Assembly: GCA_964489065.1 (NCBI GenBank)
Contig: CAZAXH010000002.1
Span: 214,177-278,176 of the forward strand
Direction of reading: 5' to 3'
Origin: an uncultured Planctomycetales bacterium
GTDB taxonomy: Bacteria > Omnitrophota > Gorgyraeia > Zapsychrales > JANLHA01
Length of the DNA stretch: 64,000 bases
In this document: piece after piece, positions 1 to 64,000 of the stretch
Position numbering within the stretch: the first letter of the stretch is position 1
How the letters are laid out: each line of letters opens with the position of its first letter
The notes under the pieces: generated by a model
The model's database searches: none
What the model was told of the DNA's origin: nothing
Seen by the model: only the letters and a program-made list of their open reading frames with translations
Made by a program: the position numbers and the translations under genes

Positions 1-16
1 AGGGTGGGACACGTTT

Positions 17-685
17 ATGATCCATTCCGATACAAGGCCGCTGGACGAGCGGGAAAAAAGGACCCTTTCTGATGAAATGATTTATTTGATGCAGCAGAAA
101 GAGGCGTTTTTCCGTTTCACGTTGATTCTGGTTTTATGCGGGCTTGTCCTTGGCGTGATGCTGGCTATTTTACAGGCGCAGAAGAATCCTGTCTTGGGAT
201 ACTGGGCTTTTGGCGCCGTGGGATTGTATATCGGTATTTTTTTGTGGGTTTATTTTGGCAATACGCGGGACAACATGACCCGGATCCTTGAGCTGCGCAT
301 GGCCATGGAAACGGGGCTGGTCAAGGTTACGCGTTGCCAATGCTCTCGGGTGGTGGCTCTGCCGGACATCGAAGAGGAGGGGCCAGGGTTTTTCTTGGGG
401 GTCGCTGAGGATAAAATTTTGTTTTTAGGCGGGCCGGGCTATGCTGATCATCCCGACTTCCCGAATTCTGATTTTGAGCTCATTGAGATTTGTGACGCGA
501 ATGGGAAAAATTTGTATTTTGATATTTATTGCCTGGGCGATTCTTTAATTCCGGAAAAGACCCTGGACCAGAATTTTAAAAAGCGTTGTCTGGCCGCGGG
601 TTGTTATCCGCAAGACAGGGAGATTCTTGAAGGACGGTTGGACGACTTGGAGACACGCTTGTCGGCGCGGGAAAAAATACATTGA
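17..685 (+). CDS. hypothetical membrane protein (2 predicted TM helices near N-terminus)
   Basis: ATG-initiated 222 aa ORF with hydrophobic stretches; no recognisable family motif. Confidence 0.4.
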   Translation: MIHSDTRPLDEREKRTLSDEMIYLMQQKEAFFRFTLILVLCGLVLGVMLAILQAQKNPVLGYWAFGAVGLYIGIFLWVYFGNTRDNMTRILELRMAMETGLVKVTRCQCSRVVALPDIEEEGPGFFLGVAEDKILFLGGPGYADHPDFPNSDFELIEICDANGKNLYFDIYCLGDSLIPEKTLDQNFKKRCLAAGCYPQDREILEGRLDDLETRLSAREKIH

Positions 686-727
686 AGAACGCTTTCGTCG
701 TCCGGAACGGATGCTGGGGTGTGTTAT

Positions 728-856
728 ATGATAAGAGCCGAGTCTCTTCGTGTTGATTATGATGATGTTAACGCGGTCTATGATCTGAATCTGCATGTGT
801 CTCCCGGGGAAATTTTCCGGCTGGTCGGGCCGAACGGCGCGGGGCTCCCTTTGTGA
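728..856 (+). pseudogene. ABC transporter ATP-binding protein, N-terminal fragment (truncated just after Walker A)
   Basis: Translation MIRAESLRVDYDDVNAVYDLNLHVSPGEIFRLVGPNGAGLPL* matches the conserved N-terminus and P-loop (GPNGAG) of ABC ATPases, then hits TGA; the remaining ~200 aa of an ABC ATPase are missing. Confidence 0.45.
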
Positions 857-1407
857 ATTCAGATTACTCCATCACATTCTCTTTGCTTGATCGAGCTGTT
901 AACTTTATTTTAATTGTTCTCGGGGGGTATCTTTTAGCCTGGGGGCTTGGGCGGGGGAAAAATTTTGTCCGCCCCCGGGGGGTCACTTTATTCGGTATAC
1001 TGTTGATAGCTTTGTCCATAGACCAGATTTTAAGCTACCGGAATTTCCCTTACTATTACTTTATGTTCCATCAGCTTCCTTATCCGTCCATCCTGGCCCG
1101 GTATTGCCTTTCCCTGCTTTCCCGCGGGTGTGTTGTGTTCTTGGGGGTGGGCCTGCTGGAGATGAAAACCTGGGCGCGCCGGGGAACATTCTGCTTGGGC
1201 CTCCTGTTGTTGGCCGGATTCCCGTGGAAGCACCCCATATATGTTTTTATTAATCTCGCGGAATTGACAGAACAACGTTTCCCGGGACATATTGTAATCG
1301 ACCCGTGGCTTGGGTATATATTTTACGTTGGACTGGACATCCTTTTCGCGGTGTCGATGTTGTTTTATTTCTCCCGCCCCTCCGTGAAGCGCCATTTCCT
1401 TTCTTGA
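853..1407 (+). CDS. hypothetical polytopic membrane protein (possible ABC-2 permease remnant), GTG start
   Basis: 184 aa highly hydrophobic ORF directly after the ABC ATPase fragment. Confidence 0.3.
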   Translation: MNSDYSITFSLLDRAVNFILIVLGGYLLAWGLGRGKNFVRPRGVTLFGILLIALSIDQILSYRNFPYYYFMFHQLPYPSILARYCLSLLSRGCVVFLGVGLLEMKTWARRGTFCLGLLLLAGFPWKHPIYVFINLAELTEQRFPGHIVIDPWLGYIFYVGLDILFAVSMLFYFSRPSVKRHFLS

Positions 1408-1473
1408 ATTCCCGAAGCCTTTACTTTTGTTCCTTGGGGCGGCGTTTGGACTTCATCCTGGACAGTAATTTTG

Positions 1474-1508
1474 TTGACAAAGCGAGTTCTCTAAAATATT
1501 ATGAGTCT
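1474..1508 (+). promoter_or_regulatory. sigma70-like promoter (TTGACA-17-TATTAT) upstream of the DUF2934 gene
   Basis: TTGACA at 1474-1479, 17 nt spacer, TATTAT. Confidence 0.4.
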
Positions 1509-1663
1509 GCGTAAGGGATAGAAGAATCCTCTGAAATGCTTGCTTCGGTGTGGTCATATCCTGGGAAGCAAAGGAGATTGTTGTACAAAAGGAGTATTTC
1601 CTTGGACTGAAAGAAGACCGTTATATTTTAAGGCGGGAGTATTTTTTAGAAAGGAGTTGTCCA

Positions 1664-1873
1664 ATGGCAACGGAAATAAGGAAAAGAAGCGAACAAAAAG
1701 GCATCGTATCCCATGGAGCCCCGCAGGTTCGATCCGGGAATAACATTGGCCGCATTTCGCGTGAAGATATTCAAAGGAAAGCTTACGAATTGTTTCAGCG
1801 CCGGGGCGGATTGCACGGCCAGGATTTGTCAGATTGGTTGGAAGCCGAAAAGCTGTTATTGGGGCGTCAATAA
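1664..1873 (+). CDS. DUF2934 domain small protein
   Basis: C-terminal motif REDIQRKAYELFQRRGGLHGQDLSDWLEAEKLL is the DUF2934 signature; RBS AAAGGAG 8 nt upstream of ATG 1664. Confidence 0.6.
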   Translation: MATEIRKRSEQKGIVSHGAPQVRSGNNIGRISREDIQRKAYELFQRRGGLHGQDLSDWLEAEKLLLGRQ

Positions 1874-2154
1874 ACACCCTGTTTGTGCCGGATTTTGTTT
1901 TAAGATCTGTCCTTTAGAGCATTTTGAGAGTCCTTCGTGATATTCCCTTTTCCTGTAATGTGATGAAGTGGCGGGGCGGTGCTTTTTTGTTTTCTGTGTG
2001 GGATGCGATAAGGTATGCCGGTTTCGGTCGTCCGGTCCGGATTGCTTTCTTGGGGAAAAGGGATGGGGCCGTCAAACATGTTTTGCCGTTGAAATCTTGG
2101 CCCTTTTGCGTCTGTGAAACACGCATAACATAAATTGCTTCCCCTTGGAACAAG

Positions 2155-2167
2155 AGATGCTATAATA
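2155..2167 (+). promoter_or_regulatory. extended -10 promoter (TGcTATAAT) about 30 nt upstream of repeat copy A
   Basis: gaTGcTATAAT at 2157-2167. Confidence 0.35.
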
Positions 2168-2202
2168 CATAAAAATTTTCCGGTTATTTCAGCCGGAGTT
2201 TC

Positions 2203-2400
2203 TTCGATGAGCATTTAGTTTACACGACCCAAGGAAGTGTAAACTAGAAATGCGAATTGATCCTGCGCGAGAGAGCCCAAGCGAACGAGCCGCTGGATGC
2301 TAGTTTTAATACACGACTCAAGAAGGATGGTGGGTTAATACCCAGCAGCTTGCTGCGGTTTATTGAGTCTAGGGCTTGCTCTGGGGTTTATATTTTTGAT
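2203..2400 (+). ncRNA. Copy A of a repeated ~170-200 nt structured element (candidate cis-regulatory leader RNA) immediately 5' of a receiver-domain gene
   Basis: Near-identical to 6371-6540 in the 5' ~85 nt and 3' ~60 nt. Contains a 10-bp perfect stem TAGTTTACAC/GTGTAAACTA and tandem hairpins with GCUUGC-type loops; ends 18 nt before ATG 2418. Confidence 0.6.
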
Positions 2401-2417
2401 TATGATGGGAACTCGGT

Positions 2418-2810
2418 ATGTTTGATGTTAAAGCAACGGTCTTAATAGTCGATGATGACGAAGTAACGCGCAGGTTGCTGGAGAAGATCCTTATTAATAA
2501 TTCTTATAAGGTCGAAACAGCGGCTCACGGCTTAGAGGGCATTAAGAAGTACTGGCGTTCCCGTCCTGATTTGATCGTCCTGGATATCCAGATGCCGGTT
2601 ATGGATGGCTTTGAATTTATTGCGGAATTTAAGAAGATCGGGGATTTGAAGCGCACTCCTATCATCATCCTGACGTCTTTCGAAACAAAGCAGGCGGCTA
2701 TGGCGGTGGAAGGCATTGATGATTATTTCACGAAACCTTTTAAAATGAGTGAGTTGGTCAGCCGTATTGATGAACTGGTCTTGAAGAAAAACGCTGAAAA
2801 CAGCCCCTGA
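2418..2810 (+). CDS. response regulator, receiver domain only (CheY-like)
   Basis: VLIVDDDEVTRRLL...DLIVLDIQMPVMDGFEF...K (DD, phospho-Asp, Lys). Confidence 0.85.
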   Translation: MFDVKATVLIVDDDEVTRRLLEKILINNSYKVETAAHGLEGIKKYWRSRPDLIVLDIQMPVMDGFEFIAEFKKIGDLKRTPIIILTSFETKQAAMAVEGIDDYFTKPFKMSELVSRIDELVLKKNAENSP

Positions 2811-3024
2811 AATTCGCCTGCGGCTTTGAAGGCAAAGGATGCCCCGGGGGTTTGAACTTGAAAAATCCAGACGTCTTCCCTTCACGGATATTCCATGATT
2901 TCTATAAAACAAGTTATTGCCGGGCGAGTGCGTAAGAAAAGACGTCCGTAAGGGCAGGGGAACGGCGCTTACGGAGTTCCCCTGGCGTCTGCACCACACG
3001 GCCGGCGGATGGAACAGATGCACC

Positions 3025-4950
3025 ATGATATACGATGCGTTTCAACAAAAAGCCATTGATATTATTAACTCCGGACAGTCCGTCTTGGTTTCTGCCCCGA
3101 CGGGGGCGGGCAAGACGGTCATTGCCGAGCATGTGATATTGACATCCTTGCAGCAAAAAAGCAAGGTCGTTTATACCGCTCCCATTAAAGCCCTGTCCAA
3201 CCAGAAATATCGGGATTTCCAGACCCAGTTCTCGGACTCCGTTGGCATCCTTACGGGGGATGTCAGCATTAATCCGAACGCGCCCGCGCTTATTATGACA
3301 ACGGAAATTTTCCGGAATAAAATCGTGGAGGATAAAGAGACCCTCCGGGACTATTCCTGGGTCATTTTTGACGAAATCCATTATCTCGATGACTATGAAC
3401 GGGGAACGGTCTGGGAGGAGGCCCTGATTCTTATGCCGGATCATATGAATATCCTCGGGCTCTCTGCCACAGTGCCCAATATTGAACAACTGGGGCGCTG
3501 GATAGAAAGGGTGCACGGGAGGCCTGTTAAGATTGTTAAGGAACACAGACGGCCGGTCCCGCTTCATTTCTTTTATCAGTGCCAGAATGAAATCTATGAT
3601 GATTTTCAGAAATTTATTAAAGACGGTTACCGGGGCGTCATCCCTCCGCGTTCCGGGCAGGAAAGGTCAAGCCATTCGTTGGATGTCAAACCCAACCGGT
3701 TATCGACCCTGGTGAAACATCTTAAAGAAAAGGGACTGTTTCCTTGTATCTATTTTGTCTTCAGCCGCAAACGGACGGAATATCTGGCGCAGGAGCTGCA
3801 GCATTTTAATTTTCTCGACGGCCGGGAAGAGCAGGACGTCCGGGCGATGTATGATGCGTTATGCGAACGGTTTGACCTGACGGCGGAAGCCAGCGCCGCC
3901 AAACTACGCCCTTTCGTCGAGCGGGGAATTGCTTATCATCATGCCGGGATGCTCCCCACGCTCAAGGAAGTTGTGGAAAGGTTGTTCACGAGTCGCTTGA
4001 TAAAAGTTATATTCACGACCGAAACGTTTGCCTTGGGGATCAATATGCCCGCGCGGACCGTTGTTTTCGACGAGATGAGGAAGTTTTACGGGCGTTCCTT
4101 TAGTGTTATGAAGACGAGAGATTTTTACCAGATGGCCGGCCGGGCCGGACGGCGCTCCATTGATCAGGAAGGATTTGTGTTTTGCCGGGTTAACCCGTTT
4201 CAGGTTTCTGCCCGGAATCTGCACGATATGATCCACAACACGCCGGAACAGGTTTCTTCCCGGTTTAACCTGTCGTACGCTACGATTCTGAATTTATTTC
4301 ATCAGTATCAGGACCGTATGGTGGATATTTATCCCCGCTCTTTGCATTTTTATCAGGAGAAGAAAATTTCCCGGAGTAAAGCCGTCCGTCTCCTGCAGCG
4401 GAAAATGAAAGTCCTGAAGGACATGAAATACATCCAGGACGGGGAATTGACGGAGAAGGGACTGTTCGCGAGCCGGGTCTACGGTTATGAGCTGATTCTT
4501 TCTGAACTGTTTTCCTGGGGGATTTTTGATAAACTTTCTTTGATGGAACTGGGAGTCCTTTGCATCGCGGTTGTTTATGAGCCGCGAAAGGGCGCCCAGA
4601 AACCGAAACTGCGCGGGCAGACGAAAGTCCTCGAGAGGATCACCTCGGATGCTATTAAGATGATTCATAAAGTGGAAAAACGGGCTGATATTAAACCTTT
4701 AAGTAAGATGTGTTATTTTCATCTGGCCGAAGCCATGGAAGGATGGATTAAGGGGGAGTCTTTTGACCGTATTTTGCAATATTCTGATGCGGATGAGGGA
4801 GAGGTCGTCCGGTATTTTAGGATGGTCCTGCAGGTTTTGCGGGAACTTCAGGAAACCCCTTTGCCGGATCAGGCCAAGGAGCAGATCGGAAAACTTGTCA
4901 GGATTATTGACCGTGATGTGGTGGATTCGGAACGGCAACTTCGGGGATAA
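3025..4950 (+). CDS. Ski2-like DEAD/DEAH-box superfamily-2 helicase
   Basis: Walker A SAPTGAGKT, DEIH box (FDEIHYLDD), helicase C domain; ATG 3025 chosen (MIYDAFQQKAID...). Confidence 0.8.
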   Translation: MIYDAFQQKAIDIINSGQSVLVSAPTGAGKTVIAEHVILTSLQQKSKVVYTAPIKALSNQKYRDFQTQFSDSVGILTGDVSINPNAPALIMTTEIFRNKIVEDKETLRDYSWVIFDEIHYLDDYERGTVWEEALILMPDHMNILGLSATVPNIEQLGRWIERVHGRPVKIVKEHRRPVPLHFFYQCQNEIYDDFQKFIKDGYRGVIPPRSGQERSSHSLDVKPNRLSTLVKHLKEKGLFPCIYFVFSRKRTEYLAQELQHFNFLDGREEQDVRAMYDALCERFDLTAEASAAKLRPFVERGIAYHHAGMLPTLKEVVERLFTSRLIKVIFTTETFALGINMPARTVVFDEMRKFYGRSFSVMKTRDFYQMAGRAGRRSIDQEGFVFCRVNPFQVSARNLHDMIHNTPEQVSSRFNLSYATILNLFHQYQDRMVDIYPRSLHFYQEKKISRSKAVRLLQRKMKVLKDMKYIQDGELTEKGLFASRVYGYELILSELFSWGIFDKLSLMELGVLCIAVVYEPRKGAQKPKLRGQTKVLERITSDAIKMIHKVEKRADIKPLSKMCYFHLAEAMEGWIKGESFDRILQYSDADEGEVVRYFRMVLQVLRELQETPLPDQAKEQIGKLVRIIDRDVVDSERQLRG

Positions 4951-5073
4951 CCGGCTTGTTATTGATGTTAGACAAGAGCCGTCAAATGGTGTATAGTATC
5001 TCGGGTTAAAAGCGGCTGGCACATTATTCCCCTTGGGGAGAGGGGAGCAACGGGTTAGAAAAGGAGGTGGGCG

Positions 5074-5469
5074 ATGACAGAAATGAAAGATTTATTTCAA
5101 AACGCTGACTGGAAAAAGGAAAAACACGTCCCGGTGATTCAGGCCCCGGCCAAAGTTCAGAAAGGGGAGGTCGTTAAAGTGACCGCGACCATCGGGAAGG
5201 AAATCCCTCATCCCAACACAACCGCTCATCACATTAGCTGGGTTACGGTCTTTTTTCACCCGGAAGGCGAAAAGTTCCCTTTTGAAATCAGCCGGACGGA
5301 ATTTTCCGCGCATGGGGCATCAGCCAATGGGGCGGATACGAGTACGGTTTATACTCAATATGAAACCCAGTCGAGTTTTAAAACAGATAAGGCCGGGACA
5401 ATCATAGCTGCGAGTTATTGTAATATCCATGGGTTATGGCAAAGTTCCCAGCCGCTCGCCGTAGAGTAA
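5074..5469 (+). CDS. superoxide reductase (neelaredoxin / 1Fe-SOR, desulfoferrodoxin centre II type)
   Basis: EKHVPVI motif, His/Cys ligands (H..H, CNIHG), ~130 aa; RBS AAGGAGG. Confidence 0.8.
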   Translation: MTEMKDLFQNADWKKEKHVPVIQAPAKVQKGEVVKVTATIGKEIPHPNTTAHHISWVTVFFHPEGEKFPFEISRTEFSAHGASANGADTSTVYTQYETQSSFKTDKAGTIIAASYCNIHGLWQSSQPLAVE

Positions 5470-5504
5470 ACAAGGATGAATTTTATAAAAAAGGGAGGCC
5501 CTTC

Positions 5505-5690
5505 ATGAGAGCGAAGGTCGATAAGGAGTTATGCATGGGATGTGAGTTATGTGTTCAAACATGCGGAGAGGTTTTTCAAATGAAAGATGGCGTGGCTTTT
5601 GCTGCTGTTGATCCGGTTCCGGAAGATTGTGAAGATTTATGCCAGCAGGCGGCGGATGATTGCCCGGTCGAGGCGATAAAAATTCTATAA
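5505..5690 (+). CDS. 4Fe-4S ferredoxin
   Basis: CMGCELCVQTCG ... CPVEAI; RBS AAGGGAGG 7 nt upstream of ATG 5505. Confidence 0.75.
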   Translation: MRAKVDKELCMGCELCVQTCGEVFQMKDGVAFAAVDPVPEDCEDLCQQAADDCPVEAIKIL

Positions 5691-5710
5691 GCCGGAGGAG
5701 AGTTTTTAGA

Positions 5711-5749
5711 ACACAGGCAGGCTTTTTCAGGTCTGCCTGTGTTTTTTGG
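5711..5749. terminator. bidirectional rho-independent terminator between convergent ferredoxin and yjbQ
   Basis: acacaggcag...ctgcctgtgt stem followed by TTTTTT; A-rich on the other side. Confidence 0.6.
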
Positions 5750-5776
5750 ATATGAACTTACAAGGGGCCCTCTTGA

Positions 5777-6172
5777 TTACCCCGCGATAAATTTAATCCA
5801 TATTTCACGGGAACGCGGGCCATCAAATTCCATGAAGTAGATTCCCTGCCATGTCCCCAACTGGATACAGCCGTTTTCAACCAGAAAAGTCTGCGAGAAA
5901 TTGATTAGCGCGCCTTTAATATGGGCGTCGGAATTCCCTTCGCTGTGCCTGAAATCTGCGGATGGGGGTACCGCTTCTTTTAAGAAGGAGAGTAAATCCC
6001 GTTTGACGTCCAGGTCGGCGTTTTCATTGACGCTTAAAGCTGCGGTCGTGTGTGGGGAGTACAGGGCGAGGATTCCCGCCTGCCAGCGTTTCTTCCTGAC
6101 AATAGTCTGTAAGTTTTCTGTAATATCAAGGATTTCTTCACGTGCGTGGGTATTAATCCGGATGATGTGCAT
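5777..6172 (-). CDS. yjbQ: YjbQ/UPF0047 family protein (secondary thiamine-phosphate synthase family)
   Basis: HTTAAL...GTWQGIYFMEFDGPRSR motif; start taken at MHIIRINT (ATG 6172); the longer 186-aa ORF translates the upstream repeat. Confidence 0.75.
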   Translation of the reverse strand: MHIIRINTHAREEILDITENLQTIVRKKRWQAGILALYSPHTTAALSVNENADLDVKRDLLSFLKEAVPPSADFRHSEGNSDAHIKGALINFSQTFLVENGCIQLGTWQGIYFMEFDGPRSREIWIKFIAG

Positions 6173-6175
6173 GAT

Positions 6176-6245
6176 TTGATATCCCGCAGATTGCTGTGGT
6201 TCATTGAGTCCAGAGCTTGCTCTGGGGTTTACGCCTTTAATTATA
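6176..6245 (+). ncRNA. Copy B (3' module only) of the repeated structured element
   Basis: ttgatatcccgcagattgctgtggttcattgagtccagagcttgctctggggttt matches the 3' ends of copies A and C; first hairpin carries G·U-compatible changes. Confidence 0.55.
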
Positions 6246-6320
6246 ACGGAAGGTTCCCTTTGTTGCCAGGGGGGATAACGATAAATAAAAATTTGATATA
6301 AAAGGCCGAAATTTTGAGGT

Positions 6321-6350
6321 TTTATCTTGAGGTCCATTTCGTCTGCTGTT
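6321..6350 (+). promoter_or_regulatory. putative promoter (TTGAGG-17-TAGTAT) about 20 nt upstream of repeat copy C
   Basis: spacing and hexamers read directly. Confidence 0.35.
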
Positions 6351-6370
6351 AGTATGAATATAAATATTTA

Positions 6371-6540
6371 TTCAATGAGCATTTAGTTTGCACGACCCAA
6401 GGGAGTGTAAACTAGAAATGCGAATTGATCCTGAAGCGAGAGAGCCCAGGCGAACGAGTGAAGGATATTGGTTGAATATCCCGCAGCTTGCTGCGGTTCA
6501 TTGAGTCCAGAGCTTGCTCTGGGGTTCATACCTTTGATTT
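6371..6540 (+). ncRNA. Copy C of the repeated structured element, 5' of the hybrid sensor kinase gene
   Basis: Aligned with copy A (2203-2400): same 10-bp stem, conserved cgaattgatcctg.gcgagagagccca.gcgaacgag block, variable middle, tandem 3' hairpins. Confidence 0.6.
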
Positions 6541-6648
6541 CAAAATAGTTTAAGAATAAACAATTTTTGCGGATTTTATCGACGTCCATAACCTATATGC
6601 CGGGTTAATTTGTATCCCGGAATAAACGTGTCCTGGGCCAGTGCGGAT

Positions 6649-9237
6649 ATGAAGAATCGAATAAGTCTCGATTTTAAGATCATGATTTCTCTTCTTCTCG
6701 TGTCGTTGGTCCCCTTCCTGTGCACCCTTTTTCTGATTCATAAAATAATAGCGCAGCGTGTCCGGCAGGAAAGCGCGGAGGGACTCATAACCTATGTCCG
6801 GCTTATTGGCAAGCAGGTTGAGAGCCTGGTTGCCCTGACTTTGATGCATACAGAAACAATGGCGAGGAGCCCGGGGTTTACGTCCGGGGATAATTCTCAA
6901 GATGCGATGACCCGGCGCATCAGCTATGCCTTGAATATTAATAGTCTCTTCGAGGATTTTGTGCTGGTTGATCAGGAAGGGCGGGTTATGGCTTCTACAT
7001 CTGATCAATCCCCGGAAGATTGGAAAGGGCAACCATGGTTTTATGCCGGCCTCCGGGGGAAATCGACAGTTTCCCCTGTCCAGGCCGTCACGATGCCCTT
7101 CCGTTTGGTTTATTGGACCGTGGCGCCCGTTTTCCGTGATGACGGAAGCGTGTCAGCCCTGATGATGGGCCGGGTAAGGCTGGGAGACATCAGCCAGTTA
7201 GCCCACCATCAGCTTGTCCGCCGGGGAGGACAAATTTTTATCGTGGATGACCAGGGATATCTTTTGGACTACCCTGATTACAAAAAATTATTATATCAGT
7301 TGGACCCGGAAGGTCTTCGGCAAAAAGTCCTGGCGGCCCAGGAGGGGTTCTGGGAGTTTACGGACAGCACCAGGGTCCCGAAAGTTTGCGCTTTTACTAT
7401 CATGACCGGGTTCGGCGGCTATCCCGGCCAGGGATGGCGCATCGGGATCATTCATGACCGTCAGGAGGTTTTTGCGGTCATGGATAGAATTAAGCAGCAG
7501 GCTTTGTGGATTGCTATCGTTGGGGGATTTCTTATTATCCTGTTGTCGCCTTTGTTGAGCATGGCCATTGTCGATCCGGTGAAAAAATTGGTGGAAGCTT
7601 CTGCCCGCATTGCGAACGGTGATTTAAATAGCCCGGTGCGCATCAGTTCTGACGATGAAATCGGTGATTTGGCGGCTTGTCTTAATGATATGGTCCGGAA
7701 AATCCGGTTTTCCCGAGGGGAATTGGAAGCGGAAAAAGAGCGGCTGGCTGTGACGTTGCGGTCAATCACGGATGCGGTGATTACGGTGGATCTGCAGGAC
7801 AGGATAATATTGATGAGTGAAACGGCGGAGAAACTGTGCGGGATGATGCAGGAGGATGTGCGAAATAAAAAATTCACGGAAATTTTTTCTTTTGAAGACA
7901 TACAATTCAGCCCCGGGGAGGACCCGTACCTTTTGCAGATTAAAGAAAGTTGTTTCTCCGTGAAGGGCCGGAGGCGGTGTCTGAAAAATCCGTCGGGAAA
8001 ATTGAAGATGGTAATTTTTAACGCGGCGCCGATTAAAGATCACAATAACGATCTTATTGGGATAGTGGTTGTTTTGCAGGATATTACCGCGGAAGAAAGA
8101 ATCCGGGAGGAACTCAATAAAGTCCAGAAACTAGAAACGATCGGGGTCCTGGCCGGTGGGATCGCGCATGATTTTAATAATATTCTGACGTCCATCGTCG
8201 GGAATGTTTCCCTGGCGAAGTTTAACATGGAGCCGCAGAGCGAGGAGTTTGCGTTGCTCACGGAGGTCGAAAAAACATCTATGGAGGCCAAACAATTGAC
8301 CCAGCAGCTTCTGGCGTTCTCCAAAGGAGGTGCCCCGATCAAGAAGATTATGAAAGTCGGCCCGTTGATCAAGGAATCCGTTGGTTTTGTTTCCCGCGGG
8401 TCCAATGTCGTTTGCTCTTATGATATCTCTGGCGAACTTTGGCCGGCGGAAATTGACGCTGGCCAGATCCGCCAGGTTTTGCATAACTTGACGATTAACG
8501 CCATTCAAGCTATGCCTAAGGGCGGGGGGCTGCAGATATCGGCCAAGAATATTGTGGTTCAGAAAGAACATAATCTCCCTATCCCCGCAGGGATGTATAT
8601 CCTAATATCCGTGCGGGATGAGGGGGTGGGGATCCCGGAAGATGACCTTCCCAAGATTTTTTCCCCGTTTTTTACGACTAAGGCGACGGGAAACGGGTTG
8701 GGATTGGCCGGGAGTTTTTCGATTATCAAAAAACACGGGGGGCACATGACGCTCTCCTCCCGGGTGAATGTCGGCACGACCTTTCATATTTATTTGCCGG
8801 CCACCAATCGTGAAGTTGAGTCAGAAATCACGATGACCCTGGATATCGTCCAAGGGCAGGGACGGGTGTTGGTTTTGGATGACGAATCGCTGGTCAGGGG
8901 GTTATTTGGGCAGTTTTTATTCCGGTTTGGGTTTGAAGTGGTGTTAACAACAAGCGGGGAGGAAGCTGTTGAAAAGTTCAGAGACGCCCAGGAGCAGGGG
9001 CGGCCTTTTTCTTTGGTTATCTTAGACTTGACGATCCGCGGCGGCATGGGGGGAAAGGATACGTTACAGGAACTGCAGAAAATTGATCCCCGCGTCAAGG
9101 CGATCGTGACAAGCGGGTACTCCAATGACCCCGTGATGTCGCAATATCAGAAGTACGGGTTTAAAGGGATGTTGACAAAGCCCTTTAATTTTGACGAGTT
9201 GAATATTATCATTAGACAAGTTCTTGCGCAAGGCTAG
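6649..9237 (+). CDS. hybrid sensor histidine kinase (periplasmic Cache-like sensor, HAMP, PAS, HisKA, HATPase_c, C-terminal REC)
   Basis: TM-flanked extracytoplasmic domain, HAMP, H-box LAGGIAHDFNN, G-boxes, C-terminal receiver VLVLDDE...LVILDL; alternative TTG start at 6610. Confidence 0.85.
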   Translation: MKNRISLDFKIMISLLLVSLVPFLCTLFLIHKIIAQRVRQESAEGLITYVRLIGKQVESLVALTLMHTETMARSPGFTSGDNSQDAMTRRISYALNINSLFEDFVLVDQEGRVMASTSDQSPEDWKGQPWFYAGLRGKSTVSPVQAVTMPFRLVYWTVAPVFRDDGSVSALMMGRVRLGDISQLAHHQLVRRGGQIFIVDDQGYLLDYPDYKKLLYQLDPEGLRQKVLAAQEGFWEFTDSTRVPKVCAFTIMTGFGGYPGQGWRIGIIHDRQEVFAVMDRIKQQALWIAIVGGFLIILLSPLLSMAIVDPVKKLVEASARIANGDLNSPVRISSDDEIGDLAACLNDMVRKIRFSRGELEAEKERLAVTLRSITDAVITVDLQDRIILMSETAEKLCGMMQEDVRNKKFTEIFSFEDIQFSPGEDPYLLQIKESCFSVKGRRRCLKNPSGKLKMVIFNAAPIKDHNNDLIGIVVVLQDITAEERIREELNKVQKLETIGVLAGGIAHDFNNILTSIVGNVSLAKFNMEPQSEEFALLTEVEKTSMEAKQLTQQLLAFSKGGAPIKKIMKVGPLIKESVGFVSRGSNVVCSYDISGELWPAEIDAGQIRQVLHNLTINAIQAMPKGGGLQISAKNIVVQKEHNLPIPAGMYILISVRDEGVGIPEDDLPKIFSPFFTTKATGNGLGLAGSFSIIKKHGGHMTLSSRVNVGTTFHIYLPATNREVESEITMTLDIVQGQGRVLVLDDESLVRGLFGQFLFRFGFEVVLTTSGEEAVEKFRDAQEQGRPFSLVILDLTIRGGMGGKDTLQELQKIDPRVKAIVTSGYSNDPVMSQYQKYGFKGMLTKPFNFDELNIIIRQVLAQG

Positions 9238-9307
9238 AGGCGGGAGAAACATCGGGGATTGACAACAGCTGACGTTGCGGTGCTTTTTATCTGAAGAGGA
9301 GGGTGGC

Positions 9308-9811
9308 GTGCGTAAATCATTTGAGGTCCTAAAGCAGGTGATATCGAAGGTCGGCGTCAAGAAAGTGGCGGCAGAGCTGAATGTCTCGCAGTCTTTGGTG
9401 TATAAATGGTGTCAGGAGAGCCGTAATCCGGAGGCGTGGTTGCCCAGCGGCGCGTCTAACCCGTTAGACCGGATTCAAAAGATTTATGAACTGACGGAAG
9501 ATCAGGATTTATTGAATTGGATTTGCCAGTTGGGCCAGGGATATTTCGTGAAAAATCCGCATCAACCGGTTAATGTTGATTCCCGGGTCATGAACAACAT
9601 CCATCTTTTAATTAAAGAATTTTCAGAAACCCTGGATGCTATCTCCCGGTCTTACGGTGAAGACAGGCGGATATCCTGCGACGAGGCTAAGTCTATCCGT
9701 AAGGAGTGGGAAGATTTAAAAGGCGTTGGCGAGAGTTTTGTCCTGGCCTGTGAATCGGGACGGTTTGATAAACGGAAGCTCAAGAAACATAAGGGAGAGC
9801 CGGGATCATAA
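9308..9811 (+). CDS. helix-turn-helix DNA-binding protein (Cro/CII-like HTH)
   Basis: VAAELNVSQSLVYKWCQE HTH; GTG start 9308 with RBS GAGGAGGG; upstream TTG start at 9275 also possible. Confidence 0.5.
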   Translation: MRKSFEVLKQVISKVGVKKVAAELNVSQSLVYKWCQESRNPEAWLPSGASNPLDRIQKIYELTEDQDLLNWICQLGQGYFVKNPHQPVNVDSRVMNNIHLLIKEFSETLDAISRSYGEDRRISCDEAKSIRKEWEDLKGVGESFVLACESGRFDKRKLKKHKGEPGS

Positions 9812-10011
9812 TTCAGGGAACGGGATCGCAGGAGTTTCTTGCTGATAATATCTATATGCCTTTACAGAAAATCATGGGCACGCCCGCGGATGAAGGCAAG
9901 AGGTTCTGCTTCGCGGGTGTTCGCCTAAATGTTAAGATGTTATGGAAAATTCCGAGAAGCGAATAGTTAACAGGGGCCGCGTCTAGGGGCGCGGGACTGG
10001 GAGCGGCCGGA

Positions 10012-10242
10012 ATGTCTTTTTATTACTATTTTTGTCCGGAAAACGGGAGGACCGTCGAAGTCCGTCACCCCATGAATGTTCGGCTGGGGACATGGGCTGC
10101 GGTCTGCATCCTGGCCCGGATTGATCCGGGAGGGACGCCGGGCTCATCCCCGGTTCAGAGACTTATAAGCCATGCTGCGCCGATGACTCCTCAATTTCAG
10201 CATTTGGATAAGGAAAAGCCGTCGGATGTCCTGGCGTTGTAG
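10012..10242 (+). CDS. hypothetical small protein
   Basis: 76 aa ORF upstream of rtcB; weak zinc-ribbon-like pattern only. Confidence 0.2.
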   Translation: MSFYYYFCPENGRTVEVRHPMNVRLGTWAAVCILARIDPGGTPGSSPVQRLISHAAPMTPQFQHLDKEKPSDVLAL

Positions 10243-10256
10243 CCGGCCGAGGAGAA

Positions 10257-11717
10257 ATGATGCCGTTGCCTAAAGATATCAAAAAAGTCGCCCCGGCTGT
10301 CTGGGAGTTGCCACAAGATTACAGCCGGGGTATGAAAGTCCCGGCGCGTATCTATGCCACCGAATCCATTTTGAAAAATATGGAGGACGTTGTTTTTGAT
10401 CAGTTGGCGAATGTCGCCAAGTTGCCGGGTATCCAGAAATACGCTTTTTGCATGCCGGATGGACACTGGGGCTATGGATTCCCTATCGGCGGGGTCGCGG
10501 CCATGGACCCGGATGACGGCGTGATTTCTCCCGGGGGGATCGGGTTTGATATCAATTGCGGGATGCGGCTGGTGAAGACGAATTTGACGTATCAGGAGGT
10601 GCAGCCGCGCCTGAAAGAGCTGGTGGACCGGTTGTTCCAGGAAGTCCCTTCGGGGGTCGGCGGGTCCGGTGATATTGATATTTCCAAGACAGAGTTCCGG
10701 CGGCTCATCGAGCAGGGCGCTTCCTGGTGTGTCGCGCGGGGGTTGGGCTGGGAGGATGATCTGGACAAAACGGAAGAAGGCGGGTGTTTGCAGGGCGCGG
10801 ATTCCGGGGACGTCAGCGAAAAAGCGGTCTCCCGCGGCTACCAACAGGTGGGGACGTTGGGGTCGGGAAACCACTATCTTGAGATTCAGGTTCTCAGACC
10901 GGAGAATATTTTTTATAAAGAGTATGCAGACGCCCTTGGCCTTAATATCCCCAATCAGGTTGTGGTGATGTTTCATTGTGGGAGCCGGGGCTTCGGGCAT
11001 CAGGTGGCCACGGATTATTTGCAGATTTTTTTGAGAGTGATGAAAAGCAAGTACGGTTTGGATATTCTGGACCGGGAGCTTTCCTGCGCGCCTTTCCGTT
11101 CCCAAGAGGGACAGGCGTATTTTTCCGCCATGAAATGCGCGGTGAATATGGCTTTCGCCAACCGCCAGGTGATTCTGCACCGGATTCGCGAAGTTTTTGC
11201 GGACGTGTTCCAGAAAAAAGCCGAGGCCCTGGGCATGCAGCAGATTTATGACGTGGCGCATAATATCGCCAAGGAGGAAACACACCGGGTTGACGGGCGG
11301 GATAAAAAACTCCTGGTACACCGCAAAGGTTCTACGCGGGCGTTCGGCCCGGGGATGCCCGGGTTGCCCGACGTTTACCGGAGAATCGGGCAACCGGTGA
11401 TCATCGGCGGGAGCATGGAAACCGGTTCGTATCTTTTGACGGGGGTGGACGGCAGCCAGGAAACTTTCTGCTCCACCGCGCACGGCAGCGGCCGCACGAT
11501 GAGCCGCAATAAGGCCCGGGAGTTGTTCCGTGGCCGCGCGTTACTTGAAGACATGAGGGCGAAAGGCATTTACGTGAACACCTCGTCTCTCCAGGGGTTG
11601 GCGGAAGAAGCGGGCGCCGCGTATAAAAATATCGATGAGGTTACCGATTCAACGGAAACGGCCGGAATCAGTAGGCGGGTGGCCCGGTTTATCCCCGTGG
11701 GGAATATTAAAGGATAA
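10257..11717 (+). CDS. rtcB: RNA-splicing ligase RtcB
   Basis: GHWGYGFPIGG, DINCGMR, GSGNHYLEIQ, HCGSRGFGHQ, HRKGSTRAF, HGSGR catalytic motifs. Confidence 0.95.
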   Translation: MMPLPKDIKKVAPAVWELPQDYSRGMKVPARIYATESILKNMEDVVFDQLANVAKLPGIQKYAFCMPDGHWGYGFPIGGVAAMDPDDGVISPGGIGFDINCGMRLVKTNLTYQEVQPRLKELVDRLFQEVPSGVGGSGDIDISKTEFRRLIEQGASWCVARGLGWEDDLDKTEEGGCLQGADSGDVSEKAVSRGYQQVGTLGSGNHYLEIQVLRPENIFYKEYADALGLNIPNQVVVMFHCGSRGFGHQVATDYLQIFLRVMKSKYGLDILDRELSCAPFRSQEGQAYFSAMKCAVNMAFANRQVILHRIREVFADVFQKKAEALGMQQIYDVAHNIAKEETHRVDGRDKKLLVHRKGSTRAFGPGMPGLPDVYRRIGQPVIIGGSMETGSYLLTGVDGSQETFCSTAHGSGRTMSRNKARELFRGRALLEDMRAKGIYVNTSSLQGLAEEAGAAYKNIDEVTDSTETAGISRRVARFIPVGNIKG

Positions 11718-11718
11718 T

Positions 11719-12150
11719 ATGCCTTTCCGGTATTTGGACGATATCGCGACGGCTGATATTGCGTTTATGGCGCAAGGGGCGTCCCTGGAAATTTTGTTCA
11801 GAAGCGCGGCGGAAGCTACTCTCGGGGTGATGGTGGACAACATCCCCGCCCTACGATCCCGCTCCCGGAGGACGGTCGTGTTAAAGGCAGAAGACGTTGA
11901 GTTATTGTTATTTAATTTTCTTCAGGAAATTATTTATTTTAAAGACGCAGAAAAATTATTATTAATCCCGGGTCCTATTATGATTCAGCTGTGTCCGGGG
12001 GGATATCATCTCGAGGCGGTGCTTGAAGGGGAGGCGATTGAACCGAAAAAACATTGTCTTATTGTTGATGTTAAAGCTGTCACAATGCATTTGTTCCGGG
12101 TGACGAAGACCGCGCAAGGCTGGGAAGCGGTGGTGGTTTTGGATATTTAA
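11719..12150 (+). CDS. archease (RtcB activator)
   Basis: MPFRYLDDIATADIAF...LEILFRSAAEA archease signature; 1 nt after rtcB stop. Confidence 0.8.
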   Translation: MPFRYLDDIATADIAFMAQGASLEILFRSAAEATLGVMVDNIPALRSRSRRTVVLKAEDVELLLFNFLQEIIYFKDAEKLLLIPGPIMIQLCPGGYHLEAVLEGEAIEPKKHCLIVDVKAVTMHLFRVTKTAQGWEAVVVLDI

Positions 12151-12223
12151 TTTGGCCGGAGCCCCGGCCTCAAGAGCGCGTTTATCCTTTTTTTAAAAAA
12201 GGTGGTATAATTGGAGGAAATTA

Positions 12224-13474
12224 ATGTTATTTCGAGAAAGAGGTGATGTCGTGGTGAAAAGATTTTTGACCCTTGTTTTTTTGTGCGTTTTTGTTTTGAG
12301 TGTGGGGGGACCTCTGGCGTGTCCGGCTTACGCCCAGGAGCCGATTCAGGTGTTCTCGGGGGGGAAGCTGCAGGGGGGAGACCAGAAAGAGCCGGAACCC
12401 GATACCGGCCCCGTGGACACGGGCATCAGCCGTGATTATTACACGAACGGGAACATTGCTTTTGAAAAATCTTACAAGGACGGACGATTGTACGGTCCTT
12501 ACAGAAAATATTTCCGGAACGGGTCCATTTGGATTGAAGAGGAATATGTGGATGGGAAGAAAAATGGCGTCCGGAGGGAATATTATAAAAATGGGAACCT
12601 GCAGGAGGAAGAATATTATTCGGACAATAATTTAGAAGGACCATTAAAGCGTTACCGGATGAACGGGATATTGGAAGTGGAGGAAAATTATCATAATAAC
12701 CTTTTGCATGGGCTCGCGCGTGAGTTTTATGAGGACGGCGAAATTAAAGAAGAGCGGGCTTATAATGACGGGGAATTGATTACCAGAAAAAAATATAACC
12801 GGGAGGGCTTCCCTCTCAGTGAAGAAAATTATTTGCACAAGAAGCAGCACGGCGCTTTTAAGACGTATTATGACGATGGCCAGTTGGAATCCGAAAAATA
12901 TTATAATAACGGCAGCCAGGAAGGGGTGACCCGGAATTATTATTCCAACGGGAATTTACAGGCCGAAGGGCATTATCAAGATAATATGCGTGACGGCGAG
13001 TTTAAGGTGTATTTTGAGAATGGCAAATTACAGCGGGTTATTAATATGAAACGTAACGCGCAGGAAGGCCTTTATAAGGACTATTATAAAGACGGGACGC
13101 TCAAGTCAGAGGGGTCGTTCGCCATGGGAAAACTGCACGGGCCCATGAAACAATACCGCCCGGATGGGACCTGCGCGAGCGAATCAGAATTTTATTATGG
13201 GGATGAAAAAGGGGTGAATAAACGGTATTATCCAAACGGCCAACTCGAATTCGAAGGAAGGATTGAATTCAACCTCCCTGAAGGACCCTATAAGAAATAT
13301 TTCGAGAACGGCAAATTGCAGGAAGAGGGGGAATATATCGCTGGCCACTTGGAAGGGAAAGTAAAAGTTTATTACGAGAACGGGGTTATCAAACAGGAAG
13401 AATTTTACCGGCAGGGCACCCTTTCCCGGGTTATGAAGTATGACCAAGACGGGAATCTCCTCGTCGATCAATAG
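12224..13474 (+). CDS. MORN-repeat (YwqK-like) secreted protein
   Basis: Signal peptide, then about 13 tandem ~23-aa repeats of the YYxNGxLxxEGxY type. Confidence 0.75.
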   Translation: MLFRERGDVVVKRFLTLVFLCVFVLSVGGPLACPAYAQEPIQVFSGGKLQGGDQKEPEPDTGPVDTGISRDYYTNGNIAFEKSYKDGRLYGPYRKYFRNGSIWIEEEYVDGKKNGVRREYYKNGNLQEEEYYSDNNLEGPLKRYRMNGILEVEENYHNNLLHGLAREFYEDGEIKEERAYNDGELITRKKYNREGFPLSEENYLHKKQHGAFKTYYDDGQLESEKYYNNGSQEGVTRNYYSNGNLQAEGHYQDNMRDGEFKVYFENGKLQRVINMKRNAQEGLYKDYYKDGTLKSEGSFAMGKLHGPMKQYRPDGTCASESEFYYGDEKGVNKRYYPNGQLEFEGRIEFNLPEGPYKKYFENGKLQEEGEYIAGHLEGKVKVYYENGVIKQEEFYRQGTLSRVMKYDQDGNLLVDQ

Positions 13475-13485
13475 GGATCAGGATT

Positions 13486-13857
13486 ATGGAAGATTTTAAA
13501 ATACTGATTATTGATGATAATGAGCAGGACCGGAAAGGCATGACCGTGGCCCTGCAGAAGGCCGGGTATCGTCATGTCATGTCTGCCGGGTCAGAGAGCG
13601 AAGGCGTGGCCCTGGCCAGGACTTTTTTGCCGGATATCGTGGTTGTTGATTGTGTCCTGGTCTGTTTGGACGGGTTTGATGTTTGCCGGAACATTAAGGC
13701 CATTGAAGGGCTGAACAGCAAAATTATTGTGATTACCGGGCATCTGGAATCGGTGGATGCAGCCAAAGCCCGGAAGTCAGGGGCGGATGAGCTTCTGGAG
13801 AAAACTGCGGAATTTAAGAATATCCACGCTACGATCCAGCGGTTGCAACACACGTAA
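13486..13857 (+). CDS. response regulator, receiver domain only
   Basis: KILIIDDNEQD...DIVVVDCVL...K. Confidence 0.8.
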   Translation: MEDFKILIIDDNEQDRKGMTVALQKAGYRHVMSAGSESEGVALARTFLPDIVVVDCVLVCLDGFDVCRNIKAIEGLNSKIIVITGHLESVDAAKARKSGADELLEKTAEFKNIHATIQRLQHT

Positions 13858-13917
13858 CTTCGGGCCCGTTTCAGGACACGGGTAGGTTATGGTTGTTAAT
13901 CCCTCTCATAAGTATCA

Positions 13918-13950
13918 AAGACAATCCGTTAAGGATTGTCTTTCTTTTTT
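13918..13950 (+). terminator. rho-independent terminator
   Basis: aagacaatcc-gttaa-ggattgtctt stem then TCTTTTTT. Confidence 0.7.
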
Positions 13951-14054
13951 AAAAGATTTCAGATTTTGATGTCTTTGCTTATGGTTTTGCCGTAAACTAA
14001 TAACAACTGCATGTGGTCCTAATCCCGGGGTGTTTCTGAAAATTATAAAAGATT

Positions 14055-15989
14055 ATGTTTGGGAAATTAAAGCTTGTCCATAAACTGGTTTTTATTTTAC
14101 TTGTCATCGCCTTATTCCCTATACTTATTATTGGAATAACTTATTATCATTTAACGAAGGCCGAACTGGAGCAGAAGACCATCGCGGCCCTGCAGGCGGT
14201 TGTGGATTCACGCGCCGCCCATATTAATCATTACATCAAGTTAAGGCAAGAGCAGGCGAAGGCCTTTGCCGGGGCTTTCTTGCCGCGTCAGCTTAAGGAA
14301 ACGGGAGTCAATGAGCCGGCCTTGATTCAGGGCATTCAGGACGACATCAGCTCCATTTTCTTTTTCCTGAATTTGACGCCGTCCGGGCGTTATCAGGACA
14401 TAGATCAGAAGACAGAGGTGCAAACGATCGGGGTGTGGGATGTTCACGGTAATATTATCGCCTCTACGAACCGGGAGTTGGTCGGGCGGAAAATGCCGAT
14501 AGAATATATCCAGAATGTTTATCAATACGGGACCTATTTCGCCGGCTTGGAAAAAGATCCCCTTACCGGGGACAATATGCTTATTTTGCTGGAAGAAATC
14601 CGGAACTGGCAGTCCGGGAATATTGTCGGCGCCATATCCCTGATGATTAAAGCGGATGTTTTGGATAAGGTGACCAGTGCCCGGGAGGGCTTGGGACATT
14701 CCGGGGAAACGTATCTCGTGGATCGGCAGTACCGCATGATCACGAACTCCCGATTCAAGAAAGATTCCATATTGAACATGCGGGTCATTACCGAAGGGAC
14801 ACAGGACTGCTTCCAGTGCCGCAAGGCCCCGCTGATATACACCAATTATCGCAACGTGGACGTGTTGGGCGTGCAGAAATATTTGCCGGATCAGAACTGG
14901 TGTCTTATGGCCGAAGTGGATGTCAATGAGGCTTTTGCCCCGATCCAGCAGTTCCGTCAGCGGTTGCTGTTGACCGGGCTTTTGATGCTTCTGCTGACGG
15001 TGCTGCTGGCTTTTTTGGCCAGCCGGGTTTTTACCCGGCCGATCCTCGCTCTGAACGAAGCTTCGCAAAAGGTGTCCCGTGGGCAGTATAACGTTAAGCT
15101 GCCGGTTAAGAATAGTGATGAAATCGGCCAGTTATCCACTAATTTTAATTTTATGGCGAAGAGACTCGCCGAGGTGAAGGAGGAATTGGAGGAAAAAAAC
15201 AAGACGCTGTTTAAGCATTTGGCTGTTTTGGCGTCGCAAAAAAAAGAGCTCCGGGAGGTCAATGAAGAGCTGGACCGGTTTGTTTATACCGCCAGTCATG
15301 ACCTGCGGGCTCCCTTGCGGGGGATCGCGTCGTTCGCGGCATTCCTGGAGGAGGATTATAAAGACCGGATGGATGCGCAGGGCAAGGAATATATTGATGA
15401 GATCAGAAAAGGGGCGACGAAGATGAATATGCTCATCGAAGACCTGCTGTTATTATCGAGGATATCCCGGATCAAGAATCCGTACGAGTTGACGGATATC
15501 CAAAAGCTCGTTGATTCTGTTTTGGAGCGGCTGAAATATGATATTCAGAAACATAACGCGATCATTCAGATTGCTACAGTGCTCCCGATGGTGTGTTGCG
15601 ACCGGATTAAGATGACGGAGGTGTTCCAGAATCTGATCAATAACGCCATTAAATTTTCGTCCAAGAACAGCGGGGCTCCCCCGCGCGTGGATATCGGGTA
15701 CAGGAAGGACGGGATTTATCACTGCTTTTACGTGAAAGACAACGGCATCGGCATTGACCCGAAGTACCATGAGCAGATTTTCGGGATGTTTAAGCGCCTG
15801 CACACGGATAAGGAATATGACGGGACAGGCGCCGGGCTGTCGATTATCAAGCGAATCATTGAAGACCACGGCGGCCGGGTTTGGGTTGAGTCCCGGGCCG
15901 GAGAAGGGGCGACGTTTCTTTTTAATATCCCGGCGGATCTCAAAGCGGGGGAGGTGGCGTCCCCGCCGCCTCCCGGCGAGTCAGCCTAA
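14055..15989 (+). CDS. sensor histidine kinase (Cache-like periplasmic domain, HAMP, HisKA, HATPase_c)
   Basis: two TM helices, HAMP, H-box YTASHDLRAPLRGI, N/G boxes. Confidence 0.85.
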   Translation: MFGKLKLVHKLVFILLVIALFPILIIGITYYHLTKAELEQKTIAALQAVVDSRAAHINHYIKLRQEQAKAFAGAFLPRQLKETGVNEPALIQGIQDDISSIFFFLNLTPSGRYQDIDQKTEVQTIGVWDVHGNIIASTNRELVGRKMPIEYIQNVYQYGTYFAGLEKDPLTGDNMLILLEEIRNWQSGNIVGAISLMIKADVLDKVTSAREGLGHSGETYLVDRQYRMITNSRFKKDSILNMRVITEGTQDCFQCRKAPLIYTNYRNVDVLGVQKYLPDQNWCLMAEVDVNEAFAPIQQFRQRLLLTGLLMLLLTVLLAFLASRVFTRPILALNEASQKVSRGQYNVKLPVKNSDEIGQLSTNFNFMAKRLAEVKEELEEKNKTLFKHLAVLASQKKELREVNEELDRFVYTASHDLRAPLRGIASFAAFLEEDYKDRMDAQGKEYIDEIRKGATKMNMLIEDLLLLSRISRIKNPYELTDIQKLVDSVLERLKYDIQKHNAIIQIATVLPMVCCDRIKMTEVFQNLINNAIKFSSKNSGAPPRVDIGYRKDGIYHCFYVKDNGIGIDPKYHEQIFGMFKRLHTDKEYDGTGAGLSIIKRIIEDHGGRVWVESRAGEGATFLFNIPADLKAGEVASPPPPGESA

Positions 15990-16022
15990 AGTTTTCTCCC
16001 CTATTCAGCGAAGGAGTGGACC

Positions 16023-16457
16023 ATGAGTTTTAGGATACTTTTAGTGGAGGATAGTGAAGCGGATGTTAAAATAACGCTGCGCGCTTTTCAGCAGTCCTCT
16101 TTGAAGACAGAGATCACGGTGGTCAGCGATGGACAGGAATGCCTGGACTTTGTCCGGCATGAAGGCGCTTATCAGGCGGCTCAAAAGCATCTCCGGCCGC
16201 AGGTGATCCTTTTGGATATTAATATGCCGCGTTGCGACGGGTTTGAAGTGCTCCGGGTTTTAAAAGGGGATGCCGCGACCCGCGCGATTCCTGTCGTGAT
16301 GTTCAGCGCCTCGCGTAACGAGGGGGATGTTGTTAAAAGTTATGAATCTGGGGCTAACGGCTTCATTCAGAAGCCGGTCGACTATGAGGAATTTTTAAAC
16401 ATGGTGGAACAATTTAATCATTACTGGCAAAATTTAAACCGGTTGCCGGAAGCCTGA
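16023..16457 (+). CDS. response regulator, receiver domain only
   Basis: ILLVEDSEADVK...VILLDINMPRCDGFEVL. Confidence 0.85.
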   Translation: MSFRILLVEDSEADVKITLRAFQQSSLKTEITVVSDGQECLDFVRHEGAYQAAQKHLRPQVILLDINMPRCDGFEVLRVLKGDAATRAIPVVMFSASRNEGDVVKSYESGANGFIQKPVDYEEFLNMVEQFNHYWQNLNRLPEA

Positions 16458-16470
16458 TAAGGGATCCATT

Positions 16471-17691
16471 ATGAAGACAAGAATTCTGGTGATTGAAGAT
16501 AATGAACAGGATCAAAAAATTGTCTTGCGTTTTCTTAAAAACCAGGGCTTGGATGATATCATTCTGGCGTCCTCCGGTGGGGAAGGACTTAAAAAAGCCC
16601 GGGAGGCGCTCCCGGACCTGGTCCTGTTGGACACGGTGTTGCCGGATATGGAGGGGTTCGCGGTCTGTCGCCAGCTTAAGGCGAGTTTAGGCCCAGGACT
16701 TAAAGTTATTATGATGACCGGCCAGGTGGCGGCGGTTGAGCCGGAAAAGGCCCGGAGCGCCGGGGCGGATGAATATTGTGTCAAGACTGCGGACGGCCGG
16801 TCTTTGCGGGAAGCCGTGTCCCGTATCCTGCCAAGTCCGGCGGCAGGGACTGTCGGGGACTTGGGATATGCTCTGCCGGCGGCTTTGGGGAGCGGGGGCC
16901 CTGAAGATTGGGGGCCGCACAAAGCCCGGGAGGCCATAAAAATGCTGTCGCTGGAACTGGAGCGGAAGAACGAAGAATTGAAAACCCTGGATCAGCTAAA
17001 ATCCGCTTTTATCGCAAATGTTTCGCATGAGTTAAGGACTCCGTTGACAATTATTAAAGGAGCGGTCAGCCAGGTGATATCGGGCATATACGGGTTGGTG
17101 ACGGAAGAGCAGCGCAAGAAGTTGCTGATGACCCTGCGTAACGCGGAACGTTTGAACCTCATGATCGATGACCTCTTGGATTTTGCCAAACTTGAAGCGA
17201 AACAGGTCCGGCTTGATCTGACGGAGGTGAATCTGGTGGATTTGGTCCGAGAGGTGCACTCCTCGTTTTATAGCCTAGCCGTGGAAAAGGGCTTGGATCT
17301 GAACGTGGAATACCCTGTCGCATCTATGCGGGTGATGGCCGACCGCAACCGTTTGATTCAGGTGTTGATCAATTTGCTCGGGAATGCCCTGAAGTTCACC
17401 GCAAAAGGAGAGATAAAAATTGTTTTAAAAGACGGGCCGGATTACGTTGAATGCCGCATCACGGACACTGGCTGCGGTATTCCCGAGGAGGACCTTCCCA
17501 GGGTTTTTCAGCGTTTTTATCAGGTGGGAACACGCGGCGGGGATAATCCCAAAGGAACGGGGTTAGGCCTGGCTATTTGTAAGGAAATTATAGAGTTGCA
17601 CAAGGGCACGGTTTGGGCCGAAAGTCCCTTTCAAAAAGGGACCGCTGTTGTTTTTACTATACCTAAAAAGAGCGGTCCGTCCGTTCAATAA
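16471..17691 (+). CDS. hybrid REC-histidine kinase (N-terminal receiver, HisKA, HATPase_c)
   Basis: ILVIEDNEQD...LVLLDTVLPDMEGF receiver, then H-box VSHELRTPLT and ATPase boxes. Confidence 0.85.
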   Translation: MKTRILVIEDNEQDQKIVLRFLKNQGLDDIILASSGGEGLKKAREALPDLVLLDTVLPDMEGFAVCRQLKASLGPGLKVIMMTGQVAAVEPEKARSAGADEYCVKTADGRSLREAVSRILPSPAAGTVGDLGYALPAALGSGGPEDWGPHKAREAIKMLSLELERKNEELKTLDQLKSAFIANVSHELRTPLTIIKGAVSQVISGIYGLVTEEQRKKLLMTLRNAERLNLMIDDLLDFAKLEAKQVRLDLTEVNLVDLVREVHSSFYSLAVEKGLDLNVEYPVASMRVMADRNRLIQVLINLLGNALKFTAKGEIKIVLKDGPDYVECRITDTGCGIPEEDLPRVFQRFYQVGTRGGDNPKGTGLGLAICKEIIELHKGTVWAESPFQKGTAVVFTIPKKSGPSVQ

Positions 17692-17725
17692 AATATTAAA
17701 ATTCGTGGAAGAGGAGAGAGCGGGG

Positions 17726-18088
17726 ATGAAAAAGATCCTTATTATTGAAGATAATATAGAAATTGCGGGACTTTTGAACGACCTTTTCGTGCAAAACAGG
17801 TACACGGCGGTGATGTGTCATGATGGGTATCAGGGCATCGAGTTCACGCACCGGGAGAAACCGGATTTGATTCTTTTGGATATGATGCTCCCCGCCGGCG
17901 GGGGGTTATATGTTTTAGAGAAGCTGAAGATTTCAACCTTAACGAAAGCCATCCCTGTTGTTGTCCTGACGGCGTCCAGAGACATGCAGCATAAGCAGAA
18001 GGCGATTGACATGGGCGTTGATGCTTATCTGGAAAAACCTTTTGATGCGGATAAGTTGCTAGCCACGGTTAAAGGCTTTATCGGGTAG
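17726..18088 (+). CDS. response regulator, receiver domain only
   Basis: KILIIEDNIEIAG...LILLDMMLP...K; ATG 17726. Confidence 0.8.
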   Translation: MKKILIIEDNIEIAGLLNDLFVQNRYTAVMCHDGYQGIEFTHREKPDLILLDMMLPAGGGLYVLEKLKISTLTKAIPVVVLTASRDMQHKQKAIDMGVDAYLEKPFDADKLLATVKGFIG

Positions 18089-18229
18089 GGCCTTTTCCTG
18101 GGCTTCCGGTAGTTTGCCCGGCGGAGCGGTGCCCCTCCCCTGGGCAGGAAGGCGCCCGGATTTAGTTGTTGACAGGGTTTTGCTATTTATTTAACATGGT
18201 AATTCTGGACACCCACAAGGAGGCCACGA

Positions 18230-19414
18230 ATGTTAAAGATATCAAACGACATGTACTGGACCGGTTATATTGACTGGGATTTAAAGGTGTTTCACGGGTA
18301 TAAGACCCCTTACGGCTCGACATACAACGCCTATCTGATCGATGATGAATACCCGACGCTGATTGACACGGTTAAACATTATGGCCAGGATGACATGTTG
18401 CGGCAGATTAAGGAGATCATGAATCCGGCGAACATCAGGTATGTGATCGCCAATCATGCCGAAATGGACCATTCCGGCGCGATTGACGCCGTTCTGCAGA
18501 TTGCCCCCGAAGCCGAGGTGGTTTGCTCGGCCAGAGGGGCGGAGTCGCTGACCCGTCATTTCAAAAAAAATTGGCGGTTTAAAATCGTTAAAACAGGGGA
18601 CCGCCTTTCGATCGGCAAACGTGAATTTATGTTTATCCAGATTCCCATGGTGCACTGGCCGGAGTCCATGGCGACCTATTCCGTGACGGATCATATCCTT
18701 TTTCCCAACGACGCGTTTGGCCAGCATTATGCTTCGGAAGAGAGGTTTGTTGACGAGCTCCCCCTGGACCGTATTTTGGGGGAAGCGGCTAAATATTACG
18801 CCAATATTGTTCTGCTATACGGATCCCAGGTCCAGAAGGCGCTTCAGTCTTTAAAGGATTTCACGATCGAGATGATTTGTCCCTCGCATGGCCTGATTTG
18901 GCGGGACAAGCAGCAGATTTCCCATATTTTGAACTCGTACGATAAATGGGCTTCTCATGAAACGGATCCCCTCCGGGTTCTGATTGTCTATGACACCATG
19001 TGGAAGTCAACGGAGGCGATGGCTCTGCGTTTAAAAGGCTTGTTTGAAGGCGACGGCTACACGGTCACGGTCAGGAATCTTCAGGACTATCATATTTCCG
19101 ACGTCATGACGGATGTGCTGCTCTCCCGGCTCATGCTTGTCGGCACGCCTATGTTGAACAACCGCATGTTGCCTACGGTGGCCAGTTTCTTGATGTACCT
19201 GAAAGGGCTCCAGCCGAAGAACCGCCTGGCGCTTACATTCGGTTCTTATGGCTGGTCCAAGGCCGGATTTAAAGAAGTTGAGCAGTCCGTGATGGACGCC
19301 GGTTTTGCCCTAGGGGCGGAAGGGCAGTATATCCAATTCGTGCCCGGGGAAAATGATCTCGGGAACCTTAAACTGGTCATCGACCAGCTTAAGGCCCAGA
19401 TGCTTTCGGTTTAA
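18230..19414 (+). CDS. flavodiiron protein (FprA-type O2/NO reductase; metallo-beta-lactamase plus flavodoxin domains)
   Basis: ANHAEMDHSG di-iron motif, C-terminal flavodoxin-like domain, ~394 aa. Confidence 0.85.
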   Translation: MLKISNDMYWTGYIDWDLKVFHGYKTPYGSTYNAYLIDDEYPTLIDTVKHYGQDDMLRQIKEIMNPANIRYVIANHAEMDHSGAIDAVLQIAPEAEVVCSARGAESLTRHFKKNWRFKIVKTGDRLSIGKREFMFIQIPMVHWPESMATYSVTDHILFPNDAFGQHYASEERFVDELPLDRILGEAAKYYANIVLLYGSQVQKALQSLKDFTIEMICPSHGLIWRDKQQISHILNSYDKWASHETDPLRVLIVYDTMWKSTEAMALRLKGLFEGDGYTVTVRNLQDYHISDVMTDVLLSRLMLVGTPMLNNRMLPTVASFLMYLKGLQPKNRLALTFGSYGWSKAGFKEVEQSVMDAGFALGAEGQYIQFVPGENDLGNLKLVIDQLKAQMLSV

Positions 19415-19511
19415 TCTTTTGATTTTGAGGACATATTCAGAGCCCCCTTTCGCGAGAGAGTTATGAGGGGGTTCAGCTTTTTAAATCTTTATTTATATTG
19501 AGGAGGATCAT

Positions 19512-21263
19512 ATGGCCAGACCGGTGGTGAATCAGGGGATTAAAAATATTCGTGAACACGGCAGCGCTGTTTTCCGGAGCGGCGCTCATATGATGCCGAG
19601 CGTTTCCTTAATGGTCGCCGAGGGCGTGATTAAAAGCGTAAAAGACCTGGACCGGCCTTTTGTGACGATTATCAACTCATACACCAACCAGATTCCGGGG
19701 CACGCCCATCTGGATCAGCTGGGCGCGGTCTTGAAAGCGGAACTGGAAAGCAAGGGCGTGAATGTCTGGTATGCGAATATCGGCGGGGCGATTTGCGACG
19801 GGATCGCCATGGGGCATTTCGGGATGAAATATTCTCTGCCGTCGCGGGAACTGATCGCCGATCAGATTGAAACCATTATCGGCGCCCATCCCCCTGATGC
19901 CTGGATCGGCATCGGGAACTGTGACAAGATCGTGCCGGCCATGTATAACGCTATGGTGCGGATTAATATCCCTGCTCTTTATGTCAGCGGCGGGCCCATG
20001 CTGTCCGGCTGCGGGAACACGGACCTCATCTCGATTTTTGAAGGAGTCGGGAAACACAGTGTGGGGAAACTCGGGCTGAAGGATTTGGAGGCCCTCACGG
20101 AAACCGCCTGCCCGAGTTGCGGAAGTTGCTCCGGGATGTATACCGCCAATTCCATGAACTGCCTGGGTGAAGTGCTGGGACTGGCTCTCCCGGGGAACGG
20201 GAGCATCCCGGCGGCGCGCTGGGTGAATGGGAAACCCGGCCCGGTGGAGATCAATCCGCAGAGAATCGACCTGGTCCGTCAGGCGGCGGGCAAGATCCTC
20301 GAGCTTTTGGAGCAGAATCTCCGCCCGCTGGATATCGTGACCAGACAGGCGATCGACAATGCCTTTATTCTTGACATGGCCATGGGTGGCTCCACGAATA
20401 CGGTTTTGCACACCCTCGCGTTGGCGCATGAAGCGGGCATTCCGTATTCGTTAAAAAGGATAAGCGCGATTTCCAAGAAGACCGCGAATATCATTAAAAT
20501 TTCCCCCTCCCGGCCGGATGTGCATCTGGAAGACGTGGACCGCATCGGCGGGATGGGTGCGATCCTAAAAGCCCTTCACAAGGCCGGGCATAAGGAATTG
20601 GACCTCACCGCCCGGACGGTTTACGGAACTTTGGGGGATTATGTGTTAAAATCCCCTGACCCCGATGGAGATATCTTGCGGCCGGTCGAAAAGGCGTTTT
20701 CTCCTGAAGGCGGGTTGGCCGTGCTTTTCGGGAACATCGCCCGCAACGGAGCGGTCTTAAAAACCAGCGGGGTTGACCCTGATATGCTGTGCTTCTCCGG
20801 CCCGGCCAGAGTGTATGAATCCCAGGAACAGGCTTTGGACGGGATTTTGAAAGGTAAAATCAAGGATGGGGATGTGGTCGTGATCCGTTATGAAGGCCCG
20901 CGGGGCGGACCGGGAATGCAGGAGATGCTGTCTCCCACGGCTGCGATTAAAGGGGCGGGGATCCGGGCAGCGCTTATTACGGACGGACGTTTTTCCGGAG
21001 GAACGCGGGGGTTATGCATCGGACACGTCTCTCCGGAGGCGGCCTCAGGCGGGGAGATCGCGCTTATCCACAACGGAGATATTATTGAAATCGACGTGCA
21101 GCGTAAACAGATGAATGTTAAGGTGCCGCAGAAGGAACTGGCGTCGAGAAGAAAGAAATTAAAGCCATTTCAGCTTAAAGTCAAGGGCGGCTGGCTGGCC
21201 CGGTATTGTCAATTCGTATCTGATGCGAACACGGGAGCCGTGCTTAAAGATTTTATCGTATAG
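19512..21263 (+). CDS. ilvD: dihydroxy-acid dehydratase (IlvD/Edd family)
   Basis: CDKIVPAMYNAMVRINIPALYVSGGPM, GSCSGMYTANSMNCLGE motifs. Confidence 0.9.
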   Translation: MARPVVNQGIKNIREHGSAVFRSGAHMMPSVSLMVAEGVIKSVKDLDRPFVTIINSYTNQIPGHAHLDQLGAVLKAELESKGVNVWYANIGGAICDGIAMGHFGMKYSLPSRELIADQIETIIGAHPPDAWIGIGNCDKIVPAMYNAMVRINIPALYVSGGPMLSGCGNTDLISIFEGVGKHSVGKLGLKDLEALTETACPSCGSCSGMYTANSMNCLGEVLGLALPGNGSIPAARWVNGKPGPVEINPQRIDLVRQAAGKILELLEQNLRPLDIVTRQAIDNAFILDMAMGGSTNTVLHTLALAHEAGIPYSLKRISAISKKTANIIKISPSRPDVHLEDVDRIGGMGAILKALHKAGHKELDLTARTVYGTLGDYVLKSPDPDGDILRPVEKAFSPEGGLAVLFGNIARNGAVLKTSGVDPDMLCFSGPARVYESQEQALDGILKGKIKDGDVVVIRYEGPRGGPGMQEMLSPTAAIKGAGIRAALITDGRFSGGTRGLCIGHVSPEAASGGEIALIHNGDIIEIDVQRKQMNVKVPQKELASRRKKLKPFQLKVKGGWLARYCQFVSDANTGAVLKDFIV

Positions 21264-21412
21264 CCCAATGTCCCTTCGATAATCATTACGAATAGCGGCC
21301 TTTTTTAAGGTAATTCATTATTAAGTAGATTAATTTACTTGACAATGCAGGGCTTTGTGTTAAATTTATATTGCTATTTAATTTATCGAGAAAGTAGGGA
21401 AAGGAGCCCTTC

Positions 21413-21853
21413 ATGAGGCTATCGACACGCGCGCAATACGGAACTTTGCTTATGTTAAATTTGGCCTTAAAATACGGGAAAGGGCCGATTCTTCTTAAAG
21501 ATGTGGCTCAAGCGGAAGGAATTTCTGAAAAATATCTCAGCCAGATTATTATCCCGCTTAAAGCCGCTGGTCTGGTAAAATCTTTTCGTGGACCTCATGG
21601 CGGCTATGTGCTTGCGAAACCTAAAAAGATGATCACGATGAAAGATATTGTGGAGGTCCTAGAAGGGACGGCGGACTTTGTGGGGTATGATAAAAATATT
21701 TCTCAAGCGAATCGCGTTTCCGTCACTGTCACGAAAAATTTCTGGAATGAGCTCGGAGAAAAGATAACTCAGGCTCTTGCCTCTGTTTCTCTAGCGGATC
21801 TGGAGCGCCAAAGCCGGGATTTACTCGAGAGCGCTATAATTTACCATATATAA
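21413..21853 (+). CDS. Rrf2-family transcriptional regulator (IscR/CymR-like)
   Basis: MRLSTRAQYGTLLMLNLAL...HGGYVLAKP. Confidence 0.85.
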   Translation: MRLSTRAQYGTLLMLNLALKYGKGPILLKDVAQAEGISEKYLSQIIIPLKAAGLVKSFRGPHGGYVLAKPKKMITMKDIVEVLEGTADFVGYDKNISQANRVSVTVTKNFWNELGEKITQALASVSLADLERQSRDLLESAIIYHI

Positions 21854-21869
21854 TTATGTCTTACGGTAA

Positions 21870-23174
<1,305 letters not shown>

Positions 23175-23205
23175 AGGCCCGGAGGTTGATGAGAAGGAGG
23201 TTTTT

Positions 23206-24132
23206 ATGACGCGTATTTATGAGGATATCACCAAGACCGTCGGGCACACGCCTTTAGTGCGGATCAACAAGCTGACGCGGGGTGTTCAGGCGGCCGTCTT
23301 GGCCAAACTTGAATTTTTTAACCCTTTATCGAGCGTGAAAGACCGTGTTGGGGTCGCGATGATTGAAGCGGCGGAAAGGCAGGGTCTTTTAAATAAGGAT
23401 TCCGTTATTATCGAGCCGACCAGCGGGAACACCGGGATCGCATTGGCCTTTGTTGCGGCCGCGAAGGGCTACCGCTTGATCCTGACTATGCCGGACACGA
23501 TGAGTGTGGAGAGAAGGAAATTGTTGAAAGGCCTAGGCGCGGAAGTTGTTTTAACGGAGGGAGCCCTGGGGATGAAGGGCTCCATTGATAAAGCGGAGGA
23601 CCTGTCCCGCCAGATGAAGAACAGTTTTATCCCTCAGCAGTTTAAGAATCCCGCCAATCCGGAAATTCACCGCAAAACGACGGCCGAGGAAATTTGGGCG
23701 GATACGGGGGGCCGGGTTGATTATTTTATCGCCGGGGTTGGAACCGGGGGGACCTTCTCCGGTGTTTCCGAAGTGCTGAAGGAAAGGAATCCGGCGGTCA
23801 AAACCATCGCCCTGGAACCGGCGGATTCCCCGGTGTTGTCCGGCGGGCTGCCGGGTTCGCATAAAATTCAGGGCATAGGGGCGGGTTTTGTTCCCGAGGT
23901 GCTCAACCGGGATATGATTGATGAAATTATTCTGGTGTCCCATGAGAATGCCGGCGTGATGGCCCGGCGGCTTGCCCGTGAAGAAGGGATACTGGCCGGG
24001 ATTTCCAGCGGGGCGGCGATGTGGGCGGCTTTGGAAGTCGCCCGGCGTCCGGAGGCCGGGGGAAAGACGATCGTGACGATTTTCCCCTCCTGCGGGGAGC
24101 GGTATTTGTCTACCTGGCTGTATGAAGAATAA
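23206..24132 (+). CDS. cysK: cysteine synthase A (O-acetylserine sulfhydrylase)
   Basis: [19 protein letters not shown]-lysine, GTGGT glycine loop. Confidence 0.9.
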
Positions 24133-24257
24133 GGCCGGAACGCCTCCTTGAGAAGTATGGCGGTTTTACAAAAAAATCGGGCGATAAGACTGTAAGAATA
24201 TGCCCGGAACTCCGACCAAAGGTCAGGATTTGGAAAACGCATACCAAGGAGGGTGAA

Positions 24258-24806
24258 ATGTCATATGTGAACGCGGTTCGTTATGAAGAAGCGGCTCCGG
24301 AGGTCCGGGAACTGCTGGATGGGATTAAAAAGAAACTCCGGAGGATCCCGAATGTTTACGCTATGATAGCGCGTTCTCCCGTTGCTCTTAAAGCTTTTCT
24401 TGAGTACGGAGAAACCCTTAAGAAAGGGGAGTTGGGTCCTCAGGAGTTAGAGGCGGTTGCTTTGAGCATAGCGCAGGTGAACCGGTGTGATTATTGTCTG
24501 GCGGCGCACACCGCGATCGCCAAGATGTCCGGCTTGAGTGAAGAAGACACCTGGCAACTGCGCACCGGAACCAGCCGGGACGTTAAGCTCAAAGCGGCTG
24601 CCGCCTTGGCGAAAGATATCGTCGAAACGCAAGGGCGTCCTTCCCGGGAAAAAGTTGACGCGTTTTTTGCCGCCGGTTACAGCCAGGCGGCCCTGGTGGA
24701 ACTGATAGCACTTGTTTCTTTAAACATATTTACCAATTATTTTAACCATATTGCCGAGACAGAGGTGGATTTCCCGGGTTATAAGCAGCTTTCAGCCGAG
24801 GGCTGA
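24258..24806 (+). CDS. carboxymuconolactone decarboxylase / AhpD-like peroxidase-related protein
   Basis: AhpD core CDYCLAAHT. Confidence 0.7.
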   Translation: MSYVNAVRYEEAAPEVRELLDGIKKKLRRIPNVYAMIARSPVALKAFLEYGETLKKGELGPQELEAVALSIAQVNRCDYCLAAHTAIAKMSGLSEEDTWQLRTGTSRDVKLKAAAALAKDIVETQGRPSREKVDAFFAAGYSQAALVELIALVSLNIFTNYFNHIAETEVDFPGYKQLSAEG

Positions 24807-24877
24807 GGATCGTTTTAATCCGTTTGCGCAGAAGACTGCGGGCATGCCCATGGATGAATGCGTGAGGTTAACAGAGA

Positions 24878-24913
24878 GACCGGCGGGTTTTTTATGCCCG
24901 CCGGTCTTTTTTT
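24878..24913 (+). terminator. rho-independent terminator
   Basis: gaccggcggg-tttttta-tgcccgccggtc then TTTTTTT. Confidence 0.75.
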
Positions 24914-25096
24914 CGGAAAGGGTCAGCGGTGGATGTTGCCGGATATTTATCTTGCGTCTAAAGAAAAATAGTGTTAAACCAATACGTATCTGTAATCCCG
25001 GGCCCTGTTGACTTTTTCGTGAGGCGGAGGACGGAATCATCCGGGGGCTGATGGGATAATTTTTTTAATAACCCCTTAGCGAAAGGAGTGGCTTGT

Positions 25097-25906
25097 ATGC
25101 AGACCGACATTAATCAGCTACAAACGTTAGTCGTCACTTATGTTATCAGGATTGTGGCCGCCATTGTCATTTTTTTCGTCGGGCGTATTATTGCCAACTT
25201 TATTTCCTCTCTTGTTAAGAAATTGATGCTGAAGGCGAAGGTGGATGTGACGCTGGCCGGCTTTGTCCAGCATCTTTCCTTTATGGGTATCATGGTTTTT
25301 GTCATTATCGCGGCTTTAAACAAACTCGGCGTGGAGACCACCTCAATGGTGGCCGTGATCGGCGCCGCCGGTTTGGCCGTCGGTCTGGCTTTGCAGGGCT
25401 CTTTGGCGAATTTCGCCGCCGGAGTCATGCTGGTGATATTCAAGCCGTTCAGTGTCGGGGATTTTATCAATGCCGCGGGGGAAATGGGGACAGTTCAGGA
25501 AATCCAGATTTTTAATACCGTATTGGCTCACCCGGATAACCGCAGGATCGTTGTTCCCAACAGTCATATTACGGGGGGGAGCATCACGAATTTCAGCGCG
25601 ATTGAAAACCGACGGGTTGATTTGCAATTCGGGATCTCTTACAGTGATGACATGAAGAAGGCCAAGGAAGCCTTGATGAAGGTGGTGACGTCCGACCCGC
25701 GCGTGCTGAAAAATCCTGCTCCGGTTGTGGCGGTCAGTGAATTGGGGGACAGCAGTGTGAATCTGGTCTGCCGCCCTTGGGTGAAGCCTGGAGATTACTG
25801 GGGGGCTTATTTTGATATCGTGGAAAAAGGCAAACTCGCTCTTGAGGAGGCCGGCATGACGATCCCCTTCCCGCAAAGTGATGTGCATCTTTATAACGAA
25901 AAATAA
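25097..25906 (+). CDS. mscS: small-conductance mechanosensitive channel MscS
   Basis: 3 TM helices, MscS beta-domain GDFI..GTVQEIQIFNTVL; ATG 25097 with RBS GAAAGGAG (GTG 25088 also possible). Confidence 0.85.
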   Translation: MQTDINQLQTLVVTYVIRIVAAIVIFFVGRIIANFISSLVKKLMLKAKVDVTLAGFVQHLSFMGIMVFVIIAALNKLGVETTSMVAVIGAAGLAVGLALQGSLANFAAGVMLVIFKPFSVGDFINAAGEMGTVQEIQIFNTVLAHPDNRRIVVPNSHITGGSITNFSAIENRRVDLQFGISYSDDMKKAKEALMKVVTSDPRVLKNPAPVVAVSELGDSSVNLVCRPWVKPGDYWGAYFDIVEKGKLALEEAGMTIPFPQSDVHLYNEK

Positions 25907-25914
25907 ATTTGTAA

Positions 25915-25962
25915 GCAACCCCGGCCTTTTTCAGGCCGGGGTTGCTATGCGGTAGCATTTTT
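25915..25962. terminator. terminator hairpin (12-bp perfect stem) with trailing T-run
   Basis: gcaaccccggcc-tttttca-ggccggggttgc ... TTTTTT. Confidence 0.65.
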
Positions 25963-26197
25963 TGCCTGCCGGGAACGGCGGGTGGAACCCCTTCCCTGTG
26001 CGATATCCTTATCCCGGATTAATTGCTGTAAACACTTCGCCCGACGAATGTTGTGATTAATACAGCTGCCCGCCTGTGTTATAATTACACATCAAATTTT
26101 TGGAAAAAGTCGAGGACAAACGTAATGAGAAACTTAACGATTCGTTGACGAGGGAATTTTTATGCCGGGCCTGTGTGCCCGGTTTCTTTACAAAAAT

Positions 26198-27046
26198 ATG
26201 AAGAAAACAATTCTTATCAGCAGCTCACAGGGAGAATTTGTCGTTGTGGGGGTTTATTACTGGAGATGCCTTGTTGGGTCGTTTTTTGATGTCTTTCTTT
26301 TTGAAGATGTTCCCGCTGCAGACCGGCGGGTAGACGATGTCTATCTTGCAGAAGTTGAGCGCGCCGATATTTATGTAGGTCTTTTGGGTAATGAATACGG
26401 GAGGGCCAAACCCGGGAAGATTTTTCCGGTAGAACAGGAATTTCAACGGGCATCCTCGTCACAGAAGACGCGGTTTGTTTTCATTAAAGGAGCTGACGAT
26501 AGCGCGTGTGATGCTCGAATGCTCGCCCTTGTCAATAAGGTTGGCCATGAGCTTGTTCGTCGCAGGTTCAACTCGGCGCCAGAGCTCATCGGCGCAGTCT
26601 AGGCCAGCTTTGTTCAGTATCTGGAAGACAAGCAATTGATAAGGACAGGCCCTTTCGACGGTTCGCCACGCCTTAAGGCTGATCAAAAAGATCTCGATGA
26701 TGAAAAGATTGTCAAATTTTTCTCGTTAGCGCGCAGGGCGCGTGGTTTACCGTTATCTGAAGATGCCAGCCCCAAGGAAGTATTGACCCATTTGAATTTG
26801 CTTGATGGGGAGAAGCCAACCAATGCGGCGGTTCTTTTATTCGCAAAGCAACCCTAGCGGTTTTTGATATCTTCCGGGGTCAAGTGCGCCCATTTTCATG
26901 GGACAGAAGTCGCTAAGCCGATCCTCTCCTATCAGGTTTATAAAGGCACGGTGGTTGAACTGGTGGATCAGGCTGTCAAGTTTGTGATGTCCAACATTAA
27001 TCTCGCTGTCGGCACCAGAAAACATTCCTCCCAGGCTCCTGACTGA
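26198..27046 (+). pseudogene. DUF4062 plus Schlafen-like AlbA_2 (divergent AAA) domain defence-type protein, disrupted by two in-frame TAG codons and C-terminally truncated
   Basis: Pieces 26198-26602, 26603-26857 and 26858-27046 are all in the same frame, separated by TAG at 26600-26602 and 26855-26857. N-terminus matches DUF4062 (DDVYLAEVERADIYVGLLGNEYG...TRFVFIKG...RRFNSAPEL); the later pieces match AlbA_2 (LPLSEDASPKEVLTHLNLL...NAAVLLFAKQP | RFLISSGVKCAHFHGTEVAK...ELVDQAVKFVMSNINLAV). The expected ATPase domain is absent. Confidence 0.6.
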
Positions 27047-27466
27047 AAAAGGGTGGGAATATTTGAAGGGCGAAGGACGGAGTGTTTAAGGCCGGGCCCG
27101 TGCGTCCGGTTTTTTGTTATACGTAAATGGATTGGGGGAGACGGGCTAACCGTGGTTGAATTTTATACATTAGACAGGACGGGGAGTTGTAAAGCGGGTG
27201 GAATTTTTGAGCTATTGCCATCGAGATACTCGATAGCGTATTCATTAGCTCCCAGATAAACAGATAAATTCAGAAATTGAAGACACAATGAAACAGTTGT
27301 TCCCGGGAGGGCTTTTTTCTCGTGGTCGAGGGAAGACGCTATTTCGCTAAAGGAACTTTACAATCTGCAGGTTCCACAAAGAAAGTTAATGTTCGATTGA
27401 AAAGAGGACACTCGAGCTAAGAAAATAACGTTATCTCCCGGCTCTGCGGTATTAAATAAGAAAATA

Positions 27467-27503
27467 GCCGAATATGACGTTGTCATATTCGGCATTATTT
27501 GTT
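27467..27503 (+). terminator. terminator-like hairpin (12-bp perfect stem) with T-rich tail
   Basis: gccgaatatgac-gttg-gtcatattcggc then attatttgtt. Confidence 0.45.
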
Positions 27504-27555
27504 ACAATAATCCAGTTTTATTTTTAATAATTATATTAATAGAAAGGCTGTCGTG

Positions 27556-29667
27556 ATGTCTGCTGAGCATAATTTGTTTTTGAATTCAAAAGGGGAGCAA
27601 GGTGGGAAACAGAATTTAAAGGACTTGAAGGGTGTGTTTTATCCGCAAAGGGTTGTCATTATCGGGGCCTCCGCAAACCCCGCCAAGATTGGGTTTCAGA
27701 TCCTGCAGAATGTGATTGAGGCCGGATTCCCCGGGGATATCCTTCCGGTGAACCCTAAAGAAGATGTTATCTTGGGACAGAAAACCTATCCGTCGGTTCA
27801 GGACATCCCGGGGGAGATTGATCTGGCTGTCATTGCCATCCCGGCCAAGATGGTGGTTGCTACGATGCAGGAATGCGCACGGAAAGGCATTAAAAACATT
27901 TCAATCATCACCTCCGGTTTTTCAGAGGTGGGGAATAAAGCGGAAGAAGAGCAGATCAAGCAGATCGCGGATGAAAACGGGATCGCCGTCTTGGGGCCTA
28001 ATACGCTGGGCATTGTTTACACTCCGTCCCGGCTTAACGCCAGTTTTGGTCCCAAAAGCGTTCTCCCGGGGAAGATTGCTTTTATTTCCCAGAGCGGGGC
28101 CCTGGCCATCGCCCTGATGGGGTGGACCGTAATGGAAAAAATCGGGTTGGCGGCGCTGATCAATTTGGGCAATAAAGCGGACGTGGAAGAGCGCAATCTT
28201 ATTGAATATTTTAACAACGACGATAATGTGAACGTCGTGGTGATTTATATGGAAGGGCTCAAAGACGGGCAGAGTTTCCTTAAAACCGTTATTAAGAAGC
28301 CGGTCGTTGTTTTGAAGGTCGGGCGTTCCAGCCGGGGGGCCAAGGCGGCGGCGTCCCATACCGGGTCGTTGGCCGGGAGCGACGGGATCTATGATGCGGC
28401 GTTCCGGCAGATGGGTTTGTTGCGCGCCAATACATTTACCGAGGCCTTTAATTGGTCTCGGACGCTGTCTTTGCCGATGCCTAAAGGACGGGACGCGGTG
28501 ATTATTACCAATGGAGGCGGGATCGGTGTCTTTGCGACGGATGAATGCGAGGCCGCAGGAATCGCGCTTTTAGACGACCCCGCCTGGCTGGAGGCAAAAT
28601 TCCGCAGCACCATGCCCGATTTCGGCAGCACAAAAAATCCGATTGATATTACCGGGCAGGGACACGGCGATCAGTACAGCCGGGCCGCGCGGGTGGCTTT
28701 CGCGGAGGACCGTATTCATACGGCGATTGTTCTTTACTGTGAGACGGCGGTGACCGATCCTTTGGCCATCGCCAAGGCTTTGGCGGGAGAGTATGACGCG
28801 TCAGGGCGGCAGAAGCCGTTTATTGTCACTATGGTAGGGGGGGCGCGGGCCCGGGAGGCGTTACTTTATTTGAACGAAAGGCATATCCCGGCGTTTGGAG
28901 CAGTTGATGAAGCGGTGTCGGCATTGAAAGCCCTGTATTCCTGGAAAGAGATCGCCAGCCGTCCGAAAGACAATCCTGTGGCGGCGGCGCTTCCGGCTGA
29001 AGCCTTGAGCGTTATTGAGAAAGTGAAAGCCGAGGGGCGCACGGCCCTTATGGAGCATGAAGCCCGTCAGGTCATGCAGGCGTGCGGGGTTCCCACACCG
29101 CGGTCGGCTTTCGTGAATTCCCTCGAGCAGGCGTTGAAAGAGGCCGAGGGGATGTATCCTCTTGCCATGAAAATCGCGTCTCCGGATATCATTCATAAAA
29201 CCGATGTGGGGGGCGTTGTCCTCAATATTAAGAGCCCGGAGGAGTTGCGGGAGAAATATGAACGGATGATGGACAACATCGCCCGGCTTCAGCCGCAGGC
29301 CAAGCTTTTTGGCGTTAATCTGGTTCAGATGGTCCAGGGGATTGAATGCATCGTCGGTATGAGCCGGGACGCGCAGTTTGGCCCCGTCGTTATGTTCGGG
29401 CTGGGCGGCGTTTTTGTGGAAGCCCTGAAAGATGTTTCTTTCCGGGTCGTCCCTTTCGGACAGGTTGAGGCCGGCCGGCTGATTCAGGAAATAAAAAGCC
29501 GCAAGATCCTCGACGGGTTCCGGGGCATGAAAGCCCATAAGGAATCCATCATCCAGACGATCTGCGCGGTGCAGAAATTGTCTTCCGTTGTCAAAGAGGT
29601 TGATATTAACCCTCTGGTCAGCAATCAGGACGGCAGCTTCGCGGTGGATGCGCGGATCATTTTGTAA
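27556..29667 (+). CDS. acetyl-CoA synthetase (ADP-forming), fused alpha/beta subunits (acetate--CoA ligase [ADP-forming])
   Basis: N-terminal CoA-binding Rossmann domain (RVVIIGASANPAKIG), CoA-ligase domain, C-terminal ATP-grasp; ~700 aa. Confidence 0.85.
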   Translation: MSAEHNLFLNSKGEQGGKQNLKDLKGVFYPQRVVIIGASANPAKIGFQILQNVIEAGFPGDILPVNPKEDVILGQKTYPSVQDIPGEIDLAVIAIPAKMVVATMQECARKGIKNISIITSGFSEVGNKAEEEQIKQIADENGIAVLGPNTLGIVYTPSRLNASFGPKSVLPGKIAFISQSGALAIALMGWTVMEKIGLAALINLGNKADVEERNLIEYFNNDDNVNVVVIYMEGLKDGQSFLKTVIKKPVVVLKVGRSSRGAKAAASHTGSLAGSDGIYDAAFRQMGLLRANTFTEAFNWSRTLSLPMPKGRDAVIITNGGGIGVFATDECEAAGIALLDDPAWLEAKFRSTMPDFGSTKNPIDITGQGHGDQYSRAARVAFAEDRIHTAIVLYCETAVTDPLAIAKALAGEYDASGRQKPFIVTMVGGARAREALLYLNERHIPAFGAVDEAVSALKALYSWKEIASRPKDNPVAAALPAEALSVIEKVKAEGRTALMEHEARQVMQACGVPTPRSAFVNSLEQALKEAEGMYPLAMKIASPDIIHKTDVGGVVLNIKSPEELREKYERMMDNIARLQPQAKLFGVNLVQMVQGIECIVGMSRDAQFGPVVMFGLGGVFVEALKDVSFRVVPFGQVEAGRLIQEIKSRKILDGFRGMKAHKESIIQTICAVQKLSSVVKEVDINPLVSNQDGSFAVDARIIL

Positions 29668-29692
29668 CCATCCCCGGTGCTGACGCTATGGT

Positions 29693-31390
29693 ATGGATCA
29701 TACAAAACTTCATAATCTGAAGGTTTTGGGGCTGATCTTTTTCTGCGGCGTTTCGTTTTTGGTGGACCTGTTATCCCCGTGGGCGGTTGTGAGTTGCGTT
29801 TACGCGAGCGTGATCTTTTTCGCCGTTCTGTTTCTCCCAAAAACATATCTTTTCCCCCTCACCGGGATCATCAGCGCGTTAATGGTTTCGGGGTTTCTGT
29901 TGCAGGACCATAGCGGGGCTTGGCTGTCCGGGGCCGCCAATCATCTTTTGGTTTTGGTGGTTCTCTGGCAACTGGCCTTGCTGGGCTGGCGGTATCGGAA
30001 CCCGGGTTTTTCTGAGGAAGACCTGTTTTCTCTGGCCGCCGAAGAAGCGGTCGCGGTGGTTTTTTGCAAGCCGAACAGTTTTATAGAAACATGTAATAAA
30101 GGATTTGAAAAATTAACCGGCTTCTCAGCGCCTGAACTGGCGGGCCGTTTTTTACATACGCTTCTGCCAGCCGGCGGCAAGGACCTTGTGCGGGATATCC
30201 TGCAAAGAATTCATGCCGGGGAAGATCATTTTCAGGGCGAAGGGGTTTTATTAAAGAAAAACCGGATTCCTTTGGAGGTGTCGTGGCTGGTTTCCGCCCG
30301 CCGGCGCGTCCCGGGTGCTCTGGTGAGCTTTGTTGTCTATTTCCGTGACGGCACCCGGGAGCAGGAGGAGAAGCGGGAATATGGGCGGGAGCGGGAGCGG
30401 CAGGCCACGGAGCGTCAGCGGTTTATGGATATCCTGGATTTCGAGGATAGGTTGCGGACCGTCAGCGATCCGCGGCTGTTGATCACCATGATTGTTTCGG
30501 AGGTGGCCCGGATACTGCAGGCCGAGAAATGTTCATTAATGTCCGTGGATCCGCTCTCTGGACAAATTAAGATAAAAGGGTATAAAGGTATAGATCAACG
30601 CATTGTTGAGGCGGTTTCCCTGATGAAAGGGGATCCGGTTGCGGGCTGGGTAGCGCAGGATCGGCAGGATATCCTGGTGCGGGACATTGAAACGGACGCG
30701 CGGATTGCCCGGGCCAACCGGCCCACCTATGTCACAAAATCATTCATGTCGGTCCCGGTGTATTATAAAGAAGAGATTGTCGGGGTCATCAACGTGGCGG
30801 ATCATGAAAGCGGCCGGGCTTTTGATGAATTTGATTTTAAAATATTATCACGGCTGGCCCAGCACTTGGGCGCTTTGCTCGGTCATGCCGAGCTCTTGCA
30901 GGAGATCGGCGAACTGAAAGGCGCGCCCCTGCGGATTGACATCGGGCATTATCGCGGTTTTAAGGAAGCGCTGTTGTACGAAAGCCTGCGAAGCCGTCGC
31001 TATAATACCCCGTTTTGTGTTTTTGTCATCCGTGTCAACCGCTATCCGGCCTATCGGGATGCTTACGGCACACATCAGGCGGGGATTCTGGCGAGGCAGG
31101 TGAAGGAATATTTGAAGCAAAATCTCAGGGATGTCGATTCCCTGTTTCCCCTGGCCCAGGATGAATTCGCCGTGATTTCTCCGCATTTAACGAAGGAAAC
31201 GGTTGAAACCGTCGTTTCCAGGATTCATCATGGCTCCTGGCAGATTCCCGCGCACCGGCCGATCACCCTGACTGTGGGCGTTTATTCCTCCCCCTCCAAA
31301 ACGCCGCCGGATGATATTTGGGAACGGTTTATGCGGGTGTTTGAAGAATCCGGGAATCAGGATGAAAATTCTGTCGTTTTCCTCCCATAA
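29693..31390 (+). CDS. membrane-anchored PAS-GAF protein with degenerate GGDEF domain
   Basis: 4 TM helices, PAS, GAF (SFMSVPVYYKEEIVGVINVADHE), C-terminal GGDEF-like fold with LAQDEF in place of GGDEF. Confidence 0.65.
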   Translation: MDHTKLHNLKVLGLIFFCGVSFLVDLLSPWAVVSCVYASVIFFAVLFLPKTYLFPLTGIISALMVSGFLLQDHSGAWLSGAANHLLVLVVLWQLALLGWRYRNPGFSEEDLFSLAAEEAVAVVFCKPNSFIETCNKGFEKLTGFSAPELAGRFLHTLLPAGGKDLVRDILQRIHAGEDHFQGEGVLLKKNRIPLEVSWLVSARRRVPGALVSFVVYFRDGTREQEEKREYGRERERQATERQRFMDILDFEDRLRTVSDPRLLITMIVSEVARILQAEKCSLMSVDPLSGQIKIKGYKGIDQRIVEAVSLMKGDPVAGWVAQDRQDILVRDIETDARIARANRPTYVTKSFMSVPVYYKEEIVGVINVADHESGRAFDEFDFKILSRLAQHLGALLGHAELLQEIGELKGAPLRIDIGHYRGFKEALLYESLRSRRYNTPFCVFVIRVNRYPAYRDAYGTHQAGILARQVKEYLKQNLRDVDSLFPLAQDEFAVISPHLTKETVETVVSRIHHGSWQIPAHRPITLTVGVYSSPSKTPPDDIWERFMRVFEESGNQDENSVVFLP

Positions 31391-31453
31391 GGATTTGTGA
31401 TAGAATAACCCATTATTACGAAAGTCTGCTTATTGTAAGGAGGGGAATTTCTA

Positions 31454-32479
31454 ATGAAAACAAGACGTCAAACCGGAATAGTATGCACCCTGGGTCCTGC
31501 CAGCCAGACCCGGGAGACGATTTTACGCATGGCTCAAAACGGCATGGATATCGCCCGCCTGAACTTTTCCCACGGCAAGCATGAAGAGCATGCCCGGCTG
31601 ATAGAATTGATCCGCGATATCAATCGGCGGGACGGTTTCCAGATCAAAATATTGCAGGATTTGGAGGGATACCGGATCCGGGTGGGTATCCTCCCGCAGC
31701 CCTTGGCCCTGGCCCGGGGCCAGAGCGTCTTTATGTCTCATGAGAGGGAACATCGGCCCGGCGATATTCCGCTTGACCTAGACGCCGATCTGCGGATTTT
31801 TAAGCCTGGGATGGACGTTTTCATCGATGACGGGCTGATTTGCCTGAAGGTAGTCCGGTGCGCGAAAAATCGTCTTGAGCTTTGTGTGGAACACGGAGGG
31901 GACCTCAAGTCTCGCAAAGGGATTAATATCCCAGACTTAAAGCTGCAAGCGGATATCCTGACCCCCAAGGATCAAAAGGACCTGGCGTTCGGCCTTCAGC
32001 ATCAGGTTGACTGTGTCGCGCAGTCTTTTGTGCGCAACCGCGCGGATATCATAAGGGTGCGCCGTCTCGTGCAGACAACGCTTCCGCATTGTAAAATTTA
32101 TGCCAAAATAGAGAACCGGGAAGGCGTGCGTAACGTGGATTCCATTATGGAGGCCTGTGACGGCATTATGGTGGCCCGGGGGGACCTGGGGGTTTCTCTC
32201 CCGATATTTAAAATTCCTATTATCCAAAAAAGTATTATCCGCCGCTGCAACAGGAGAAAGCGCTACTCGATCACGGCCACCCAGATGCTCGAGAGCATGA
32301 CGGAAAATAAACGGCCGACGCGGGCCGAGGTCAGCGACGTGGCCAACGCGATCCTTGACGGGACGGACTTTGTGATGTTGTCGGCCGAAACCGCCGCGGG
32401 ACGGTTTCCCGTGGAGAGCGTTTCCATGATGCGGCAGATTGTGGAGTATACCGAGGGCTCCATGCGCCTGCGCGAATGA
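31454..32479 (+). CDS. pyruvate kinase family protein lacking the C-terminal regulatory domain
   Basis: TGIVCTLGPAS...ARLNFSHG..EEH, MVARGDLG, SAETAAG motifs; only 341 aa versus ~470 for canonical PK. Confidence 0.7.
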   Translation: MKTRRQTGIVCTLGPASQTRETILRMAQNGMDIARLNFSHGKHEEHARLIELIRDINRRDGFQIKILQDLEGYRIRVGILPQPLALARGQSVFMSHEREHRPGDIPLDLDADLRIFKPGMDVFIDDGLICLKVVRCAKNRLELCVEHGGDLKSRKGINIPDLKLQADILTPKDQKDLAFGLQHQVDCVAQSFVRNRADIIRVRRLVQTTLPHCKIYAKIENREGVRNVDSIMEACDGIMVARGDLGVSLPIFKIPIIQKSIIRRCNRRKRYSITATQMLESMTENKRPTRAEVSDVANAILDGTDFVMLSAETAAGRFPVESVSMMRQIVEYTEGSMRLRE

Positions 32480-32529
32480 GCGCGTTTTAAACGTGAGGCG
32501 CTGTTCAATAAAGAAAGGATATTCTATCT

Positions 32530-34959
32530 GTGAACCGCTACGTGTGTATTCACGGTCATTTTTACCAGCCGCCGAGGGAGAACCCCTGGCTGGAAGAAGT
32601 TGAGATGCAGGAGTCGGCCTATCCGTTTCACGACTGGAACCAGAGGATAACGGCGGAATGTTACGCCACCAACACGGCGTCACGTATTCTTGATCAGGAT
32701 AAAAAGATTATTGATATTGTCAATAATTACGCCCGGATTAGTTTTAATTTCGGGCCCACGCTTTTGTCTTGGATGCAGCGCAAGGAGCCGGAAACTCACG
32801 CTGCGATTGTGCAGGCCGACATTGAAAGCCGCGGCCGTTTTTCCGGCCACGGGTCAGCCTTGGCGCAATGTTATAACCATATGATTATGCCTTTGGCCAA
32901 CGCCCGGGACAAATTGACTCAGGTCTTGTGGGGGATTCGGGATTTCGAATACCGGTTCGGCCGTAAACCAGAAGGCATGTGGCTGCCGGAGACGGCGGTG
33001 AATCTTGAAACCCTCGATTTGCTTGTCCAGCACGGGATCACGTTCACGATCTTGTCGCCCCGCCAGGCCAAGTGCGTGAAAGTCAAGGGGGATAAAAAAT
33101 GGACGGATGTCAGTGACAGCAAGATTAATCCCAGGAAGCCTTATGTATGCCGGTTGCCGTCAGGAAAAACCATTGTTTTGTTTTTTTATGACGGGCCGGT
33201 TTCGCACGGCATCGCGTTTGAGCGTTTGCTGGAAAGCGGGGAAACCCTGGCGAAAAGGCTGGTGGGGGCGTTTTCGCCCCACGACGAAGTTCAATTGGTT
33301 CATATCGCTACGGACGGGGAAACGTACGGCCATCATCATAACCTGGGGGACATGGCGCTGGCCTACGGGATTAATTACATCCGGGCGAACGACCTGGCGG
33401 AATTCACGAATTACGGGGAGTTCCTGGAAAAGCACCCGGCGGAAGACGAAGTTGAGATCCATGAAAATTCTTCCTGGAGCTGTATCCACGGAGTTGAACG
33501 GTGGCGGACGAATTGCGGTTGTCATTCCGGCATGCACGGCGGGTGGACGCAAGCCTGGCGTCAGCCGCTGCGCGAGGCGCTGGACTGGTTACGCGATCAG
33601 TTGACCCTTCTTTACGAAGCCGAAACCCAAGGGCTGATAGAAGACCCGTGGCAGGCGCGGAACGATTATATCCACGTTGTCCTGGACCGCTCTTTGGAAA
33701 GCGTCGAGGCCTTCTTGGGGCGCCATGCTCTTAAGGATCTGACCCGGCAGGAAAAAATTAAATTGCTTAAACTCATGGAAATCCAGCGGCACGCCATGTT
33801 GATGTATACCAGCTGCGGATGGTTTTTTGACGAGGTGTCGGGTATCGAAACGGTGCAGATTATGCAGTATGCCGCCCGGGCCATCCAGTTGGCGAAGGAC
33901 ATCAGTCCCGAGGACCTGGAACCACCCTTTCTTAATCGTCTCAAGAAAGCCCCGAGCAATATCGCCAAGTTTAAGAACGGGGCAAATGTTTATGAGCAGC
34001 TTGTCAGGCCGAGGGTCCTGGATTTGGTCCGCGTTGCCGCCCATTATGCGGTGTCTTCGTTATTTGAGGAATATTCTCAAACAACGACTATCCATAGTTA
34101 TACGGCGATCGACCAGTTGTACGACCGTCTGGAGGTCGGAAAGTTTAAGCTGGCCGTCGGGAAAGCGTTGATCCGTTCGGATATTACGTGGGAAGAACAG
34201 GTGATCACCTTCGCGGTCCTGCACCTGGGCGACCATAATATTATCGGCGGGGTCCGAGTCTTTACTGATGAAAAGATTTTTGTGAAGATGCAGCATGATA
34301 TTAAGGAGTCTTTCCGCCGGGGGGATATTACGGGAACGATTAACTTGATTGAACAAAATTTTGATGGCGGTAATTATTCCCTCTGGCATTTGTTTAAGGA
34401 TGAGCAGACCGAGATTTTGTACCAGATCCTGCATACCACTCTCGAAGAGATCGAGGTGTCCCTTCGTCAGATCAATGAACACCATTATCCGATCATTCAG
34501 GTGATCAAACAGCTCCATATCCCGCTTCCCAAGGTGCTGGCCAACACGGTGCTGGTTATGTTGAATACCGACCTGTTGCATGTCATCGGTGATGACGAAC
34601 CCGATTTCAAGAAACTGGAACAGCTGGTTTCAGAAGTGCTTGAATGGTCTTTTGAAATTGACCGCGTGGCCCTTGAATTTATGCTTCGTAAGAAAATGAA
34701 CGGCCTGATGGAAGAATTCAATCAGAATTCTTCCGAAATCAACCCTCTTCTCATGACGGAAGCGTTCTTGCGCATTTGCAGCCCGCTGCATTTAAACCTG
34801 GATTTATGGCGCGCGCAGAATATTTATTTCTCCATCGGGAAAGACCGGTATTGTAACATGAAAAACCGGGCGGAACTCGGGGATGAGAACGCGAAAAGAT
34901 GGGTGGAATATTTTGATAAACTAGGCCATTATTTGAAGGTCCGCGTTCCCCTGTCCTAG
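32530..34959 (+). CDS. glycoside hydrolase family 57 protein (GH57 alpha-glucan enzyme with DUF3536-like C-terminal region)
   Basis: IHGHFYQPPRENPW GH57 signature at N-terminus; ~809 aa; GTG start. Confidence 0.8.
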   Translation: MNRYVCIHGHFYQPPRENPWLEEVEMQESAYPFHDWNQRITAECYATNTASRILDQDKKIIDIVNNYARISFNFGPTLLSWMQRKEPETHAAIVQADIESRGRFSGHGSALAQCYNHMIMPLANARDKLTQVLWGIRDFEYRFGRKPEGMWLPETAVNLETLDLLVQHGITFTILSPRQAKCVKVKGDKKWTDVSDSKINPRKPYVCRLPSGKTIVLFFYDGPVSHGIAFERLLESGETLAKRLVGAFSPHDEVQLVHIATDGETYGHHHNLGDMALAYGINYIRANDLAEFTNYGEFLEKHPAEDEVEIHENSSWSCIHGVERWRTNCGCHSGMHGGWTQAWRQPLREALDWLRDQLTLLYEAETQGLIEDPWQARNDYIHVVLDRSLESVEAFLGRHALKDLTRQEKIKLLKLMEIQRHAMLMYTSCGWFFDEVSGIETVQIMQYAARAIQLAKDISPEDLEPPFLNRLKKAPSNIAKFKNGANVYEQLVRPRVLDLVRVAAHYAVSSLFEEYSQTTTIHSYTAIDQLYDRLEVGKFKLAVGKALIRSDITWEEQVITFAVLHLGDHNIIGGVRVFTDEKIFVKMQHDIKESFRRGDITGTINLIEQNFDGGNYSLWHLFKDEQTEILYQILHTTLEEIEVSLRQINEHHYPIIQVIKQLHIPLPKVLANTVLVMLNTDLLHVIGDDEPDFKKLEQLVSEVLEWSFEIDRVALEFMLRKKMNGLMEEFNQNSSEINPLLMTEAFLRICSPLHLNLDLWRAQNIYFSIGKDRYCNMKNRAELGDENAKRWVEYFDKLGHYLKVRVPLS

Positions 34960-34972
34960 AAAGGGAGTCTCC

Positions 34973-37273
34973 ATGATTCCAGATGAGTCTCGGCCTTGGG
35001 CCAGGCATAGCGGGCGGCTTGGGAGGCGTCCTGAGTTTTTGGCCTTGGCGCTCGGCGTGACGGCTATGATGAGCCAGTTGCTTCTTCTGCGGGAGGCGAT
35101 GGCGGTGTTTTACGGCAATGAGATGATCTATGCCGTTATCCTGGGATGCTGGCTGATGGGGGTGGGCCTGGGCAGTTTATCCTTAAGCCGCTGGCGCCGT
35201 GCGGAAAAGGGCCTCCGGCCTGTCCTGGTGGTGCTGCTCATGGGAGCCGGGGCCGGCCTCCCGTCGGTTATTATTGTCCTGCGCGTCATCCGCCATGTGT
35301 TGCATATCCCTGTCGGTGAGATTGTGAATATCCCCACGGTCATGATGATTACCGCGGGGGCGGTTATGCCGTTAGCGTTTATGTTGGGGGGCATTTATGC
35401 TGTTATTTGCCGGTTCAGGGAGGAGGGATCTTCCTTTGGCCCGGGGTCCCCACAGCCAATCAACCGGATTTATTTATTCGAAGCGGCCGGATCGGCTCTC
35501 GGAGGGCTTGTCTTCAGCTTATGGCTGGTCCGGACCTTGCCGGCTCTTACGATCGCGGCCCTTTTAGCACTGCTGCAGGCTGTTCTGGCTCTGTGTGTGC
35601 TAACCCGCCGACTTCGTTTGTTCCCTTTTTTCTTGTTGCTGGCGCTTGCGGCGGGAATCCTGACCGGAGGCGTTCAAAAGCTCGATGACTGGTCCCGCAA
35701 CCGGCAGTGGAAGGGCTTTAGGGTTTTAAGTGTTTCGGATTCTGTGTACGGGAATTTAACCCTTATCCAAAGGGGGCAGGAACACACGTTATTTGAAAAC
35801 GGCGTGTTGTCGTTTTCCACGAAGGCCGCCTACAGCAGCGAGGAAACCGTGCATTTGCCTTTGTTATCCCACCCGGCCCCGCGGGATGTCCTGCTAATCG
35901 GCAGCGCTTTGGACGGCAGTTTAACGGAAGTGTTAAAACATCCTGTCCTGACGGTGACCCATGTGGACTTGGATCCGTGGAGCCTGCGTATTGCTGAAGA
36001 GCATCTGCCGGGAGAGGTGTTGGCGCCGTTAAGGGACTCCCGTGTTCATTCGGTTTTTGGCGACGCGCGGCTTGGGATGAAAAGGAGCCGACAGACCTAT
36101 GATGTGATTTTATTAAATGTCGCTGATCCGCTGAACGCCAGGCTGAACCGTTACTATACGAGAGAGTTTTTCCAGGAAGCGGCCAGCCGCCTAAATGCGG
36201 GAGGCATTCTTTCGTTAAAGGTGTCCTCTTCTGAAAATTATCTTAACGCGGAGGCCCGCGCGTTTTTGCGTTCGATCTACTCTACTTTGCGGGCGGTGTT
36301 CCCGGATGTCCTGTCTATCCCCGGAGACACGAATATTTTTCTGGCGTCGCCTCACGGCGGCATCCTGACGAATGACCCCCGGGTCCTTTTGGCAAGGCTG
36401 AAGGAACGCAAGGTTGTCACGGAATATATCCGGGAATATTATTTGCCGTATAAAATGAGCCCGGACCGGATGCGTTATATTAAGGATATTCTTCGGACCC
36501 GGGGCGCTATCAATACAGATGCCCACCCGATCGCGTACTTCTTTGACATTGTCCTCTGGTCGTCTCATTTCCCCGGATTTTCTCCGTCTGTTTTTAATAT
36601 CCTACAGAAGATCCCGGCGTGGGCATTTCTTCTGATTCCCGTATTTTTATGGGGCGGGGGGCGCCTCGCGGCCCGGACGTCGGCCGCGGCTCCGCTGCAG
36701 CTGTCCATCTGGGTCACGGGGATATCTGAAATCGTGTTTCAGATCATTGTGATCCTGGCTTTTCAGTCGCTCTATGGCTACGCGTATTTTCAGATCGGCT
36801 TTATCATGACCGCCTTTATGCTGGGGCTGGTAGCCGGGAGCCTGGCCGCGGCGAGAAATGTGACCCGTCCGGTCCCGAGTCAAGTCAGGGTTTATCAGCG
36901 TGTCCAGGCAGCGATCTCTTTTTATCCTTTGCTTTTGCCGGCCGTTTTCTTCGTTTTTCAAAAATATTGGGTGCCGGTTCATCATGGGGGAGTTTTTGCG
37001 GTAACATTTTCTCTCCTGCCGGTTATCGCGGGGTTTTACGGCGGGATACAGTATCCGCTGGCGGTTTCCCTCGTGCAGGAGCTTTCAGGAACGTCTCCGG
37101 ATGTGGCCTCGGAAGCGGGCTTTCTTTATGCGTTGGATGTGATGGGTGCGGCCCTGGGGGCGTGGATCACGGGCGCTGTGTTAATTCCCTTGTATGGGAT
37201 TATGCCGATCGCGGTTCTCCTCGCCATGATGAATACCGCGGTGTGGCTCTTGATCAGGACCCTGCGGGTTTAA
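34973..37273 (+). CDS. spermidine-synthase-like (PABS) domain fused to polytopic membrane domains
   Basis: ~7 TM helices, then DVLLIGSALDGSLTEVLKH...VFGDARLGM...YDVILLNVADP aminopropyltransferase motifs, then additional TM helices. Confidence 0.7.
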   Translation: MIPDESRPWARHSGRLGRRPEFLALALGVTAMMSQLLLLREAMAVFYGNEMIYAVILGCWLMGVGLGSLSLSRWRRAEKGLRPVLVVLLMGAGAGLPSVIIVLRVIRHVLHIPVGEIVNIPTVMMITAGAVMPLAFMLGGIYAVICRFREEGSSFGPGSPQPINRIYLFEAAGSALGGLVFSLWLVRTLPALTIAALLALLQAVLALCVLTRRLRLFPFFLLLALAAGILTGGVQKLDDWSRNRQWKGFRVLSVSDSVYGNLTLIQRGQEHTLFENGVLSFSTKAAYSSEETVHLPLLSHPAPRDVLLIGSALDGSLTEVLKHPVLTVTHVDLDPWSLRIAEEHLPGEVLAPLRDSRVHSVFGDARLGMKRSRQTYDVILLNVADPLNARLNRYYTREFFQEAASRLNAGGILSLKVSSSENYLNAEARAFLRSIYSTLRAVFPDVLSIPGDTNIFLASPHGGILTNDPRVLLARLKERKVVTEYIREYYLPYKMSPDRMRYIKDILRTRGAINTDAHPIAYFFDIVLWSSHFPGFSPSVFNILQKIPAWAFLLIPVFLWGGGRLAARTSAAAPLQLSIWVTGISEIVFQIIVILAFQSLYGYAYFQIGFIMTAFMLGLVAGSLAAARNVTRPVPSQVRVYQRVQAAISFYPLLLPAVFFVFQKYWVPVHHGGVFAVTFSLLPVIAGFYGGIQYPLAVSLVQELSGTSPDVASEAGFLYALDVMGAALGAWITGAVLIPLYGIMPIAVLLAMMNTAVWLLIRTLRV

Positions 37274-37501
37274 GGCGGTTTTTATCCCTTCGGGACTCCT
37301 TTCAAAGTGTCATCCGGCCAGGTCCCGGCCTGTGCGGTAATGCCGGGCTTCTTTCAGGCGAGGCGGGGTGGTCCTCGTCGCGGCGGACACGTTCCGTAGG
37401 CCGCGGCCGGAACATAATCCCATAAGTAGGGCTCCCAGCCATTTTAAAAATGTTTTTCGGTCCATGGTTTTGGGCTCCATCGTATTCCTTTCGCGCGGTT
37501 T

Positions 37502-38479
37502 TTATTGCCAGATTCCCGGGATGGGGGTTTGGCAGTATTCGCATTTTCCGTCCACAATATGGTTGCTTAAAATGGTATATCCGATCCGTTTGATCAGCGG
37601 CTTATTGTCGTGGGGACAATGGGTGTTGTTGCCCGGATGCCGCGGTACATTCCCGACGTAAGCGTATTGGAGTCCTTCTTCCTTGGCGATATCCCAGGCC
37701 ATTGTTAAGGTCTCGACCGGGGTGGGGGGGAGGTTCGTGAGTTTGTGCATGGGCACAAACCGGGAGAAATGGACGGGAGTGTCTTTCCCGGGGTTCCGGG
37801 CCACCCACCGGCACAGGTCGCGGATATCTTTGGGTTTATCATTCCAGGTCGGCACGATGAGATTCGTCAATTCCACGAACACGTTGTTCTGCTTCATGAT
37901 CATAATGGCATCCAGAACCGGCTGTAGGGTCGCTTCGGACATGTCGCGGTAAAATTCCTCGGTGATGCCTTTTAAATCCACGTTGGCAGCGTCAATATGG
38001 GGGCATAATTCCAGGAGCGGTTTTTTTTCAATATATCCGGCGGTGACCATGATATTCAGCAGGCGCTGCGTGTGCGCGATCCGGGAGGTGTCGAGGCAAT
38101 ATTCATAAAAAATAATGGGATCGGAATATGTGTAAGAAATGCTTTGGCAGCGGGCACGCAACGCCTCGCGGACAACGCTTTGAGGAGGAAGGTCATAATT
38201 TTCTGTTTTTTCCGGAGGCACCTGGGAGATGGCCCAGTTTTGACAGTATTTGCAATGCAGGTTGCAGCCGGCCGTGGCGATGGAGAACGAGGTGGACGCC
38301 GGCAGGACATGGAATAACGGTTTCTTTTCGATGGGGTCGACATGCACAGCGCAGGGATTCCCGTAGACAAGGGAATAAAGTTTCCCTTGAACATTGACTC
38401 TGACCCGGCAGTTACCCCGTTGGCCTTCTTTTAACCGGCAGTGCCTGGGGCATAATTCGCATTCCACAAAATGGGACAT
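37502..38479 (-). CDS. radical SAM enzyme, AmmeMemoRadiSam-system type (PflA-like activase fold)
   Basis: CNLHCKYCQNW CxxxCxxCQN cluster motif typical of the AmmeMemoRadiSam radical SAM family; 325 aa. Confidence 0.75.
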   Translation of the reverse strand: MSHFVECELCPRHCRLKEGQRGNCRVRVNVQGKLYSLVYGNPCAVHVDPIEKKPLFHVLPASTSFSIATAGCNLHCKYCQNWAISQVPPEKTENYDLPPQSVVREALRARCQSISYTYSDPIIFYEYCLDTSRIAHTQRLLNIMVTAGYIEKKPLLELCPHIDAANVDLKGITEEFYRDMSEATLQPVLDAIMIMKQNNVFVELTNLIVPTWNDKPKDIRDLCRWVARNPGKDTPVHFSRFVPMHKLTNLPPTPVETLTMAWDIAKEEGLQYAYVGNVPRHPGNNTHCPHDNKPLIKRIGYTILSNHIVDGKCEYCQTPIPGIWQ

Positions 38480-38492
38480 AATCGCCTTTTGG

Positions 38493-38717
38493 TTATTCGA
38501 CAGTTTTCCAGTACAGGGCCTTGTGCAGTTTGAGACCCGATGTTTCCATGTCTTGCAGGCTGGGGTCTTCTGTCTTCTCCAGGACCGGCGCCGCGCTTGG
38601 GGGCATTCCGGCCGAGGGGAGGTTTTTCAGGTTGTTAGAAACAATCCCCAGAAGCAGGGCGCTGCTTAAGACATAAATGACTAAAAACAGGATATTATTT
38701 ATTTTTTTTCCATTCAT
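38493..38717 (-). CDS. small membrane protein (single TM)
   Basis: 74 aa, hydrophobic N-terminal helix; 14 nt upstream of the radical SAM gene; 23-nt overlap with the upstream gene. Confidence 0.35.
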   Translation of the reverse strand: MNGKKINNILFLVIYVLSSALLLGIVSNNLKNLPSAGMPPSAAPVLEKTEDPSLQDMETSGLKLHKALYWKTVE

Positions 38718-40059
38718 AAGAAAAACACAGGGCTCCCTGCGCGCAGTGCCGGACGCATTTCATGCATAGAATGCATTCCGGGGTTTTTACTATGACTTTC
38801 CCGCCGGGGAGAATGTGAATCGCCTGCGTCGGGCACTCGGCCTGACACTGCTGGCAGCCGTTGCAGGATCCCCGGACCCTGACTTTAAACAGGCTGGCCT
38901 GCGATAAAAGCCCGTTTATGGCGCCGACAGGACAAAAATATTTGCACCAGAACCGATAATGGAATATCCCGGCGGTCAGCATGATTCCTAAAAGGAGCCA
39001 GGCTGACCAGGATCCGTGCCGGGTAAAAAGCGTGACAAAAACTTCGACATTGGCGATGTCCGGGTTGGAGGCATAAAGGCCGGCGCTTAGGATAATAATC
39101 AGCAGAGCATATTTAAATAAGCGGGCCGCGGAATCCACCCTGGGCGAAGGGAGAAGCGCTGGACGGTTGAATCGTTGCCCGGCGGCGTATAGCAATTCCT
39201 GGACAGCGGCAAAGGGGCATATACTGCCGCAATATATCATCCCGCCGGCCACGCAAGAGAGAAAGGTCCCGGTCATGAGAGCGTACCATAAAGGGGAGGC
39301 GGAAAAAGACGGCAGGTTTAGGATGCCGATATTGGCGACATGAGCCGCCGCTACCATGGTTTTTTTTATTAAGCCCAGGTAAAGCAGTCCTCCGGTCAAG
39401 GCCAGCCAGCGTAAAGAGGCTTTACGAAAAAACACCCCGCTTCCCGCCAGCACAAACAGTAACGCGGGAACGAGAAGCTGTTCCCATGGGAAAAAGTCCG
39501 GCTGGTGTTGGCTTGGCGCCTGGTTGAGCCGGAAGATTTCCTGATTCATGAGGGCACGGCTTTTTTCTATGGAACGGATGATGGCAGAGCTGGTGATGGT
39601 GGCCTGACTGATCCCGTCGATTGTTTGGCCAAGCACCAGAGGGGCTGCGGAGCCCCGGTTTATGAATTGTTTCAGAAATCCGTCGAGGTTCTTGATGTAG
39701 GCGGCGGTTTCCTGATGCGAGAGGAGCTGTACCCCGATTATGGTTCCCTGAACGTCAATCCCGATTAACAGATCTATCGGTCCGGCGTATCCTTGAATGT
39801 CCGGAGCGAGCGCGGTTGTGCGAAAAGCGTATCCGATTAGTTTCTTTTCCCCGGGATCCCGGGTGGCGGCGTAGACTTTAAGGTATTGGGGGAAGGAGGT
39901 GACCGGCGTGATGTCCTCTGCTCCCGGGAAAAGGCCGCGGGCATACTGCATCTCCTGAGAAGAAGCCGGCAGCGACGGTTGGGCGCGGGAGGGAAGGTGG
40001 GCCGCCATTCCGGCAGCCAGAATCACCAAGACTATGACGCTGAAAAATTTATATCGCAT
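38695..40059 (-). CDS. NosR/NapH-like membrane polyferredoxin with periplasmic FMN-binding domain
   Basis: Signal/TM, FMN_bind-like segment (GISQATITSSAIIRSIE), two CX3CP motifs (CGSICPFAAV, CKYFCPVGAI), two C-terminal 4Fe-4S motifs (CNGCQQCQAECP, CILCMKCVRHC). Confidence 0.7.
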   Translation of the reverse strand: MRYKFFSVIVLVILAAGMAAHLPSRAQPSLPASSQEMQYARGLFPGAEDITPVTSFPQYLKVYAATRDPGEKKLIGYAFRTTALAPDIQGYAGPIDLLIGIDVQGTIIGVQLLSHQETAAYIKNLDGFLKQFINRGSAAPLVLGQTIDGISQATITSSAIIRSIEKSRALMNQEIFRLNQAPSQHQPDFFPWEQLLVPALLFVLAGSGVFFRKASLRWLALTGGLLYLGLIKKTMVAAAHVANIGILNLPSFSASPLWYALMTGTFLSCVAGGMIYCGSICPFAAVQELLYAAGQRFNRPALLPSPRVDSAARLFKYALLIIILSAGLYASNPDIANVEVFVTLFTRHGSWSAWLLLGIMLTAGIFHYRFWCKYFCPVGAINGLLSQASLFKVRVRGSCNGCQQCQAECPTQAIHILPGGKVIVKTPECILCMKCVRHCAQGALCFSYEWKKNK

Positions 40060-40340
40060 ATTCAAACCAATTTTACTGCCAAAAACAAGCAAGTTCAAGG
40101 GAATCATCACCTCAGAGGAAGCATCGCCTTAAAGGGCCGGGGCCGGGCTGATCCTTCCCGGGCAGGAGAGGGCTTTGTGCCGGCACCAACACAACGCAGA
40201 AATTACTGGTCTAATAATGGGAAATGTATTAATATAACTTCAATTTACAGTGACAATCCCTTGAGAATCCTCAAGGATTGGATTCTGGCTGTTTCCTAAT
40301 TTGGCTCAATACGGTTGTGTTTATTGAAGGAGATATAATT

Positions 40341-41666
40341 ATGTCGTATGTCCGTCATCTTATCCAGTTTCTTAAGGTTGATATTTGGCGCATCCGGATG
40401 CACAAATTACCTCGGACCCAGTCTTTCTGGCTGAAACAGCTCAGGATCATGTTGTTGGCTTTCCGGGGTTTTGACGAGGACAAATGCCAGCTGCGGGCGT
40501 CGGCGTTGACATATTATTCCCTTTTATCCATCGTCCCTTTGGTGGCCATGGCGTTTGGCATTGCCAAAGGGTTTGGCATAGAAAAAATACTGGAGAAACA
40601 GCTTTATGAAAAGCTTGCCGGCCAGGAAGAGGTGGTGGGACGCATTATCACTTTCTCCCAGACCCTTCTGGAAACAACCAAAGGCGGGGTGATTGCGGGT
40701 GTCGGTGTGGCGATTTTGTTCTGGACGGTTATAAAGGTGCTGGGAAATATCGAGAGCTCGTTTAATGATATCTGGGGAATCCGTAAGAGCCGTCCGTGGG
40801 GCCGGAAGTTCAGCGATTATCTTTCGATCATGCTGATTTGCCCGCTTTTGCTGATTATATCGAGCAGTGTCACTGTGCTCGTGGCCAGTCAGGTGAAACT
40901 GGTGGTGGACAAGATTTCTTTTCTGGGCGTGTTGAGCCCGGTTATCTTTATGACCCTCAATCTGTTGCCTTATTGTGTAATATGGGTCTTGTTTACGTAC
41001 ATCTATATTTTTATGCCTAATACGTCGGTTTCTTTCAAGTCCGGGCTGTTTGGCGGAATGATTGGCGGCACGATTTATCAGATCGTTCAGTTGATTTACA
41101 TTACTTTCCAGGTCGGGGTGGCTAAATATGGGGCGATTTACGGCAGTTTCGCTGCGTTGCCTTTATTCCTGGTGTGGCTGCAAACGAGCTGGATTATTGT
41201 CTTATTCGGGGCCGAAATTTCTTTCGCCGAACAGAATGTGGAAACCTATGAGTTGGAACCCGATTGCCTCAAGGCCAGCCATACGTATAAACGGTTGCTG
41301 GCTTTGAGAATCGTGCAGTTATCCGTTAAGCGTTTTTGCCTTTCTCAAATACCGTATACGGCCGCGGATATAGTGAAGGAGATAGAAATCCCCATTCGCC
41401 TTTTGCGGCAGATCCTCTTTGACCTGACGGAGGCGGGCATTCTGGTGGAAGTCAGGCTTGAGGACGGCCGCCAGATAGGGTATCAGCCGGCTTTTGATAT
41501 TGAAACCTTGAGCATTTCGAAAGTGAATGAACTCCTGGATGACAAAGGCATTTCTGAGATGCCGATCATTCGTTCGGAGGAATTGGCCCGTATTGAACAG
41601 TGTCTTCGGTCTTTCCGGGTTCTGGCCGAACAGTCTTCAGAGAATATATTATTAAAAAATTTATAA
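40341..41666 (+). CDS. YihY/BrkB family inner-membrane protein
   Basis: LTYYSLLSIVPLVAM signature, 6 TM helices, long C-terminal extension. Confidence 0.75.
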   Translation: MSYVRHLIQFLKVDIWRIRMHKLPRTQSFWLKQLRIMLLAFRGFDEDKCQLRASALTYYSLLSIVPLVAMAFGIAKGFGIEKILEKQLYEKLAGQEEVVGRIITFSQTLLETTKGGVIAGVGVAILFWTVIKVLGNIESSFNDIWGIRKSRPWGRKFSDYLSIMLICPLLLIISSSVTVLVASQVKLVVDKISFLGVLSPVIFMTLNLLPYCVIWVLFTYIYIFMPNTSVSFKSGLFGGMIGGTIYQIVQLIYITFQVGVAKYGAIYGSFAALPLFLVWLQTSWIIVLFGAEISFAEQNVETYELEPDCLKASHTYKRLLALRIVQLSVKRFCLSQIPYTAADIVKEIEIPIRLLRQILFDLTEAGILVEVRLEDGRQIGYQPAFDIETLSISKVNELLDDKGISEMPIIRSEELARIEQCLRSFRVLAEQSSENILLKNL

Positions 41667-41843
41667 ATGGGTTCGCGTAACTTCTCGCCCTCCCGGTTTT
41701 TTTGTCCCAGTCCGGCCCGGCCGCTGGAAATAATTGCTTGTCTGCCTGTCCTTTTGTCTCTATAATGCAGCATAATTTAGATCGCAGGCTTAAATCAGGG
41801 GAAGGGCCCTTCGGGACGCCCGTTTTATACTTAAAGGTGAAAT

Positions 41844-43259
41844 ATGACTGGAAAAAGCAAGGGGTCAGAAGATTCAAAAGGCGGGTCTCATCCGAGAGTC
41901 GTTCAGCTTCTGCAGGCGGTCAGGGCGATGAGAGAAGGTGATTTTTCCCGGATGACAGCCCAGGAAGGGGAGGCGGATGCCCTGGCTGAATTAAGCCGGG
42001 AGTTGAAGTGCCTGGGGGAGACTTTGCAATCCCGGACAGAAGAGATCCAGACCTTGCTTAAGATGACGGAGCGTATTAACTCCGGGTTTCTTTTGAAGGA
42101 CACCCTGCGTTATATTTATGATGAGTTTAAGAAAGTGATCCCTTATGACCGGATCGGGGTGTCTTTTATCGAAGAGGATGGTGAGCAGGTCCGCTGTTAC
42201 TGGGGCCGGGCGGATGCCATAAAAACTTTGTATTTAAAGGAAGGCTACACCGCCCCGCTTGAAGGGAGCAGTCTGGAGCGGATTATCCTCTCCGGCCGGC
42301 CGCGCATCCTGAATGACCTGGAACAGTATGCCCGGGAACATCCGGATTCGGAATCGACCCAACTTATTCTCAAAGAAGGCGTTCGTTCCAGCCTGACCTG
42401 CCCCTTGATGGCGGTCGGGAAGCCGATTGGTTTTATATTTTTTTCGAGTTGTCAGCCCTGCGCGTACAGCGACCAGCATATTGAAATTTTTCAACAGTTG
42501 GCGGGACAGTTGGCCCTTATTACGGAAAAAAGCCGCATGTATCAGCAGGTTCTGGAATTGAATGAAACCAAAAATAGATTTTTAGGAATAGCGGCGCATG
42601 ACCTGAGGACCCCGTTAACCGTTATAAAAGGGAACCTGGATTTGCTGCGGGAGCGTATTTTGGGAGACACCACGGCCGCGCAAGACCAGGCCTTTCAGCA
42701 AATGAATGCTTCCTGCAAGACCATGCTGACTCTTATTAATGATTTTTTAAGTGTTTCCGTGATCGAAGCGGGGAAATTGGAATTGCGGTTGAAGGATATG
42801 GACCCTGCCGTGTTTATGTCTGATCTGTGTAATTTTAACCGGTTTCTGGCCCAAGCGAAGAACATTAACCTTTGCCTGGATATGGAAAAGCATCTCCCGC
42901 ATTTTCAGATAGACCCGGAGCGGTTGGCGCAGGCGGTCAATAATTTGATAAGCAACGCGGTCAAGTTTTCCCCTTCAGGAGGGACGATTGTTTTACGCGT
43001 GAAATTATTAGGGAAGCGTATCCAAATCAGCGTGACCGACCAGGGCCCGGGGATTCCGGCCTCGGAAACGTCCCGGTTATTTCACTTTTTTGAAAAGACG
43101 TCCGTGCGGCCCCAGCACGGGGAGTCAAGCACTGGTTTGGGCCTGGCCATTGTCCGGAAACTTGTTGAAGCCCATGGCGGGGAGGTTTCGGTCGTTAGCC
43201 AAGAGGGGAAAGGGGCCACGTTTTCGATCCTGCTGCCGTTGGCTCCGGGCTTTGGCTAA
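41844..43259 (+). CDS. cytoplasmic GAF-domain sensor histidine kinase
   Basis: GAF domain, H-box IAAHDLRTPLTVI, HATPase_c (GLGLAIVRKLVEAHGG). Confidence 0.85.
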   Translation: MTGKSKGSEDSKGGSHPRVVQLLQAVRAMREGDFSRMTAQEGEADALAELSRELKCLGETLQSRTEEIQTLLKMTERINSGFLLKDTLRYIYDEFKKVIPYDRIGVSFIEEDGEQVRCYWGRADAIKTLYLKEGYTAPLEGSSLERIILSGRPRILNDLEQYAREHPDSESTQLILKEGVRSSLTCPLMAVGKPIGFIFFSSCQPCAYSDQHIEIFQQLAGQLALITEKSRMYQQVLELNETKNRFLGIAAHDLRTPLTVIKGNLDLLRERILGDTTAAQDQAFQQMNASCKTMLTLINDFLSVSVIEAGKLELRLKDMDPAVFMSDLCNFNRFLAQAKNINLCLDMEKHLPHFQIDPERLAQAVNNLISNAVKFSPSGGTIVLRVKLLGKRIQISVTDQGPGIPASETSRLFHFFEKTSVRPQHGESSTGLGLAIVRKLVEAHGGEVSVVSQEGKGATFSILLPLAPGFG

Positions 43260-43377
43260 AAAAAAACTTGTTTTTCCCACGAGTTGATATTAACATTGAC
43301 AGGACAAATCTTCTTTATTTTTTTACAGATTATATCTATAACGGATGTATTAATATTATTACAAGGAAAGGTTTCCA

Positions 43378-46300
43378 ATGAAAAGAGTTCAAGTCACGAT
43401 TGATGGTAATGAGGCGGCCGCCTATTCGGCTTTTAAAGTGAGCGAGGTTATAGCGATTTATCCGATTACTCCATCTTCACCCATGGGGGAAAGTTCGGAT
43501 GAATGGGCCGCGGCTGGAAAAACGAATATCTGGGGGACGGTTCCTCTTGTCCAGGAGATGCAAAGTGAGGGGGGGGCGGCCGGGGCTGTTCATGGGGCTT
43601 TGCAGGCCGGGTCTTTGACTACCACGTTTACCGCCTCCCAAGGGTTGTTATTGATGATCCCCAATATGTATAAGATAGCCGGAGAGCTTACTTCGACGGT
43701 TTTTCATGTTGCCGCGCGTTCCCTGGCGTGTCAGGCCCTTTCTATTTTCGGCGACCATTCCGATGTTATGGCGGCCCGGGCAACCGGCTTTGCCATGCTG
43801 GCCTCCGGGGGTGTTCAGGAAGTCATGGACTTCGCCCTGATCGCCCAGGCCGCCACGCTGGAGTCGAGGGTGCCGTTCCTGCATTTTTTTGACGGGTTCC
43901 GGACCTCGCATGAAGTCGCCAAGATCGACCGGCTGACCGATGAAGAAATCAGGGCCCTCATCAGCGATGAACTGGTTTTAGCGCATCGCCAGCGCGCGCT
44001 TTCCCCGGACCGCCCGTCAATGCGGGGGACCGCGCAGAACCCGGATGTTTATTTCCAGGGAAGGGAAGGGGTGAACCTTTTTTATAATCATTGTCCGGCT
44101 ATTGTCGAGAAAGCGATGAAAAATTTTTCCAAAACGACCGGGCGGACGTACAACCTGTTTGATTATTACGGGGCTCCGGACGCTGAACACGTTGTTGTTT
44201 TGATGGGGTCCGGCGCGGAAGCCGCCCAGGTTACGGTGGAAAAGCTGGTAGCGAAGGGACAGAAGGTCGGGGTGGTTAAAGTCCGGTTATACCGCCCGTT
44301 TTCTATGGACCATTTTCTGGCTGTTTTGCCGAAGACCGTTAAGGTGATTACCGCATTGGACCGGACCAAAGAACCCGGATCCATCGGGGAACCGTTATAT
44401 CAGGATGTCGTCAATACGGTTTTTGAGCGGGGATTGACGCGGTTTGCGTCTTATCCGAAGGTTTTGGGCGGCCGCTACGGGTTGTCATCCAAAGACTTCA
44501 CGCCGGCCATGGTCAAGGCGGTTTTGGATAACGGATTTAAAACGGAACCTAAAAATCATTTCACAGTCGGCATCACGGATGACGTGACCCGAACCAGTTT
44601 GGACTGCGATGAATCTTTTACCATAGAAGACGAGGCCGGGGTGTGCGCGATATTTTACGGGTTGGGCGCTGACGGGACCGTGGGGGCCAACAAAAGCACG
44701 ATCAAGATCATCGGGGGCAACACGCCGAATTATGCCCAGGGATATTTTGTTTATGACTCCAAAAAGTCTGGGTCCATGACCGTCAGCCATTTGCGGTTTG
44801 GCCCTAATCCCATCCGCGCCACTTACCTGGTTTCTCAGGCGAAATTCGTGGGCTGCCACCAGTCTGTTTTTTTGGAGAGGTACAATGTCCTGGAAAAAAT
44901 AGCGCCCCGGGGTGTGTTCCTTTTAAATTCGGTCTTTGGCCCGGATGAGGTCTGGGAGCATCTCCCGAGAGTGATTCAGGAACAGATTATCGCCAAGAAT
45001 ATCCAGTTTTATGTGATTGACGCTTATCAGGTCGCCAAGGATACCGGCATGGGGTTGCGTATTAATACCATTATGCAGACATGCTTTTTTGCCATCTCCG
45101 GCGTGCTTCCCAAAGAGGAAGCGATTGAAAAGATTAAGGAATCCATCAAGAAGGCTTATGGCTCCAAGGGGGAGGAGGTCGTGCGGATGAATTTTAACGC
45201 GGTTGACCAGACCCTCGCGCACTTGCATCGCGTGAAGGTGCCTTCCCAGGCGACCAGCACCGTGGATTTTCTGCCCCCCGTGTCCGGGGCAGCCCCGGCG
45301 TTCGTGAAGAAAGTCACGGCGGAAATTATTGCCGGGCGGGGAGACCAGCTCCCAGTGAGCGCCATGCCGGTTGACGGGACGTTCCCGACGGGAACCACCC
45401 AGTGGGAAAAACGGAACATCGCCCTCGAGATCCCCGTCTGGGACCCTTCGGTGTGTATTCAGTGCGGGAAATGCGTGCTTGTTTGCCCGCACGCTGTCAT
45501 CCGGAGTAAGATTTACGACTCCGCGATATCCGGAAAAGCGCCGGCGACGTTCAAATCTGCGGACGCCAAGGATAAGGATTTTCCCGGCATGAAATTTTCT
45601 ATCCAGGTTTCTCCGGAGGACTGTACCGGATGCGGCGTGTGCGTGGAAACGTGTCCGGCTAAAAACAAGCAGGACCCTAAACTTAAAGCGATCAACATGC
45701 ACTCTCAACCGCCTTTAAGGGACGAAGAGCGGAAAAACTGGGACTATTTTCTGGATATCCCTGACTTGGACCGCACGCGCGTCAAACAAAATTCTGTCCG
45801 CGGCGTTCAGAGCCTCAGTCCTTTGTTTGAGTTTTCCGGGGCCTGCGGCGGCTGCGGGGAGACGCCTTATGTCAAGTTGCTCTCCCAGTTGTTTGGCGAT
45901 CGCGCCATTATCGCCAATGCGACCGGGTGTTCTTCTATTTACGGCGGGAATTTGCCGACCACGCCGTGGACTTTTAATAAGGAAGGTCGGGGCCCGGCCT
46001 GGTCTAACTCCTTGTTCGAGGATAACGCGGAGTTTGGGTTAGGGTTCCGTCTCAGCATCGACAAGCATAATGGGTTTGCCCGTGAATTGCTGAAAAAACT
46101 GGAGTCCCAGGTGGGGACGGAGCTTGTCAAAGAAATTCTGGAAGCGGATCAGTCGGAAGAGGCCGGGCTTGCGGCCCAGCGCAAGCGGGTGGAAGCATTG
46201 AAAAAGAAGCTTAGCGCTGTCAAATCGGTGGAAGCGAAACATCTCTTAAGCCTTGCGGATTATTTAGTGAAGAAAAGCGTCTGGATTCTGGGCGGCGACG

Positions 46301-46947
46301 GCTGGGCCTATGATATCGGGTTTGGCGGGCTGGACCATGTTCTGGCCTCGGGCCGTAACGTCAATGTTTTGGTTTTGGACACAGAAGTGTATTCCAATAC
46401 CGGTGGCCAGGCATCCAAAGCGACCCCGCGTGCAGCCGTGGCTAAATTCGCGGCTGCCGGTAAGCCGGTTGCCAAGAAAGATTTGGCCCGGATTGCCATG
46501 ACATATGGTTCGGTTTACGTGGCCAATGTCGCCCTGGGCGCGCGCGATGAGCACACCGTCAAGTCTTTCATTGAAGCGGAGAAATATAATGGGCCGTCTT
46601 TGATTATCGCGTATTGTCACTGCATCGCCCACGGCATTAATATGCGGACCGGTTTGGAAAACCAGAAGCTGGCCGTGCAGTCCGGGTACTGGCCGTTGTT
46701 CCGGTATAATCCCGATTTGCTGAAGGAAGGGAAAAATCCTTTGACCCTGGATTCCACGGCTCCGAAAATCCCGCTTAAGGATTATGCTTACCGGGAGAAT
46801 CGTTTTGTCATGCTTTCCAAGAGCATGCCGGAACGGGCTCAGGAACTCCTCGAGCAGGCCCAGCAGGATGTTTATAAGCGTTGGGCTGTTTATCAGCATC
46901 TGGCTGCGCAGGCGATGGAATCGAAACCGAGCGAAGCCAATTCTTAA
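43378..46947 (+). CDS. nifJ: pyruvate:ferredoxin (flavodoxin) oxidoreductase, single-polypeptide form
   Basis: 1189 aa; PFOR domains I-VI including two CxxCxxCxxxCP ferredoxin motifs and a TPP-binding GDG..(Y/F)D region. Confidence 0.95.
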   Translation: MKRVQVTIDGNEAAAYSAFKVSEVIAIYPITPSSPMGESSDEWAAAGKTNIWGTVPLVQEMQSEGGAAGAVHGALQAGSLTTTFTASQGLLLMIPNMYKIAGELTSTVFHVAARSLACQALSIFGDHSDVMAARATGFAMLASGGVQEVMDFALIAQAATLESRVPFLHFFDGFRTSHEVAKIDRLTDEEIRALISDELVLAHRQRALSPDRPSMRGTAQNPDVYFQGREGVNLFYNHCPAIVEKAMKNFSKTTGRTYNLFDYYGAPDAEHVVVLMGSGAEAAQVTVEKLVAKGQKVGVVKVRLYRPFSMDHFLAVLPKTVKVITALDRTKEPGSIGEPLYQDVVNTVFERGLTRFASYPKVLGGRYGLSSKDFTPAMVKAVLDNGFKTEPKNHFTVGITDDVTRTSLDCDESFTIEDEAGVCAIFYGLGADGTVGANKSTIKIIGGNTPNYAQGYFVYDSKKSGSMTVSHLRFGPNPIRATYLVSQAKFVGCHQSVFLERYNVLEKIAPRGVFLLNSVFGPDEVWEHLPRVIQEQIIAKNIQFYVIDAYQVAKDTGMGLRINTIMQTCFFAISGVLPKEEAIEKIKESIKKAYGSKGEEVVRMNFNAVDQTLAHLHRVKVPSQATSTVDFLPPVSGAAPAFVKKVTAEIIAGRGDQLPVSAMPVDGTFPTGTTQWEKRNIALEIPVWDPSVCIQCGKCVLVCPHAVIRSKIYDSAISGKAPATFKSADAKDKDFPGMKFSIQVSPEDCTGCGVCVETCPAKNKQDPKLKAINMHSQPPLRDEERKNWDYFLDIPDLDRTRVKQNSVRGVQSLSPLFEFSGACGGCGETPYVKLLSQLFGDRAIIANATGCSSIYGGNLPTTPWTFNKEGRGPAWSNSLFEDNAEFGLGFRLSIDKHNGFARELLKKLESQVGTELVKEILEADQSEEAGLAAQRKRVEALKKKLSAVKSVEAKHLLSLADYLVKKSVWILGGDGWAYDIGFGGLDHVLASGRNVNVLVLDTEVYSNTGGQASKATPRAAVAKFAAAGKPVAKKDLARIAMTYGSVYVANVALGARDEHTVKSFIEAEKYNGPSLIIAYCHCIAHGINMRTGLENQKLAVQSGYWPLFRYNPDLLKEGKNPLTLDSTAPKIPLKDYAYRENRFVMLSKSMPERAQELLEQAQQDVYKRWAVYQHLAAQAMESKPSEANS

Positions 46948-46980
46948 ATTGTTGTTATTTTGAACACAGGGGAGGGGCCG

Positions 46981-47970
46981 ATGAACCTGACGACAGAATA
47001 TATGAGATTAAAACTCAAGAATCCTTTAGTCGCAGCGGCCTCGCCTCTGTCCGAAAGGCTGGATAACATAAAAATGATGGAAGACTCCGGCATTGCCGCC
47101 GTGGTCTTCCATTCTCTTTTTGAAGAACAATTGAACTTGGAAGCTAAGGCATCGCAGTATTTCAGTGACCAGGGAACCGAGAGTTTCGCGGAAGCGCTCA
47201 GCTATTTCCCTAAGTTGACGGATTATGTCCTCGGGCCGGACGAGTACCTGCAGATGATCGCCAAGGCTAAGGCCGCGGTGGGTATCCCCATTATCGGCAG
47301 TTTAAACGGGTTTTCGTCAGGGGGGTGGGTCAGGTACGCGAAGGATATGCAGTCTGCGGGCGCGGATGCTTTGGAGTTGAATATTCATTTTATTCCTACG
47401 GATCCGGTTGTTAACGGAATCCAGATTGAAGAGATGTACTTTAGCGTCCTTAAACAGGTGAAAGAAAATGTTCATATTCCGGTGGCGGTTAAATTGAGCC
47501 CTTATTTTAGCTCTTTTCCCCATGTGGCCCGGAAACTGTCCGAGACCGGGGCGGACGCTCTGGTCCTGTTCAACCGGTTTTACCAGCCGGACATGGATAT
47601 TGAGAACCTTCAGGTCGCGCCTAACCTGGTGCTGAGTTCTTCTTTGGAGAATCGCCTCACGTTACGCTGGATAGCGATTCTCTACAGCCGTGTGGGCGCC
47701 AGTTTAGCGGCGATGACCGGAATCCATAATGTCTGGGATGTTGTGAAGATGATTATGGCCGGAGCGGACGTGACCATGATGTGTTCGGCTTTATTGTTAA
47801 ACGGGATAGATCATGCTAGAATTGTATTGGATGATTTAAAGCAATGGATGGATAAACACGAGTATGCGTCCATCCAGGAGATGCGGGGAATCCTGAGCCA
47901 GAAGTCTTGTCCGCATCCGGAAGCGTTTGAGCGGGCGAATTATATGAAGGTTCTGCAAAGTTATAAATAA
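46981..47970 (+). CDS. dihydroorotate dehydrogenase-like TIM-barrel flavoprotein
   Basis: DHOD/DPD-family FMN-barrel motifs (NPLVAAASPLS, GADALELNI, KLSPYF); RBS GGGAGGGG. Confidence 0.6.
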   Translation: MNLTTEYMRLKLKNPLVAAASPLSERLDNIKMMEDSGIAAVVFHSLFEEQLNLEAKASQYFSDQGTESFAEALSYFPKLTDYVLGPDEYLQMIAKAKAAVGIPIIGSLNGFSSGGWVRYAKDMQSAGADALELNIHFIPTDPVVNGIQIEEMYFSVLKQVKENVHIPVAVKLSPYFSSFPHVARKLSETGADALVLFNRFYQPDMDIENLQVAPNLVLSSSLENRLTLRWIAILYSRVGASLAAMTGIHNVWDVVKMIMAGADVTMMCSALLLNGIDHARIVLDDLKQWMDKHEYASIQEMRGILSQKSCPHPEAFERANYMKVLQSYK

Positions 47971-47989
47971 TCACAGAGAGGGGAAACTG

Positions 47990-48628
47990 ATGAATCCGGG
48001 GTTTTTCTTGCCAGGGAGAAAGGTGTTTTGCGCTTTCGTCCTCTTGTCGTTATCGATGCCTACGGTTACCTGGTCAGCTGAAGAAGGGGAGATCCTTATC
48101 TTTGAAGAAAGGGAAGTAAAGAAAGGGAGGGCGGGTAAAAAATACAAGCCTGAAACGACCCTCGGCGTGACGAAAATGAATGAAGACGCGTTGAAGCTTG
48201 TGGACCAGCGGAAATACGATGAGGCGTTGGCTTTATATTTTGCCGCGATCGATCGGGTCAAACAAAAAAGCATCAAAGACGAGGATTTTGAAGCCGAACT
48301 GTTGAACAACACCGCCCGGGCTTTTTATGAAAAAGGTTTTTTCAATTCTTTCAGTTTTTCCGATAATGAAGCCTTCGTCAAAGCCGTTGAGTACGCCTCC
48401 CAGAGTGTTCTTGTCAAGGAAAATTACTGGCCGGCGTACGTAACTTTGGCGGATGTTTTTTATAAATTGAAAGACTATGAAAAAGTCGACCAATTCTTTA
48501 CGAAAGCGGAAGAATATATCGATAAAGATTCCAGGGATTATGAAAAGATTGTTAAGAAACATAATCTGGTAAAAAGGATTCTGGAAAAACAGAAAAAAGA
48601 AGAGGACGGACCTGCCCCGGTTGAATGA
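47990..48628 (+). CDS. secreted TPR-like hypothetical protein
   Basis: signal peptide; helical repeat-like composition. Confidence 0.4.
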   Translation: MNPGFFLPGRKVFCAFVLLSLSMPTVTWSAEEGEILIFEEREVKKGRAGKKYKPETTLGVTKMNEDALKLVDQRKYDEALALYFAAIDRVKQKSIKDEDFEAELLNNTARAFYEKGFFNSFSFSDNEAFVKAVEYASQSVLVKENYWPAYVTLADVFYKLKDYEKVDQFFTKAEEYIDKDSRDYEKIVKKHNLVKRILEKQKKEEDGPAPVE

Positions 48629-48778
48629 TCTCCTTTCCTGACGTGTTTCTTAAGGCCACGCTGGTACCAGCGAAGCGTGGAATATTTATCAAAATACGCA
48701 TAAAAATATTATAGGGCGGCCTGCTTTTTTGTATTGATCATTAAGGCCGGGGAGTTTCTGTAAGAAGAAGAGTTTGAT

Positions 48779-49516
48779 GTGACGGAAGATAAAATAAAAA
48801 TACTGGTTGTCGATGATGATCCTGTGACAAGGCATTTATTGTCTCGTGTCCTTTCTCGCAATAATTTTGAGGTCTCTGTGGCGGTGCATGGGCAGGAAGG
48901 GTTGTCCGTTTATGAAGAAAAGCGGTCGCATATTATTATTCTTGACATCATGATGCCGGTTATGGATGGGTTTGAATTTGTGGCCAGGTTTAAAGCCCGT
49001 TTCGATATCAAGGAAACTCCGATTATTGTTTTATCGTCTCTGTCCAATCAGCAGGATGTCTTCCGGCAGGAGGGGATCAATGACTATATTGTGAAGCCTT
49101 TTAAGTCCGCGCACCTGCTCAGGAAAATCAGGCAGCGGCTCCAGCAGCGCACCAAAAAAATTCTCGTGGTGGATGATGAGCCTGATTTCGTTCACAGCCT
49201 TTCTTTGAGGTTGAGCAACAGTGGCTACCAGGTTATTACGGCTTTTGACGGACTGTCCGCCCTTGAAACCGCTAAGCGCGAAAGACCGGATTTGATGGTC
49301 TTGGATATTATGATGCCCAAGCTGGACGGTTTTAATGTCTGCCGGATGTTAAAATTTGATAATAAATACAAAAACATGAACGTCATCCTACTGACAGCCC
49401 GGGCCGGGGAAGAGACCCGCCGGCTTGGTAAGCAGGTCGGGGCTGATGCGTGCCTGACGAAACCGCATGACGACACCTTCCTTTTGAAGCTCATGAAAGA
49501 ACTTCTGTGGGACTGA
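48779..49516 (+). CDS. response regulator with two tandem receiver domains and no output domain
   Basis: REC1 ILVVDDDPVTRH...IIILDIMMPVMDGF; REC2 ILVVDDEPDF...LMVLDIMMPKLDGF; GTG start. Confidence 0.8.
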   Translation: MTEDKIKILVVDDDPVTRHLLSRVLSRNNFEVSVAVHGQEGLSVYEEKRSHIIILDIMMPVMDGFEFVARFKARFDIKETPIIVLSSLSNQQDVFRQEGINDYIVKPFKSAHLLRKIRQRLQQRTKKILVVDDEPDFVHSLSLRLSNSGYQVITAFDGLSALETAKRERPDLMVLDIMMPKLDGFNVCRMLKFDNKYKNMNVILLTARAGEETRRLGKQVGADACLTKPHDDTFLLKLMKELLWD

Positions 49517-49740
49517 GTCTTTCTCCGTTGTCTCTTCCTGTGTATTTTTTCGTGACTGACTTTCCGCTATCCGCCCGCCCGGGGTTTTTAGTGGCTTCCA
49601 GTGAAAAAATTTTTAAAAGAGTTTACTCGGAGTAAACCCAATGTATAATATTATGGAAGCTCTTGGAAAATAATATTGTTACAAATACTTGACTAAGAAA
49701 TTTTATGACATGGTTTAATGCTTGTATTGATTCTTAATCC

Positions 49741-51684
49741 GTGAAAAAGAAAACTGCGCGCCAAAAACATCCCCAGATTTTTCGACAGCATCTTCTGGAA
49801 GACTTTGTGAACCATATCCCGGATGCGATTTATTTCAAGGATATGAAGGGCCGATTTATTTTTATAAACGCGGCCGGAGCCAAGGGGTTGGGGTTGGCTC
49901 CTGAAGAAGTCCTTGGAAAAACCGACTTGGACGTCTTTCCGCCCCGTCTGGCGAAAAAAGTTATAAAGGACAGCCAGCGTGTTATTAAATCCGGGAAAGC
50001 CATTATTGATCGCGTTGACAAGGTCCCAGACCATTCGGCCGCCGGAGAGGATTTTTATATTTCAACGACGTTGATTCCGCGCTTTGATCATCGGGGGAAG
50101 TGCATTGGAGTCATGGGAATTGCCCGGGACGTGTCCAAACGGATGCAGTTTGAACATCTGCGTGACAAATGGCTGCCGATGGAAAAGAAATTGCTGATGC
50201 TTGAGGAGATGACCCGGGTGAAATCCGATTTCATTTCCGCGGTTTCGCATGAAATCCGCACCCCCCTGGCCATTATCAAACAGCTTTTTATGCTGATTTA
50301 TGATGAAACAGCCGGCCCGATCAATAACCAGCAGCGGGAACTCCTGGTTAAAGCCAATAATAATATTGACCGCCTTCAGCATATCATTGAAGAACTTCTG
50401 GACATTTCCAGGATCGAAGGGCAAAAGTTCAGCCTCAGCTATTCGTTGATTAAGATGAAAGACTTTTTGCTGGACAGCGCGCCTTTCTTTAAGGAGTTTG
50501 CCGCGGAAAAGCAAATTGCCCTCGAATACCGGATGCCCAAGCAGGATATTGCGGTCTTTGTAGACCCGGAGCGTGTTCAGCAGATTATCACCAATTTAAT
50601 CAATAATGCGATTAAATTTACTCCCCCGCACGGAAAGATTGTGGTGGAAGTGAAAGTTTTAAAGTCTAAAGTGCGGGTTGGGGTTCTGGACAACGGCCCG
50701 GGTATTCCGAAAGAAGACCTGTTCAGAATTTTTGAGCGCTTTGTGCAGGTGTCAACGGGTGACGGCGCGAAACGTAAGGGCATTGGATTGGGATTGACGA
50801 TCGTGAAGGCTCTCGTTGAGAAACATGGCGGTGAAATATGGGTTGAGTCCGATGAGGGGAAAGGCAGCCGGTTTTTCTTTACCTTGCCCCGTTTTTACAC
50901 AACGAATATTTTGCCCCCGAAAGTCCGGATCCAAATTAACGCTATGCTTGAGAAACAGAAGTCAGTCAGCCTGGTGAATCTGCTCGTTGTTAATTTTGAG
51001 GATTTCCGGAAAAGGCTTGATATCGACACGAAGAAGATGTTCCGGGATATCCATAAAATTGTTTTCCAGGCGGGCAAGGATGCTTTCAAACGGTTCTCGG
51101 CGGGGGATTATATTTATGTCACGAATTTGAAGGAAGGGGCCGTCAGCGTTGTTTTTCCTTACGCCGTTAAGGAGGAACCGATTTTTTGTGACCTGATCCG
51201 GCAGAGGGTCAAGAATTATTTTCTCAAGAATTCGCTCAATGAAATCTTCATGGCGCTGGGGTTGGTTTCTTATACCAGCGAATCGGTGCGGGGAGAGTTT
51301 GACAGCCAGAATTTTCACATCAAAGAATTATATATCGGCTCGGAAATGAGGCTTTATAAGCGCGTTAAATATCATGTGCGGGTTTGCGTTGCCAGGGGAA
51401 AGGGGGGGGATCTTTTCGCGGACACCCAGGATTTGTCCTTAGGGGGCATTTGCCTGATCATGCAGGCCCCGTTGGCCACAGACGAGCAGGTCGGGTTGGT
51501 GTTTTCGTTATTGAAAATTCGTAAGGAAATATCGGTTCAGGGGCGGGTCGCGTGGGTCAGCCATGTTGAAGATCACTCCATGACCCAGTTTTTGGATTAT
51601 TACCGGATTGGTATCGAATTTACGGGATTGGATAAAAAGCAGCGGGAGATGCTGGCGAAAGAGCTGAGGTTGTATTATGAGTAA
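49741..51684 (+). CDS. PAS sensor histidine kinase with C-terminal PilZ domain
   Basis: PAS, H-box VSHEIRTPLAII, HATPase_c, then a C-terminal PilZ-like domain (RVKYHVRVCVARGKGG...DLSLGGICL...GRVAWV); GTG start. Confidence 0.75.
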   Translation: MKKKTARQKHPQIFRQHLLEDFVNHIPDAIYFKDMKGRFIFINAAGAKGLGLAPEEVLGKTDLDVFPPRLAKKVIKDSQRVIKSGKAIIDRVDKVPDHSAAGEDFYISTTLIPRFDHRGKCIGVMGIARDVSKRMQFEHLRDKWLPMEKKLLMLEEMTRVKSDFISAVSHEIRTPLAIIKQLFMLIYDETAGPINNQQRELLVKANNNIDRLQHIIEELLDISRIEGQKFSLSYSLIKMKDFLLDSAPFFKEFAAEKQIALEYRMPKQDIAVFVDPERVQQIITNLINNAIKFTPPHGKIVVEVKVLKSKVRVGVLDNGPGIPKEDLFRIFERFVQVSTGDGAKRKGIGLGLTIVKALVEKHGGEIWVESDEGKGSRFFFTLPRFYTTNILPPKVRIQINAMLEKQKSVSLVNLLVVNFEDFRKRLDIDTKKMFRDIHKIVFQAGKDAFKRFSAGDYIYVTNLKEGAVSVVFPYAVKEEPIFCDLIRQRVKNYFLKNSLNEIFMALGLVSYTSESVRGEFDSQNFHIKELYIGSEMRLYKRVKYHVRVCVARGKGGDLFADTQDLSLGGICLIMQAPLATDEQVGLVFSLLKIRKEISVQGRVAWVSHVEDHSMTQFLDYYRIGIEFTGLDKKQREMLAKELRLYYE

Positions 51685-52063
51685 GAAGGTCTTGATTGTC
51701 GATGATGAGCAGGATATGGTGTTTGGCCTGCGGATGATGTTTGAGGCGAACAATTTCGAGGTTATGGTGGCTTTTGATGGCCAGGAGGCTTTGAATATAG
51801 CCCGGCAAAGCAGACCGGATATTATGATCCTGGATTTGATGTTGCCGAAGGTGGACGGGTATCGCGTCTGCCGGATGCTGAAATTCGATGAAAAATACAG
51901 GAAAATTCCGATTGTCATGCTGACGGCTCGGACTTCCGCCGAGGAGATGAAGACCGGGATGGACGTTGGCGCCGACGAGTATATTGTCAAACCGTTTGAT
52001 CAACAGGTTTTAATGGATAAAGTGAAGGCCCTGCTGAAACAGAGCGGTTCGTCCGCAGTATAA
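51677..52063 (+). CDS. response regulator, receiver domain only
   Basis: VLIVDDEQDMVF...IMILDLMLPKVDGY...K; overlaps the kinase stop by 8 nt. Confidence 0.85.
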   Translation: MSKKVLIVDDEQDMVFGLRMMFEANNFEVMVAFDGQEALNIARQSRPDIMILDLMLPKVDGYRVCRMLKFDEKYRKIPIVMLTARTSAEEMKTGMDVGADEYIVKPFDQQVLMDKVKALLKQSGSSAV

Positions 52064-52091
52064 TTTTGCAGAGGGCAGATGACGGGAAAAC

Positions 52092-53771
52092 ATGATGCAG
52101 ACAAAACAAAATTTGCGCCGTTATAGAGAAGTGGTGAACCTCCTGCTCAAAGAAGGGTTGATCACGGAAAAGATGCTGGAGTACGCCCGGCAGGAGGCGC
52201 AGATGAGCGGCCTGAATATTGAGAGGGCGCTCATTAAACTTGAGCTGGTGACGGAGGAAGATATTGTTAAGGTGCGCGCTAATGCCCTGGGCATCCCGTA
52301 CATGGACTTAAGCGACTATATCATTGACCCGGAGATCATCGCCATGGTCCCCAAAGAGGTCTGTTTAAAGTTCAGCCTGGTTCCGCTCTTTAAGATCGGG
52401 AACAACATCACCGTCGGGATGGTGGACCCCCAGGACATTGTGGCTTTAGACCAGCTCCGCCGTATCTGCAAGATTGAAAATGTGGACCCTGTCCTGGTTT
52501 CAGAACGGGGCGTCCGGAGGCTTCTCGATTCGAGTTTCGGCATCGGCAGTTCCATTGATGATATTGTTAAATCGATTGATAATGAAGAAACGCAGGAGGC
52601 GGTCACGGAAGTAGGGGCCGGCGCCCCTTTGGTGAGGCTGGTGAACATCGTGATCGCCCAGGCGGTTAAGGATCACGCGTCGGATATCCATATTGAACCG
52701 GAAGAGGACGGCGTGCGGATCCGGCTGCGCGTGGACGGTGTCCTGCAGGAACTTAAGATGTTGCCTAAGAAAATCCAGAGCGGGATCATATCCCGGGTCA
52801 AGATTATGGCGAAAATGGATATTGCCGAGAGCCGCAAACCCCAGGACGGGCGGATCCGGATCAAAATCGAGAATAAGGAGCTGGATTTGCGGGTCTCGAC
52901 TTTTCCGACGATACACGGGGAGAATATCGTATTGCGGGTCCTGGATAAGTCCGCTGTCCTCCTTGGGCTGAAAGAACTCGGGTTTCTCGATGATGAGCTG
53001 CAGGCTTTTCAGAAACTTATCAACCGGCCGTACGGAATTGTGCTGGTCACCGGCCCGACAGGCAGCGGGAAAACGTCAACGCTCTATTCGGCGTTAACGC
53101 AAATTAATTCTGTCGAGAAGAAAATCGTGACCATCGAAGACCCGGTCGAATATGAGTTGTCTCTCATCCGGCAGACCCAGATCAATCCGAAGGCGGGGCT
53201 GACGTTTGCCACCGGCTTGCGCAGTATCTTAAGACAGGACCCGGACATTATTATGGTGGGGGAAATCCGGGACAGGGAAACGGCTGACATCGCGATTCAG
53301 GCGGCCTTGACCGGCCATCTTGTTTTTGCCACGCTCCATACTAATGACGCCCCATCCACGATTTCCCGGCTGCTTGATATGGGCATTGAACCTTTCCTGT
53401 TATCAACGTCGCTGATCGGGATTTTGGCCCAGCGTTTGGTGCGGACCATCTGTTATAAGTGCAAGGACAAAGTCGAAGTCAGCGGCGCGCTGTCTTCCGA
53501 TTTTAATCTGGAGGGGCTCAAACACATTTACCGGGGAAAGGGGTGCCGGGAATGTGACGGTACCGGATTGAAGGGGAGAACCGGGATTTTTGAGTTGTTG
53601 CTTATTAGTGAGGAGATCCGGCGGAATATTGAAACCCGCGCCTCGGCGGATGAAATTCGTAAAATCGCCAAGAAGGCGGGTTTTAAAACGCTGAGGGATT
53701 CCGGCGTGCAGTTGGTCCGGAACGGGATGACGACTCCGGAAGAAGTTCTCCGGGTCACGATGACAGAATAA
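52092..53771 (+). CDS. pilB: type IV pilus assembly ATPase PilB (GspE family)
   Basis: T2SSE_N domain, Walker A GPTGSGKT, Asp/His boxes, tetracysteine CYKC...CREC. Confidence 0.9.
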   Translation: MMQTKQNLRRYREVVNLLLKEGLITEKMLEYARQEAQMSGLNIERALIKLELVTEEDIVKVRANALGIPYMDLSDYIIDPEIIAMVPKEVCLKFSLVPLFKIGNNITVGMVDPQDIVALDQLRRICKIENVDPVLVSERGVRRLLDSSFGIGSSIDDIVKSIDNEETQEAVTEVGAGAPLVRLVNIVIAQAVKDHASDIHIEPEEDGVRIRLRVDGVLQELKMLPKKIQSGIISRVKIMAKMDIAESRKPQDGRIRIKIENKELDLRVSTFPTIHGENIVLRVLDKSAVLLGLKELGFLDDELQAFQKLINRPYGIVLVTGPTGSGKTSTLYSALTQINSVEKKIVTIEDPVEYELSLIRQTQINPKAGLTFATGLRSILRQDPDIIMVGEIRDRETADIAIQAALTGHLVFATLHTNDAPSTISRLLDMGIEPFLLSTSLIGILAQRLVRTICYKCKDKVEVSGALSSDFNLEGLKHIYRGKGCRECDGTGLKGRTGIFELLLISEEIRRNIETRASADEIRKIAKKAGFKTLRDSGVQLVRNGMTTPEEVLRVTMTE

Positions 53772-53801
53772 ACGGCAGTCTGTAAAGGAGTTTGGGCCAT
53801 C

Positions 53802-54860
53802 ATGGGGATTTTAAAGAGAGCCCCGCGGGTTAAATTTGCCGAACTTAATATGTTCACCCGGCAGCTTTTCACCCTTCAGAGAGCCGGGTTGCCTATGCTG
53901 ATGAGTCTCCATGCTATCCGGGATCAGTCGGAAAGCGTTATGTTCAGGGATGTGATCAGCCGTGTGGCGGGGAAAATCGAGGCCGGCTCCAGCCTGTCTG
54001 AAGCGTTGGCGATGTTCCCGTCGGTCTTTAATTCGATTTATGTGAATATGGTTCATTCCGGAGAAGTGGCCGGAAAGCTGGAACACATTCTTGAGCGATT
54101 GGCGACCTTGGGGGAACATGATGAAAAGGTCCGGCTCCATATCAAATCCGCGATGCGTTATCCCCTGATTGTGGTTGCGACTTTGATCATGGGGTTTGTT
54201 TTCCTTGTCCTGTTCGTCGTCCCCAAATTTACCAATATGTTTGCCAAGTTTGATACGGCGTTGCCTCTCCCGACCCAGTTGCTGCTGCTGATTTATAACA
54301 CGATCGTGCATTTTTGGTGGGTGGTGCTGATCATCCTGGGCCTTTGTTTTTTCGCGTTTTTAAAATTTGTGCAAACCCGGAAAGGACGGTTTATCCGGGA
54401 TAAGGTCCTGTTGAGGCTTCCCGTTTTTGGCCCTATGATCCAGAAGATCAGCCTGTCCCGGTTCTGCCGGATAACATCTACCCTTTTAAGGAGCGGGGTT
54501 CCGATCCTGACGATCCTTGACCTGGTCAAAGGGACCTCGGAAAATTCCGTTATCGCCGAGGCTATCGAGAATATTAAAAACAGCGTCAATGACGGCAAGG
54601 GCATGCTCGCACCGATGAAGGCCAGCGGCTTGTTTCCCCCGGTGGTGACTCAGATGGTTTCTGTGGGGGAAGAAACCGGAAAACTGGATGAACTTTTGGT
54701 GCATGTGGCGGATTATTATGATTCCCAGGTGGAATACACGATCAATAATCTTGTGTCGATGATTGAGCCGATTCTGATTATTTTTTTGGGCAGCACGGTG
54801 TTGTTCTTGGCTTTGGGCATTTTTATGCCTATGTGGAGCCTGATGAAACTTTTTAAATAA
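53802..54860 (+). CDS. pilC: type IV pilus platform protein PilC (GspF family)
   Basis: two T2SSF domains with 3 TM helices. Confidence 0.85.
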   Translation: MGILKRAPRVKFAELNMFTRQLFTLQRAGLPMLMSLHAIRDQSESVMFRDVISRVAGKIEAGSSLSEALAMFPSVFNSIYVNMVHSGEVAGKLEHILERLATLGEHDEKVRLHIKSAMRYPLIVVATLIMGFVFLVLFVVPKFTNMFAKFDTALPLPTQLLLLIYNTIVHFWWVVLIILGLCFFAFLKFVQTRKGRFIRDKVLLRLPVFGPMIQKISLSRFCRITSTLLRSGVPILTILDLVKGTSENSVIAEAIENIKNSVNDGKGMLAPMKASGLFPPVVTQMVSVGEETGKLDELLVHVADYYDSQVEYTINNLVSMIEPILIIFLGSTVLFLALGIFMPMWSLMKLFK

Positions 54861-55051
54861 AGGGGCGGGGATAATTTTTCTTAATTTTTACTAGACTCTT
54901 TATGGTATCAAGCTATATTAAGAAAGGACTGTATCCGGAGATTTCAAGAGTTTTTTAAAAAAGGAGTTGTGAGGTTATAGGCAGGGGGCTGTTTTAAACT
55001 AGGCATGTTTATTAAAATCTAAAATTAAGGCTTACCAAAAGGAGGAGCGGG

Positions 55052-55420
55052 ATGAACAAAAAGGGATTTACGTTGATTGAGTTGATTATGGTGATTGTTA
55101 TTTTGGGGATTCTGGCGGCTGTGGCCATTCCACAATATTTTAATCTGCAGGATGACGCGAATGAAGCGGCCGAGAAAGGGATTATCGGCGGGGTGAGAGC
55201 GGGTATCCAGACGTATTTCGCAAGATATAAGGGGTGGCCTTCGACATTGGATTCCGCAGCCGCGGGCGACTGTTCCACCACCAACGTCTGTTTTGACAAT
55301 GTCTTGGCCCAGGGCGGGGTCACGGAAAATTGGAGCGTGGACGCTTCCGGAAACTATGTCGGGCCGAACGGCGGCTCGTACGAATATGACTCTTCCGACG
55401 GCTCTTTTGAAACACCGTAA
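55052..55420 (+). CDS. type IV major pilin (prepilin with N-terminal methylation motif)
   Basis: KGFTLIELIMVIVILGILAAVAIP class III signal; RBS AAAGGAGGAG. Confidence 0.85.
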   Translation: MNKKGFTLIELIMVIVILGILAAVAIPQYFNLQDDANEAAEKGIIGGVRAGIQTYFARYKGWPSTLDSAAAGDCSTTNVCFDNVLAQGGVTENWSVDASGNYVGPNGGSYEYDSSDGSFETP

Positions 55421-55453
55421 AGGCGTTGTTAATATTTGTTATGAAATCGTATA

Positions 55454-55490
55454 ATGCCGGCTATGTCTTGTTGAAAGGCATAGTCGGCAT
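55454..55490 (+). other. 12-bp stem hairpin immediately 3' of the pilin gene (possible stabiliser/attenuator; no U-tract)
   Basis: atgccggctatg-tcttgttgaaagg-catagtcggcat (one G·U). Confidence 0.4.
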
Positions 55491-55529
55491 TGTCACAATG
55501 GCCAGAGGCATGACGCCAGGGGACACGGG

Positions 55530-55919
55530 ATGACGGAGAAGAAGGGGTATATTCTTATTGTGGATGATGAAGAAATTATCATCGAGATGCTTTTAAGGCG
55601 CATATTGATAGACCCCCAAATCCCCCTGGAACCGCTTGTGGCGAGAGACGGCTACGAGGCTTTGGAGCTTATGCGGCGGTTTTCCGTCAGCGTTGTCATC
55701 CTGGATATTCAGATGCGCAACCTGGATGGGTATGAAGTGATCCGGCAAGCCAAGGCCGAAGAAGCCCTCCGAGATATTCCGATTGTTGTATCGTCCGGGG
55801 TGGTCGATAACGAGGCCAGAGTGCGGCTGGCTGCTTTTCAGATTACTCATTTCCTGGATAAGCCCTACACATTCAATCAGTTTCTTAAAAAGATCCGGGA
55901 GGTTCTCTCTCTCGATTAA
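55530..55919 (+). CDS. response regulator, receiver domain only (inside the pilus cluster)
   Basis: ILIVDDEEIIIE...VVILDIQMRNLDGYEV...K. Confidence 0.8.
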   Translation: MTEKKGYILIVDDEEIIIEMLLRRILIDPQIPLEPLVARDGYEALELMRRFSVSVVILDIQMRNLDGYEVIRQAKAEEALRDIPIVVSSGVVDNEARVRLAAFQITHFLDKPYTFNQFLKKIREVLSLD

Positions 55920-56025
55920 GGGACGACCGCTTGCCTCGCAGGGTTAAACTGCTCTTCCTTGTTATCGCTGAACGCGTTCCAAAGAACATAAACAATCCGT
56001 TTTCTGTCGTTACAGAAGTTGAAAA

Positions 56026-57144
56026 TTGAATATGTCGCCAGAAATCCACCCGATAAGAAAACAAGCCGGCGTTATTCTTTTGACAATGGTGCTGTTGATC
56101 GTTGTCGCTTCTATTTCCATTTACGGCGTGACGGTTTTTATTGTGGAACGCCTGGCCGCCTCCTCAACGCGGGCGGCGCAACTGGAAACAGTTTATCTGG
56201 CGCAGGCGGGAATCCACCGGGCCCTGTATGATTTTCGGAATCATGACGTGTCCGGGAACGGTTATTTTTCCATCGGGCAAACGGATGTCGACTCAAAACG
56301 GTTTTTTGTCATCGGAGGGGATCCGGCGGATTTCCTGCTCGTGGACACCTCCCAGGTTGTTTTGGGGGGAGAATATTCTCCCGCGGAATGCCGGGCGATC
56401 GGCCGGGTATGCCGGGACGAGTGTACGGCCGACCGGGCGGACTGTTATGCTGTCTGCGATAGTGAGCGGGCCGTCTGCCGGTCGGATGCCTACGCTGTTT
56501 ATCAGGCCTGTGTCGCGCAATGTCCCTCGGGTTGGCAAGGATGGTTGTGCCGGTTACAGTGTCAAACGGCCCTGAATTCGGCTTACTTGGCCTGCGATCA
56601 GGCCAGGACCGATTGCCGGGACCAGTGCTATGATGATTATTCAGACTGCCGGGCGGAGTGTATCGAGGAACAGGAGGCCTGTATTGACGGGAATAAACTG
56701 ACCGGGCTGACAATTCAGAATGTCACCGATTCCAACACCATTACGATCGACCGTATGCGGGTTTCCTGGGATAATACCCGTCGTTTACAACAAATCGTCA
56801 TAAACGGGCAGCTCCTCTGGAGCGGGAGTGTGTCCAGCCCGGCCAATGCCAATTTAACCCCGGATTTCACTTTAAATGCCTCGCAGACGGTTTATGACAT
56901 CGATTATCTTCAGTTCTCCGGGAGCATGGCGGATGCCACAACCGCCGATATTGAATTCATTATGTCCGACGGATCATCCAAGACCGTGACGGCTTATCCC
57001 GCGTCCGATGCCGCTTTAATCACTGTGCGTGCCACCGGGAAAATAACCGGCTCGGAGGTCTATAGGACCATAGCGGCCACGTATGATGTGGGGACGGGAA
57101 CCGTAAGCGCTTGGGAGGAAACTGATGAAGAAATTTCTCCTTAA
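56026..57144 (+). CDS. PilX-like pilus protein with cysteine-rich insert
   Basis: N-terminal PilX_N-like TM segment (KQAGVILLTMVLLIVVASISIYG...AAQLETVYLAQAGIHRA); ~110-aa segment with 16 Cys (CRAIGRVCRDEC...CRAECIEEQEAC). Confidence 0.6.
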   Translation: MNMSPEIHPIRKQAGVILLTMVLLIVVASISIYGVTVFIVERLAASSTRAAQLETVYLAQAGIHRALYDFRNHDVSGNGYFSIGQTDVDSKRFFVIGGDPADFLLVDTSQVVLGGEYSPAECRAIGRVCRDECTADRADCYAVCDSERAVCRSDAYAVYQACVAQCPSGWQGWLCRLQCQTALNSAYLACDQARTDCRDQCYDDYSDCRAECIEEQEACIDGNKLTGLTIQNVTDSNTITIDRMRVSWDNTRRLQQIVINGQLLWSGSVSSPANANLTPDFTLNASQTVYDIDYLQFSGSMADATTADIEFIMSDGSSKTVTAYPASDAALITVRATGKITGSEVYRTIAATYDVGTGTVSAWEETDEEISP

Positions 57145-57526
57145 TCCGTGCCGCGGCGTGACCCTCATCGAGCTGGTCATGACCATGGTGGTTTTGGGCA
57201 TTGTCGCGGTGCCGTTGACGCTCATGATGTATGAGCATGTTGAAGGCGTTTTCCTGTCAGCCGATCACCTGCTGGCGGTCCAGCTTGGCCGCATGGAAAT
57301 GGAACGCCAGAATAATATGGCGTATGACAGCCTTTTAACCGTATCCCAATTCAATTATCAGGGCTATGATTTTGACGTTGCGGTGACCGTCAGCTATGTC
57401 CAAGGCAACGCCTCCAGTGCGGAGAGTTTAAAATCGGTTCAGGTTGAAGTCACGAAGCACGGGTCTTCGGACGTTTTAGCAAATTTTATTACTTATCGTG
57501 TGAAAAATGTGCAAATTGGAGTATAA
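57125..57526 (+). CDS. minor pilin / pseudopilin (prepilin-type N-terminal cleavage/methylation domain)
   Basis: RGVTLIELVMTMVVLGIVAVP. Confidence 0.75.
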   Translation: MKKFLLNPCRGVTLIELVMTMVVLGIVAVPLTLMMYEHVEGVFLSADHLLAVQLGRMEMERQNNMAYDSLLTVSQFNYQGYDFDVAVTVSYVQGNASSAESLKSVQVEVTKHGSSDVLANFITYRVKNVQIGV

Positions 57527-58073
57527 TCGAGGCAATGGTTTTACATTGATCGAATTGATCATGGTGATCGTGATCGTCGGGATACTTGCTGTCCCGGCGG
57601 CCTATATCATGATGCATTTTGTGCAGAACACCGTTTATCTCCCCGGGCAGATGACTACGGACATGATCCTGGAACGGATTCAGGATGTCGTGATTGAAGG
57701 GGACGCGACGGCTAAAGGCTTGCGCTTCAGCCGGGCGATGAGTTCTATCGCGGACAATGACCTGACTTTTGTCAATCAGGATGGGGACACGGTCCGCTAC
57801 CGTCTGGATACAGGGAACGGGAATTTGTACCGTTCGATTAACAGCGGGACGGAGTTGCTGGTCCCGTATTATCTGCCGTCCGGAGTCACTGTCAGCGGGT
57901 TGAACGGCGCGCTGTTTACGTATTATAACGCCGCGGAGGCCGAAACCGCAACGGTCCAGGATGTCCGCTGGATCTCCGTGGGCCTGATGGTGAAGGACGG
58001 GGCGGGGGATGTGGAACGATGGGAAGGCCGCAGTGAGGGGCTTTCTGCGGTTTATGTCCCGCGTTTCCAGTAA
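57507..58073 (+). CDS. minor pilin / pseudopilin
   Basis: NGFTLIELIMVIVIVGILAVPAAY. Confidence 0.75.
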   Translation: MCKLEYNRGNGFTLIELIMVIVIVGILAVPAAYIMMHFVQNTVYLPGQMTTDMILERIQDVVIEGDATAKGLRFSRAMSSIADNDLTFVNQDGDTVRYRLDTGNGNLYRSINSGTELLVPYYLPSGVTVSGLNGALFTYYNAAEAETATVQDVRWISVGLMVKDGAGDVERWEGRSEGLSAVYVPRFQ

Positions 58074-58111
58074 CCGGCAGGGCACGGGAAAACCAGACAC
58101 GTTAAAATACC

Positions 58112-59971
58112 ATGTGGATAGATCGTCTTGAAATAATTTGGAAAGAACTGCGGAAGAAGCCGATTGAATTTTTAGCCATCGACGTCGCGCAGGGGGTCGC
58201 CAAAATCATTTATCTGGAAAAGATCCGGGACCACTGGAAAGTGTATAAGTATCGGGTCAAGCCGTTGCCGTTTTCGGAAAATCCCGATGTGCAACCTTTT
58301 GTTCAGTTTGTTCAGGATTTTATTCAGGAGAATGGCATTGAAGCCCAAGACGTGATTTTGAGCATTTCCGACGCGGATGCCCTCGGCGTCGCGTATCTCC
58401 CCGCCCCGGATCTTCCCCGGAAAGAAGATGTTTTGGCCGCTGTCCGTCCTCAATTGAAGGAAGAAGTCTTGTTTGACGTGGCAGAGGCCTATGTTGACTG
58501 GCAGGTCGTCAGGGATTCCTATGAGGAGGAAGGTAAAAAGAAGAAAGATTCCGCTTTTATTGCCGTTAAGAAAAATATTTTAGACCATTATTTAAAGGCC
58601 TTGGCTTCGTGCGCGCTTCACCCTGTTTGCGTCACCACGAATGTGCTGGCGTACAGCCATTTATTGCAGTCCTTGTCCTATGAGCCCAAAAACTGCGCGG
58701 TCCTGGATTTGGATTTTCAGCAGTCGACGTTGACATTTTTTATCAATAATAAGATCCACTTTTCCCGGAATATGCCGATTTCCTGGGAAAAAATCACCCA
58801 GTCTTTGACGGAGATACTGGTTTCCGACAAGGGCAAAATCGAATTGACTTATGAAGAAGCCGAGGAGATCAAAAATACTGTTGGGTTCCCTTCGGGAACT
58901 TATGATGAAAACCGTTTCATCCGGGACAATGTCCAGTTAAAGCATGTGGTGTCCATGCTCAGGCCTATTTTGGAGGTTTTAAGCCGGGAATTGAAATTTT
59001 CTTTTGATTATTACGCCGCCAATTCTAACGCGGAGCCACCAGCGGTTCTTTACATCACCGGCGGTGGTGCGAATTTAAAAGGGATGGATCAGTATTTAAG
59101 CCGGGAGATGGGGATTCAGGTGTGTCCCTTGCCGGTTCCCGGACTTTTTGATTTTGAAGCGGTCCCTGAACTGGGGAGGCCCCGGCCGGACCTTCTCGCG
59201 GCCGGCCAAAAAAAAGAAACAGCCTCCGGGCCGCTGGCGGGTGCCCCCGGGCCAAGCGAAGAACGGAAAAACAGGATTATCAATGCTGCCGGAGCCAACC
59301 AGGTTTTGCATACGGCGGACTTAAACGGCGGCTCTTTGCCGGGTCTGGGGGCGGTTCTCGGGATAGATAAGACCTCCCAGGGGAATGAAACCCTGGATGT
59401 TTTTTGCAGCCAGCTTACGACTCTTTTGGGGGCGGTGTTAACCCCTCGGGACGGCGTCAACCTTCTGCCGCCGGAGATTAAGCGTAGAAAGATTGATCAA
59501 TTGGAGAGGATATGTATCCGGGTCGGCGGTATCACGGCTGTTTTTATCATGCTGCTTCTGGTGATGGTGGTCAAGTTGCAAATCAAGGATTTCAGCCGGA
59601 GATTGTCCGCCGCACAGATTCATTTGTCAGTTATTAAGGAAATTGAAGACGCAACCGTCCAGTTAAATGAGAGTACGCTTTTTCAGGAAAAACTTTTGGC
59701 GGAGCACCTTCCGCTGGAAGGGGTTTTAAAGGTTGTTAGCGCGTCCATCCCCCGGCAGGTTATCCTTCGCCGGATGAATTTTAATCAGGGCTCGAATCAA
59801 ATTAGCCTGGATGGAGTTGTTGCCGAAAAAGCGGAGTTGGCGGAACAAATTTTGACTACGTTTATGCAGGATATGGAGAAGAGTTCTTTTATCGCGGACG
59901 CGACGATTGTTTCGATAGAAGGGGTGGGAGGGATCCATAATTTTTCTATAACCTGTGACCTGGTAAAATAG
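58112..59971 (+). CDS. pilM: PilM-PilN fusion (actin-like ATPase PilM fused to bitopic PilN)
   Basis: ~360 aa PilM-like domain, low-complexity linker, then LLPPEIKRRKIDQLERI + TM helix + PilN-like C-terminus. Confidence 0.7.
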   Translation: MWIDRLEIIWKELRKKPIEFLAIDVAQGVAKIIYLEKIRDHWKVYKYRVKPLPFSENPDVQPFVQFVQDFIQENGIEAQDVILSISDADALGVAYLPAPDLPRKEDVLAAVRPQLKEEVLFDVAEAYVDWQVVRDSYEEEGKKKKDSAFIAVKKNILDHYLKALASCALHPVCVTTNVLAYSHLLQSLSYEPKNCAVLDLDFQQSTLTFFINNKIHFSRNMPISWEKITQSLTEILVSDKGKIELTYEEAEEIKNTVGFPSGTYDENRFIRDNVQLKHVVSMLRPILEVLSRELKFSFDYYAANSNAEPPAVLYITGGGANLKGMDQYLSREMGIQVCPLPVPGLFDFEAVPELGRPRPDLLAAGQKKETASGPLAGAPGPSEERKNRIINAAGANQVLHTADLNGGSLPGLGAVLGIDKTSQGNETLDVFCSQLTTLLGAVLTPRDGVNLLPPEIKRRKIDQLERICIRVGGITAVFIMLLLVMVVKLQIKDFSRRLSAAQIHLSVIKEIEDATVQLNESTLFQEKLLAEHLPLEGVLKVVSASIPRQVILRRMNFNQGSNQISLDGVVAEKAELAEQILTTFMQDMEKSSFIADATIVSIEGVGGIHNFSITCDLVK

Positions 59972-59973
59972 TT

Positions 59974-60552
59974 ATGAAAAATTGGCAGGCGTTGTCAGTC
60001 ACCGAACAGAAATATGTTGAAATAGGGATATTGCTTTGCCTCTTCTTGGGGCTGTTCTTGGGGGTCTATTTCCCCGCTTACAGGGAGTTGCGGACGGTTA
60101 GATCAGAGCTTAAGGGGGGAGAAGCGGAAATTGACAGGATAGAATTGATGGCCGGGAAAAATCGTGATATTAAACAAGGCTTGAAGGAGTTGCAGGACGA
60201 GATTGCCCTTTTCCGCCACCGTTTCCCCGAGAAAGAAGACCAGGGTGTCAAAGCACTCGCGGATACCGCCCGGAATCACAATTTGGAAATTGTCTCCACC
60301 CGCATAGGAATTCAACGTAAAAGTACGGATAATAAAAACAGGGCTTTAAAATTTAGAGATGCAGAATGCGGCTTTATCTCTGTGACGGGTCAGTTCAAAG
60401 GCCGTTTCCAGGATCTTGTAGGCTATTTTGAGGAGTTGGAGACCAGCCCGGAATATTTTGTCACGGTGGAGCGGCTGGATTTGGAACGGGTTGACGCCAC
60501 CGAGGGGATATTAAGTATTGCCGTTGAGTTAAAACTTTATTTATTGGGATAG
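59974..60552 (+). CDS. pilO: type IV pilus assembly protein PilO
   Basis: single N-terminal TM, coiled coil, PilO-like C-terminal domain; 192 aa. Confidence 0.65.
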   Translation: MKNWQALSVTEQKYVEIGILLCLFLGLFLGVYFPAYRELRTVRSELKGGEAEIDRIELMAGKNRDIKQGLKELQDEIALFRHRFPEKEDQGVKALADTARNHNLEIVSTRIGIQRKSTDNKNRALKFRDAECGFISVTGQFKGRFQDLVGYFEELETSPEYFVTVERLDLERVDATEGILSIAVELKLYLLG

Positions 60553-60560
60553 GCGCCCGT

Positions 60561-61040
60561 ATGCATAAGAAGGATAAAATTCAAATTGCCGTCACCGGGG
60601 TGCTGGTTGTTATCCTGGCCGTTATTTTGGCTACCGGGGTGGGCAAAAAGGGCAGGAAGAAGAAGAGGTGCCTTCCTGTCGTCCGGGCCGGAACCTCGGC
60701 GTTGGCTGCCAAGCCTAAATCTCCGGCACCGGCATCTTCGTCACCGGTAAAATTGTCGCCTTTCCGTCAATTGCAGGCCGAGGCCCAGAGTATGACGCTG
60801 GTGCGGGATCCGTTTACTTTAAAATCAATTGAAAAAGAAGACGGAGAGGCGGCTGCGCAGGAAGTTGAATTTTACTTGATCGGCATTGCCTGGGATTCGG
60901 CCCAACCTAAGGCGATTATCAATAATAAAATCGTTCAGGTCGGCAGCCAGTTGGGCCGTTACACCGTGATGGAGATTTCTGAGAACAGGGTGATCTTGTC
61001 GGATGGGGCAGAAAAACTTGAATTATTGCTGGAACTGTAA
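60561..61040 (+). CDS. PilP-like pilus assembly lipoprotein/periplasmic protein
   Basis: N-terminal TM/signal, Pro/Ser-rich linker, C-terminal beta domain (GIAWDS..KAIINNKIVQVGSQLGRYTV..I..NRVIL). Confidence 0.55.
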   Translation: MHKKDKIQIAVTGVLVVILAVILATGVGKKGRKKKRCLPVVRAGTSALAAKPKSPAPASSSPVKLSPFRQLQAEAQSMTLVRDPFTLKSIEKEDGEAAAQEVEFYLIGIAWDSAQPKAIINNKIVQVGSQLGRYTVMEISENRVILSDGAEKLELLLEL

Positions 61041-61528
61041 TTCTCCTGGCCCCCGTTGGGCTGGGGGGTGTTTAACAGACGTGAGTTGATAAAATTGCGT
61101 TCGGTTGTTGAAGACGCTATAATTATTCCCATTTCCATGATGCTTGGGCCCGTCGCAGGAAGAAGTTTTATCTTAAAAAGGAATGCCTGAAACGAAGAGA
61201 AACCGTCTTGGCGATAATTTTTCCGTCGAGAAAAAATAATGTCGTTTAAGAGTTGACTTTTTGTTTTTTTTCTATAAGATTGAATCATGTTGTTTTGTTC
61301 AACTGTGATGTTGTAAAAAACAAATTGAATTTTGATGCCATAACCACGAGTCCCGGTTTTATATGATGTTCTTGATATTCCATCCTTTCATGATCCAGCC
61401 CCGAAGCCTTGTTGCCGCATGGGGGGTGTTCAATGTCTCCTGCATTTTTAAAAGGTTCTGTTAGTGTCCAGCCGCCCTCATGCCTAGGGCAGGGACGTGG
61501 ATTTGGTGTCGGCACGATTTTTTAAAAA

Positions 61529-61544
61529 ATACAATATATAAGTT
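61529..61544 (+). promoter_or_regulatory. NrdR box 1
   Basis: ATACAATATATAAGTT, partial match to the acaCwAtATaTwgtgt consensus; 31 bp upstream of box 2. Confidence 0.55.
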
Positions 61545-61554
61545 TATTTAAATA

Positions 61555-61583
61555 TTGACACACAATATGTTGTGTGGGATAAT
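61555..61583 (+). promoter_or_regulatory. nrdDG promoter (TTGACA-17-GATAAT) overlapping NrdR box 2 (ACACAATATGTTGTGT, 61560-61575)
   Basis: near-perfect NrdR palindrome embedded between -35 and -10. Confidence 0.7.
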
Positions 61584-61660
61584 GGCTTTACTTCAGAAGA
61601 ACCTAGTAAATCAATCCGTAATATATTACCAAAGACATTATAGAGAAAAGGGGGTGTTTG

Positions 61661-63781
61661 ATGCAGGCAACGGGTACCATTGTCAGCATTGTGAAACGCA
61701 ACGGTAAGGTTGAAGATTTCCTTCCGCAGAAAATTACCACGGCTATTCTCAAGGCTGGACAAGCCACGGGTGAATTTGATGAGCCTATTGCCCGCAATCT
61801 GACGATTCGCGCTGTCAATATCGCTCATCAGCTATTCGCGGAACGCTATCCGAGCGTGGAAGATATTCAGGATATCGTTGAGGAAGTCCTTATCACATCT
61901 CCTTACAAAAAATCTGCGAAAGCCTACATCATCTACCGGGATCAGCACTCTAAAATCCGGGAGATTACCTCTAAGAGTCAGGTCGGGTTGGTGGATCAGT
62001 ATTTGGAACGGTTGGACTGGAAAGTCAACGAAAACAGCAATATGGCTTATTCTTTGCAGGGCCTTAATAATTACATATCGACGGAAGTTACAAAAATATA
62101 CTGGCTAAATAAAATTTATTCTCCGCAGGTCAAAGAGGCCCACCGCGACGCCCGGTTTCACATTCATGATTTGGGACTCCTGAGTGTTTACTGTGTCGGG
62201 TGGGATTTGCAGGACCTGCTAAAGAGCGGCTTCCGGGGCGCTTCCGGGAAAATGGAATCGGCACCGGCCAAGCATTTCGGCAGCGCTTTGGGGCAGATCG
62301 TCAATTTCTTTTACACTTTGCAGGGAGAGGCGGCCGGGGCGCAGGCGTTTTCAAATTTTGATACCCTTTTAGCTCCTTTTATCCGGTATGACAAGCTGAC
62401 ATATGATGAGGTCAAGCAGGCCCTTCAGGAGTTTGTTTTTAACCTTAATGTTCCGACGCGGGTTGGCTTTCAGACGCCGTTTACCAATCTGACGCTGGAT
62501 TTGCACGTTCCGTCTCTCTTTGCCGATGTCCCGGTGATTATTGGTGGCAAGCCGCAGAAAGAAACCTATAAAGATTTCCAGGGAGAAATGGATATCCTTA
62601 ACAAGGCCTTTCTGGACGTGATGCTGGAAGGGGATGCGAAAGGGCGCGTCTTTACTTTCCCCATTCCGACGTATAATATTTCCAAGGATTTTGACTGGGA
62701 CAACCCCAACTTGAATCTTTTGTGGCAAATGACGGCGAAATACGGGATCCCGTATTTCGCAAATTTCGTGAATTCCGATATGAACCCGGAAGATGCCCGC
62801 AGTATGTGCTGCCGGTTGCGTCTGGACAATCGGGAGCTCCGCAGACGCGGGGGCGGGCTGTTCGGCGCTTCGCCTCTCACCGGGTCCATCGGAGTGGTGA
62901 CGATTAATTTGCCTCAAATGGGGCATGTCGCCACGGATGAACAGGATTTTTATACGCGGCTTGAACATCTGATGGTTTTAGCGAAAGAGAGCCTGGAGGT
63001 CAAAAGGAAAGTGCTGGAAGAGTTTACGGATTCCGGCCTTTACCCGTATTCCCGGTATTATCTGCGCCAGGTTAAAGAGCGGTTTTCCCAGTATTGGAAA
63101 AATCATTTCTCCACGATTGGGCTGATCGGGATGAATGAAGCTTGCCAGAACCTCTTGGGGGTTAACCTCGCTTCGCCGCAGGGACGGGATTTTGCCTTGC
63201 GGGTTCTGGATTTTATGCGTGATAAACTTATGCAGTTCCAGGAAGAAACCGGAAACAATTATAATTTGGAAGCGACGCCTGCGGAAGGCGTGTCTTACCG
63301 CATGGCCAAAATAGACCAGGAACAGTACCCGGACATCATTTGCGCCAATTCCTGCTCCTGCCAGGAAGGAGCCGAACCGTTTTATACAAATTCGACGCAT
63401 CTGCCGGTTAATTATTCCGATGACATTTTTCAAGTCCTGGAACTTCAGGATGATCTGCAGGCTAAATATACTGGGGGGACGGTGTTGCATATTTTCGTGG
63501 GGGAGAGGATTGCAGATGTCGAAGCGCTGAAGCAACTGATAAAGACGGTCTGCACCAAATACCGGCTGCCGTATTTTACGATCACCCCGACATTCAGCGT
63601 CTGCCCGAATTGTGGTTATATTGCCGGTGAGCATAAATACTGCCTGAAATGTGAGGATGAATGCGAGATTTATTCACGCGTTGTCGGATATCTGCGTCCT
63701 GTCCAGCAATGGAATAAAGGGAAGAAAGAGGAGTTCCTCAAGAGAAAGACGTATCGGATATGCAAATCGGAGGATTCTTAA
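61661..63781 (+). CDS. nrdD: anaerobic ribonucleoside-triphosphate reductase (class III)
   Basis: ~700 aa; C-terminal glycyl-radical motif RVVGYLRP and Zn-ribbon CPNCGY...CLKCED; RBS AAAAGGGGG. Confidence 0.9.
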   Translation: MQATGTIVSIVKRNGKVEDFLPQKITTAILKAGQATGEFDEPIARNLTIRAVNIAHQLFAERYPSVEDIQDIVEEVLITSPYKKSAKAYIIYRDQHSKIREITSKSQVGLVDQYLERLDWKVNENSNMAYSLQGLNNYISTEVTKIYWLNKIYSPQVKEAHRDARFHIHDLGLLSVYCVGWDLQDLLKSGFRGASGKMESAPAKHFGSALGQIVNFFYTLQGEAAGAQAFSNFDTLLAPFIRYDKLTYDEVKQALQEFVFNLNVPTRVGFQTPFTNLTLDLHVPSLFADVPVIIGGKPQKETYKDFQGEMDILNKAFLDVMLEGDAKGRVFTFPIPTYNISKDFDWDNPNLNLLWQMTAKYGIPYFANFVNSDMNPEDARSMCCRLRLDNRELRRRGGGLFGASPLTGSIGVVTINLPQMGHVATDEQDFYTRLEHLMVLAKESLEVKRKVLEEFTDSGLYPYSRYYLRQVKERFSQYWKNHFSTIGLIGMNEACQNLLGVNLASPQGRDFALRVLDFMRDKLMQFQEETGNNYNLEATPAEGVSYRMAKIDQEQYPDIICANSCSCQEGAEPFYTNSTHLPVNYSDDIFQVLELQDDLQAKYTGGTVLHIFVGERIADVEALKQLIKTVCTKYRLPYFTITPTFSVCPNCGYIAGEHKYCLKCEDECEIYSRVVGYLRPVQQWNKGKKEEFLKRKTYRICKSEDS

Positions 63782-64000
63782 AATGTTCCCTGGTCGATTA
63801 CCCGGGTAAGGTCGCGGCGGTTGTTTTTACTCAGGGTTGTAATTTCCGTTGTCCATTTTGTCATAATCCCGAGTTGGTTATCCCTGCCTTGTTCCGTGCT
63901 TGTGTCCCTGAGACCGAGGTGGTGAGTTTTTTGGAACAACGCCGAGGGGTCTTGCAGGGGCTGACGGTCACGGGCGGTGAGCCGACTCTCCAGCCGGATT
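63760..64000 (+). CDS. nrdG: anaerobic ribonucleotide reductase activating protein (radical SAM), 5' partial
   Basis: MQIGGFLKCSLVDYPGKVAAVVFTQGCNFRCPFCHNPELV; overlaps the nrdD stop; runs off the window. Confidence 0.85.
   Translation, partial: MQIGGFLKCSLVDYPGKVAAVVFTQGCNFRCPFCHNPELVIPALFRACVPETEVVSFLEQRRGVLQGLTVTGGEPTLQPD

Follow-up and report, generated by a model that had tools for sequence, protein, structure and literature searches.

The BOX element of Streptococcus pneumoniae is a small, composite, dispersed repeat in which fixed end modules (boxA and boxC) enclose a variable number of tandem boxB modules; it folds tightly, is often co-transcribed with its neighbours, has terminal inverted repeats, and is proposed to be mobilised by ISSpn2 (PMC3049150). 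BOX is intergenic, occupies tens to hundreds of sites per genome, and varies in unit number between strains. REPs are palindromes of 20-40 nt with a conserved 5' GTAG-type tetranucleotide, usually found as inverted pairs. REP/BIME repeats, associated with the Y1 enzyme RAYT, form hairpins between genes, cluster in variable number, are transcribed within operons in non-random orientation, and are proposed to move as single-stranded DNA via an HUH enzyme (PMC3333891). IS200/IS605 elements and their miniature derivatives (PATEs) lack terminal inverted repeats and target duplications and have hairpins near both ends; they show a strand bias and insert 3' of a short, specific target that is found at the left side only (IS608: PMC5027513, PMC3201880). 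For IS608, insertion always places the left end 3' to a tetra- or pentanucleotide (PMC5027513). Classical MITEs (ERIC, Correia/CREE, RUP, Nezha) are small non-coding repeats found in multiple copies between genes; their transcripts are structured, and they can influence how nearby genes are expressed.

The locus described here lies in a 64-kb stretch of DNA (the window), which was analysed at its full length. From comparison with related sequences, we consider it likely that the locus holds members of a lineage-restricted, dispersed, insertion-like non-coding repeat with a BOX-like build. An earlier note had reported three look-alike copies in a common orientation. This was confirmed far above chance: the window carries two full copies (A and C) and one copy consisting of the 3' block only (B), all on the + strand, and a search of the 64 kb allowing up to three mismatches found only these three, with none expected from shuffled sequence. 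The features are as follows.

2158..2166, + strand: extended -10 promoter of the REC operon, TGcTATAAT, read from the sequence
2178..2198, + strand: short hairpin in the REC leader, just 5' of the insertion point, a terminator-like match
2199..2204, + strand: left flank of copy A, TTTCTT, a variant of TTTATT
2205..2401, + strand: copy A, full (model R1 score, 102 bits)
2204-2261, + strand: left-end hairpin P1 of copy A
2260-2267 pairing with 2291-2298, + strand: helix P2 of copy A, whose unit 1 extends as far as about 2309
about 2310-2332, + strand: partial second unit of copy A
2333-2401, + strand: 3' block of copy A, with hairpins H1 (2342-2358) and H2 (2369-2384) and terminal TTTGATT
2418..2810, + strand: single-domain response regulator (REC) downstream of copy A (Pfam PF00072, E=3e-27)
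~6173-6242, + strand: copy B, 5'-truncated, the 3' block alone, with H1 (6184-6199) and H2 (6210-6225)
6240..6269, - strand: yjbQ promoter-like site, CTGGCA, 18-nt spacer, TATAAT
6327..6355, + strand: hybrid histidine kinase promoter, TTGAGG, 17-nt spacer, TAGTAT, read from the sequence
6367..6372, + strand: left flank of copy C, TTTATT, target-like
6373..6539, + strand: copy C, full, one unit (model R1 score, 104 bits), ending in CCTTTGATT
6372-6428, + strand: P1 of copy C
6428-6432 pairing with 6462-6466, + strand: P2 of copy C
6481-6496 and 6507-6522, + strand: H1 and H2 in the 3' block of copy C
6649..9237, + strand: hybrid histidine kinase (dCache-HAMP-PAS-HisKA-HATPase-REC, Pfam) downstream of copy C

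The 5' blocks of copies A and C are, as had been described, nearly identical (94% over 67 nt), and identity in the 3' blocks is 85%. The 10-bp stem TAGTTTACAC/GTGTAAACTA, previously called perfect in both, is perfect in copy A and has one G·T in copy C, where it forms part of a longer imperfect hairpin (6372-6428). The two tandem 3'-block hairpins with GCUUGC-type loops were borne out as G(CUUG)C hairpins. The stretch between the blocks had been taken for a variable middle; in copy A it is a partial second repeat unit. Copy B is indeed a 3' block abutting the start of yjbQ: it begins directly after the complement of the start codon (CAT, 6170-6172), is antisense to yjbQ, and is situated between this codon and the yjbQ promoter, whose -10 box abuts its right end. 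The distances to the signalling genes, given earlier as 18-70 nt, needed adjustment. From the end of copy A to the REC ATG there are 16 nt; copy C ends 70 nt before TTG 6610, an alternative start of the kinase ORF, and 109 nt before ATG 6649, the start matched by the ortholog in a close relative. An Rfam search with the elements returned no match to a known RNA family, in agreement with the earlier inspection by eye.

To the window copies can be added a family with a fixed module order: a left end, one to five tandem units, and a 3' block. The left end (CAATGAGCATTTAG...) is the foot of the long hairpin P1. Each unit, 89-95 nt long, comprises a P1-type hairpin and a helix AUCCU(U/G)...(A/C)AGGAU around the conserved purine-rich GCGAGUGAGCCCAGGCGAACGAG. 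The 3' block holds the two G(CUUG)C hairpins, occasionally fused to one, and terminates in CCTTTGATT. Copies truncated at the 5' end and copies truncated at the 3' end are both present. Metagenome contigs were scanned with a 23-base motif taken from the unit; 28 loci were found, 26 of them from one activated-sludge assembly and possibly from more than one strain. This assembly has 6-8x coverage, and about half of the loci lie at contig ends. BLAST and a covariance model gave about 33 arrays with more than 50 units, all in the same module order and all intergenic. Model R1 found no match in about 310 kb from 21 other Omnitrophota loci, and the viral contigs searched held no real match. As far as these searches reach, the family is confined to one uncultured Omnitrophota species-level lineage.

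Two relatives allow the insertion sites to be compared: a metagenome-assembled genome with 98% helicase identity to the window (L003) and a sister species with 91% (L021). In L021, none of the three copies is present at the equivalent sites, and both promoters and all genes are kept. At the position of copy C, its empty site already carries TTTATT; the alignment between the window and L021 holds up to ...TATTTATT and diverges after it. The REC operon motif TGcTATAAT is kept in L003 and in element-free L021, and on this comparison the promoter is older than copy A. The kinase promoter is likewise kept in both and is host sequence. The yjbQ promoter of L021 reads TTGGCA, 18-nt spacer, TATAAT, with the ATG only 6 nt away. 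The plausible promoters that had been noticed upstream of the full copies look real; as they are conserved in a relative without the element, they belong to the genes and not to it. The 2178..2198 hairpin is also host sequence outside the repeat; it is found in L003, and L021 has a different hairpin at the equivalent place. Copies A and C lie downstream of promoters that were already there, ahead of the REC and kinase genes, and make both leaders longer. In L003, the left flank at the copy A site is TTTATT, and the array upstream of REC has five 89-nt units, compared with about 1.3 units in the window; a second array elsewhere in L003 has five 91-nt units. Unit number varies between near-identical strains, and may change through unequal recombination or slippage during replication.

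In their behaviour the elements resemble insertions: a site can be occupied in one genome and empty in a close relative, and all sites are intergenic. We infer mobility from this pattern and from the multi-copy spread, no fresh transposition event having been seen. In 17 of 26 copies the left flank is exactly TTTATT; in some others it bears no relation to this motif. The right end is constant, TTT(G/T/A)ATT, and is TTTGATT in most copies. Where two elements stand in tandem, the junction is ...CCTTTTATT directly followed by CAATGAGC. The elements are or were presumably moved by a putative enzyme encoded elsewhere in the genome, which would join the right-end/left-end junction beside a T-rich target; candidates are an HUH/Y1-type single-strand transposase and a site-specific recombinase. 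Terminal inverted repeats were looked for in the element and target-site duplications at its ends, and neither was found. Since these two features define classical MITEs, the element is not one of them, although it is likewise small, non-coding, multi-copy, and intergenic. The fallback reading of the earlier note, a MITE carrying an RNA motif, comes nearer the mark than its main one: the repeat is dispersed, insertion-like, and hairpin-forming, and mostly shares the orientation of its neighbour genes.

It is possible, although we are doubtful, that the repeat is a non-autonomous relative of IS200/IS605 or REP/RAYT elements. A Y1 HUH transposase would then excise single-stranded DNA and insert it 3' of TTTATT on the lagging-strand template. 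The missing inverted repeats and duplications, the hairpins close to both ends, and the TTTATT flank, which fits the insertion rule of the IS608 left end, all agree with such a mobiliser. So do the position of the left end 3' of a short conserved motif resembling the right end, the right-end-to-left-end joining of tandems, and the location of elements on the G-rich, gene-rich strand, as predicted for lagging-strand-template insertion. However, two loci (L043 and L045) are on the C-rich strand, and the left hairpin (10-bp stem, 11-nt loop) is unlike the right hairpins (6-7 bp, CUUG loop), whereas a single TnpA would normally bind hairpins that are alike at the two ends. It is also atypical of these elements to contain tandem units.

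The other readings assign the repeat a function in RNA. The earlier note favoured a cis-regulatory leader or riboswitch dedicated to two-component genes, that is, a signal-sensing RNA controlling the REC operon and the hybrid kinase in cis. Copies A and C do lie in sense between a promoter and a signalling gene, and their + strand folds better than shuffled sequence (z -3.2 and -4.0); the - strand, however, folds equally well (z -3.3 for both full copies). Elements at the approximately 33 sites adjoin unrelated genes, many of them housekeeping: by heuristic gene calls, the neighbours include lpxA/lpxI, clpB, an Iso_dh-family dehydrogenase, a TPP enzyme, fabF, signal peptidase (lepB), a TonB-dependent receptor, a phosphoribosyltransferase, a radical-SAM enzyme, and a lipid-A acyltransferase. 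Counting copies across metagenome contigs thus gave flanking genes of many kinds, not only signalling genes. The element is missing beside four further two-component genes of the window (kinase/receiver genes at 14055, 16471, 48779, and 49741). Because the neighbours are diverse and the sister species lacks the element beside its orthologous REC and kinase genes, a dedicated signalling regulator is not supported. Together with the variation in unit number, these observations contradict the riboswitch-like reading, which we regard as very improbable. We give equally little credence to a trans-acting sRNA or CsrB/RsmZ-like sponge that would bind a CsrA-type protein through repeated GGA motifs, AAGGGAG in the P1 loop and (A/C)AGGAUGU at unit junctions. 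Each unit has two such motifs, the GGA of AAGGAUG is invariant, AAGGAUGU resembles the CsrA SELEX core ARGGAUGU, and the arrays reach five units. Against this, the junction GGA is paired within helix P2 and not loop-exposed, most copies lie between operon genes without their own promoter or canonical terminator, and about 33 loci are unlike a sponge gene. No csrA was found in 0.6 Mb of sequence, where the one weak match lies inside a 229-aa ORF that is methyltransferase-like by eye; this absence is weak evidence.

A third function, which would be compatible with an origin by mobile-element spread, is that the host has taken over the repeat as an RNA-level module acting on mRNAs across the genome, as a 3'-exonuclease block, as processing or attenuation sites, or as an array of RNA-binding-protein sites. 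We hold this to be unlikely. It draws on the orientation of the elements, 14 sense and 2 antisense at sites between co-directional genes (heuristic ORF calls, L048 corrected), and on three loci (L028, L031, and L037) whose element follows the adjacent gene although the locus is mostly coded on the other strand. The mostly sense orientation is confounded, however: genes and GC skew are strongly strand-biased in this genome, so orientation could follow replication instead of transcription. The helices are about 90% paired, the CUUG tetraloops are stable with closing G-C pairs, and compensatory changes are present but few (G:C to A:U in three copies in P1; U:A to G:C in four copies and to A:U in one in P2). 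Outside the helices, conservation is strong at GCGAATTGATCC, GCGAACGAG, and the invariant GGA. The earlier note had seen a signature of RNA-level selection in hairpin variants differing only by G·U-compatible changes. Copy A breaks this rule with an A/G mismatch in its hairpin 1, and the family-wide surplus of G·U mismatches (40, against 25 A·C) does not reach significance in either of its two parts (p=0.115 and p=0.37). The copies are also no better conserved than their surroundings: between the window and L003, copies B and C are 84.3% and 87.3% identical, compared with 91.5% for the promoter spacer and 90.8% for the leader, and copy C of L003 has four uncompensated breaks in outer P1. Divergence in matched single copies is at least as rapid as in the adjoining non-coding sequence, and the sister species lacks the element at each of the three sites.

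The preferred reading remains that of a dispersed insertion-like repeat, for which BOX is, by analogy, the closest described build. Both are composite, with fixed end modules and strain-variable tandem internal modules, intergenic, and tightly folding, and in both an early regulatory idea arose from closeness to particular genes. The Omnitrophota repeat belongs to another phylum, has no sequence similarity to BOX, and lacks its terminal inverted repeats. Its units are longer (~90 nt), its left flank carries a T-rich motif, its sense bias is strong, and its mobilising enzyme is putative. It resembles REP/BIME repeats in forming intergenic hairpins, in clustering in variable number, in its non-random orientation, and in having neither terminal inverted repeats nor duplications, but consists of ~90-nt units with distinct end modules, all in direct orientation. 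From IS200/IS605 elements it differs in its dissimilar end hairpins and internal tandem units. Like riboswitches and leader RNAs (e.g. c-di-GMP riboswitches), it has two copies with a stable fold in 5' leaders of signalling genes; unlike them, it has no conserved link to a gene class, a variable module number, and little covariation. On the reading that we consider likely, the closeness of the window copies to signalling genes is coincidence.

Conservation outside the helices and the sense bias could reflect an RNA or DNA-binding-site function of the family rather than selfish spread alone. Most copies share the orientation of their neighbour genes, so they are probably transcribed within those mRNAs as structured UTRs, where the predicted hairpins could incidentally affect read-through, translation, or the stability of the mRNA.

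Three related structured segments, all in one orientation as the earlier note had claimed and here assigned to the + strand, were confirmed in the window.

Copy A, 2205-2401, + strand: 5' block, partial second unit and 3' block.
Copy B, ~6173-6242, + strand: 3' block alone, beginning directly after the complement of the yjbQ start codon.
Copy C, 6373-6539, + strand: full element.

The 5' blocks of copies A and C share 94% identity across 67 nt, and the 3' blocks are 73-85% identical to that of copy A. Searches of the 64 kb with up to three mismatches returned these copies only; shuffled sequence returned none. The 10-bp stem TAGTTTACAC-N11-GTGTAAACTA, described before as perfect, is so in copy A but contains one G·T in copy C. 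It is part of a longer imperfect hairpin (P1), which begins at the extreme left end of the element. The two 3' hairpins (H1 and H2) are present as reported, with CUUG loops and G-C closing pairs. Comparison with the five tandem units at the REC site of a close relative, L003, identifies the "variable middle" of copy A as the beginning of a second unit. The + strand folds better than shuffles (z of -3.2 and -4.0), and so does the - strand (z of -3.3 for both). The window and four related loci gave no Rfam match at the gathering score, in line with the earlier comparison by eye, and no relevant match appeared at E<=10 (window 1900-6900) or E<=1 (L003 arrays). A tRNA/tmRNA search of the 64-kb window found none.

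The helicase gene beside the REC gene assigns the window to Candidatus Omnitrophota. L003 (MAG JAGOJP01) has a helicase of 98% identity and DNA of ~94% identity across 12.7 kb, and it carries the element at all three corresponding sites. At the REC site, L003 contains five tandem 89-nt units followed by one fused hairpin, whereas the window contains ~1.3 units. A second L003 array, consisting of five 91-nt units and a 3' block, immediately follows the stop codon of a membrane-protein ORF and lies within a 3.15-kb segment that is absent from the window. This segment (L003 4376-7530; corresponding window point ~839-843) comprises an ABC-transporter ATPase gene, the membrane-protein ORF (558 aa, no Pfam hit) and the five-unit array. 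Its right edge lies ~190 nt past the array; hence, the ends of the element are not the boundaries of the indel.

L021 (JAKQKX01), a sister species with a helicase of 91% identity, retains the genes and both promoters (TGcTATAAT before REC; TTGAGG-17-TAGTAT before the kinase gene). No element was found in L021 at the REC, kinase or yjbQ site. At the kinase site, the alignment of the window with L021 is perfect up to ...ATATTTATT. Past that point the window has CAATGAGC...CCTTTGATT, and homology resumes at T(C/A)AAAA. The difference between the two sites is the entire element, cleanly inserted or deleted. The Logan contigs L001 and L002 (3981 nt; SRR15237810 and SRR21822500) correspond to window 2247-6227 and encode the identical REC protein. 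Both are independent assemblies of public read sets and break precisely inside copies A and B, which shows how short-read assemblies are broken up by the repeat.

A scan of metagenome contigs with a 23-base unit motif detected 28 loci. All but two came from one activated-sludge assembly (UPTA01) with an even coverage of 6-8x, although these 26 loci possibly represent more than one strain. Copies in L003 and the window add to these. About half of the motif matches were at contig ends, where a repeat that interrupts assembly would be expected. The earlier note had advised counting copies and their flanking genes elsewhere as a check of its regulatory reading. The catalogue compiled by BLAST and R1, a covariance model built for the element, contains ~33 arrays with more than 50 units, all intergenic, and their neighbours are diverse. 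Many similar non-coding copies thus occupy unrelated intergenic sites of one genome, and close relatives differ in the presence or absence of copies (L021) and in their length (L003 versus the window). Nearly all complete copies begin with a left end CAATGAGCATTTAG..., continue with one to five units of 89-95 nt, and close with a 3' block whose last bases are CCTTTGATT. Other copies are truncated on their 5' or on their 3' side, or have fused 3' hairpins. The fused form is a single hybrid hairpin that combines the 5' arm of H1 with the 3' arm of H2, e.g., CCCAGCAGCTTGCTCTGGGG, and it was located at L003 9346-9369, L026 8955-8992, L026 ~10000-10060 and L029 ~8560-8600. From its sequence, it looks like the product of recombination or deletion between the two common AGCTTGCT cores. 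At L029 ~8600-8890 (- strand), ~330 nt of unique sequence separates the second unit of one element from its degenerate 3' block; this insert may be a small cargo or a nested insertion.

The family seems confined to one lineage. R1 detected no unit in 21 other Omnitrophota loci (~310 kb in all), among them L021, and the 23-base motif had no match in viral contigs. A looser 16-base motif gave 29 matches in viral contigs, all of which the covariance model dismissed as chance. The 3'-block pattern GGTTYATTGAGTCNNNNGCTTGCNNNNGGGGTT had no match in genome and metagenome contigs because it was too strict (GAATC in L003, GAGTC in the window).

Every array lies between genes. With heuristic gene calls around the related loci (longest-ORF greedy selection), the neighbours are unrelated housekeeping genes, including lpxA/lpxI, clpB, fabF and the genes for an Iso_dh-family (isocitrate/isopropylmalate) dehydrogenase, a TPP enzyme, a signal peptidase, a TonB-dependent receptor, a phosphoribosyltransferase, a radical-SAM enzyme and a lipid-A acyltransferase. 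Within the window, no copy lies beside the kinase/receiver genes at 14055, 16471, 48779 and 49741. The diversity of the neighbours and these four copy-free genes contradict the proposal that the element is dedicated to two-component genes. Two-component genes are abundant at window 14055-17691 and 48779-51684 (a dCache-HAMP kinase, a REC-HisKA-HATPase protein, a double-REC protein and a PAS-kinase-PilZ fusion). The receiver-domain DNA of these genes forms weak direct repeats, also with the REC gene at 2418.

Between co-directional genes, the element was sense at 14 sites and antisense at 2, as counted from the heuristic gene calls, one of them corrected. Given the strong gene-strand and GC-skew bias of the genome, this orientation could follow replication rather than transcription. 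At three loci the element agrees with the adjacent gene against the majority strand, which favours a link to transcription; two loci are compatible with neither explanation. In the window (1-64000), almost every long ORF is on the + strand, an unusually strong bias, and GC skew is positive in all 2-kb bins (+0.08 to +0.24). A mobile unit with a shared neighbour gene was considered because ORFs of ~560 aa end 23 nt before the element in L003 and L028; the two ORFs are unrelated to each other, and this candidate was rejected.

Copies A and C separate the REC and kinase genes from promoters that predate the element. The REC leader, from the -10 box to the ATG, is ~45 nt in L021, ~250 nt in the window and ~540 nt in L003. 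In L021, no more than 6 nt separate the -10 box of yjbQ (TATAAT; 13100-13170) from the ATG, suggesting an almost leaderless mRNA. In both the window (6170-6269, - strand) and L003, the truncated copy B lies precisely in the interval from this -10 box to the ATG. This copy gives yjbQ a predicted leader of ~65 nt that consists of antisense element hairpins, with GGGA ~10 nt before the AUG. A terminator-like hairpin (TTCCGGTTATTTCAGCCGGAG, then a T-rich tail) is present between the REC promoter and copy A at window 2178-2198; it also occurs in L003, and a different hairpin occupies that place in L021. In L026, L035, L044 and L051, copies are found just after a hairpin and T-run or just after a -10 box. 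The REC-helicase-desulfoferrodoxin-ferredoxin gene string ends at window 5708-5745, where the ferredoxin gene is followed by a clean intrinsic terminator (CACAGGCAGGC...GCCTGTG, then a T-run).

The left flank of the element is exactly TTTATT in 17 of 26 copies and varies in the remainder (AAAAAA, CACGTT, TTGACT and others). The right end is constant, TTT(G/T/A)ATT, irrespective of the left flank, and therefore is not a target-site duplication. With the slash marking the junction, the filled kinase site reads TTTATT/element/T(C)AAAA and the empty site in L021 reads TTTATT/TAAAAA. Since TTTATT is already present at the empty site, it is part of the target, not of the element. Sequence context suggests T-rich terminator and promoter sequences as the preferred targets. 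Where two elements lie in tandem, they are joined as ...CCTTTTATT/CAATGAGC, i.e., right end to left end.

How such an element moves was considered against known kinds. The fallback proposal of the earlier note, a MITE carrying an RNA motif, was roughly right in describing a mobile repeat with hairpins. However, the two ends are not complementary and hairpins are internal only, so that terminal inverted repeats and target-site duplication, the two defining features of a classical MITE, are both absent. A miniature element derived from IS200/IS605 (PATE), which would insert via a joined right-end/left-end junction beside a short target, may serve as a lead only. It would fit the lack of inverted repeats and duplication, the left end lying 3' of TTTATT in those 17 copies, and the tandem joins; for IS608 and the IS200/IS605 family, the target is a tetra- or pentanucleotide, and insertion of the left end is always 3' to it (PMC5027513). 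Sequence, stem length and loop all differ, however, between the left hairpin TAGTTTACAC-N11-GTGTAAACTA and the right hairpins CCAGAGC-TT-GCTCTGG, which speaks against this reading. IS200/IS605-type elements normally carry similar imperfect hairpins near both ends, which are recognised by one TnpA. REP/BIME clusters and IS200/IS605-derived miniature elements resemble the present element in having hairpins without inverted repeats or duplications, but differ from it in module size and arrangement. The closest build is that of the pneumococcal BOX element, in which boxA, a variable tandem run of boxB, and boxC form dispersed, tightly folding, co-transcribed repeats (PMC3049150). Both elements have fixed 5' and 3' modules around a variable number of tandem internal modules. 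Terminal inverted repeats are mentioned and an IS partner is proposed for BOX (PMC3049150), whereas the present element has no terminal inverted repeats and no known insertion-sequence partner. BOX elements, too, were first suspected to be regulatory from the genes adjoining them (PMC3049150). The Omnitrophota element probably spread, now or formerly, as a non-autonomous element with its mobilising enzyme encoded elsewhere, and its unit number probably changes by slippage or unequal recombination.

A function at the RNA level was also considered, including that of a riboswitch or leader. Against a riboswitch or leader, the position of the element is not conserved, L021 lacks it while retaining the genes and promoters, the 21 other Omnitrophota loci have none, and no single gene class recurs among the neighbours. 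Covariation was sparse. The 3' hairpins of 19 copies are 91.6% paired, with no double change, and do not exceed column shuffles. The unit helices are ~90% paired, with few genuine double changes after the removal of three weak matches: in P1, one pair changes from G:C to A:U in three copies; in the unit helix P2, one U:A pair becomes G:C in four copies and A:U in another. In a model-fitted alignment the units exceed shuffles, but this alignment leans towards the structure of the model. All covariation tests were run on a young family of ~80-95% identity and have low statistical power. The G·U-compatible changes previously taken as a signature of RNA-level selection show, across the family, no more than a weak trend, with G·U to A·C counts of 14:6 for the 3' block (p=0.115) and of 26:19 for the units (p=0.37). 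Between the window and L003, copies B and C are 84.3% and 87.3% identical, compared with 91.5% for the promoter spacer, 90.8% for the kinase leader and 91.4% for the yjbQ coding region, and outer P1 of the L003 copy C is broken at four places without compensation. Thus, no stronger constraint is visible on single copies than on their surroundings. The non-helical motifs GCGAATTGATCC, GCGAACGAG and the GGA of AAGGAUG are near-invariant across the family, which may reflect its youth, recognition by a mobilising enzyme, or an RNA function. Folding of the five-unit array was dominated by inter-unit pairing and was uninformative. A CsrB/RsmZ-type sponge for a CsrA-type protein was considered on account of the two GGA motifs per unit. 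However, one GGA of each unit is paired in P2, most copies are intercistronic, and csrA was not found in the 0.6 Mb of sequence searched. In tblastn with Hfq and with the CsrA of E. coli and of B. subtilis, the one match, within a 229-aa ORF that is methyltransferase-like by eye, was spurious. Two candidates were rejected: a self-cleaving ribozyme (CUGA- and GAAA-like strings in some units only, no Rfam match), and a sigma-54 promoter or dimeric transcription-factor site at the two 3' palindromes, whose outer arms differ in sequence while each is still self-complementary. Copies are probably co-transcribed with their neighbours and would fold into stable hairpins, which may alter mRNA stability, read-through or translation as a side effect.

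The analysis confirms the observation that opened it and gives no support to a dedicated regulatory RNA. The element is a modular intergenic repeat with many copies, restricted to one lineage, present or absent between close relatives and variable in unit number between strains. It has neither target-site duplication nor terminal inverted repeats, and most copies are sense and 3' of a TTTATT-like motif. It represents a new family of small modular interspersed repeats with unusual ends in a little-studied phylum. Omnitrophota are uncultured bacteria, often ultra-small. Judged by the titles that a full-text literature search on Omnitrophota repeats returned, no modular interspersed repeat appears to have been described for the phylum before.

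For genome scans, the case illustrates that matching structured sequences before two related genes can mimic a dedicated riboswitch; here, sister genomes and the rest of the genome show that they belong to a dispersed repeat family. Short-read assemblies break at the repeat, and it could serve as a strain marker since its unit number differs between strains. The insertions that lengthen the REC and kinase leaders and give yjbQ a leader are natural tests of the effect of an inserted structure on expression. The ends without inverted repeats or duplication, together with the T-rich left target, hint at how the element moves. It is unlikely, in our estimate, that the family has either a real genome-wide RNA-level role for the host or an undescribed way of moving. 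If the former were true, the host would use a transcribed, expandable array of ~90-nt RNA modules across its genome, e.g., as arrays bound by an RNA-binding protein or as signals for mRNA stabilisation or processing. If the latter were true, the element would be a new non-autonomous type whose insertion 3' of TTTATT follows a single-strand or site-specific route; the mobile elements of this phylum are almost unstudied. In either case, the family would be more than selfish DNA.

What the first reader, a model, noticed from the sequence alone, without database searches (positions are those of the whole stretch)
37502..40059. Orphan AmmeMemoRadiSam-type radical SAM enzyme in an operon with a NosR/NapH-like FMN/FeS membrane protein
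Three minus-strand genes are tightly packed, with a 14-nt gap and a 23-nt overlap:
- a membrane polyferredoxin with an FMN-binding domain, two CX3CP motifs and two 4Fe-4S motifs;
- a 74-aa single-TM protein;
- a radical SAM enzyme with the CxxxCxxCQN motif of the AmmeMemoRadiSam family.

Established: that radical SAM family is normally encoded with AMMECR1 and Memo homologues, and neither is nearby here. Inference: this is an electron-input module (a NosR/NapH-type quinol-to-FeS conduit) feeding a radical-SAM maturase. It could be a previously undescribed membrane-coupled radical-SAM system, possibly modifying the small TM protein or a periplasmic substrate.
Basis: partly seen in the sequence, partly recalled or inferred. 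Interest (0 to 1): 0.55.

Follow-up and report, generated by a model that had tools for sequence, protein, structure and literature searches.

The report
Membrane-wired, probably exported radical SAM module
This is a conserved five-gene module of an uncultured Omnitrophota bacterium in which a radical SAM enzyme is tied to a flavin/iron-sulfur membrane "wire", two tiny membrane-targeting proteins and a membrane spermidine-synthase-like protein; the evidence suggests the enzyme works on the outer face of the cell membrane, which is not known for this enzyme class.

Summary
The three genes are real and tightly packed. The radical SAM (rSAM) enzyme scores 359.9 bits on TIGR04337 (cutoff 220). The membrane protein has FMN_bind, Fer4_5 and two 4Fe-4S motifs. 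The same cluster recurs in all 12 close Omnitrophota relatives examined.

- a 56-aa Tat-like small gene at 37310-37480(-);
- a convergent 766-aa membrane spermidine-synthase-like gene (SPE) at 34973-37273(+), the commonest neighbour of this rSAM subfamily (48 of 84 loci).

Neither small protein looks like a RiPP precursor. Each carries the family's own N-terminal "(K/E)A-x-[YF]-[YW]" segment, which this rSAM core lacks, behind a membrane anchor or Tat-like signal.

In other phyla the rSAM carries a Tat or Sec signal in cis. It is also found fused to FMN_bind, to NapH-like proteins or to DsbD-like proteins. Memo-AMMECR1 partners there carry signal or lipoprotein peptides.

No Memo or AMMECR1 lies in the 64 kb, and sister lineages carry a Memo-AMMECR1 fusion at exactly this position.

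Best reading: this is a Memo/AMMECR1-less variant of an extracytoplasmic AmmeMemoRadiSam system, reduced across the membrane by the NapH-like flavoprotein. The substrate is unknown. The linkage between the parts is well supported. The location outside the cytoplasm is inferred.

The parts
38695..40059 (-). NapH/NosR-like membrane flavo-iron-sulfur protein. Order of features: N-terminal signal-anchor, FMN_bind domain (flavinylation-like motif DGISQATITSS at 39586-39618), about five transmembrane helices with two CX3CP motifs (39211-39231, 38929-38946), C-terminal 2x[4Fe-4S] ferredoxin domain (38830-38865, 38743-38775). The ORF is open up to the GTG at 40110.
   Evidence: Pfam FMN_bind 49.4, Fer4_5 45, Fer4_9 30.1 bits. 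Only partial matches to NosR (104 vs cutoff 1000) and NapH (79.7 vs 213). Hydropathy of the family alignment. Motif coordinates. Present upstream of the rSAM in all 12 loci with rSAM identity of 61% or more.
38493..38717 (-). 74-aa anchor protein. It has an N-terminal transmembrane helix (38640-38702), an acidic linker and the C-terminal tail GLKLHKALYWKTVE (38496-38537). The tail corresponds to the N-terminal segment that the rSAM core lacks.
   Evidence: Joining the tail to the rSAM extends the TIGR04337 match from model position 12 to position 3, and the score rises from 359.9 to 363.7 bits. Homologous tails (GLxxHEAKYW) end just before the rSAM core in L003, L007, L036, L016, L047 and L059. 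The same tail is fused to the C-terminus of the NapH-like protein in L005/L006, of an FMN_bind-only protein in L011/L012, and of SPE-NapH fusions in L034/L048.
37502..38479 (-). Radical SAM enzyme, core-only form of the AmmeMemoRadiSam family. Features: N-terminal four-Cys motif (38408-38461), CX3CX2C-QNW (38234-38266), C-terminal Cys motif (37532-37618). It has no signal peptide and no AxYY segment.
   Evidence: TIGR04337 359.9 bits (cutoff 220), matched from model position 12. Pfam Radical_SAM 61.3 bits. Closest solved relative by sequence and by fold is PFL-activating enzyme.
37310..37480 (-). 56-aa small protein. It has a Tat-like signal (DRKTFLKWLGALLMGLCSG, 37406-37462; R-K instead of R-R), a basic linker and the C-terminal tail KEARHYRTGRDLAG (37313-37354).
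   Evidence: A conserved ORF lies directly after every signal-less rSAM core examined: 26 of 28 loci, with one at a contig edge and one exception. No genuine example follows any of the 54 rSAMs that carry a signal in cis. Orthologues have S/T-R-R-x-F-L-K. TIGR01409 passes for L006 (19.6) and L007 (16.7, cutoff 16.7) but not for the window copy. It is called as a gene in other assemblies.
34973..37273 (+). Convergent 766-aa membrane protein. It has 7 predicted transmembrane helices, a spermidine-synthase-like domain (about 35837-36319) and 7 more transmembrane helices. The soluble domain is predicted to face outward.
   Evidence: Pfam Spermine_synth 61.8 bits. PRK03612 156 bits vs cutoff 472. 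It is the commonest neighbour of this rSAM subfamily (48 of 84 loci, 46 within 2.1 kb) and is present in all close relatives. It is fused to FMN_bind+Fer4_5 and the tail in L034, L048 and L073. Topology comes from family hydropathy, the positive-inside rule and the fusions.

Best explanation
The locus encodes a reduced, Memo/AMMECR1-less variant of a widespread membrane-associated form of the AmmeMemoRadiSam system. That form most likely works on the outer face of the cytoplasmic membrane.

Proposed mechanism, step by step:
1. The NapH-like protein takes electrons from a cytoplasmic donor at its C-terminal 2x[4Fe-4S] domain.
2. It passes them through the CX3CP-bound centres across the membrane to an FMN on its outward-facing FMN_bind domain.
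3. That flavin reduces the [4Fe-4S] cluster of the rSAM. It would play the part that flavodoxin plays for the related pyruvate formate-lyase activase.
4. The rSAM gene here encodes only the catalytic core. The family's conserved N-terminal segment is encoded separately, twice.
5. One copy sits at the end of the 74-aa membrane anchor, which would dock the enzyme beside the FMN domain.
6. The other copy sits at the end of the 56-aa Tat-like signal protein. That protein would carry the folded, cluster-loaded core through the Tat pathway as a hitchhiker.
7. The enzyme acts together with the outward-facing SAM-fold domain of the convergent spermidine-synthase-like membrane protein, on a still unknown envelope or membrane substrate.

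Shown:
- Conservation of the five genes.
- Family assignments.
- Complementary distribution of signals in cis versus in trans.
- Natural fusions linking rSAM, FMN_bind/NapH-like and SPE.

Inferred:
- Direction of electron flow.
- Export of the window's rSAM.
- Strand complementation.
- The chemistry.
For: **Conservation**
- The order NapH-like, about 70 aa, rSAM, about 55 aa, convergent SPE is found in 12 relatives at 61-89% rSAM identity.

**Physical linkage shown by fusions**
- FMN_bind+Fer4_5+rSAM in P0364 and P0368.
- DsbD_2+FMN_bind+Fer4_5+rSAM in P0376.
- FMN_bind+rSAM with no hydrophobic segment in between in P0377 and P0382.
- SPE+FMN_bind+Fer4_5+TM+'HEAxYY' tail in L034, L048 and L073.

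**Compartment**
- 36-39 of 84 rSAM homologues carry R-R-x-F-L-K signals and 15 carry Sec-like signals or anchors.
- At least 31 of 150 family representatives carry such signals.
- Memo-AMMECR1 partners begin with signal or lipobox-like peptides.
- P0361 and P0363 place a signal plus a beta-propeller or CBM-like domain before the rSAM.
- In P0364 and P0368, six transmembrane helices separate the FMN_bind domain from the rSAM, and the cytoplasmic ferredoxin domain is missing.
- The tail follows a cytoplasmic ferredoxin domain plus one transmembrane helix in L005/L006. It follows FMN_bind directly in L011/L012. Both arrangements place it outside.
- FMN_bind on NapH-like proteins is described as extracytosolic (PMC8238504).

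**The segment is part of the enzyme**
- TIGR04337 model position 1 is the A of 'EARFY' in a signal-bearing homologue.
- AlphaFold gives pLDDT 95 and beta-strands for that segment, against below 50 for the signal.
- 146 of 150 representatives carry it in cis.

**Signal in trans**
- The downstream Tat-type small ORF is present after 26 of 28 core-only rSAMs and after none of 54 with a signal in cis.
- Tat hitchhiking is an established mechanism (bioRxiv 10.1101/2023.11.02.564894).
Against: - The window's own rSAM has no signal. Its small protein has R-K rather than R-R and does not reach the TIGR01409 threshold.
- Joining the 56-aa tail to the core does not extend the TIGR04337 match, because the spacing is about 5 residues longer.
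- No complex could be modelled, so strand complementation is untested.
- No source of SAM outside the cytoplasm is known.
- Sec-type signals on some homologues would require Fe-S cluster insertion outside the cell, for which no pathway is known.
- Topologies rest on hydropathy, the positive-inside rule and fusion logic, not on a dedicated predictor or experiment.
- The flavinylation motif reads S-Q-A-T instead of S-G-A-T.
- No ApbE or TatC was found among the 16 window genes scanned.
- The substrate and reaction are unknown.
- Burroughs et al. 2019 (JBC), which extended the gene contexts of Memo systems, could not be read. Part of this may already be described there.
Confidence: 0.55

Rival explanations
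1. Cytoplasmic version. The rSAM stays in the cytoplasm and is reduced by the cytoplasmic 2x[4Fe-4S] domain of the NapH-like protein. That protein collects electrons from the membrane or periplasm. The small proteins only tether the enzyme to the membrane.
For: - The window rSAM lacks any signal peptide.
- Ferredoxin-type domains are usual rSAM reductants, and SAM is available in the cytoplasm (established knowledge).
- The window's Tat motif is degenerate (R-K) and fails TIGR01409.
- The NapH-like protein of this clade keeps its ferredoxin domain.
Against: - Fusions P0364 and P0368 lack the ferredoxin domain and place the rSAM after a sixth transmembrane helix, on the FMN side.
- P0377 and P0382 join FMN_bind and rSAM with no membrane segment between them.
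- The tails carrying the missing segment are placed outside by two independent fusion types.
- Most homologues carry export signals.
- A quinol is far too weak a reductant for an rSAM cluster (established knowledge).
Confidence: 0.28
2. RiPP-like maturation. One or both small proteins are precursor peptides whose conserved aromatic C-terminal motif is modified by the rSAM before or after export.
For: - Small ORFs flank an rSAM.
- They carry conserved C-terminal motifs (KALYW; EARHY...LAG).
- The family is nearest to enzymes that act on protein substrates, such as PFL-activating enzyme.
Against: - The motif is the first 11 positions of the family model TIGR04337.
- It is present in cis in 146 of 150 representatives, including short forms without signals.
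- AlphaFold predicts it as ordered beta-strands of the domain, with pLDDT 95.
- Small ORFs occur only where the rSAM lacks the segment.
- No RiPP recognition element, protease or transporter is in the cluster.
Confidence: 0.1
3. Nothing functional beyond synteny. The 56-aa ORF is a decaying remnant of a duplicated signal-bearing rSAM gene, and the neighbourhood with the NapH-like and SPE genes is inherited gene order within one phylum.
For: - A tandem duplication followed by deletion would produce exactly the order core then signal+segment.
- Some loci do have two rSAM paralogues (L026, L063).
- The window's R-K motif could be decay.
Against: - Intact small ORFs with conserved ends are found in Omnitrophota, Thermodesulfovibrionales, Planctomycetota-like, Aegiribacteria and other MAGs.
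- They show a near-perfect complementary distribution with cis signals.
- Fusions among rSAM, FMN_bind/NapH-like and SPE occur in unrelated lineages.
Confidence: 0.04

Closest known systems
AmmeMemoRadiSam system (NCBIfam TIGR04337 rSAM, TIGR04335 AMMECR1-type protein A, TIGR04336 Memo-type protein B); function uncharacterised
   Same: The rSAM passes TIGR04337 (359.9 vs 220). It has the CX3CX2CQNW motif. Sister loci carry a protein matching TIGR04336 (242 bits) plus TIGR04335 (194 bits) next to it.
   Different: No A or B protein lies at the locus or in the 64 kb. The rSAM lacks the family's N-terminal segment, which is encoded on two flanking small genes. Partners here are a NapH-like flavoprotein and a membrane SPE-like protein. 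Signals indicate a location outside the cytoplasm.
NapH-like flavinylated transmembrane electron-transfer systems (NosR, PceC; Meheust et al. 2021, PMC8238504)
   Same: It has an N-terminal outward FMN_bind domain, Fer4_5/CX3CP membrane helices and a cytoplasmic dicluster domain. These systems are used modularly with extracytosolic redox enzymes.
   Different: The partner is a radical SAM enzyme rather than a respiratory reductase or oxidase. That paper's main text does not contain the terms radical SAM, Memo, AMMECR1 or spermidine. Scores are far below the NosR and NapH cutoffs. The motif is S-Q-A-T rather than S-G-A-T.
Pyruvate formate-lyase activating enzyme with flavodoxin as reductant
   Same: It is the closest solved fold and sequence (3cb8: Foldseek E 5.5e-12; phmmer 3.7e-05). 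An FMN protein as the one-electron donor is established for PFL-AE (my own knowledge).
   Different: Glycyl-radical activase models are not met (TIGR02494 35.8 vs 174). There are extra N- and C-terminal Cys motifs. The flavin is on a membrane protein. No glycyl-radical enzyme is nearby.
Tat 'hitchhiker' export (e.g. hydrogenase small/large subunits; Rodrigue et al. 1999, as cited in bioRxiv 10.1101/2023.11.02.564894) and small Tat-signal-only proteins (NCBIfam TIGR02811, 'formate dehydrogenase region TAT target')
   Same: A signal-less Fe-S protein is encoded next to a partner that carries the twin-arginine signal.
   Different: The signal-bearing partner here is only about 45-60 aa. It would bind by donating a segment of the enzyme's own fold. 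This is untested. TIGR02811 is not met (16.5 vs 48.45 for L007's ORF).
Membrane-fused polyamine aminopropyltransferases (NCBIfam PRK03612; Pfam PF01564)
   Same: It has a spermidine-synthase fold domain embedded in a polytopic membrane protein.
   Different: It scores below the equivalog cutoff (156 vs 472). The domain is predicted to face outward between 7+7 transmembrane helices. It is genomically and physically (by fusion) tied to the rSAM and the NapH-like protein.

Membership tests
AmmeMemoRadiSam radical SAM enzyme (TIGR04337) | Whole-protein score above the curated cutoff (220 bits) | tested here: met
   359.9 bits, E 1.2e-107
AmmeMemoRadiSam radical SAM enzyme (TIGR04337) | Radical SAM CX3CX2C cluster motif followed by QNW | tested here: met
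   CNLHCKYCQNW at residues 72-82, invariant in alignment A1
AmmeMemoRadiSam radical SAM enzyme (TIGR04337) | Family N-terminal segment (model positions 1-11, '(K/R)EAx[YF][YW]..L') within the same polypeptide | tested here: not met
   The match starts at model position 12. The segment is found on the flanking 74-aa and 56-aa proteins. 146 of 150 representatives have it in cis.
AmmeMemoRadiSam three-gene system | Co-located AMMECR1-type (TIGR04335) and Memo-type (TIGR04336) genes | tested here: not met
   tblastn of 29 Memo-AMMECR1 proteins against the window gave a best E of 0.018. They are absent from the locus in 11 of 12 close relatives. No shared large-contig fingerprint exists between the homologue lists.
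AmmeMemoRadiSam three-gene system | AMMECR1/Memo genes elsewhere in the same genome | not testable with these tools
   Only 64 kb of this genome is available, and whole assemblies of relatives cannot be scanned.
NapH-like flavinylated electron-transfer system (Meheust et al. 2021) | Polytopic membrane protein with PF12801 (Fer4_5) and an N-terminal FMN_bind (PF04205) domain behind a signal or anchor | tested here: met
   Fer4_5 45 bits, FMN_bind 49.4 bits, N-terminal hydrophobic segment. Definition from PMC8238504.
NapH-like flavinylated electron-transfer system (Meheust et al. 2021) | Flavinylation motif ([S/T]GA[S/T]-type) and an ApbE flavin transferase | tested here: inconclusive
   The motif reads DGISQATITSS, with Q in place of G. 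Relatives have G, Q, H or R at that position. No ApbE was found among the 16 window genes scanned. The rest of the genome is unknown.
NosR (NF046105) / NapH (TIGR02163, PRK09477) | Score above the curated cutoff | tested here: not met
   NosR 104 vs 1000; NapH 79.7 vs 213 and 76.2 vs 234
Twin-arginine signal (TIGR01409) | S/T-R-R-x-F-L-K motif plus hydrophobic region, scoring at least 16.7 bits | tested here: not met
   The window 56-aa protein has D-R-K-T-F-L-K and no TIGR01409 hit. Orthologues pass or nearly pass: L006 19.6, L007 16.7, L003 16.1.
Glycyl-radical enzyme activase (TIGR02494, TIGR02493) | Score above the curated cutoff | tested here: not met
   35.8 vs 174.35; 45.2 vs 231.75
Polyamine aminopropyltransferase (PRK03612 / speE) | Score above the equivalog cutoff | tested here: not met
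   156 vs 472; speE 72.5 vs 249.55. Only the Pfam domain PF01564 passes (61.8 vs 22.9).
RiPP precursor plus rSAM maturase | Small peptide with a core motif distinct from the enzyme, plus recognition, processing or export genes | tested here: not met
   The motif equals the enzyme family's own N-terminal segment. No RRE, protease or ABC exporter is in the conserved cluster.

The most novel reading that the evidence does not exclude
This may be the first recognisable case of radical SAM chemistry organised outside the cytoplasm. The features of that reading are:
- A Tat-exported rSAM core whose export signal and first structural segment are supplied in trans by a roughly 50-aa protein.
- Docking by a second small anchor next to a covalently flavinylated NapH-like conduit that delivers low-potential electrons across the membrane.
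- Cooperation with an outward-facing SAM-fold domain of a 14-helix membrane protein.

This would imply either SAM export or SAM carried along as a bound, regenerated cofactor. It would also give the enigmatic Memo/AMMECR1/rSAM system an envelope-directed function.
Probability: 0.45. Interest if true: 0.85.

Novelty: new variant of a known kind. Interest (0 to 1): 0.72.

Why it matters
- **Location of rSAM chemistry.** Radical SAM enzymes are treated as strictly cytoplasmic, because they need SAM, Fe-S assembly and low-potential reductants. A widespread anaerobe system with export signals and a dedicated transmembrane flavin/FeS reductant would challenge that view. It also raises a concrete question about where the SAM comes from.
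- **Function of Memo and AMMECR1.** The AmmeMemoRadiSam system has homologues in humans (MEMO1, AMMECR1) and still has no known biochemical function. The obligatory partners found here (the SPE-like membrane protein and the FMN conduit) and the natural Memo/AMMECR1-less variant narrow down what each part does. They give directly testable constructs.
- **Protein targeting.** A signal-plus-strand supplied in trans would be a new kind of Tat hitchhiking.
- **Partners of NapH-like systems.** The result adds a non-respiratory client to the NapH-like flavinylated systems, most of whose partners are unknown.

Tried and rejected
- **Complex modelling.** I tried to model the rSAM core with the 56-aa tail as one chain, using the in-frame read-through region (TAA plus 7 codons). 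The alignment tool refuses translations containing a stop, and chimeric sequences are not accepted for structure prediction. No complex model was obtained.
- **Genome-wide Memo/AMMECR1 search.** This was not possible. As a proxy I compared 'longest contig' lengths between the rSAM hits and the Memo-AMMECR1 hits. The only two coincidences (4291 and 4877 bp) turned out to be window-type loci without Memo/AMMECR1. The result is suggestive, not conclusive, because only the top 120 hits are listed.
- **Literature.** 'AmmeMemoRadiSam' gives six incidental mentions. No paper in the searchable library (open-access PMC and bioRxiv) held the exact phrase 'periplasmic radical SAM', and a looser search ('radical SAM', 'Tat signal', 'periplasm') turned up none on an exported rSAM. 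Burroughs et al. 2019 (JBC; PMC6664185), the key comparative study of Memo contexts, is not held.
- **Promoter/terminator and RNA scans.** Promoter and terminator scans of 37000-40500 gave counts no higher than shuffles. Rfam found nothing in 36500-41000.
- **ApbE/TatC.** A scan of ten further window genes found only housekeeping functions.
- **RiPP-precursor reading of the small proteins.** Considered and rejected.
- **In-frame arrangement of the rSAM stop and the 56-aa ORF.** This is not conserved in relatives, where the small ORF often overlaps the rSAM end in another frame. Programmed read-through was therefore dropped.


Full report
**1. The observation**

The ORF list shows three minus-strand ORFs.
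- 38695..40110: 471 aa from a GTG.
- 38493..38717: 74 aa.
- 37502..38479: 325 aa.

The first two overlap by 23 nt. The gap before the rSAM gene is 13 nt, not 14.

Pfam finds FMN_bind (49.4 bits), Fer4_5 (45) and dicluster ferredoxin models in the large protein, and Radical_SAM (61.3) in the 325-aa protein. NCBIfam places the latter in TIGR04337, 'AmmeMemoRadiSam system radical SAM enzyme', at 359.9 bits against a cutoff of 220. The large protein only partially matches NosR (104 vs 1000) and NapH (79.7 vs 213). The two CX3CP motifs, the two ferredoxin motifs and CNLHCKYCQNW can be read directly.

**2. Organism and conservation**

The best 120 of the roughly 8000 homologues scored are 64-89% identical, and nearly all of those that carry a source name are from Candidatus Omnitrophota MAGs. 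The window itself is found only as a Logan contig.

Twelve relatives with 61-89% rSAM identity were examined: L002, L003, L005, L006, L007, L008, L010, L011, L086, L087, L088 and L089. All twelve have a NapH-like (in L011 an FMN_bind-only) gene next to the rSAM and an SPE-like gene in the locus; most show the full order below, though in L005/L006 the ~70-aa gene is fused to the NapH-like gene and in L087 the SPE-like gene is not adjacent:
- FMN_bind/Fer4_5 protein;
- a gene of about 70 aa;
- the rSAM;
- a gene of about 55 aa;
- a convergent Spermine_synth membrane protein of about 720-780 aa.

This holds while the outer flanks differ.
- the 56-aa ORF at 37310..37480(-);
- the convergent 766-aa gene at 34973..37273(+), which scores 61.8 bits on Pfam Spermine_synth but below the equivalog cutoffs.

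**3. Wider neighbourhood**

A scan of GTDB representative genomes returned 80 loci at 50-70% identity from many phyla. Adding the loci fetched individually and dropping duplicate contigs gives the 84 loci counted here.

| Neighbour | Loci out of 84 | Note |
|---|---|---|
| SPE-like membrane protein | 48 | 46 within 2.1 kb |
| Fused Memo-AMMECR1 protein, about 500 aa | 33 | TIGR04336 242 bits + TIGR04335 194 bits |
| NapH-like protein | 21 | 16 within 1 kb |

Omnitrophota L011, L012 and L036 have the order rSAM, small ORF, Memo-AMMECR1, SPE. The Memo-AMMECR1 gene therefore sits exactly where the window clade has nothing.

tblastn with 29 Memo-AMMECR1 proteins finds nothing in the 64 kb (best E 0.018). 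'Orphan' is thus true for the locus and for the clade. Whether such genes exist elsewhere in the genome could not be tested. A contig-length fingerprint comparison of the two homologue lists gave no true co-occurrence.

**4. The small proteins are split-off pieces of the enzyme**

Most rSAM homologues in other phyla are about 50-70 aa longer at the N-terminus. The extension is a twin-arginine signal (S/T-R-R-x-F-L-K) or a Sec-like signal or anchor. It is followed by '(K/R)EAx[YF][YW]xxL....VxC'.

Evidence that this segment belongs to the enzyme:
- In such a homologue, TIGR04337 model position 1 falls on the A of 'EARFY' (residues 42-372 match model 1-333).
- The window rSAM starts only at model position 12.
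- AlphaFold2 of a fused homologue (P0241, 49-row alignment, mean pLDDT 85) gives pLDDT below 50 for the signal. It gives about 95 and short beta-strands (39-41, 45-47, 53-55) for the segment.
- Among 150 representatives of the family at 50% clustering, 146 carry the segment in cis and only 4 are core-only.

The window's 74-aa protein ends in GLKLHKALYWKTVE. Joining that tail to the rSAM extends the model match to position 3 and raises the score from 359.9 to 363.7 bits. Equivalent tails (GLxxHEAKYW) end just upstream of the core in several other loci. The same tail also occurs in three fused forms:
- at the C-terminus of the NapH-like protein (L005, L006);
- at the C-terminus of a signal+FMN_bind-only protein (L011, L012);
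- at the C-terminus of SPE-NapH fusions (L034, L048).

The 56-aa protein has a Tat-like signal and ends in KEARHYRTGRDLAG. Its homologues end in ...EAxYY..LAG-stop in Omnitrophota and in ...KEAMFWRKLD-stop in Thermodesulfovibrionales. The latter ends exactly where the core begins in the fused form.

The distribution is complementary (with corrections by eye):
- None of the 54 rSAMs with a signal in cis has a genuine downstream small ORF.
- 26 of 28 core-only rSAMs have one. One of the other two lies at a contig edge, and L038 is the only exception.

This rules out a RiPP-precursor reading and a decaying-remnant reading.

**5. Linkage to the flavin/FeS protein and to SPE**

The exhaustive representative search revealed natural fusions.

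| Architecture | Examples |
|---|---|
| FMN_bind + Fer4_5 + rSAM | P0364, P0368 |
| DsbD_2 + FMN_bind + Fer4_5 + rSAM | P0376 |
| FMN_bind + rSAM, no hydrophobic segment between | P0377, P0382 |
| DsbD_2 + rSAM | P0365, P0367 |
| rSAM with Memo and AMMECR1, in various orders | P0372, P0397, P0406, P0420, P0444, P0375, P0445 |
| Signal + beta-propeller or CBM-like domain + rSAM | P0361, P0363 |

L034, L048 and L073 encode single proteins of 1280-1348 aa. These combine SPE, FMN_bind, Fer4_5, one more transmembrane helix and the 'HEAxYY' tail. The rSAM, the FMN/FeS protein and SPE are therefore parts of one machine.

**6. Which side of the membrane**

Several lines point to the outer face.
- FMN_bind on NapH-like proteins is extracytosolic, and the CX3CP and ferredoxin parts are membrane or cytosolic (PMC8238504). 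The window protein fits this. It has an anchor, FMN_bind, about five transmembrane helices with K/R-rich inner loops, and then the ferredoxin domain.
- In P0364 and P0368 I count six hydrophobic helices between FMN_bind and the rSAM, and the ferredoxin domain is absent. This puts the rSAM on the FMN side.
- In P0377 and P0382 no helix separates the two domains.
- The tail follows 'ferredoxin domain + one helix' in L005/L006 and follows FMN_bind directly in L011/L012. Both arrangements put it outside.
- Memo-AMMECR1 partners begin with signal or lipobox-like peptides.
- For SPE, family-averaged hydropathy and K/R counts give N-in, 7 helices, domain out, 7 helices, C-in. The fusions agree: the SPE C-terminus is followed by a K/R-rich loop, one helix and then FMN_bind.

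These are inferences from simple rules, not from a dedicated predictor.

**7. Mechanism proposed**

Electrons enter the cytoplasmic dicluster domain. They cross the membrane via the CX3CP centres to the outward FMN, which reduces the rSAM cluster. The nearest solved relative, PFL-activating enzyme, is physiologically reduced by the FMN protein flavodoxin (my own knowledge).

The core-only rSAM would fold and receive its clusters in the cytoplasm. It would bind the tail of the 56-aa Tat-type protein and be exported as a hitchhiker, a mechanism established for hydrogenases and formate dehydrogenases. It would then be held next to the FMN domain by the 74-aa anchor tail.

The reaction and substrate are unknown. 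The constant partner is the outward SAM-fold domain of SPE, so an envelope or membrane target is the best guess.

Weak points:
- The window's signal is R-K and fails TIGR01409, although orthologues pass.
- The 56-aa tail is about 5 residues out of register.
- The flavinylation motif is S-Q-A-T.
- No ApbE or TatC was seen in the 16 window genes scanned.
- No extracytoplasmic SAM supply is known.
- Sec-type signals on some homologues are hard to reconcile with Fe-S insertion.

**8. Comparison with what is known, and novelty**

By the NCBI model the enzyme is an AmmeMemoRadiSam rSAM. It fails two features of the canonical system: the N-terminal segment in cis, and adjacent A and B proteins.

The membrane protein fits the operational definition of 'NapH-like flavinylated systems', whose partners are mostly unknown. 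That paper's main text does not contain radical SAM, Memo, AMMECR1 or spermidine.

No paper in the searchable library held the exact phrase 'periplasmic radical SAM', and none of the few papers combining 'radical SAM', 'Tat signal' and 'periplasm' concerned an exported rSAM. The one study most likely to have touched these contexts (Burroughs et al. 2019, cited in PMC7159879) could not be read.

I therefore rate this a new variant of a known kind. The most novel reading still allowed is that it is the first organised extracytoplasmic radical SAM system, with its export signal supplied in trans.

**9. Verdict**

| Claim | My confidence |
|---|---|
| The five genes form one functional module | about 0.9 |
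| The small proteins are split N-terminal modules | about 0.85 |
| The NapH-like flavoprotein is the rSAM's reductant | about 0.75 |
| The window's rSAM works outside the cytoplasm | about 0.55 |

Noticed in passing
window 1-64000: Strong strand bias. 52 of 59 greedy-called ORFs lie on the + strand, and GC skew is positive in every 2-kb bin, so cumulative skew rises monotonically. The rSAM cluster is one of very few minus-strand islands.
   Followed up: no
window 37481-37504: The rSAM stop codon (TAA) and the start of the 56-aa ORF are in the same reading frame, separated by only 7 codons. In relatives the small ORF often overlaps the rSAM end in another frame, so this looks coincidental.
   Followed up: partly
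L030:2890-3555, also L020, L035, L055, L064, L066; proteins P0365, P0367, P0376: A DsbD_2/CcdA-like membrane protein of about 220 aa (thiol-electron transfer across the membrane) follows the signal-bearing rSAM in six loci. It is fused to the rSAM in three representatives. It may be a second, alternative transmembrane reductant route.
   Followed up: partly
L068, L071, L074 (5287-6270), L078: A DUF362 protein with a Tat signal sits directly upstream of the Tat-signal rSAM in four loci from different phyla.
   Followed up: no
L026:9099-10193(-), L063:3512-4561: A second, divergent Tat-signal rSAM paralogue lies next to the AmmeMemoRadiSam-type rSAM. Its N-terminus reads ...AKLEREGKLAxRxxxAYAxFExCxLCPRxCGVNR.
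   Followed up: no
L002:7860-8000 and 8975-9170: Similar low-complexity sequence flanks the rSAM gene on both sides in this relative, with translations such as ...PNKSKLPNPNGCKGVGF / ...IPKSQIQTDVRGFGL. It may be a small repeat element inserted in the intergenic spacers.
   Followed up: no
L005:5353-10645: In the 'Elusimicrobia'-labelled MAG the module is followed by a second Spermine_synth membrane protein (618 aa), an AdoMet decarboxylase (PF02675) and an EamA-family transporter. This hints at a link to decarboxylated-SAM/polyamine metabolism or transport.
   Followed up: no
proteins P0406, P0420, P0436, P0439, P0444, P0453, P0456, P0457, P0477, P0479, P0482, P0500: There is a sizeable group of proteins of about 1000-1150 aa. 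The three I scanned are single-chain rSAM+AMMECR1+Memo fusions without N-terminal signals. Their taxonomic origin was not determined.
   Followed up: partly
window 27553-34959 and 41844-47970: The flanks are ordinary central and regulatory genes, with the same order in relatives L088 and L089. They include ADP-forming acetyl-CoA synthetase-like protein, GAF-GGDEF, pyruvate kinase barrel, GH57 glycosidase, BrkB/YihY, GAF histidine kinase, a 1189-aa pyruvate:ferredoxin oxidoreductase and a DHO_dh-like protein.
   Followed up: partly
window 49741-51684: A histidine kinase with a C-terminal PilZ domain (PAS-HisKA-HATPase-PilZ). It lies next to a double-receiver response regulator and type II secretion/pilus genes (T2SSF at 53802-54860).
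   Followed up: no

Follow-up and report, generated by a model that had tools for sequence, protein, structure and literature searches.

The window, a 64-kb stretch of DNA from an uncultured Omnitrophota bacterium, carries on its + strand a contiguous pilus and signalling block (48779-61040) that we take, on balance, to be one conserved Omnitrophota gene cluster made of two parts: a type IV filament assembly machine and a dedicated cytoplasmic signalling module. This slightly better than even estimate is a joint one, and covers the two-part cluster, the mechanism proposed below and the presence of the missing parts elsewhere in the genome. Domain content, conserved catalytic and c-di-GMP-binding residues and conserved gene order are seen directly. 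An ORF check of the window bore out the gene list of a preliminary description: thirteen ORFs, all on the + strand, were recovered at their positions, in the order REC-REC, kinase-PilZ, REC, PilB, PilC, pilin, REC, Cys-rich anchored protein, two minor pilins, PilM-PilN fusion, PilO/GspM-like and PilP/GspC-like protein. Genes are tightly spaced or overlap in two runs, one between REC and PilC and the other between the Cys-rich and PilP-like genes.

47990..48628, + strand: secreted TPR protein, 212 aa (sub-threshold TPR matches only; hydrophobic segment at residues 12-30)
48779..49516, + strand: tandem receiver REC-REC without output domain, 245 aa (Response_reg twice, E 4.7e-52)
49741..51684, + strand: soluble sensor histidine kinase, 647 aa (Pfam PAS_4, HisKA, HATPase_c, PilZ)
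49807-50142, + strand: PAS domain of the kinase (Pfam)
50221-50421, + strand: HisKA domain of the kinase, with H170 (Pfam)
50563-50889, + strand: HATPase_c domain of the kinase (Pfam)
about 50914-51276, + strand: middle domain of the kinase, palm/ferredoxin-like fold (structure model)
51349-51657, + strand: canonical PilZ domain of the kinase (Pfam)
51677..52063, + strand: single-domain CheY-like receiver, 128 aa (Response_reg E 6.6e-30; full D/D/D/T/K set)
52092..53771, + strand: PilB/GspE-type assembly ATPase, 559 aa (T2SSE 466.6 bits, E 5.9e-140; MshEN 67.7 bits)
53802..54860, + strand: PilC/GspF platform protein, 352 aa (T2SSF twice, E 7.8e-57)
55052..55420, + strand: major pilin or pseudopilin, 122 aa (N_methyl E 1.2e-08; class III signal MNKKG|FTLIE)
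55530..55919, + strand: second single-domain receiver, 129 aa (Response_reg E 2.8e-18; D/D/D/S/K set)
56026..57144, + strand: membrane-anchored protein of a family without a name, 372 aa (conserved in the cluster; anchor at residues 9-44)
57125..57526, + strand: minor pilin 1, 133 aa (N_methyl E 1.9e-06; 20-nt overlap with neighbouring genes)
57507..58073, + strand: minor pilin 2, 188 aa (N_methyl E 2.4e-07; weak GspH and GspJ matches)
58112..59971, + strand: PilM-PilN fusion, 619 aa (PilM_2 at residues 23-337, PilN at residues 539-616)
59974..60552, + strand: PilO/GspM-like bitopic protein, 192 aa (sub-threshold T2SSM 23.1 bits and GspM_XpsM 21.2 bits; anchor at residues 12-37)
60561..61040, + strand: PilP/GspC/GspB-like protein, 159 aa (N-terminal membrane anchor, RDPF motif, C-terminal HR-type beta domain, alignment A3)
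from 61658: nrdD, downstream of the block

The kinase appears soluble: a sequence scan found no hydrophobic segment. The PilZ domain claimed for its C-terminus passes the HMM threshold (Pfam match at residues 537-639, E 2.4e-14, 53.9 bits vs a gathering score of 22.5). Both motifs, RxxxR and D/NxSxxG, are present, as R537-L-Y-K-R541 and D564-L-S-L-G-G569 (DxSxxG), and in an alignment of 23 kinase orthologues of 42-94% identity H170, N289, the G-boxes, R537xxxR541 and D564xS566xxG569 are invariant. An AlphaFold2 model of residues 392-647 (pLDDT 82) gave Foldseek matches to the PilZ domains of Alg44, YcgR, MrkH and BcsA, the modelled PilZ reaching TM 0.72-0.80 on target against c-di-GMP-bound PilZ structures; the domain is predicted to be a canonical c-di-GMP receptor. 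The middle domain, which has a Pfam match in none of 20 members, is weakly matched by adenylyl cyclase and Cas10 palm domains. The kinase family comprises at least 120 cluster representatives (42-94% identity); every one has the architecture PAS-HisKA-HATPase-PilZ, and those that are named belong to Omnitrophota; only 47 representatives among 1.84 billion match at E<=1e-30. To judge from these matches the kinase-REC pair is a family restricted to this phylum. No description of a histidine kinase with PilZ fused in cis was found in the literature searched, and a PilZ-fused sensor kinase heading a pilus operon appears to be undescribed so far.

The overlap reported between the kinase stop and the following REC start (51677) is real and spans 8 nt (ATGAGTAA). 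This receiver is the probable cognate phospho-acceptor of the kinase; with one REC translationally coupled to the kinase, the label 'orphan receivers' fails. Both domains of the tandem receiver keep D12/D13/D57/T-or-S87/K109, and all four REC domains of the block are phosphorylatable by sequence. The tandem-receiver gene lies directly 5' of the kinase also in loci L001, L085, L088, L089, L094/L095 and L101, while the receiver between the pilin and minor-pilin genes (55530..55919) has a counterpart in L001 and L084-L089 and none in L002, L098 and L116. Domain searches found no DNA-binding output domain in any protein of the block, which makes it reasonable to infer that phosphorylated receivers would control the pilus motor post-translationally. 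CheY-like regulators of pilus motors are familiar from the Pil-Chp system, as PilG and PilH. DrdR, a tandem-REC protein of Xanthomonas campestris, binds to both PilB and PilT, whose ATPase activity it raises (PMC13507683). As in both cases, output-less receivers here adjoin pilus genes; unlike Pil-Chp, however, the block has no CheA, MCP or CheW, its input being a classical HisKA kinase, and the tandem protein appears to have two functional REC domains, whereas one of those in DrdR is a pseudo-receiver.

The mechanism that we propose is as follows. The PAS domain would sense an intracellular cue, and c-di-GMP on the cis-fused PilZ would change the autokinase or phosphotransfer activity of the kinase; phosphorylated output-less receivers would then contact PilB, or PilM/PilC, and turn filament assembly on or off. 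The signalling module would consist of the soluble PAS kinase-PilZ, the coupled CheY-like REC, the tandem-REC protein upstream and, in the present clade, a third receiver that lies within the operon. The genes for the secretin, the prepilin peptidase and a retraction ATPase, if there is one, would sit elsewhere in the genome. Sequence and analogy lead us to hold this route – from c-di-GMP-responsive kinase via receivers to pilus motor, with the missing parts elsewhere – as modestly probable. In type it would be a known kind of system, in which c-di-GMP and two-component signalling control the motor of a type IV filament. The window shows no active diguanylate cyclase; its sole GGDEF protein has AQDEF for signature. 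This is counted against the c-di-GMP mechanism.

CckA and ShkA are c-di-GMP-binding kinases. So is SgmT (PMC3509222), and in Pseudomonas aeruginosa, as cited in 10.1101/2020.02.11.943704, phosphotransfer of the kinase SagS is gated by a PilZ adaptor, HapZ, when c-di-GMP is high. Here as there, c-di-GMP would be sensed in or at a histidine kinase and would alter two-component phosphate flow; but those systems use as receptor a separate PilZ protein, the CA domain, a GGDEF I-site or a pseudo-receiver, whereas here PilZ is fused to the kinase itself, following an extra palm-like domain, and the genes of the pathway belong to a pilus operon. Direct c-di-GMP control of pilus motors is known from the MshEN domains of MshE/PilB and from the FimX-PilZ-PilB complex of Xanthomonas (PMC8389850, PMC11656802). 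The present cluster resembles these in having a c-di-GMP receptor next to PilB, presumably acting on PilB, and a PilB that is also of MshEN type; unlike MshE, this PilB scores below the cutoff for the MshE-related c-di-GMP motif (NF053729, 31.2 vs 38 bits). Unlike the free, non-binding adaptor of FimX-PilZ-PilB, the PilZ here is canonical, with motifs intact, and fused to the kinase, and in contrast to both systems the signal would run through receiver phosphorylation.

The filament machine is probably intermediate between T4aP and T2SS/MSH, an assignment that shares the joint estimate given at the outset. It would be built from the PilB motor, the PilC platform, the major and two minor pilins, the PilM-PilN fusion, the PilO- and PilP-like proteins and, as a large anchored accessory protein, the Cys-rich one. 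All core machine proteins fall under NCBIfam equivalog cutoffs. The ATPase, with an N-terminal MshEN-type domain, Walker A motif GPTGSGKT and two CxxC motifs, scores 607 bits against PilB (TIGR02538, cutoff 675.65) and 592 bits against GspE (cutoff 630). PilC covers positions 56-398 of the 401 of the GspF profile (329 bits) and is without the N-terminal ~55 residues; more distant relatives (404-406 aa) carry T2SSF_N. The pilin exceeds the TIGR02532 cutoff (36.1 vs 16.3 bits). The fusion protein matches PilM_2 (54.8 bits), PilN just short of its cutoff (22.5 vs 22.8 bits) and TIGR01175 (93 vs 133 bits), and has a GspL-like topology: actin-like PilM, linker, one transmembrane helix (464-495) and periplasmic PilN. 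The genes called 'PilO' and 'PilP-like' are present; their names rest on sub-threshold matches only (T2SSM 23.1, GspM 21.2 and GspC_delta 22.7 bits, and T2SSB). The PilO orthologue on the P0016 contig has a weak PilO match. T2SSB is found in 8/10 orthologues of the last protein (best E 8.9e-05) and T2SSC in 3; its fold matches are 3oss_C, 3jc8 PilP, 4wfw, 2y4y and 6hcg (E 0.03-0.8), the best being secretin-binding HR domains of GspC, PilP and GspB. For the Cys-rich protein the label 'PilX-like' finds no HMM support, with no match in Pfam or NCBIfam; in alignment A5 its core is conserved and its insertion (16 Cys, residues 122-219) is specific to the clade.

Kinase, REC and pilB, whose adjacency had been pointed out before, keep this order wherever the kinase of a sampled locus reaches 45% identity, and in all such loci with enough sequence pilB lies 20-70 nt past the REC, in many flanking contexts. 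The synteny kinase-REC-PilB-PilC-pilin...PilMN-PilO-PilP extends over L001, L002, L084-L090, L098, L100, L116 and the P0016 and P0135 contigs. A REC is immediately 3' of the kinase in 40 of 55 related loci. In a distant subfamily (<=44.7% identical) the pair does not adjoin pilB; its neighbours in L141 are a pilin-like gene on one side and archease/RtcB on the other. The module can thus occur apart from the pilus operon, which is counted against a dedicated pilus module. Kinase-PilZ/REC could instead be a general c-di-GMP-responsive Omnitrophota switch, beside pilus genes by chance in some lineages and with targets other than the pilus motor: of 40 related loci whose downstream sequence is long enough, 24 have no pilB after the REC, housekeeping genes (Lpx genes, archease, RtcB, SerRS) surround the L141 pair, and L144 has REC-PilB...secretin without the kinase. 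We think this unlikely in view of the constant pilB spacing among the closer loci, the REC gene directly 5' of pilB even in L144, the two further receivers in or beside the operon of the present clade, and the pilin-like gene still just 5' of the kinase in L141. Less probable again, the cluster could encode a type II secretion system for protein export via a pseudopilus, and no adhesive or motile pilus. The best NCBIfam matches of PilC, pilin (N-terminal part only), PilO and last gene are GspF, GspG, GspM and GspC_delta, GspE nearly equals PilB for the ATPase, the fusion is GspL-like and PilT is missing; but every score is under its equivalog cutoff, the best match of the ATPase is T4a PilB, Pfam gives PilM_2 and PilN, only three candidate minor pilins are present and not GspH-I-J-K, linked secretins are named PilQ by JGI and NCBI, and TXSScan-based work counts Omnitrophota systems as T4aP (PMC10066038).

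That no PilQ, PilT or prepilin peptidase precedes nrdD was confirmed, and domain searches across all large ORFs of the 64-kb window gave no match to Secretin, PilT-type or prepilin-peptidase domains. Nor, judged in 84%-identical syntenic relatives, do pilQ or pilT lie just outside it: secretin, PilT and PilD were not found in the 10 kb past nrdD, where nrdG, NiFe hydrogenase, Fur, FeoAB and HypF are encoded. The clusters of L002, L144 and the P0135 contig share the PilM-PilN fusion and have an STN-Secretin gene and an ExeA/MshM-like AAA ATPase gene directly after the PilP-like gene. The fusion had been read as a mark of secretin-less, monoderm-like systems, a reading that the comparison does not support: orthologous clusters with it end in a secretin, the HR-type domain is kept, and relatives have LpxC/FabZ, LpxA and LpxI (lipid A genes), so Omnitrophota are diderm. 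The last gene is orthologous to that directly upstream of the secretin in L144 (hhalign probability 99.3%); to our knowledge, binding the secretin N0 domain is the only characterised role of an HR-type protein. Since the pilins carry prepilin-peptidase signals while the locus encodes no peptidase, some essential components must lie outside it. The genes of T4aP systems are usually spread over several loci, and MSH loci never include the peptidase (PMC6668835); a single locus without pilQ, pilT and pilD is normal, and ordinary among type IV pilus-like loci. Clusters that stop short of a secretin occur in about eight distinct lineages, with at least five different gene contexts downstream; this short form is old and stable, and the present lineage would have it while that of its sister still ends in secretin, ExeA/MshM-like ATPase and a small protein. 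A machine truly secretin-less in the present lineage, having lost the terminal secretin and ExeA-like genes and building a short filament under the outer membrane (an endopilus or pseudopilus piston) or borrowing a non-cognate channel, would fit this recurrence, the locus without PilT, the best scores of PilC, pilin, PilO and PilP against T2SS families and the GspL topology. It would also fit the large contigs with secretin-less clusters (3.36 Mb, 703 kb, 592 kb, 361 kb), on which no secretin is among the matches listed (best 120 of 242 and best 120 of 1233); these searches are shallow, and the absence is weak evidence in either direction. With the HR-type protein retained and conserved, multi-locus organisation the rule for T4aP (PMC6668835), and PilD likewise not in the locus although it must exist, we regard such a machine as rather unlikely and prefer a secretin encoded elsewhere.

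The cluster resembles MSH/T2SS (PMC6668835) in its single compact locus, one GspL/MshI-like protein for the PilM-PilN function, GspM- and GspC-like partners and lack of peptidase, and its sister Omnitrophota clusters are MSH-like in a short secretin followed by the ExeA/MshM-like AAA ATPase. Unlike the MSH model, in which secretin and AAA ATPase are mandatory (PMC6668835), both are missing from the cluster here; its gene order differs from MSH/T2SS, and its components all score below the equivalog cutoffs. Type-4a pilus clusters have been reported in most genomes of all Omnitrophota classes and proposed for host attachment (PMC10066038), and ours is of the same phylum and kind. That paper, in which c-di-GMP, PilZ and secretins have 0 occurrences, stresses linkage to a non-respiratory F-type ATPase, absent from the cluster here. 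Upstream of the block, the TPR gene, with its one N-terminal hydrophobic segment, is found at the corresponding position in L001 and L085, the closest relatives, and its product is possibly associated with the cluster.

The pilus cluster at 48779-61040 consists of thirteen closely packed ORFs on the + strand. Pfam assignments bear out the gene content reported in the preliminary description, including the absence of a secretin, PilT and prepilin peptidase from the 64-kb window.

Genes of the pilus cluster, with the basis of each assignment.
48779-49516, + strand: tandem receiver protein (Pfam)
49741-51684, + strand: kinase, PAS-HisKA-HATPase_c with a C-terminal PilZ (Pfam)
51677-52063, + strand: single-domain receiver (Pfam)
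52092-53771, + strand: PilB/GspE ATPase with an MshEN-type N-terminus (Pfam; T2SSE superfamily membership clear)
53802-54860, + strand: PilC/GspF platform protein, 352 aa (Pfam)
55052-55420, + strand: prepilin, 122 aa (Pfam)
55530-55919, + strand: second single receiver (Pfam)
56026-57144, + strand: 372-aa protein without family (no match in Pfam or NCBIfam)
57125-57526 and 57507-58073, + strand: two minor prepilins (Pfam)
58112-59971, + strand: PilM-PilN protein, 619 aa (PilM_2 at residues 23-337, PilN at 539-616)
59974-60552, + strand: PilO/GspM-like protein (weak GspM match)
60561-61040, + strand: PilP-like protein, 159 aa (no Pfam match for the window protein itself)

The start of the first single receiver overlaps the kinase stop by 8 nt, which suggests translational coupling of the two genes. 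All four receiver (REC) domains of the block retain a full phosphorylation pocket (acidic D12/D13, phospho-acceptor D57, T/S87 and K109), and no protein of the block carries a DNA-binding or enzymatic output domain. The remainder of the window holds genes of anaerobe metabolism (PFOR, NrdD, RtcB/archease, GH57 and ADP-forming acetyl-CoA synthetase) and several further two-component genes. An Rfam scan of 47500-64000, including the 618-nt non-coding gap 5' of nrdD (61041-61660), returned no RNA family; terminator-like sites occur at the level of chance (19 found vs 18.5 expected), while promoter-like sites are enriched (37 found vs 14 expected), an excess that is uninformative alone. The gap before nrdD holds the region's best promoter-like site (61555-61583; 11/12 matches and an extended -10 TG); the recorded nrdD product (706 aa) begins at the ATG at 61661 and not at the TTG at 61658.

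The kinase has the attributes of a HisKA-type histidine kinase, namely the H-box histidine and the N and G boxes: HisKA scores 57 bits and HATPase_c 113.6 bits, and 23 aligned kinases all share H170 (the phospho-acceptor), N289 and the G-box glycines. Since it has no hydrophobic segment, the protein is predicted to be cytoplasmic. The whole architecture is common to at least 120 cluster representatives (42-94% identity), and every homologue that carries a name belongs to Candidatus Omnitrophota. In a set of 1.84 billion proteins, a profile of the two-domain C-terminus picked up just 47 representatives with E<=1e-30; judged by these searches, the C-terminal module is a small and essentially phylum-restricted family. 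A scan of genome contigs with the full kinase alignment was keyed on generic HATPase motifs and returned mostly unrelated kinases from many phyla, with few Omnitrophota loci.

The PilZ assignment of the preliminary description withstands scrutiny by score and by motif. Residues 537-639 reach 53.9 bits against a PF07238 gathering threshold of 22.5, the domain is matched in 20/20 orthologue fragments (best E 6.4e-17), and the RxxxR and D/NxSxxG motifs are kept in the 23 aligned sequences, with R537, R541, S566 and G569 invariant and D564 conserved in at least 90%. An AlphaFold2 model of residues 392-647 (pLDDT 82) shows two domains, of which the C-terminal barrel is matched by Foldseek, at E 5e-08 to 1e-04, to the PilZ domains of Alg44, YcgR, MrkH, PA0012 and BcsA, all structures with c-di-GMP bound. 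For Alg44, PA0012, YcgR and BcsA the E-values run from 3e-06 to 1e-04 and the TM on target from 0.68 to 0.80. Thus by HMM score, motifs and predicted fold the domain appears to be of the canonical c-di-GMP-binding type. The C-terminal profile compared with PDB sequences gave marginal matches to the Alg44 PilZ only, and nothing for the domain that precedes it. This middle domain (residues 392-512), some 120 residues with a predicted alpha-beta-alpha-alpha-beta-beta-alpha-beta order, has structural matches only to cyclase and Cas10 palm domains (Foldseek, E about 1e-03), and in 20 members there was neither a Pfam match at E<=10 nor a GG(D/E)EF signature. We call it a predicted palm-like domain, not GGDEF; its interpretation as a degenerate GGDEF was dropped because sequence signal was lacking in all 20 members.

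The order of kinase, receiver and pilB was followed through gene tables and our own annotation of 60 related loci. A receiver directly follows the kinase in 40 of the 55 loci with enough sequence. Of the 40 loci in which the sequence reaches far enough past the receiver, 16 have pilB next. The split is clean: where the kinase is at least 45% identical to that of the window pilB comes next in every locus, and where identity is 44.7% or less it does so in none. The latter form a second subfamily of the kinase-PilZ and receiver pair (loci L114, L121-L137 and L141). In L141 the pair (8807-11151) is preceded by genes for MORN, TPR and a 393-aa N_methyl (pilin-like) protein and, at a greater distance, by lipid A genes, and is followed by archease, RtcB and SerRS; in the window, archease/RtcB and a MORN protein lie together at 10257-13474, 36 kb upstream of the kinase. 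A tandem-REC gene directly upstream of the kinase recurs in several lineages. In one lineage (L092 3252-8802; L093 3-3592) the kinase-PilZ gene has directly upstream of it a second filament set, with a PilC-like gene and three ORFs for PilB-like ATPases, so that two filament systems flank the regulator. The phylum-restricted kinase, with its intact PilZ directly before pilB, offers a concrete entry point to pilus control in Omnitrophota.

The arrangement had been read in the preliminary description as c-di-GMP-gated phosphorelay control of pilus assembly. The components are in place, with catalytic and ligand-binding residues as well as gene order conserved, and this conservation strengthens a plausible reading, of which the mechanism would be as follows: the PAS domain would sense a cytoplasmic cue, c-di-GMP on the cis-fused PilZ would alter kinase, phosphatase or phosphotransfer activity, and the phosphorylated small receivers would act on the PilB motor or the PilM/PilC platform. 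Action of c-di-GMP in cis on a two-component phosphorelay is, to our knowledge, a mode not yet described for PilZ, and a literature search found no paper describing a kinase-PilZ fusion. The individual steps of the proposed pathway have precedents: the PilZ adaptor HapZ gates phosphotransfer from the SagS kinase at high c-di-GMP (in work cited in 10.1101/2020.02.11.943704), DrdR, a protein with tandem REC domains, binds both PilB and PilT and raises their ATPase activity (PMC13507683), and c-di-GMP acts on PilB via FimX-PilZ or MshEN domains (PMC8389850, PMC11656802). The linkage of kinase-PilZ and pilus is a variation on established modes of regulation, in a phylum about which little is known.

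A second, direct c-di-GMP input at PilB is possible but unsupported, since the MshE-related c-di-GMP motif (NF053729, residues 17-61) scores 31.2 bits, short of its cutoff of 38; on visual inspection the first motif has other residues at the RLG and Q positions, and the Pfam MshEN match is to the generic N1 domain (residues 66-150). As a source of c-di-GMP we considered the membrane-anchored PAS-GAF-GGDEF protein at 29693-31390 and dropped it: its signature reads AQDEF instead of GG(D/E)EF, and diguanylate cyclase activity is improbable. Elsewhere in the window, dense two-component runs at 13486-18088 and 6610-9237 (REC, dCache-HAMP kinase, REC, REC-kinase, REC and dCache-HAMP-PAS hybrid kinase) encode possible cross-talk partners of the pilus-linked receivers.

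Close relatives, with kinases 84% identical, have the same order up to nrdD and continue with nrdG, NiFe hydrogenase, Fur, FeoAB and HypF, so that no PilQ, PilT or PilD is encoded within 10 kb beyond nrdD; the check proposed in the preliminary description, for pilQ or pilT immediately outside the window, is thus negative. In other lineages the cluster stops right after the PilP-like gene and is followed by ArsR and MMPL, DnaX, LexA or a receiver. Sister clusters with a secretin do exist: L002 and the P0135 contig (the same kinase at 48% identity) and L144 (without the kinase) go on with an STN-Secretin gene, an AAA_22 ExeA/MshM-like ATPase and a protein of ~155 aa, a trio that is exactly what the window's cluster is without. 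The 265-aa ATPase and the ~155-aa protein come consistently after Omnitrophota secretins of this family (L144 11495-12744; P0135 contig 11596-12866; L143 11624-12897); the best NCBIfam match of this ExeA/MshM-like ATPase is the XrtA/PEP-CTERM-associated ATPase (291 bits vs a cutoff of 324.5).

The PilM-PilN fusion had been described as the arrangement of some secretin-less (monoderm-like or atypical) systems. It is present beside the secretin in all three secretin-bearing clusters, and so is no mark of a system without secretin. Moreover, the window's last gene is orthologous to the gene directly upstream of the sister-cluster secretins (hhalign probability 99.3%, E 1e-20), and its orthologues have weak T2SSB, T2SSC and GspC_delta matches. 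A single-sequence model of the protein, confident in the C-terminal 60 residues only, has as top matches in that part the GspD-bound GspC HR domain, Myxococcus and Pseudomonas PilP, Dickeya GspB and PulC HR, at E of only 0.03-0.8; its profile found nothing meaningful among PDB sequences. Taken together, the orthology, the weak family matches and the HR-type fold indicate that a secretin-coupling domain is retained. The pilins have class III signal peptides while the peptidase is absent from the locus, so essential components must be encoded elsewhere; according to published rules T4aP are multi-locus and the MSH locus is without peptidase (PMC6668835). On these grounds the monoderm-like interpretation finds no support, and we infer a secretin encoded elsewhere in the genome. 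Secretin matches on the 3.36-Mb, 703-kb, 592-kb, 361-kb and 350-kb contigs with short clusters were absent among the best 120 matches listed per Omnitrophota-secretin search. The question is most likely one of gene location, real loss of a dedicated secretin in this lineage being conceivable but the lesser probability.

A more far-reaching proposal, which we consider rather unlikely as a whole, is that the cis-PilZ of this lineage-specific Omnitrophota kinase makes phosphotransfer to the small receivers directly c-di-GMP-dependent, that the receivers switch the filament motor by contact, and that the machine of this clade has shed its own secretin and ExeA-like ATPase, so that it would operate as a filament beneath the outer membrane or via a shared channel. 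If true, this would be a new way for a second messenger and two-component signals together to control a pilus, in bacteria presumed to live by attachment to other cells or by predation on them. Omnitrophota are abundant, uncultured and mostly ultra-small; a TXSScan-based study, which makes no mention of c-di-GMP, PilZ or secretins, classes such Omnitrophota clusters as T4aP and proposes that they serve host-cell attachment (PMC10066038).

Assignment to one of the known machines falls short in each case. For T4aP, PilB scores 607.3 bits against the TIGR02538 equivalog (cutoff 675.65), and PilQ, PilT and PilD are absent from the locus over the stretches already described; within the PilM/N/O/P subcomplex PilM_2 passes, PilN reaches 22.5 of 22.8 bits, and PilO and PilP have sub-threshold matches of GspM, GspC and GspB type together with the HR-fold matches. 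For T2SS, the locus has no secretin, and GspE, GspF and GspG are all below their equivalog cutoffs: the ATPase scores 592 bits against GspE (cutoff 630), nearly equal to its T4a PilB score, PilC is nearest GspF (329 bits vs 424) and the pilin N-terminus nearest GspG (43.6 bits vs 88.85). The PilO-like and PilP-like proteins are nearest GspM and GspC in NCBIfam, again below equivalog cutoffs. The mandatory MSH set of the TXSScan model comprises mshA, mshE, mshG, mshL (secretin) and mshM (AAA ATPase) (PMC6668835); mshL and mshM are absent from the window's locus, and a secretin and AAA ATPase of this type are present in L144 and the P0135 contig. Given the NCBIfam scores, the GspL-like fusion (one transmembrane helix lies between its PilM and PilN domains, the GspL topology) and the secretin and ExeA-like pair of the sister clusters, a divergent type IV filament machine that stands between T4aP, MSH and T2SS is the best description.

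PilC starts 30 nt after pilB and at 352 aa is without the N-terminal ~55 residues (T2SSF_N), a short form common to L001, L085, L086 and the window; in L002, L144 and the P0135 contig the orthologue has 404-406 aa and keeps T2SSF_N. The PilM-PilN fusion has a weak match, at 47.8 bits well short of the 650-bit cutoff, to Amuc_1101, a family of PilM-like proteins of ~600 aa encoded in the pilus-like cluster of Akkermansia; by this match long PilM-type proteins may be widespread within the PVC group. In other systems secretin assembly is assisted by TPR proteins, PilF/PilW, MshN and TadD among them; nothing in the analysis ties to such a role the secreted 212-aa protein at 47990-48628, which has weak TPR matches and lies between a DHODH-like gene and the tandem-REC gene, a position it also holds in the closest relatives, L001 and L085.

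The Cys-rich 372-aa protein had been labeled PilX-like, a name without HMM support: neither Pfam nor NCBIfam models, those for PilX_N and prepilin N-termini included, matched any of 11 orthologues, and only a conserved Gly followed by a hydrophobic anchor is shared. Residues 122-219 (56389-56682) form an insertion of ~100 residues with 16 cysteines in two-fold symmetric spacing: C-x6-C-x3-C-x6-C-x3-C-x6-C, two CX3C pairs, then the first pattern repeated. The insertion is absent in L116, L098, L002 and L144, and present in the window's clade, L084 and L100; its cysteine spacing points to a helical bundle, stapled by disulfides or binding metal, on a pilus-cluster protein located outside the cytoplasm in a strict anaerobe.
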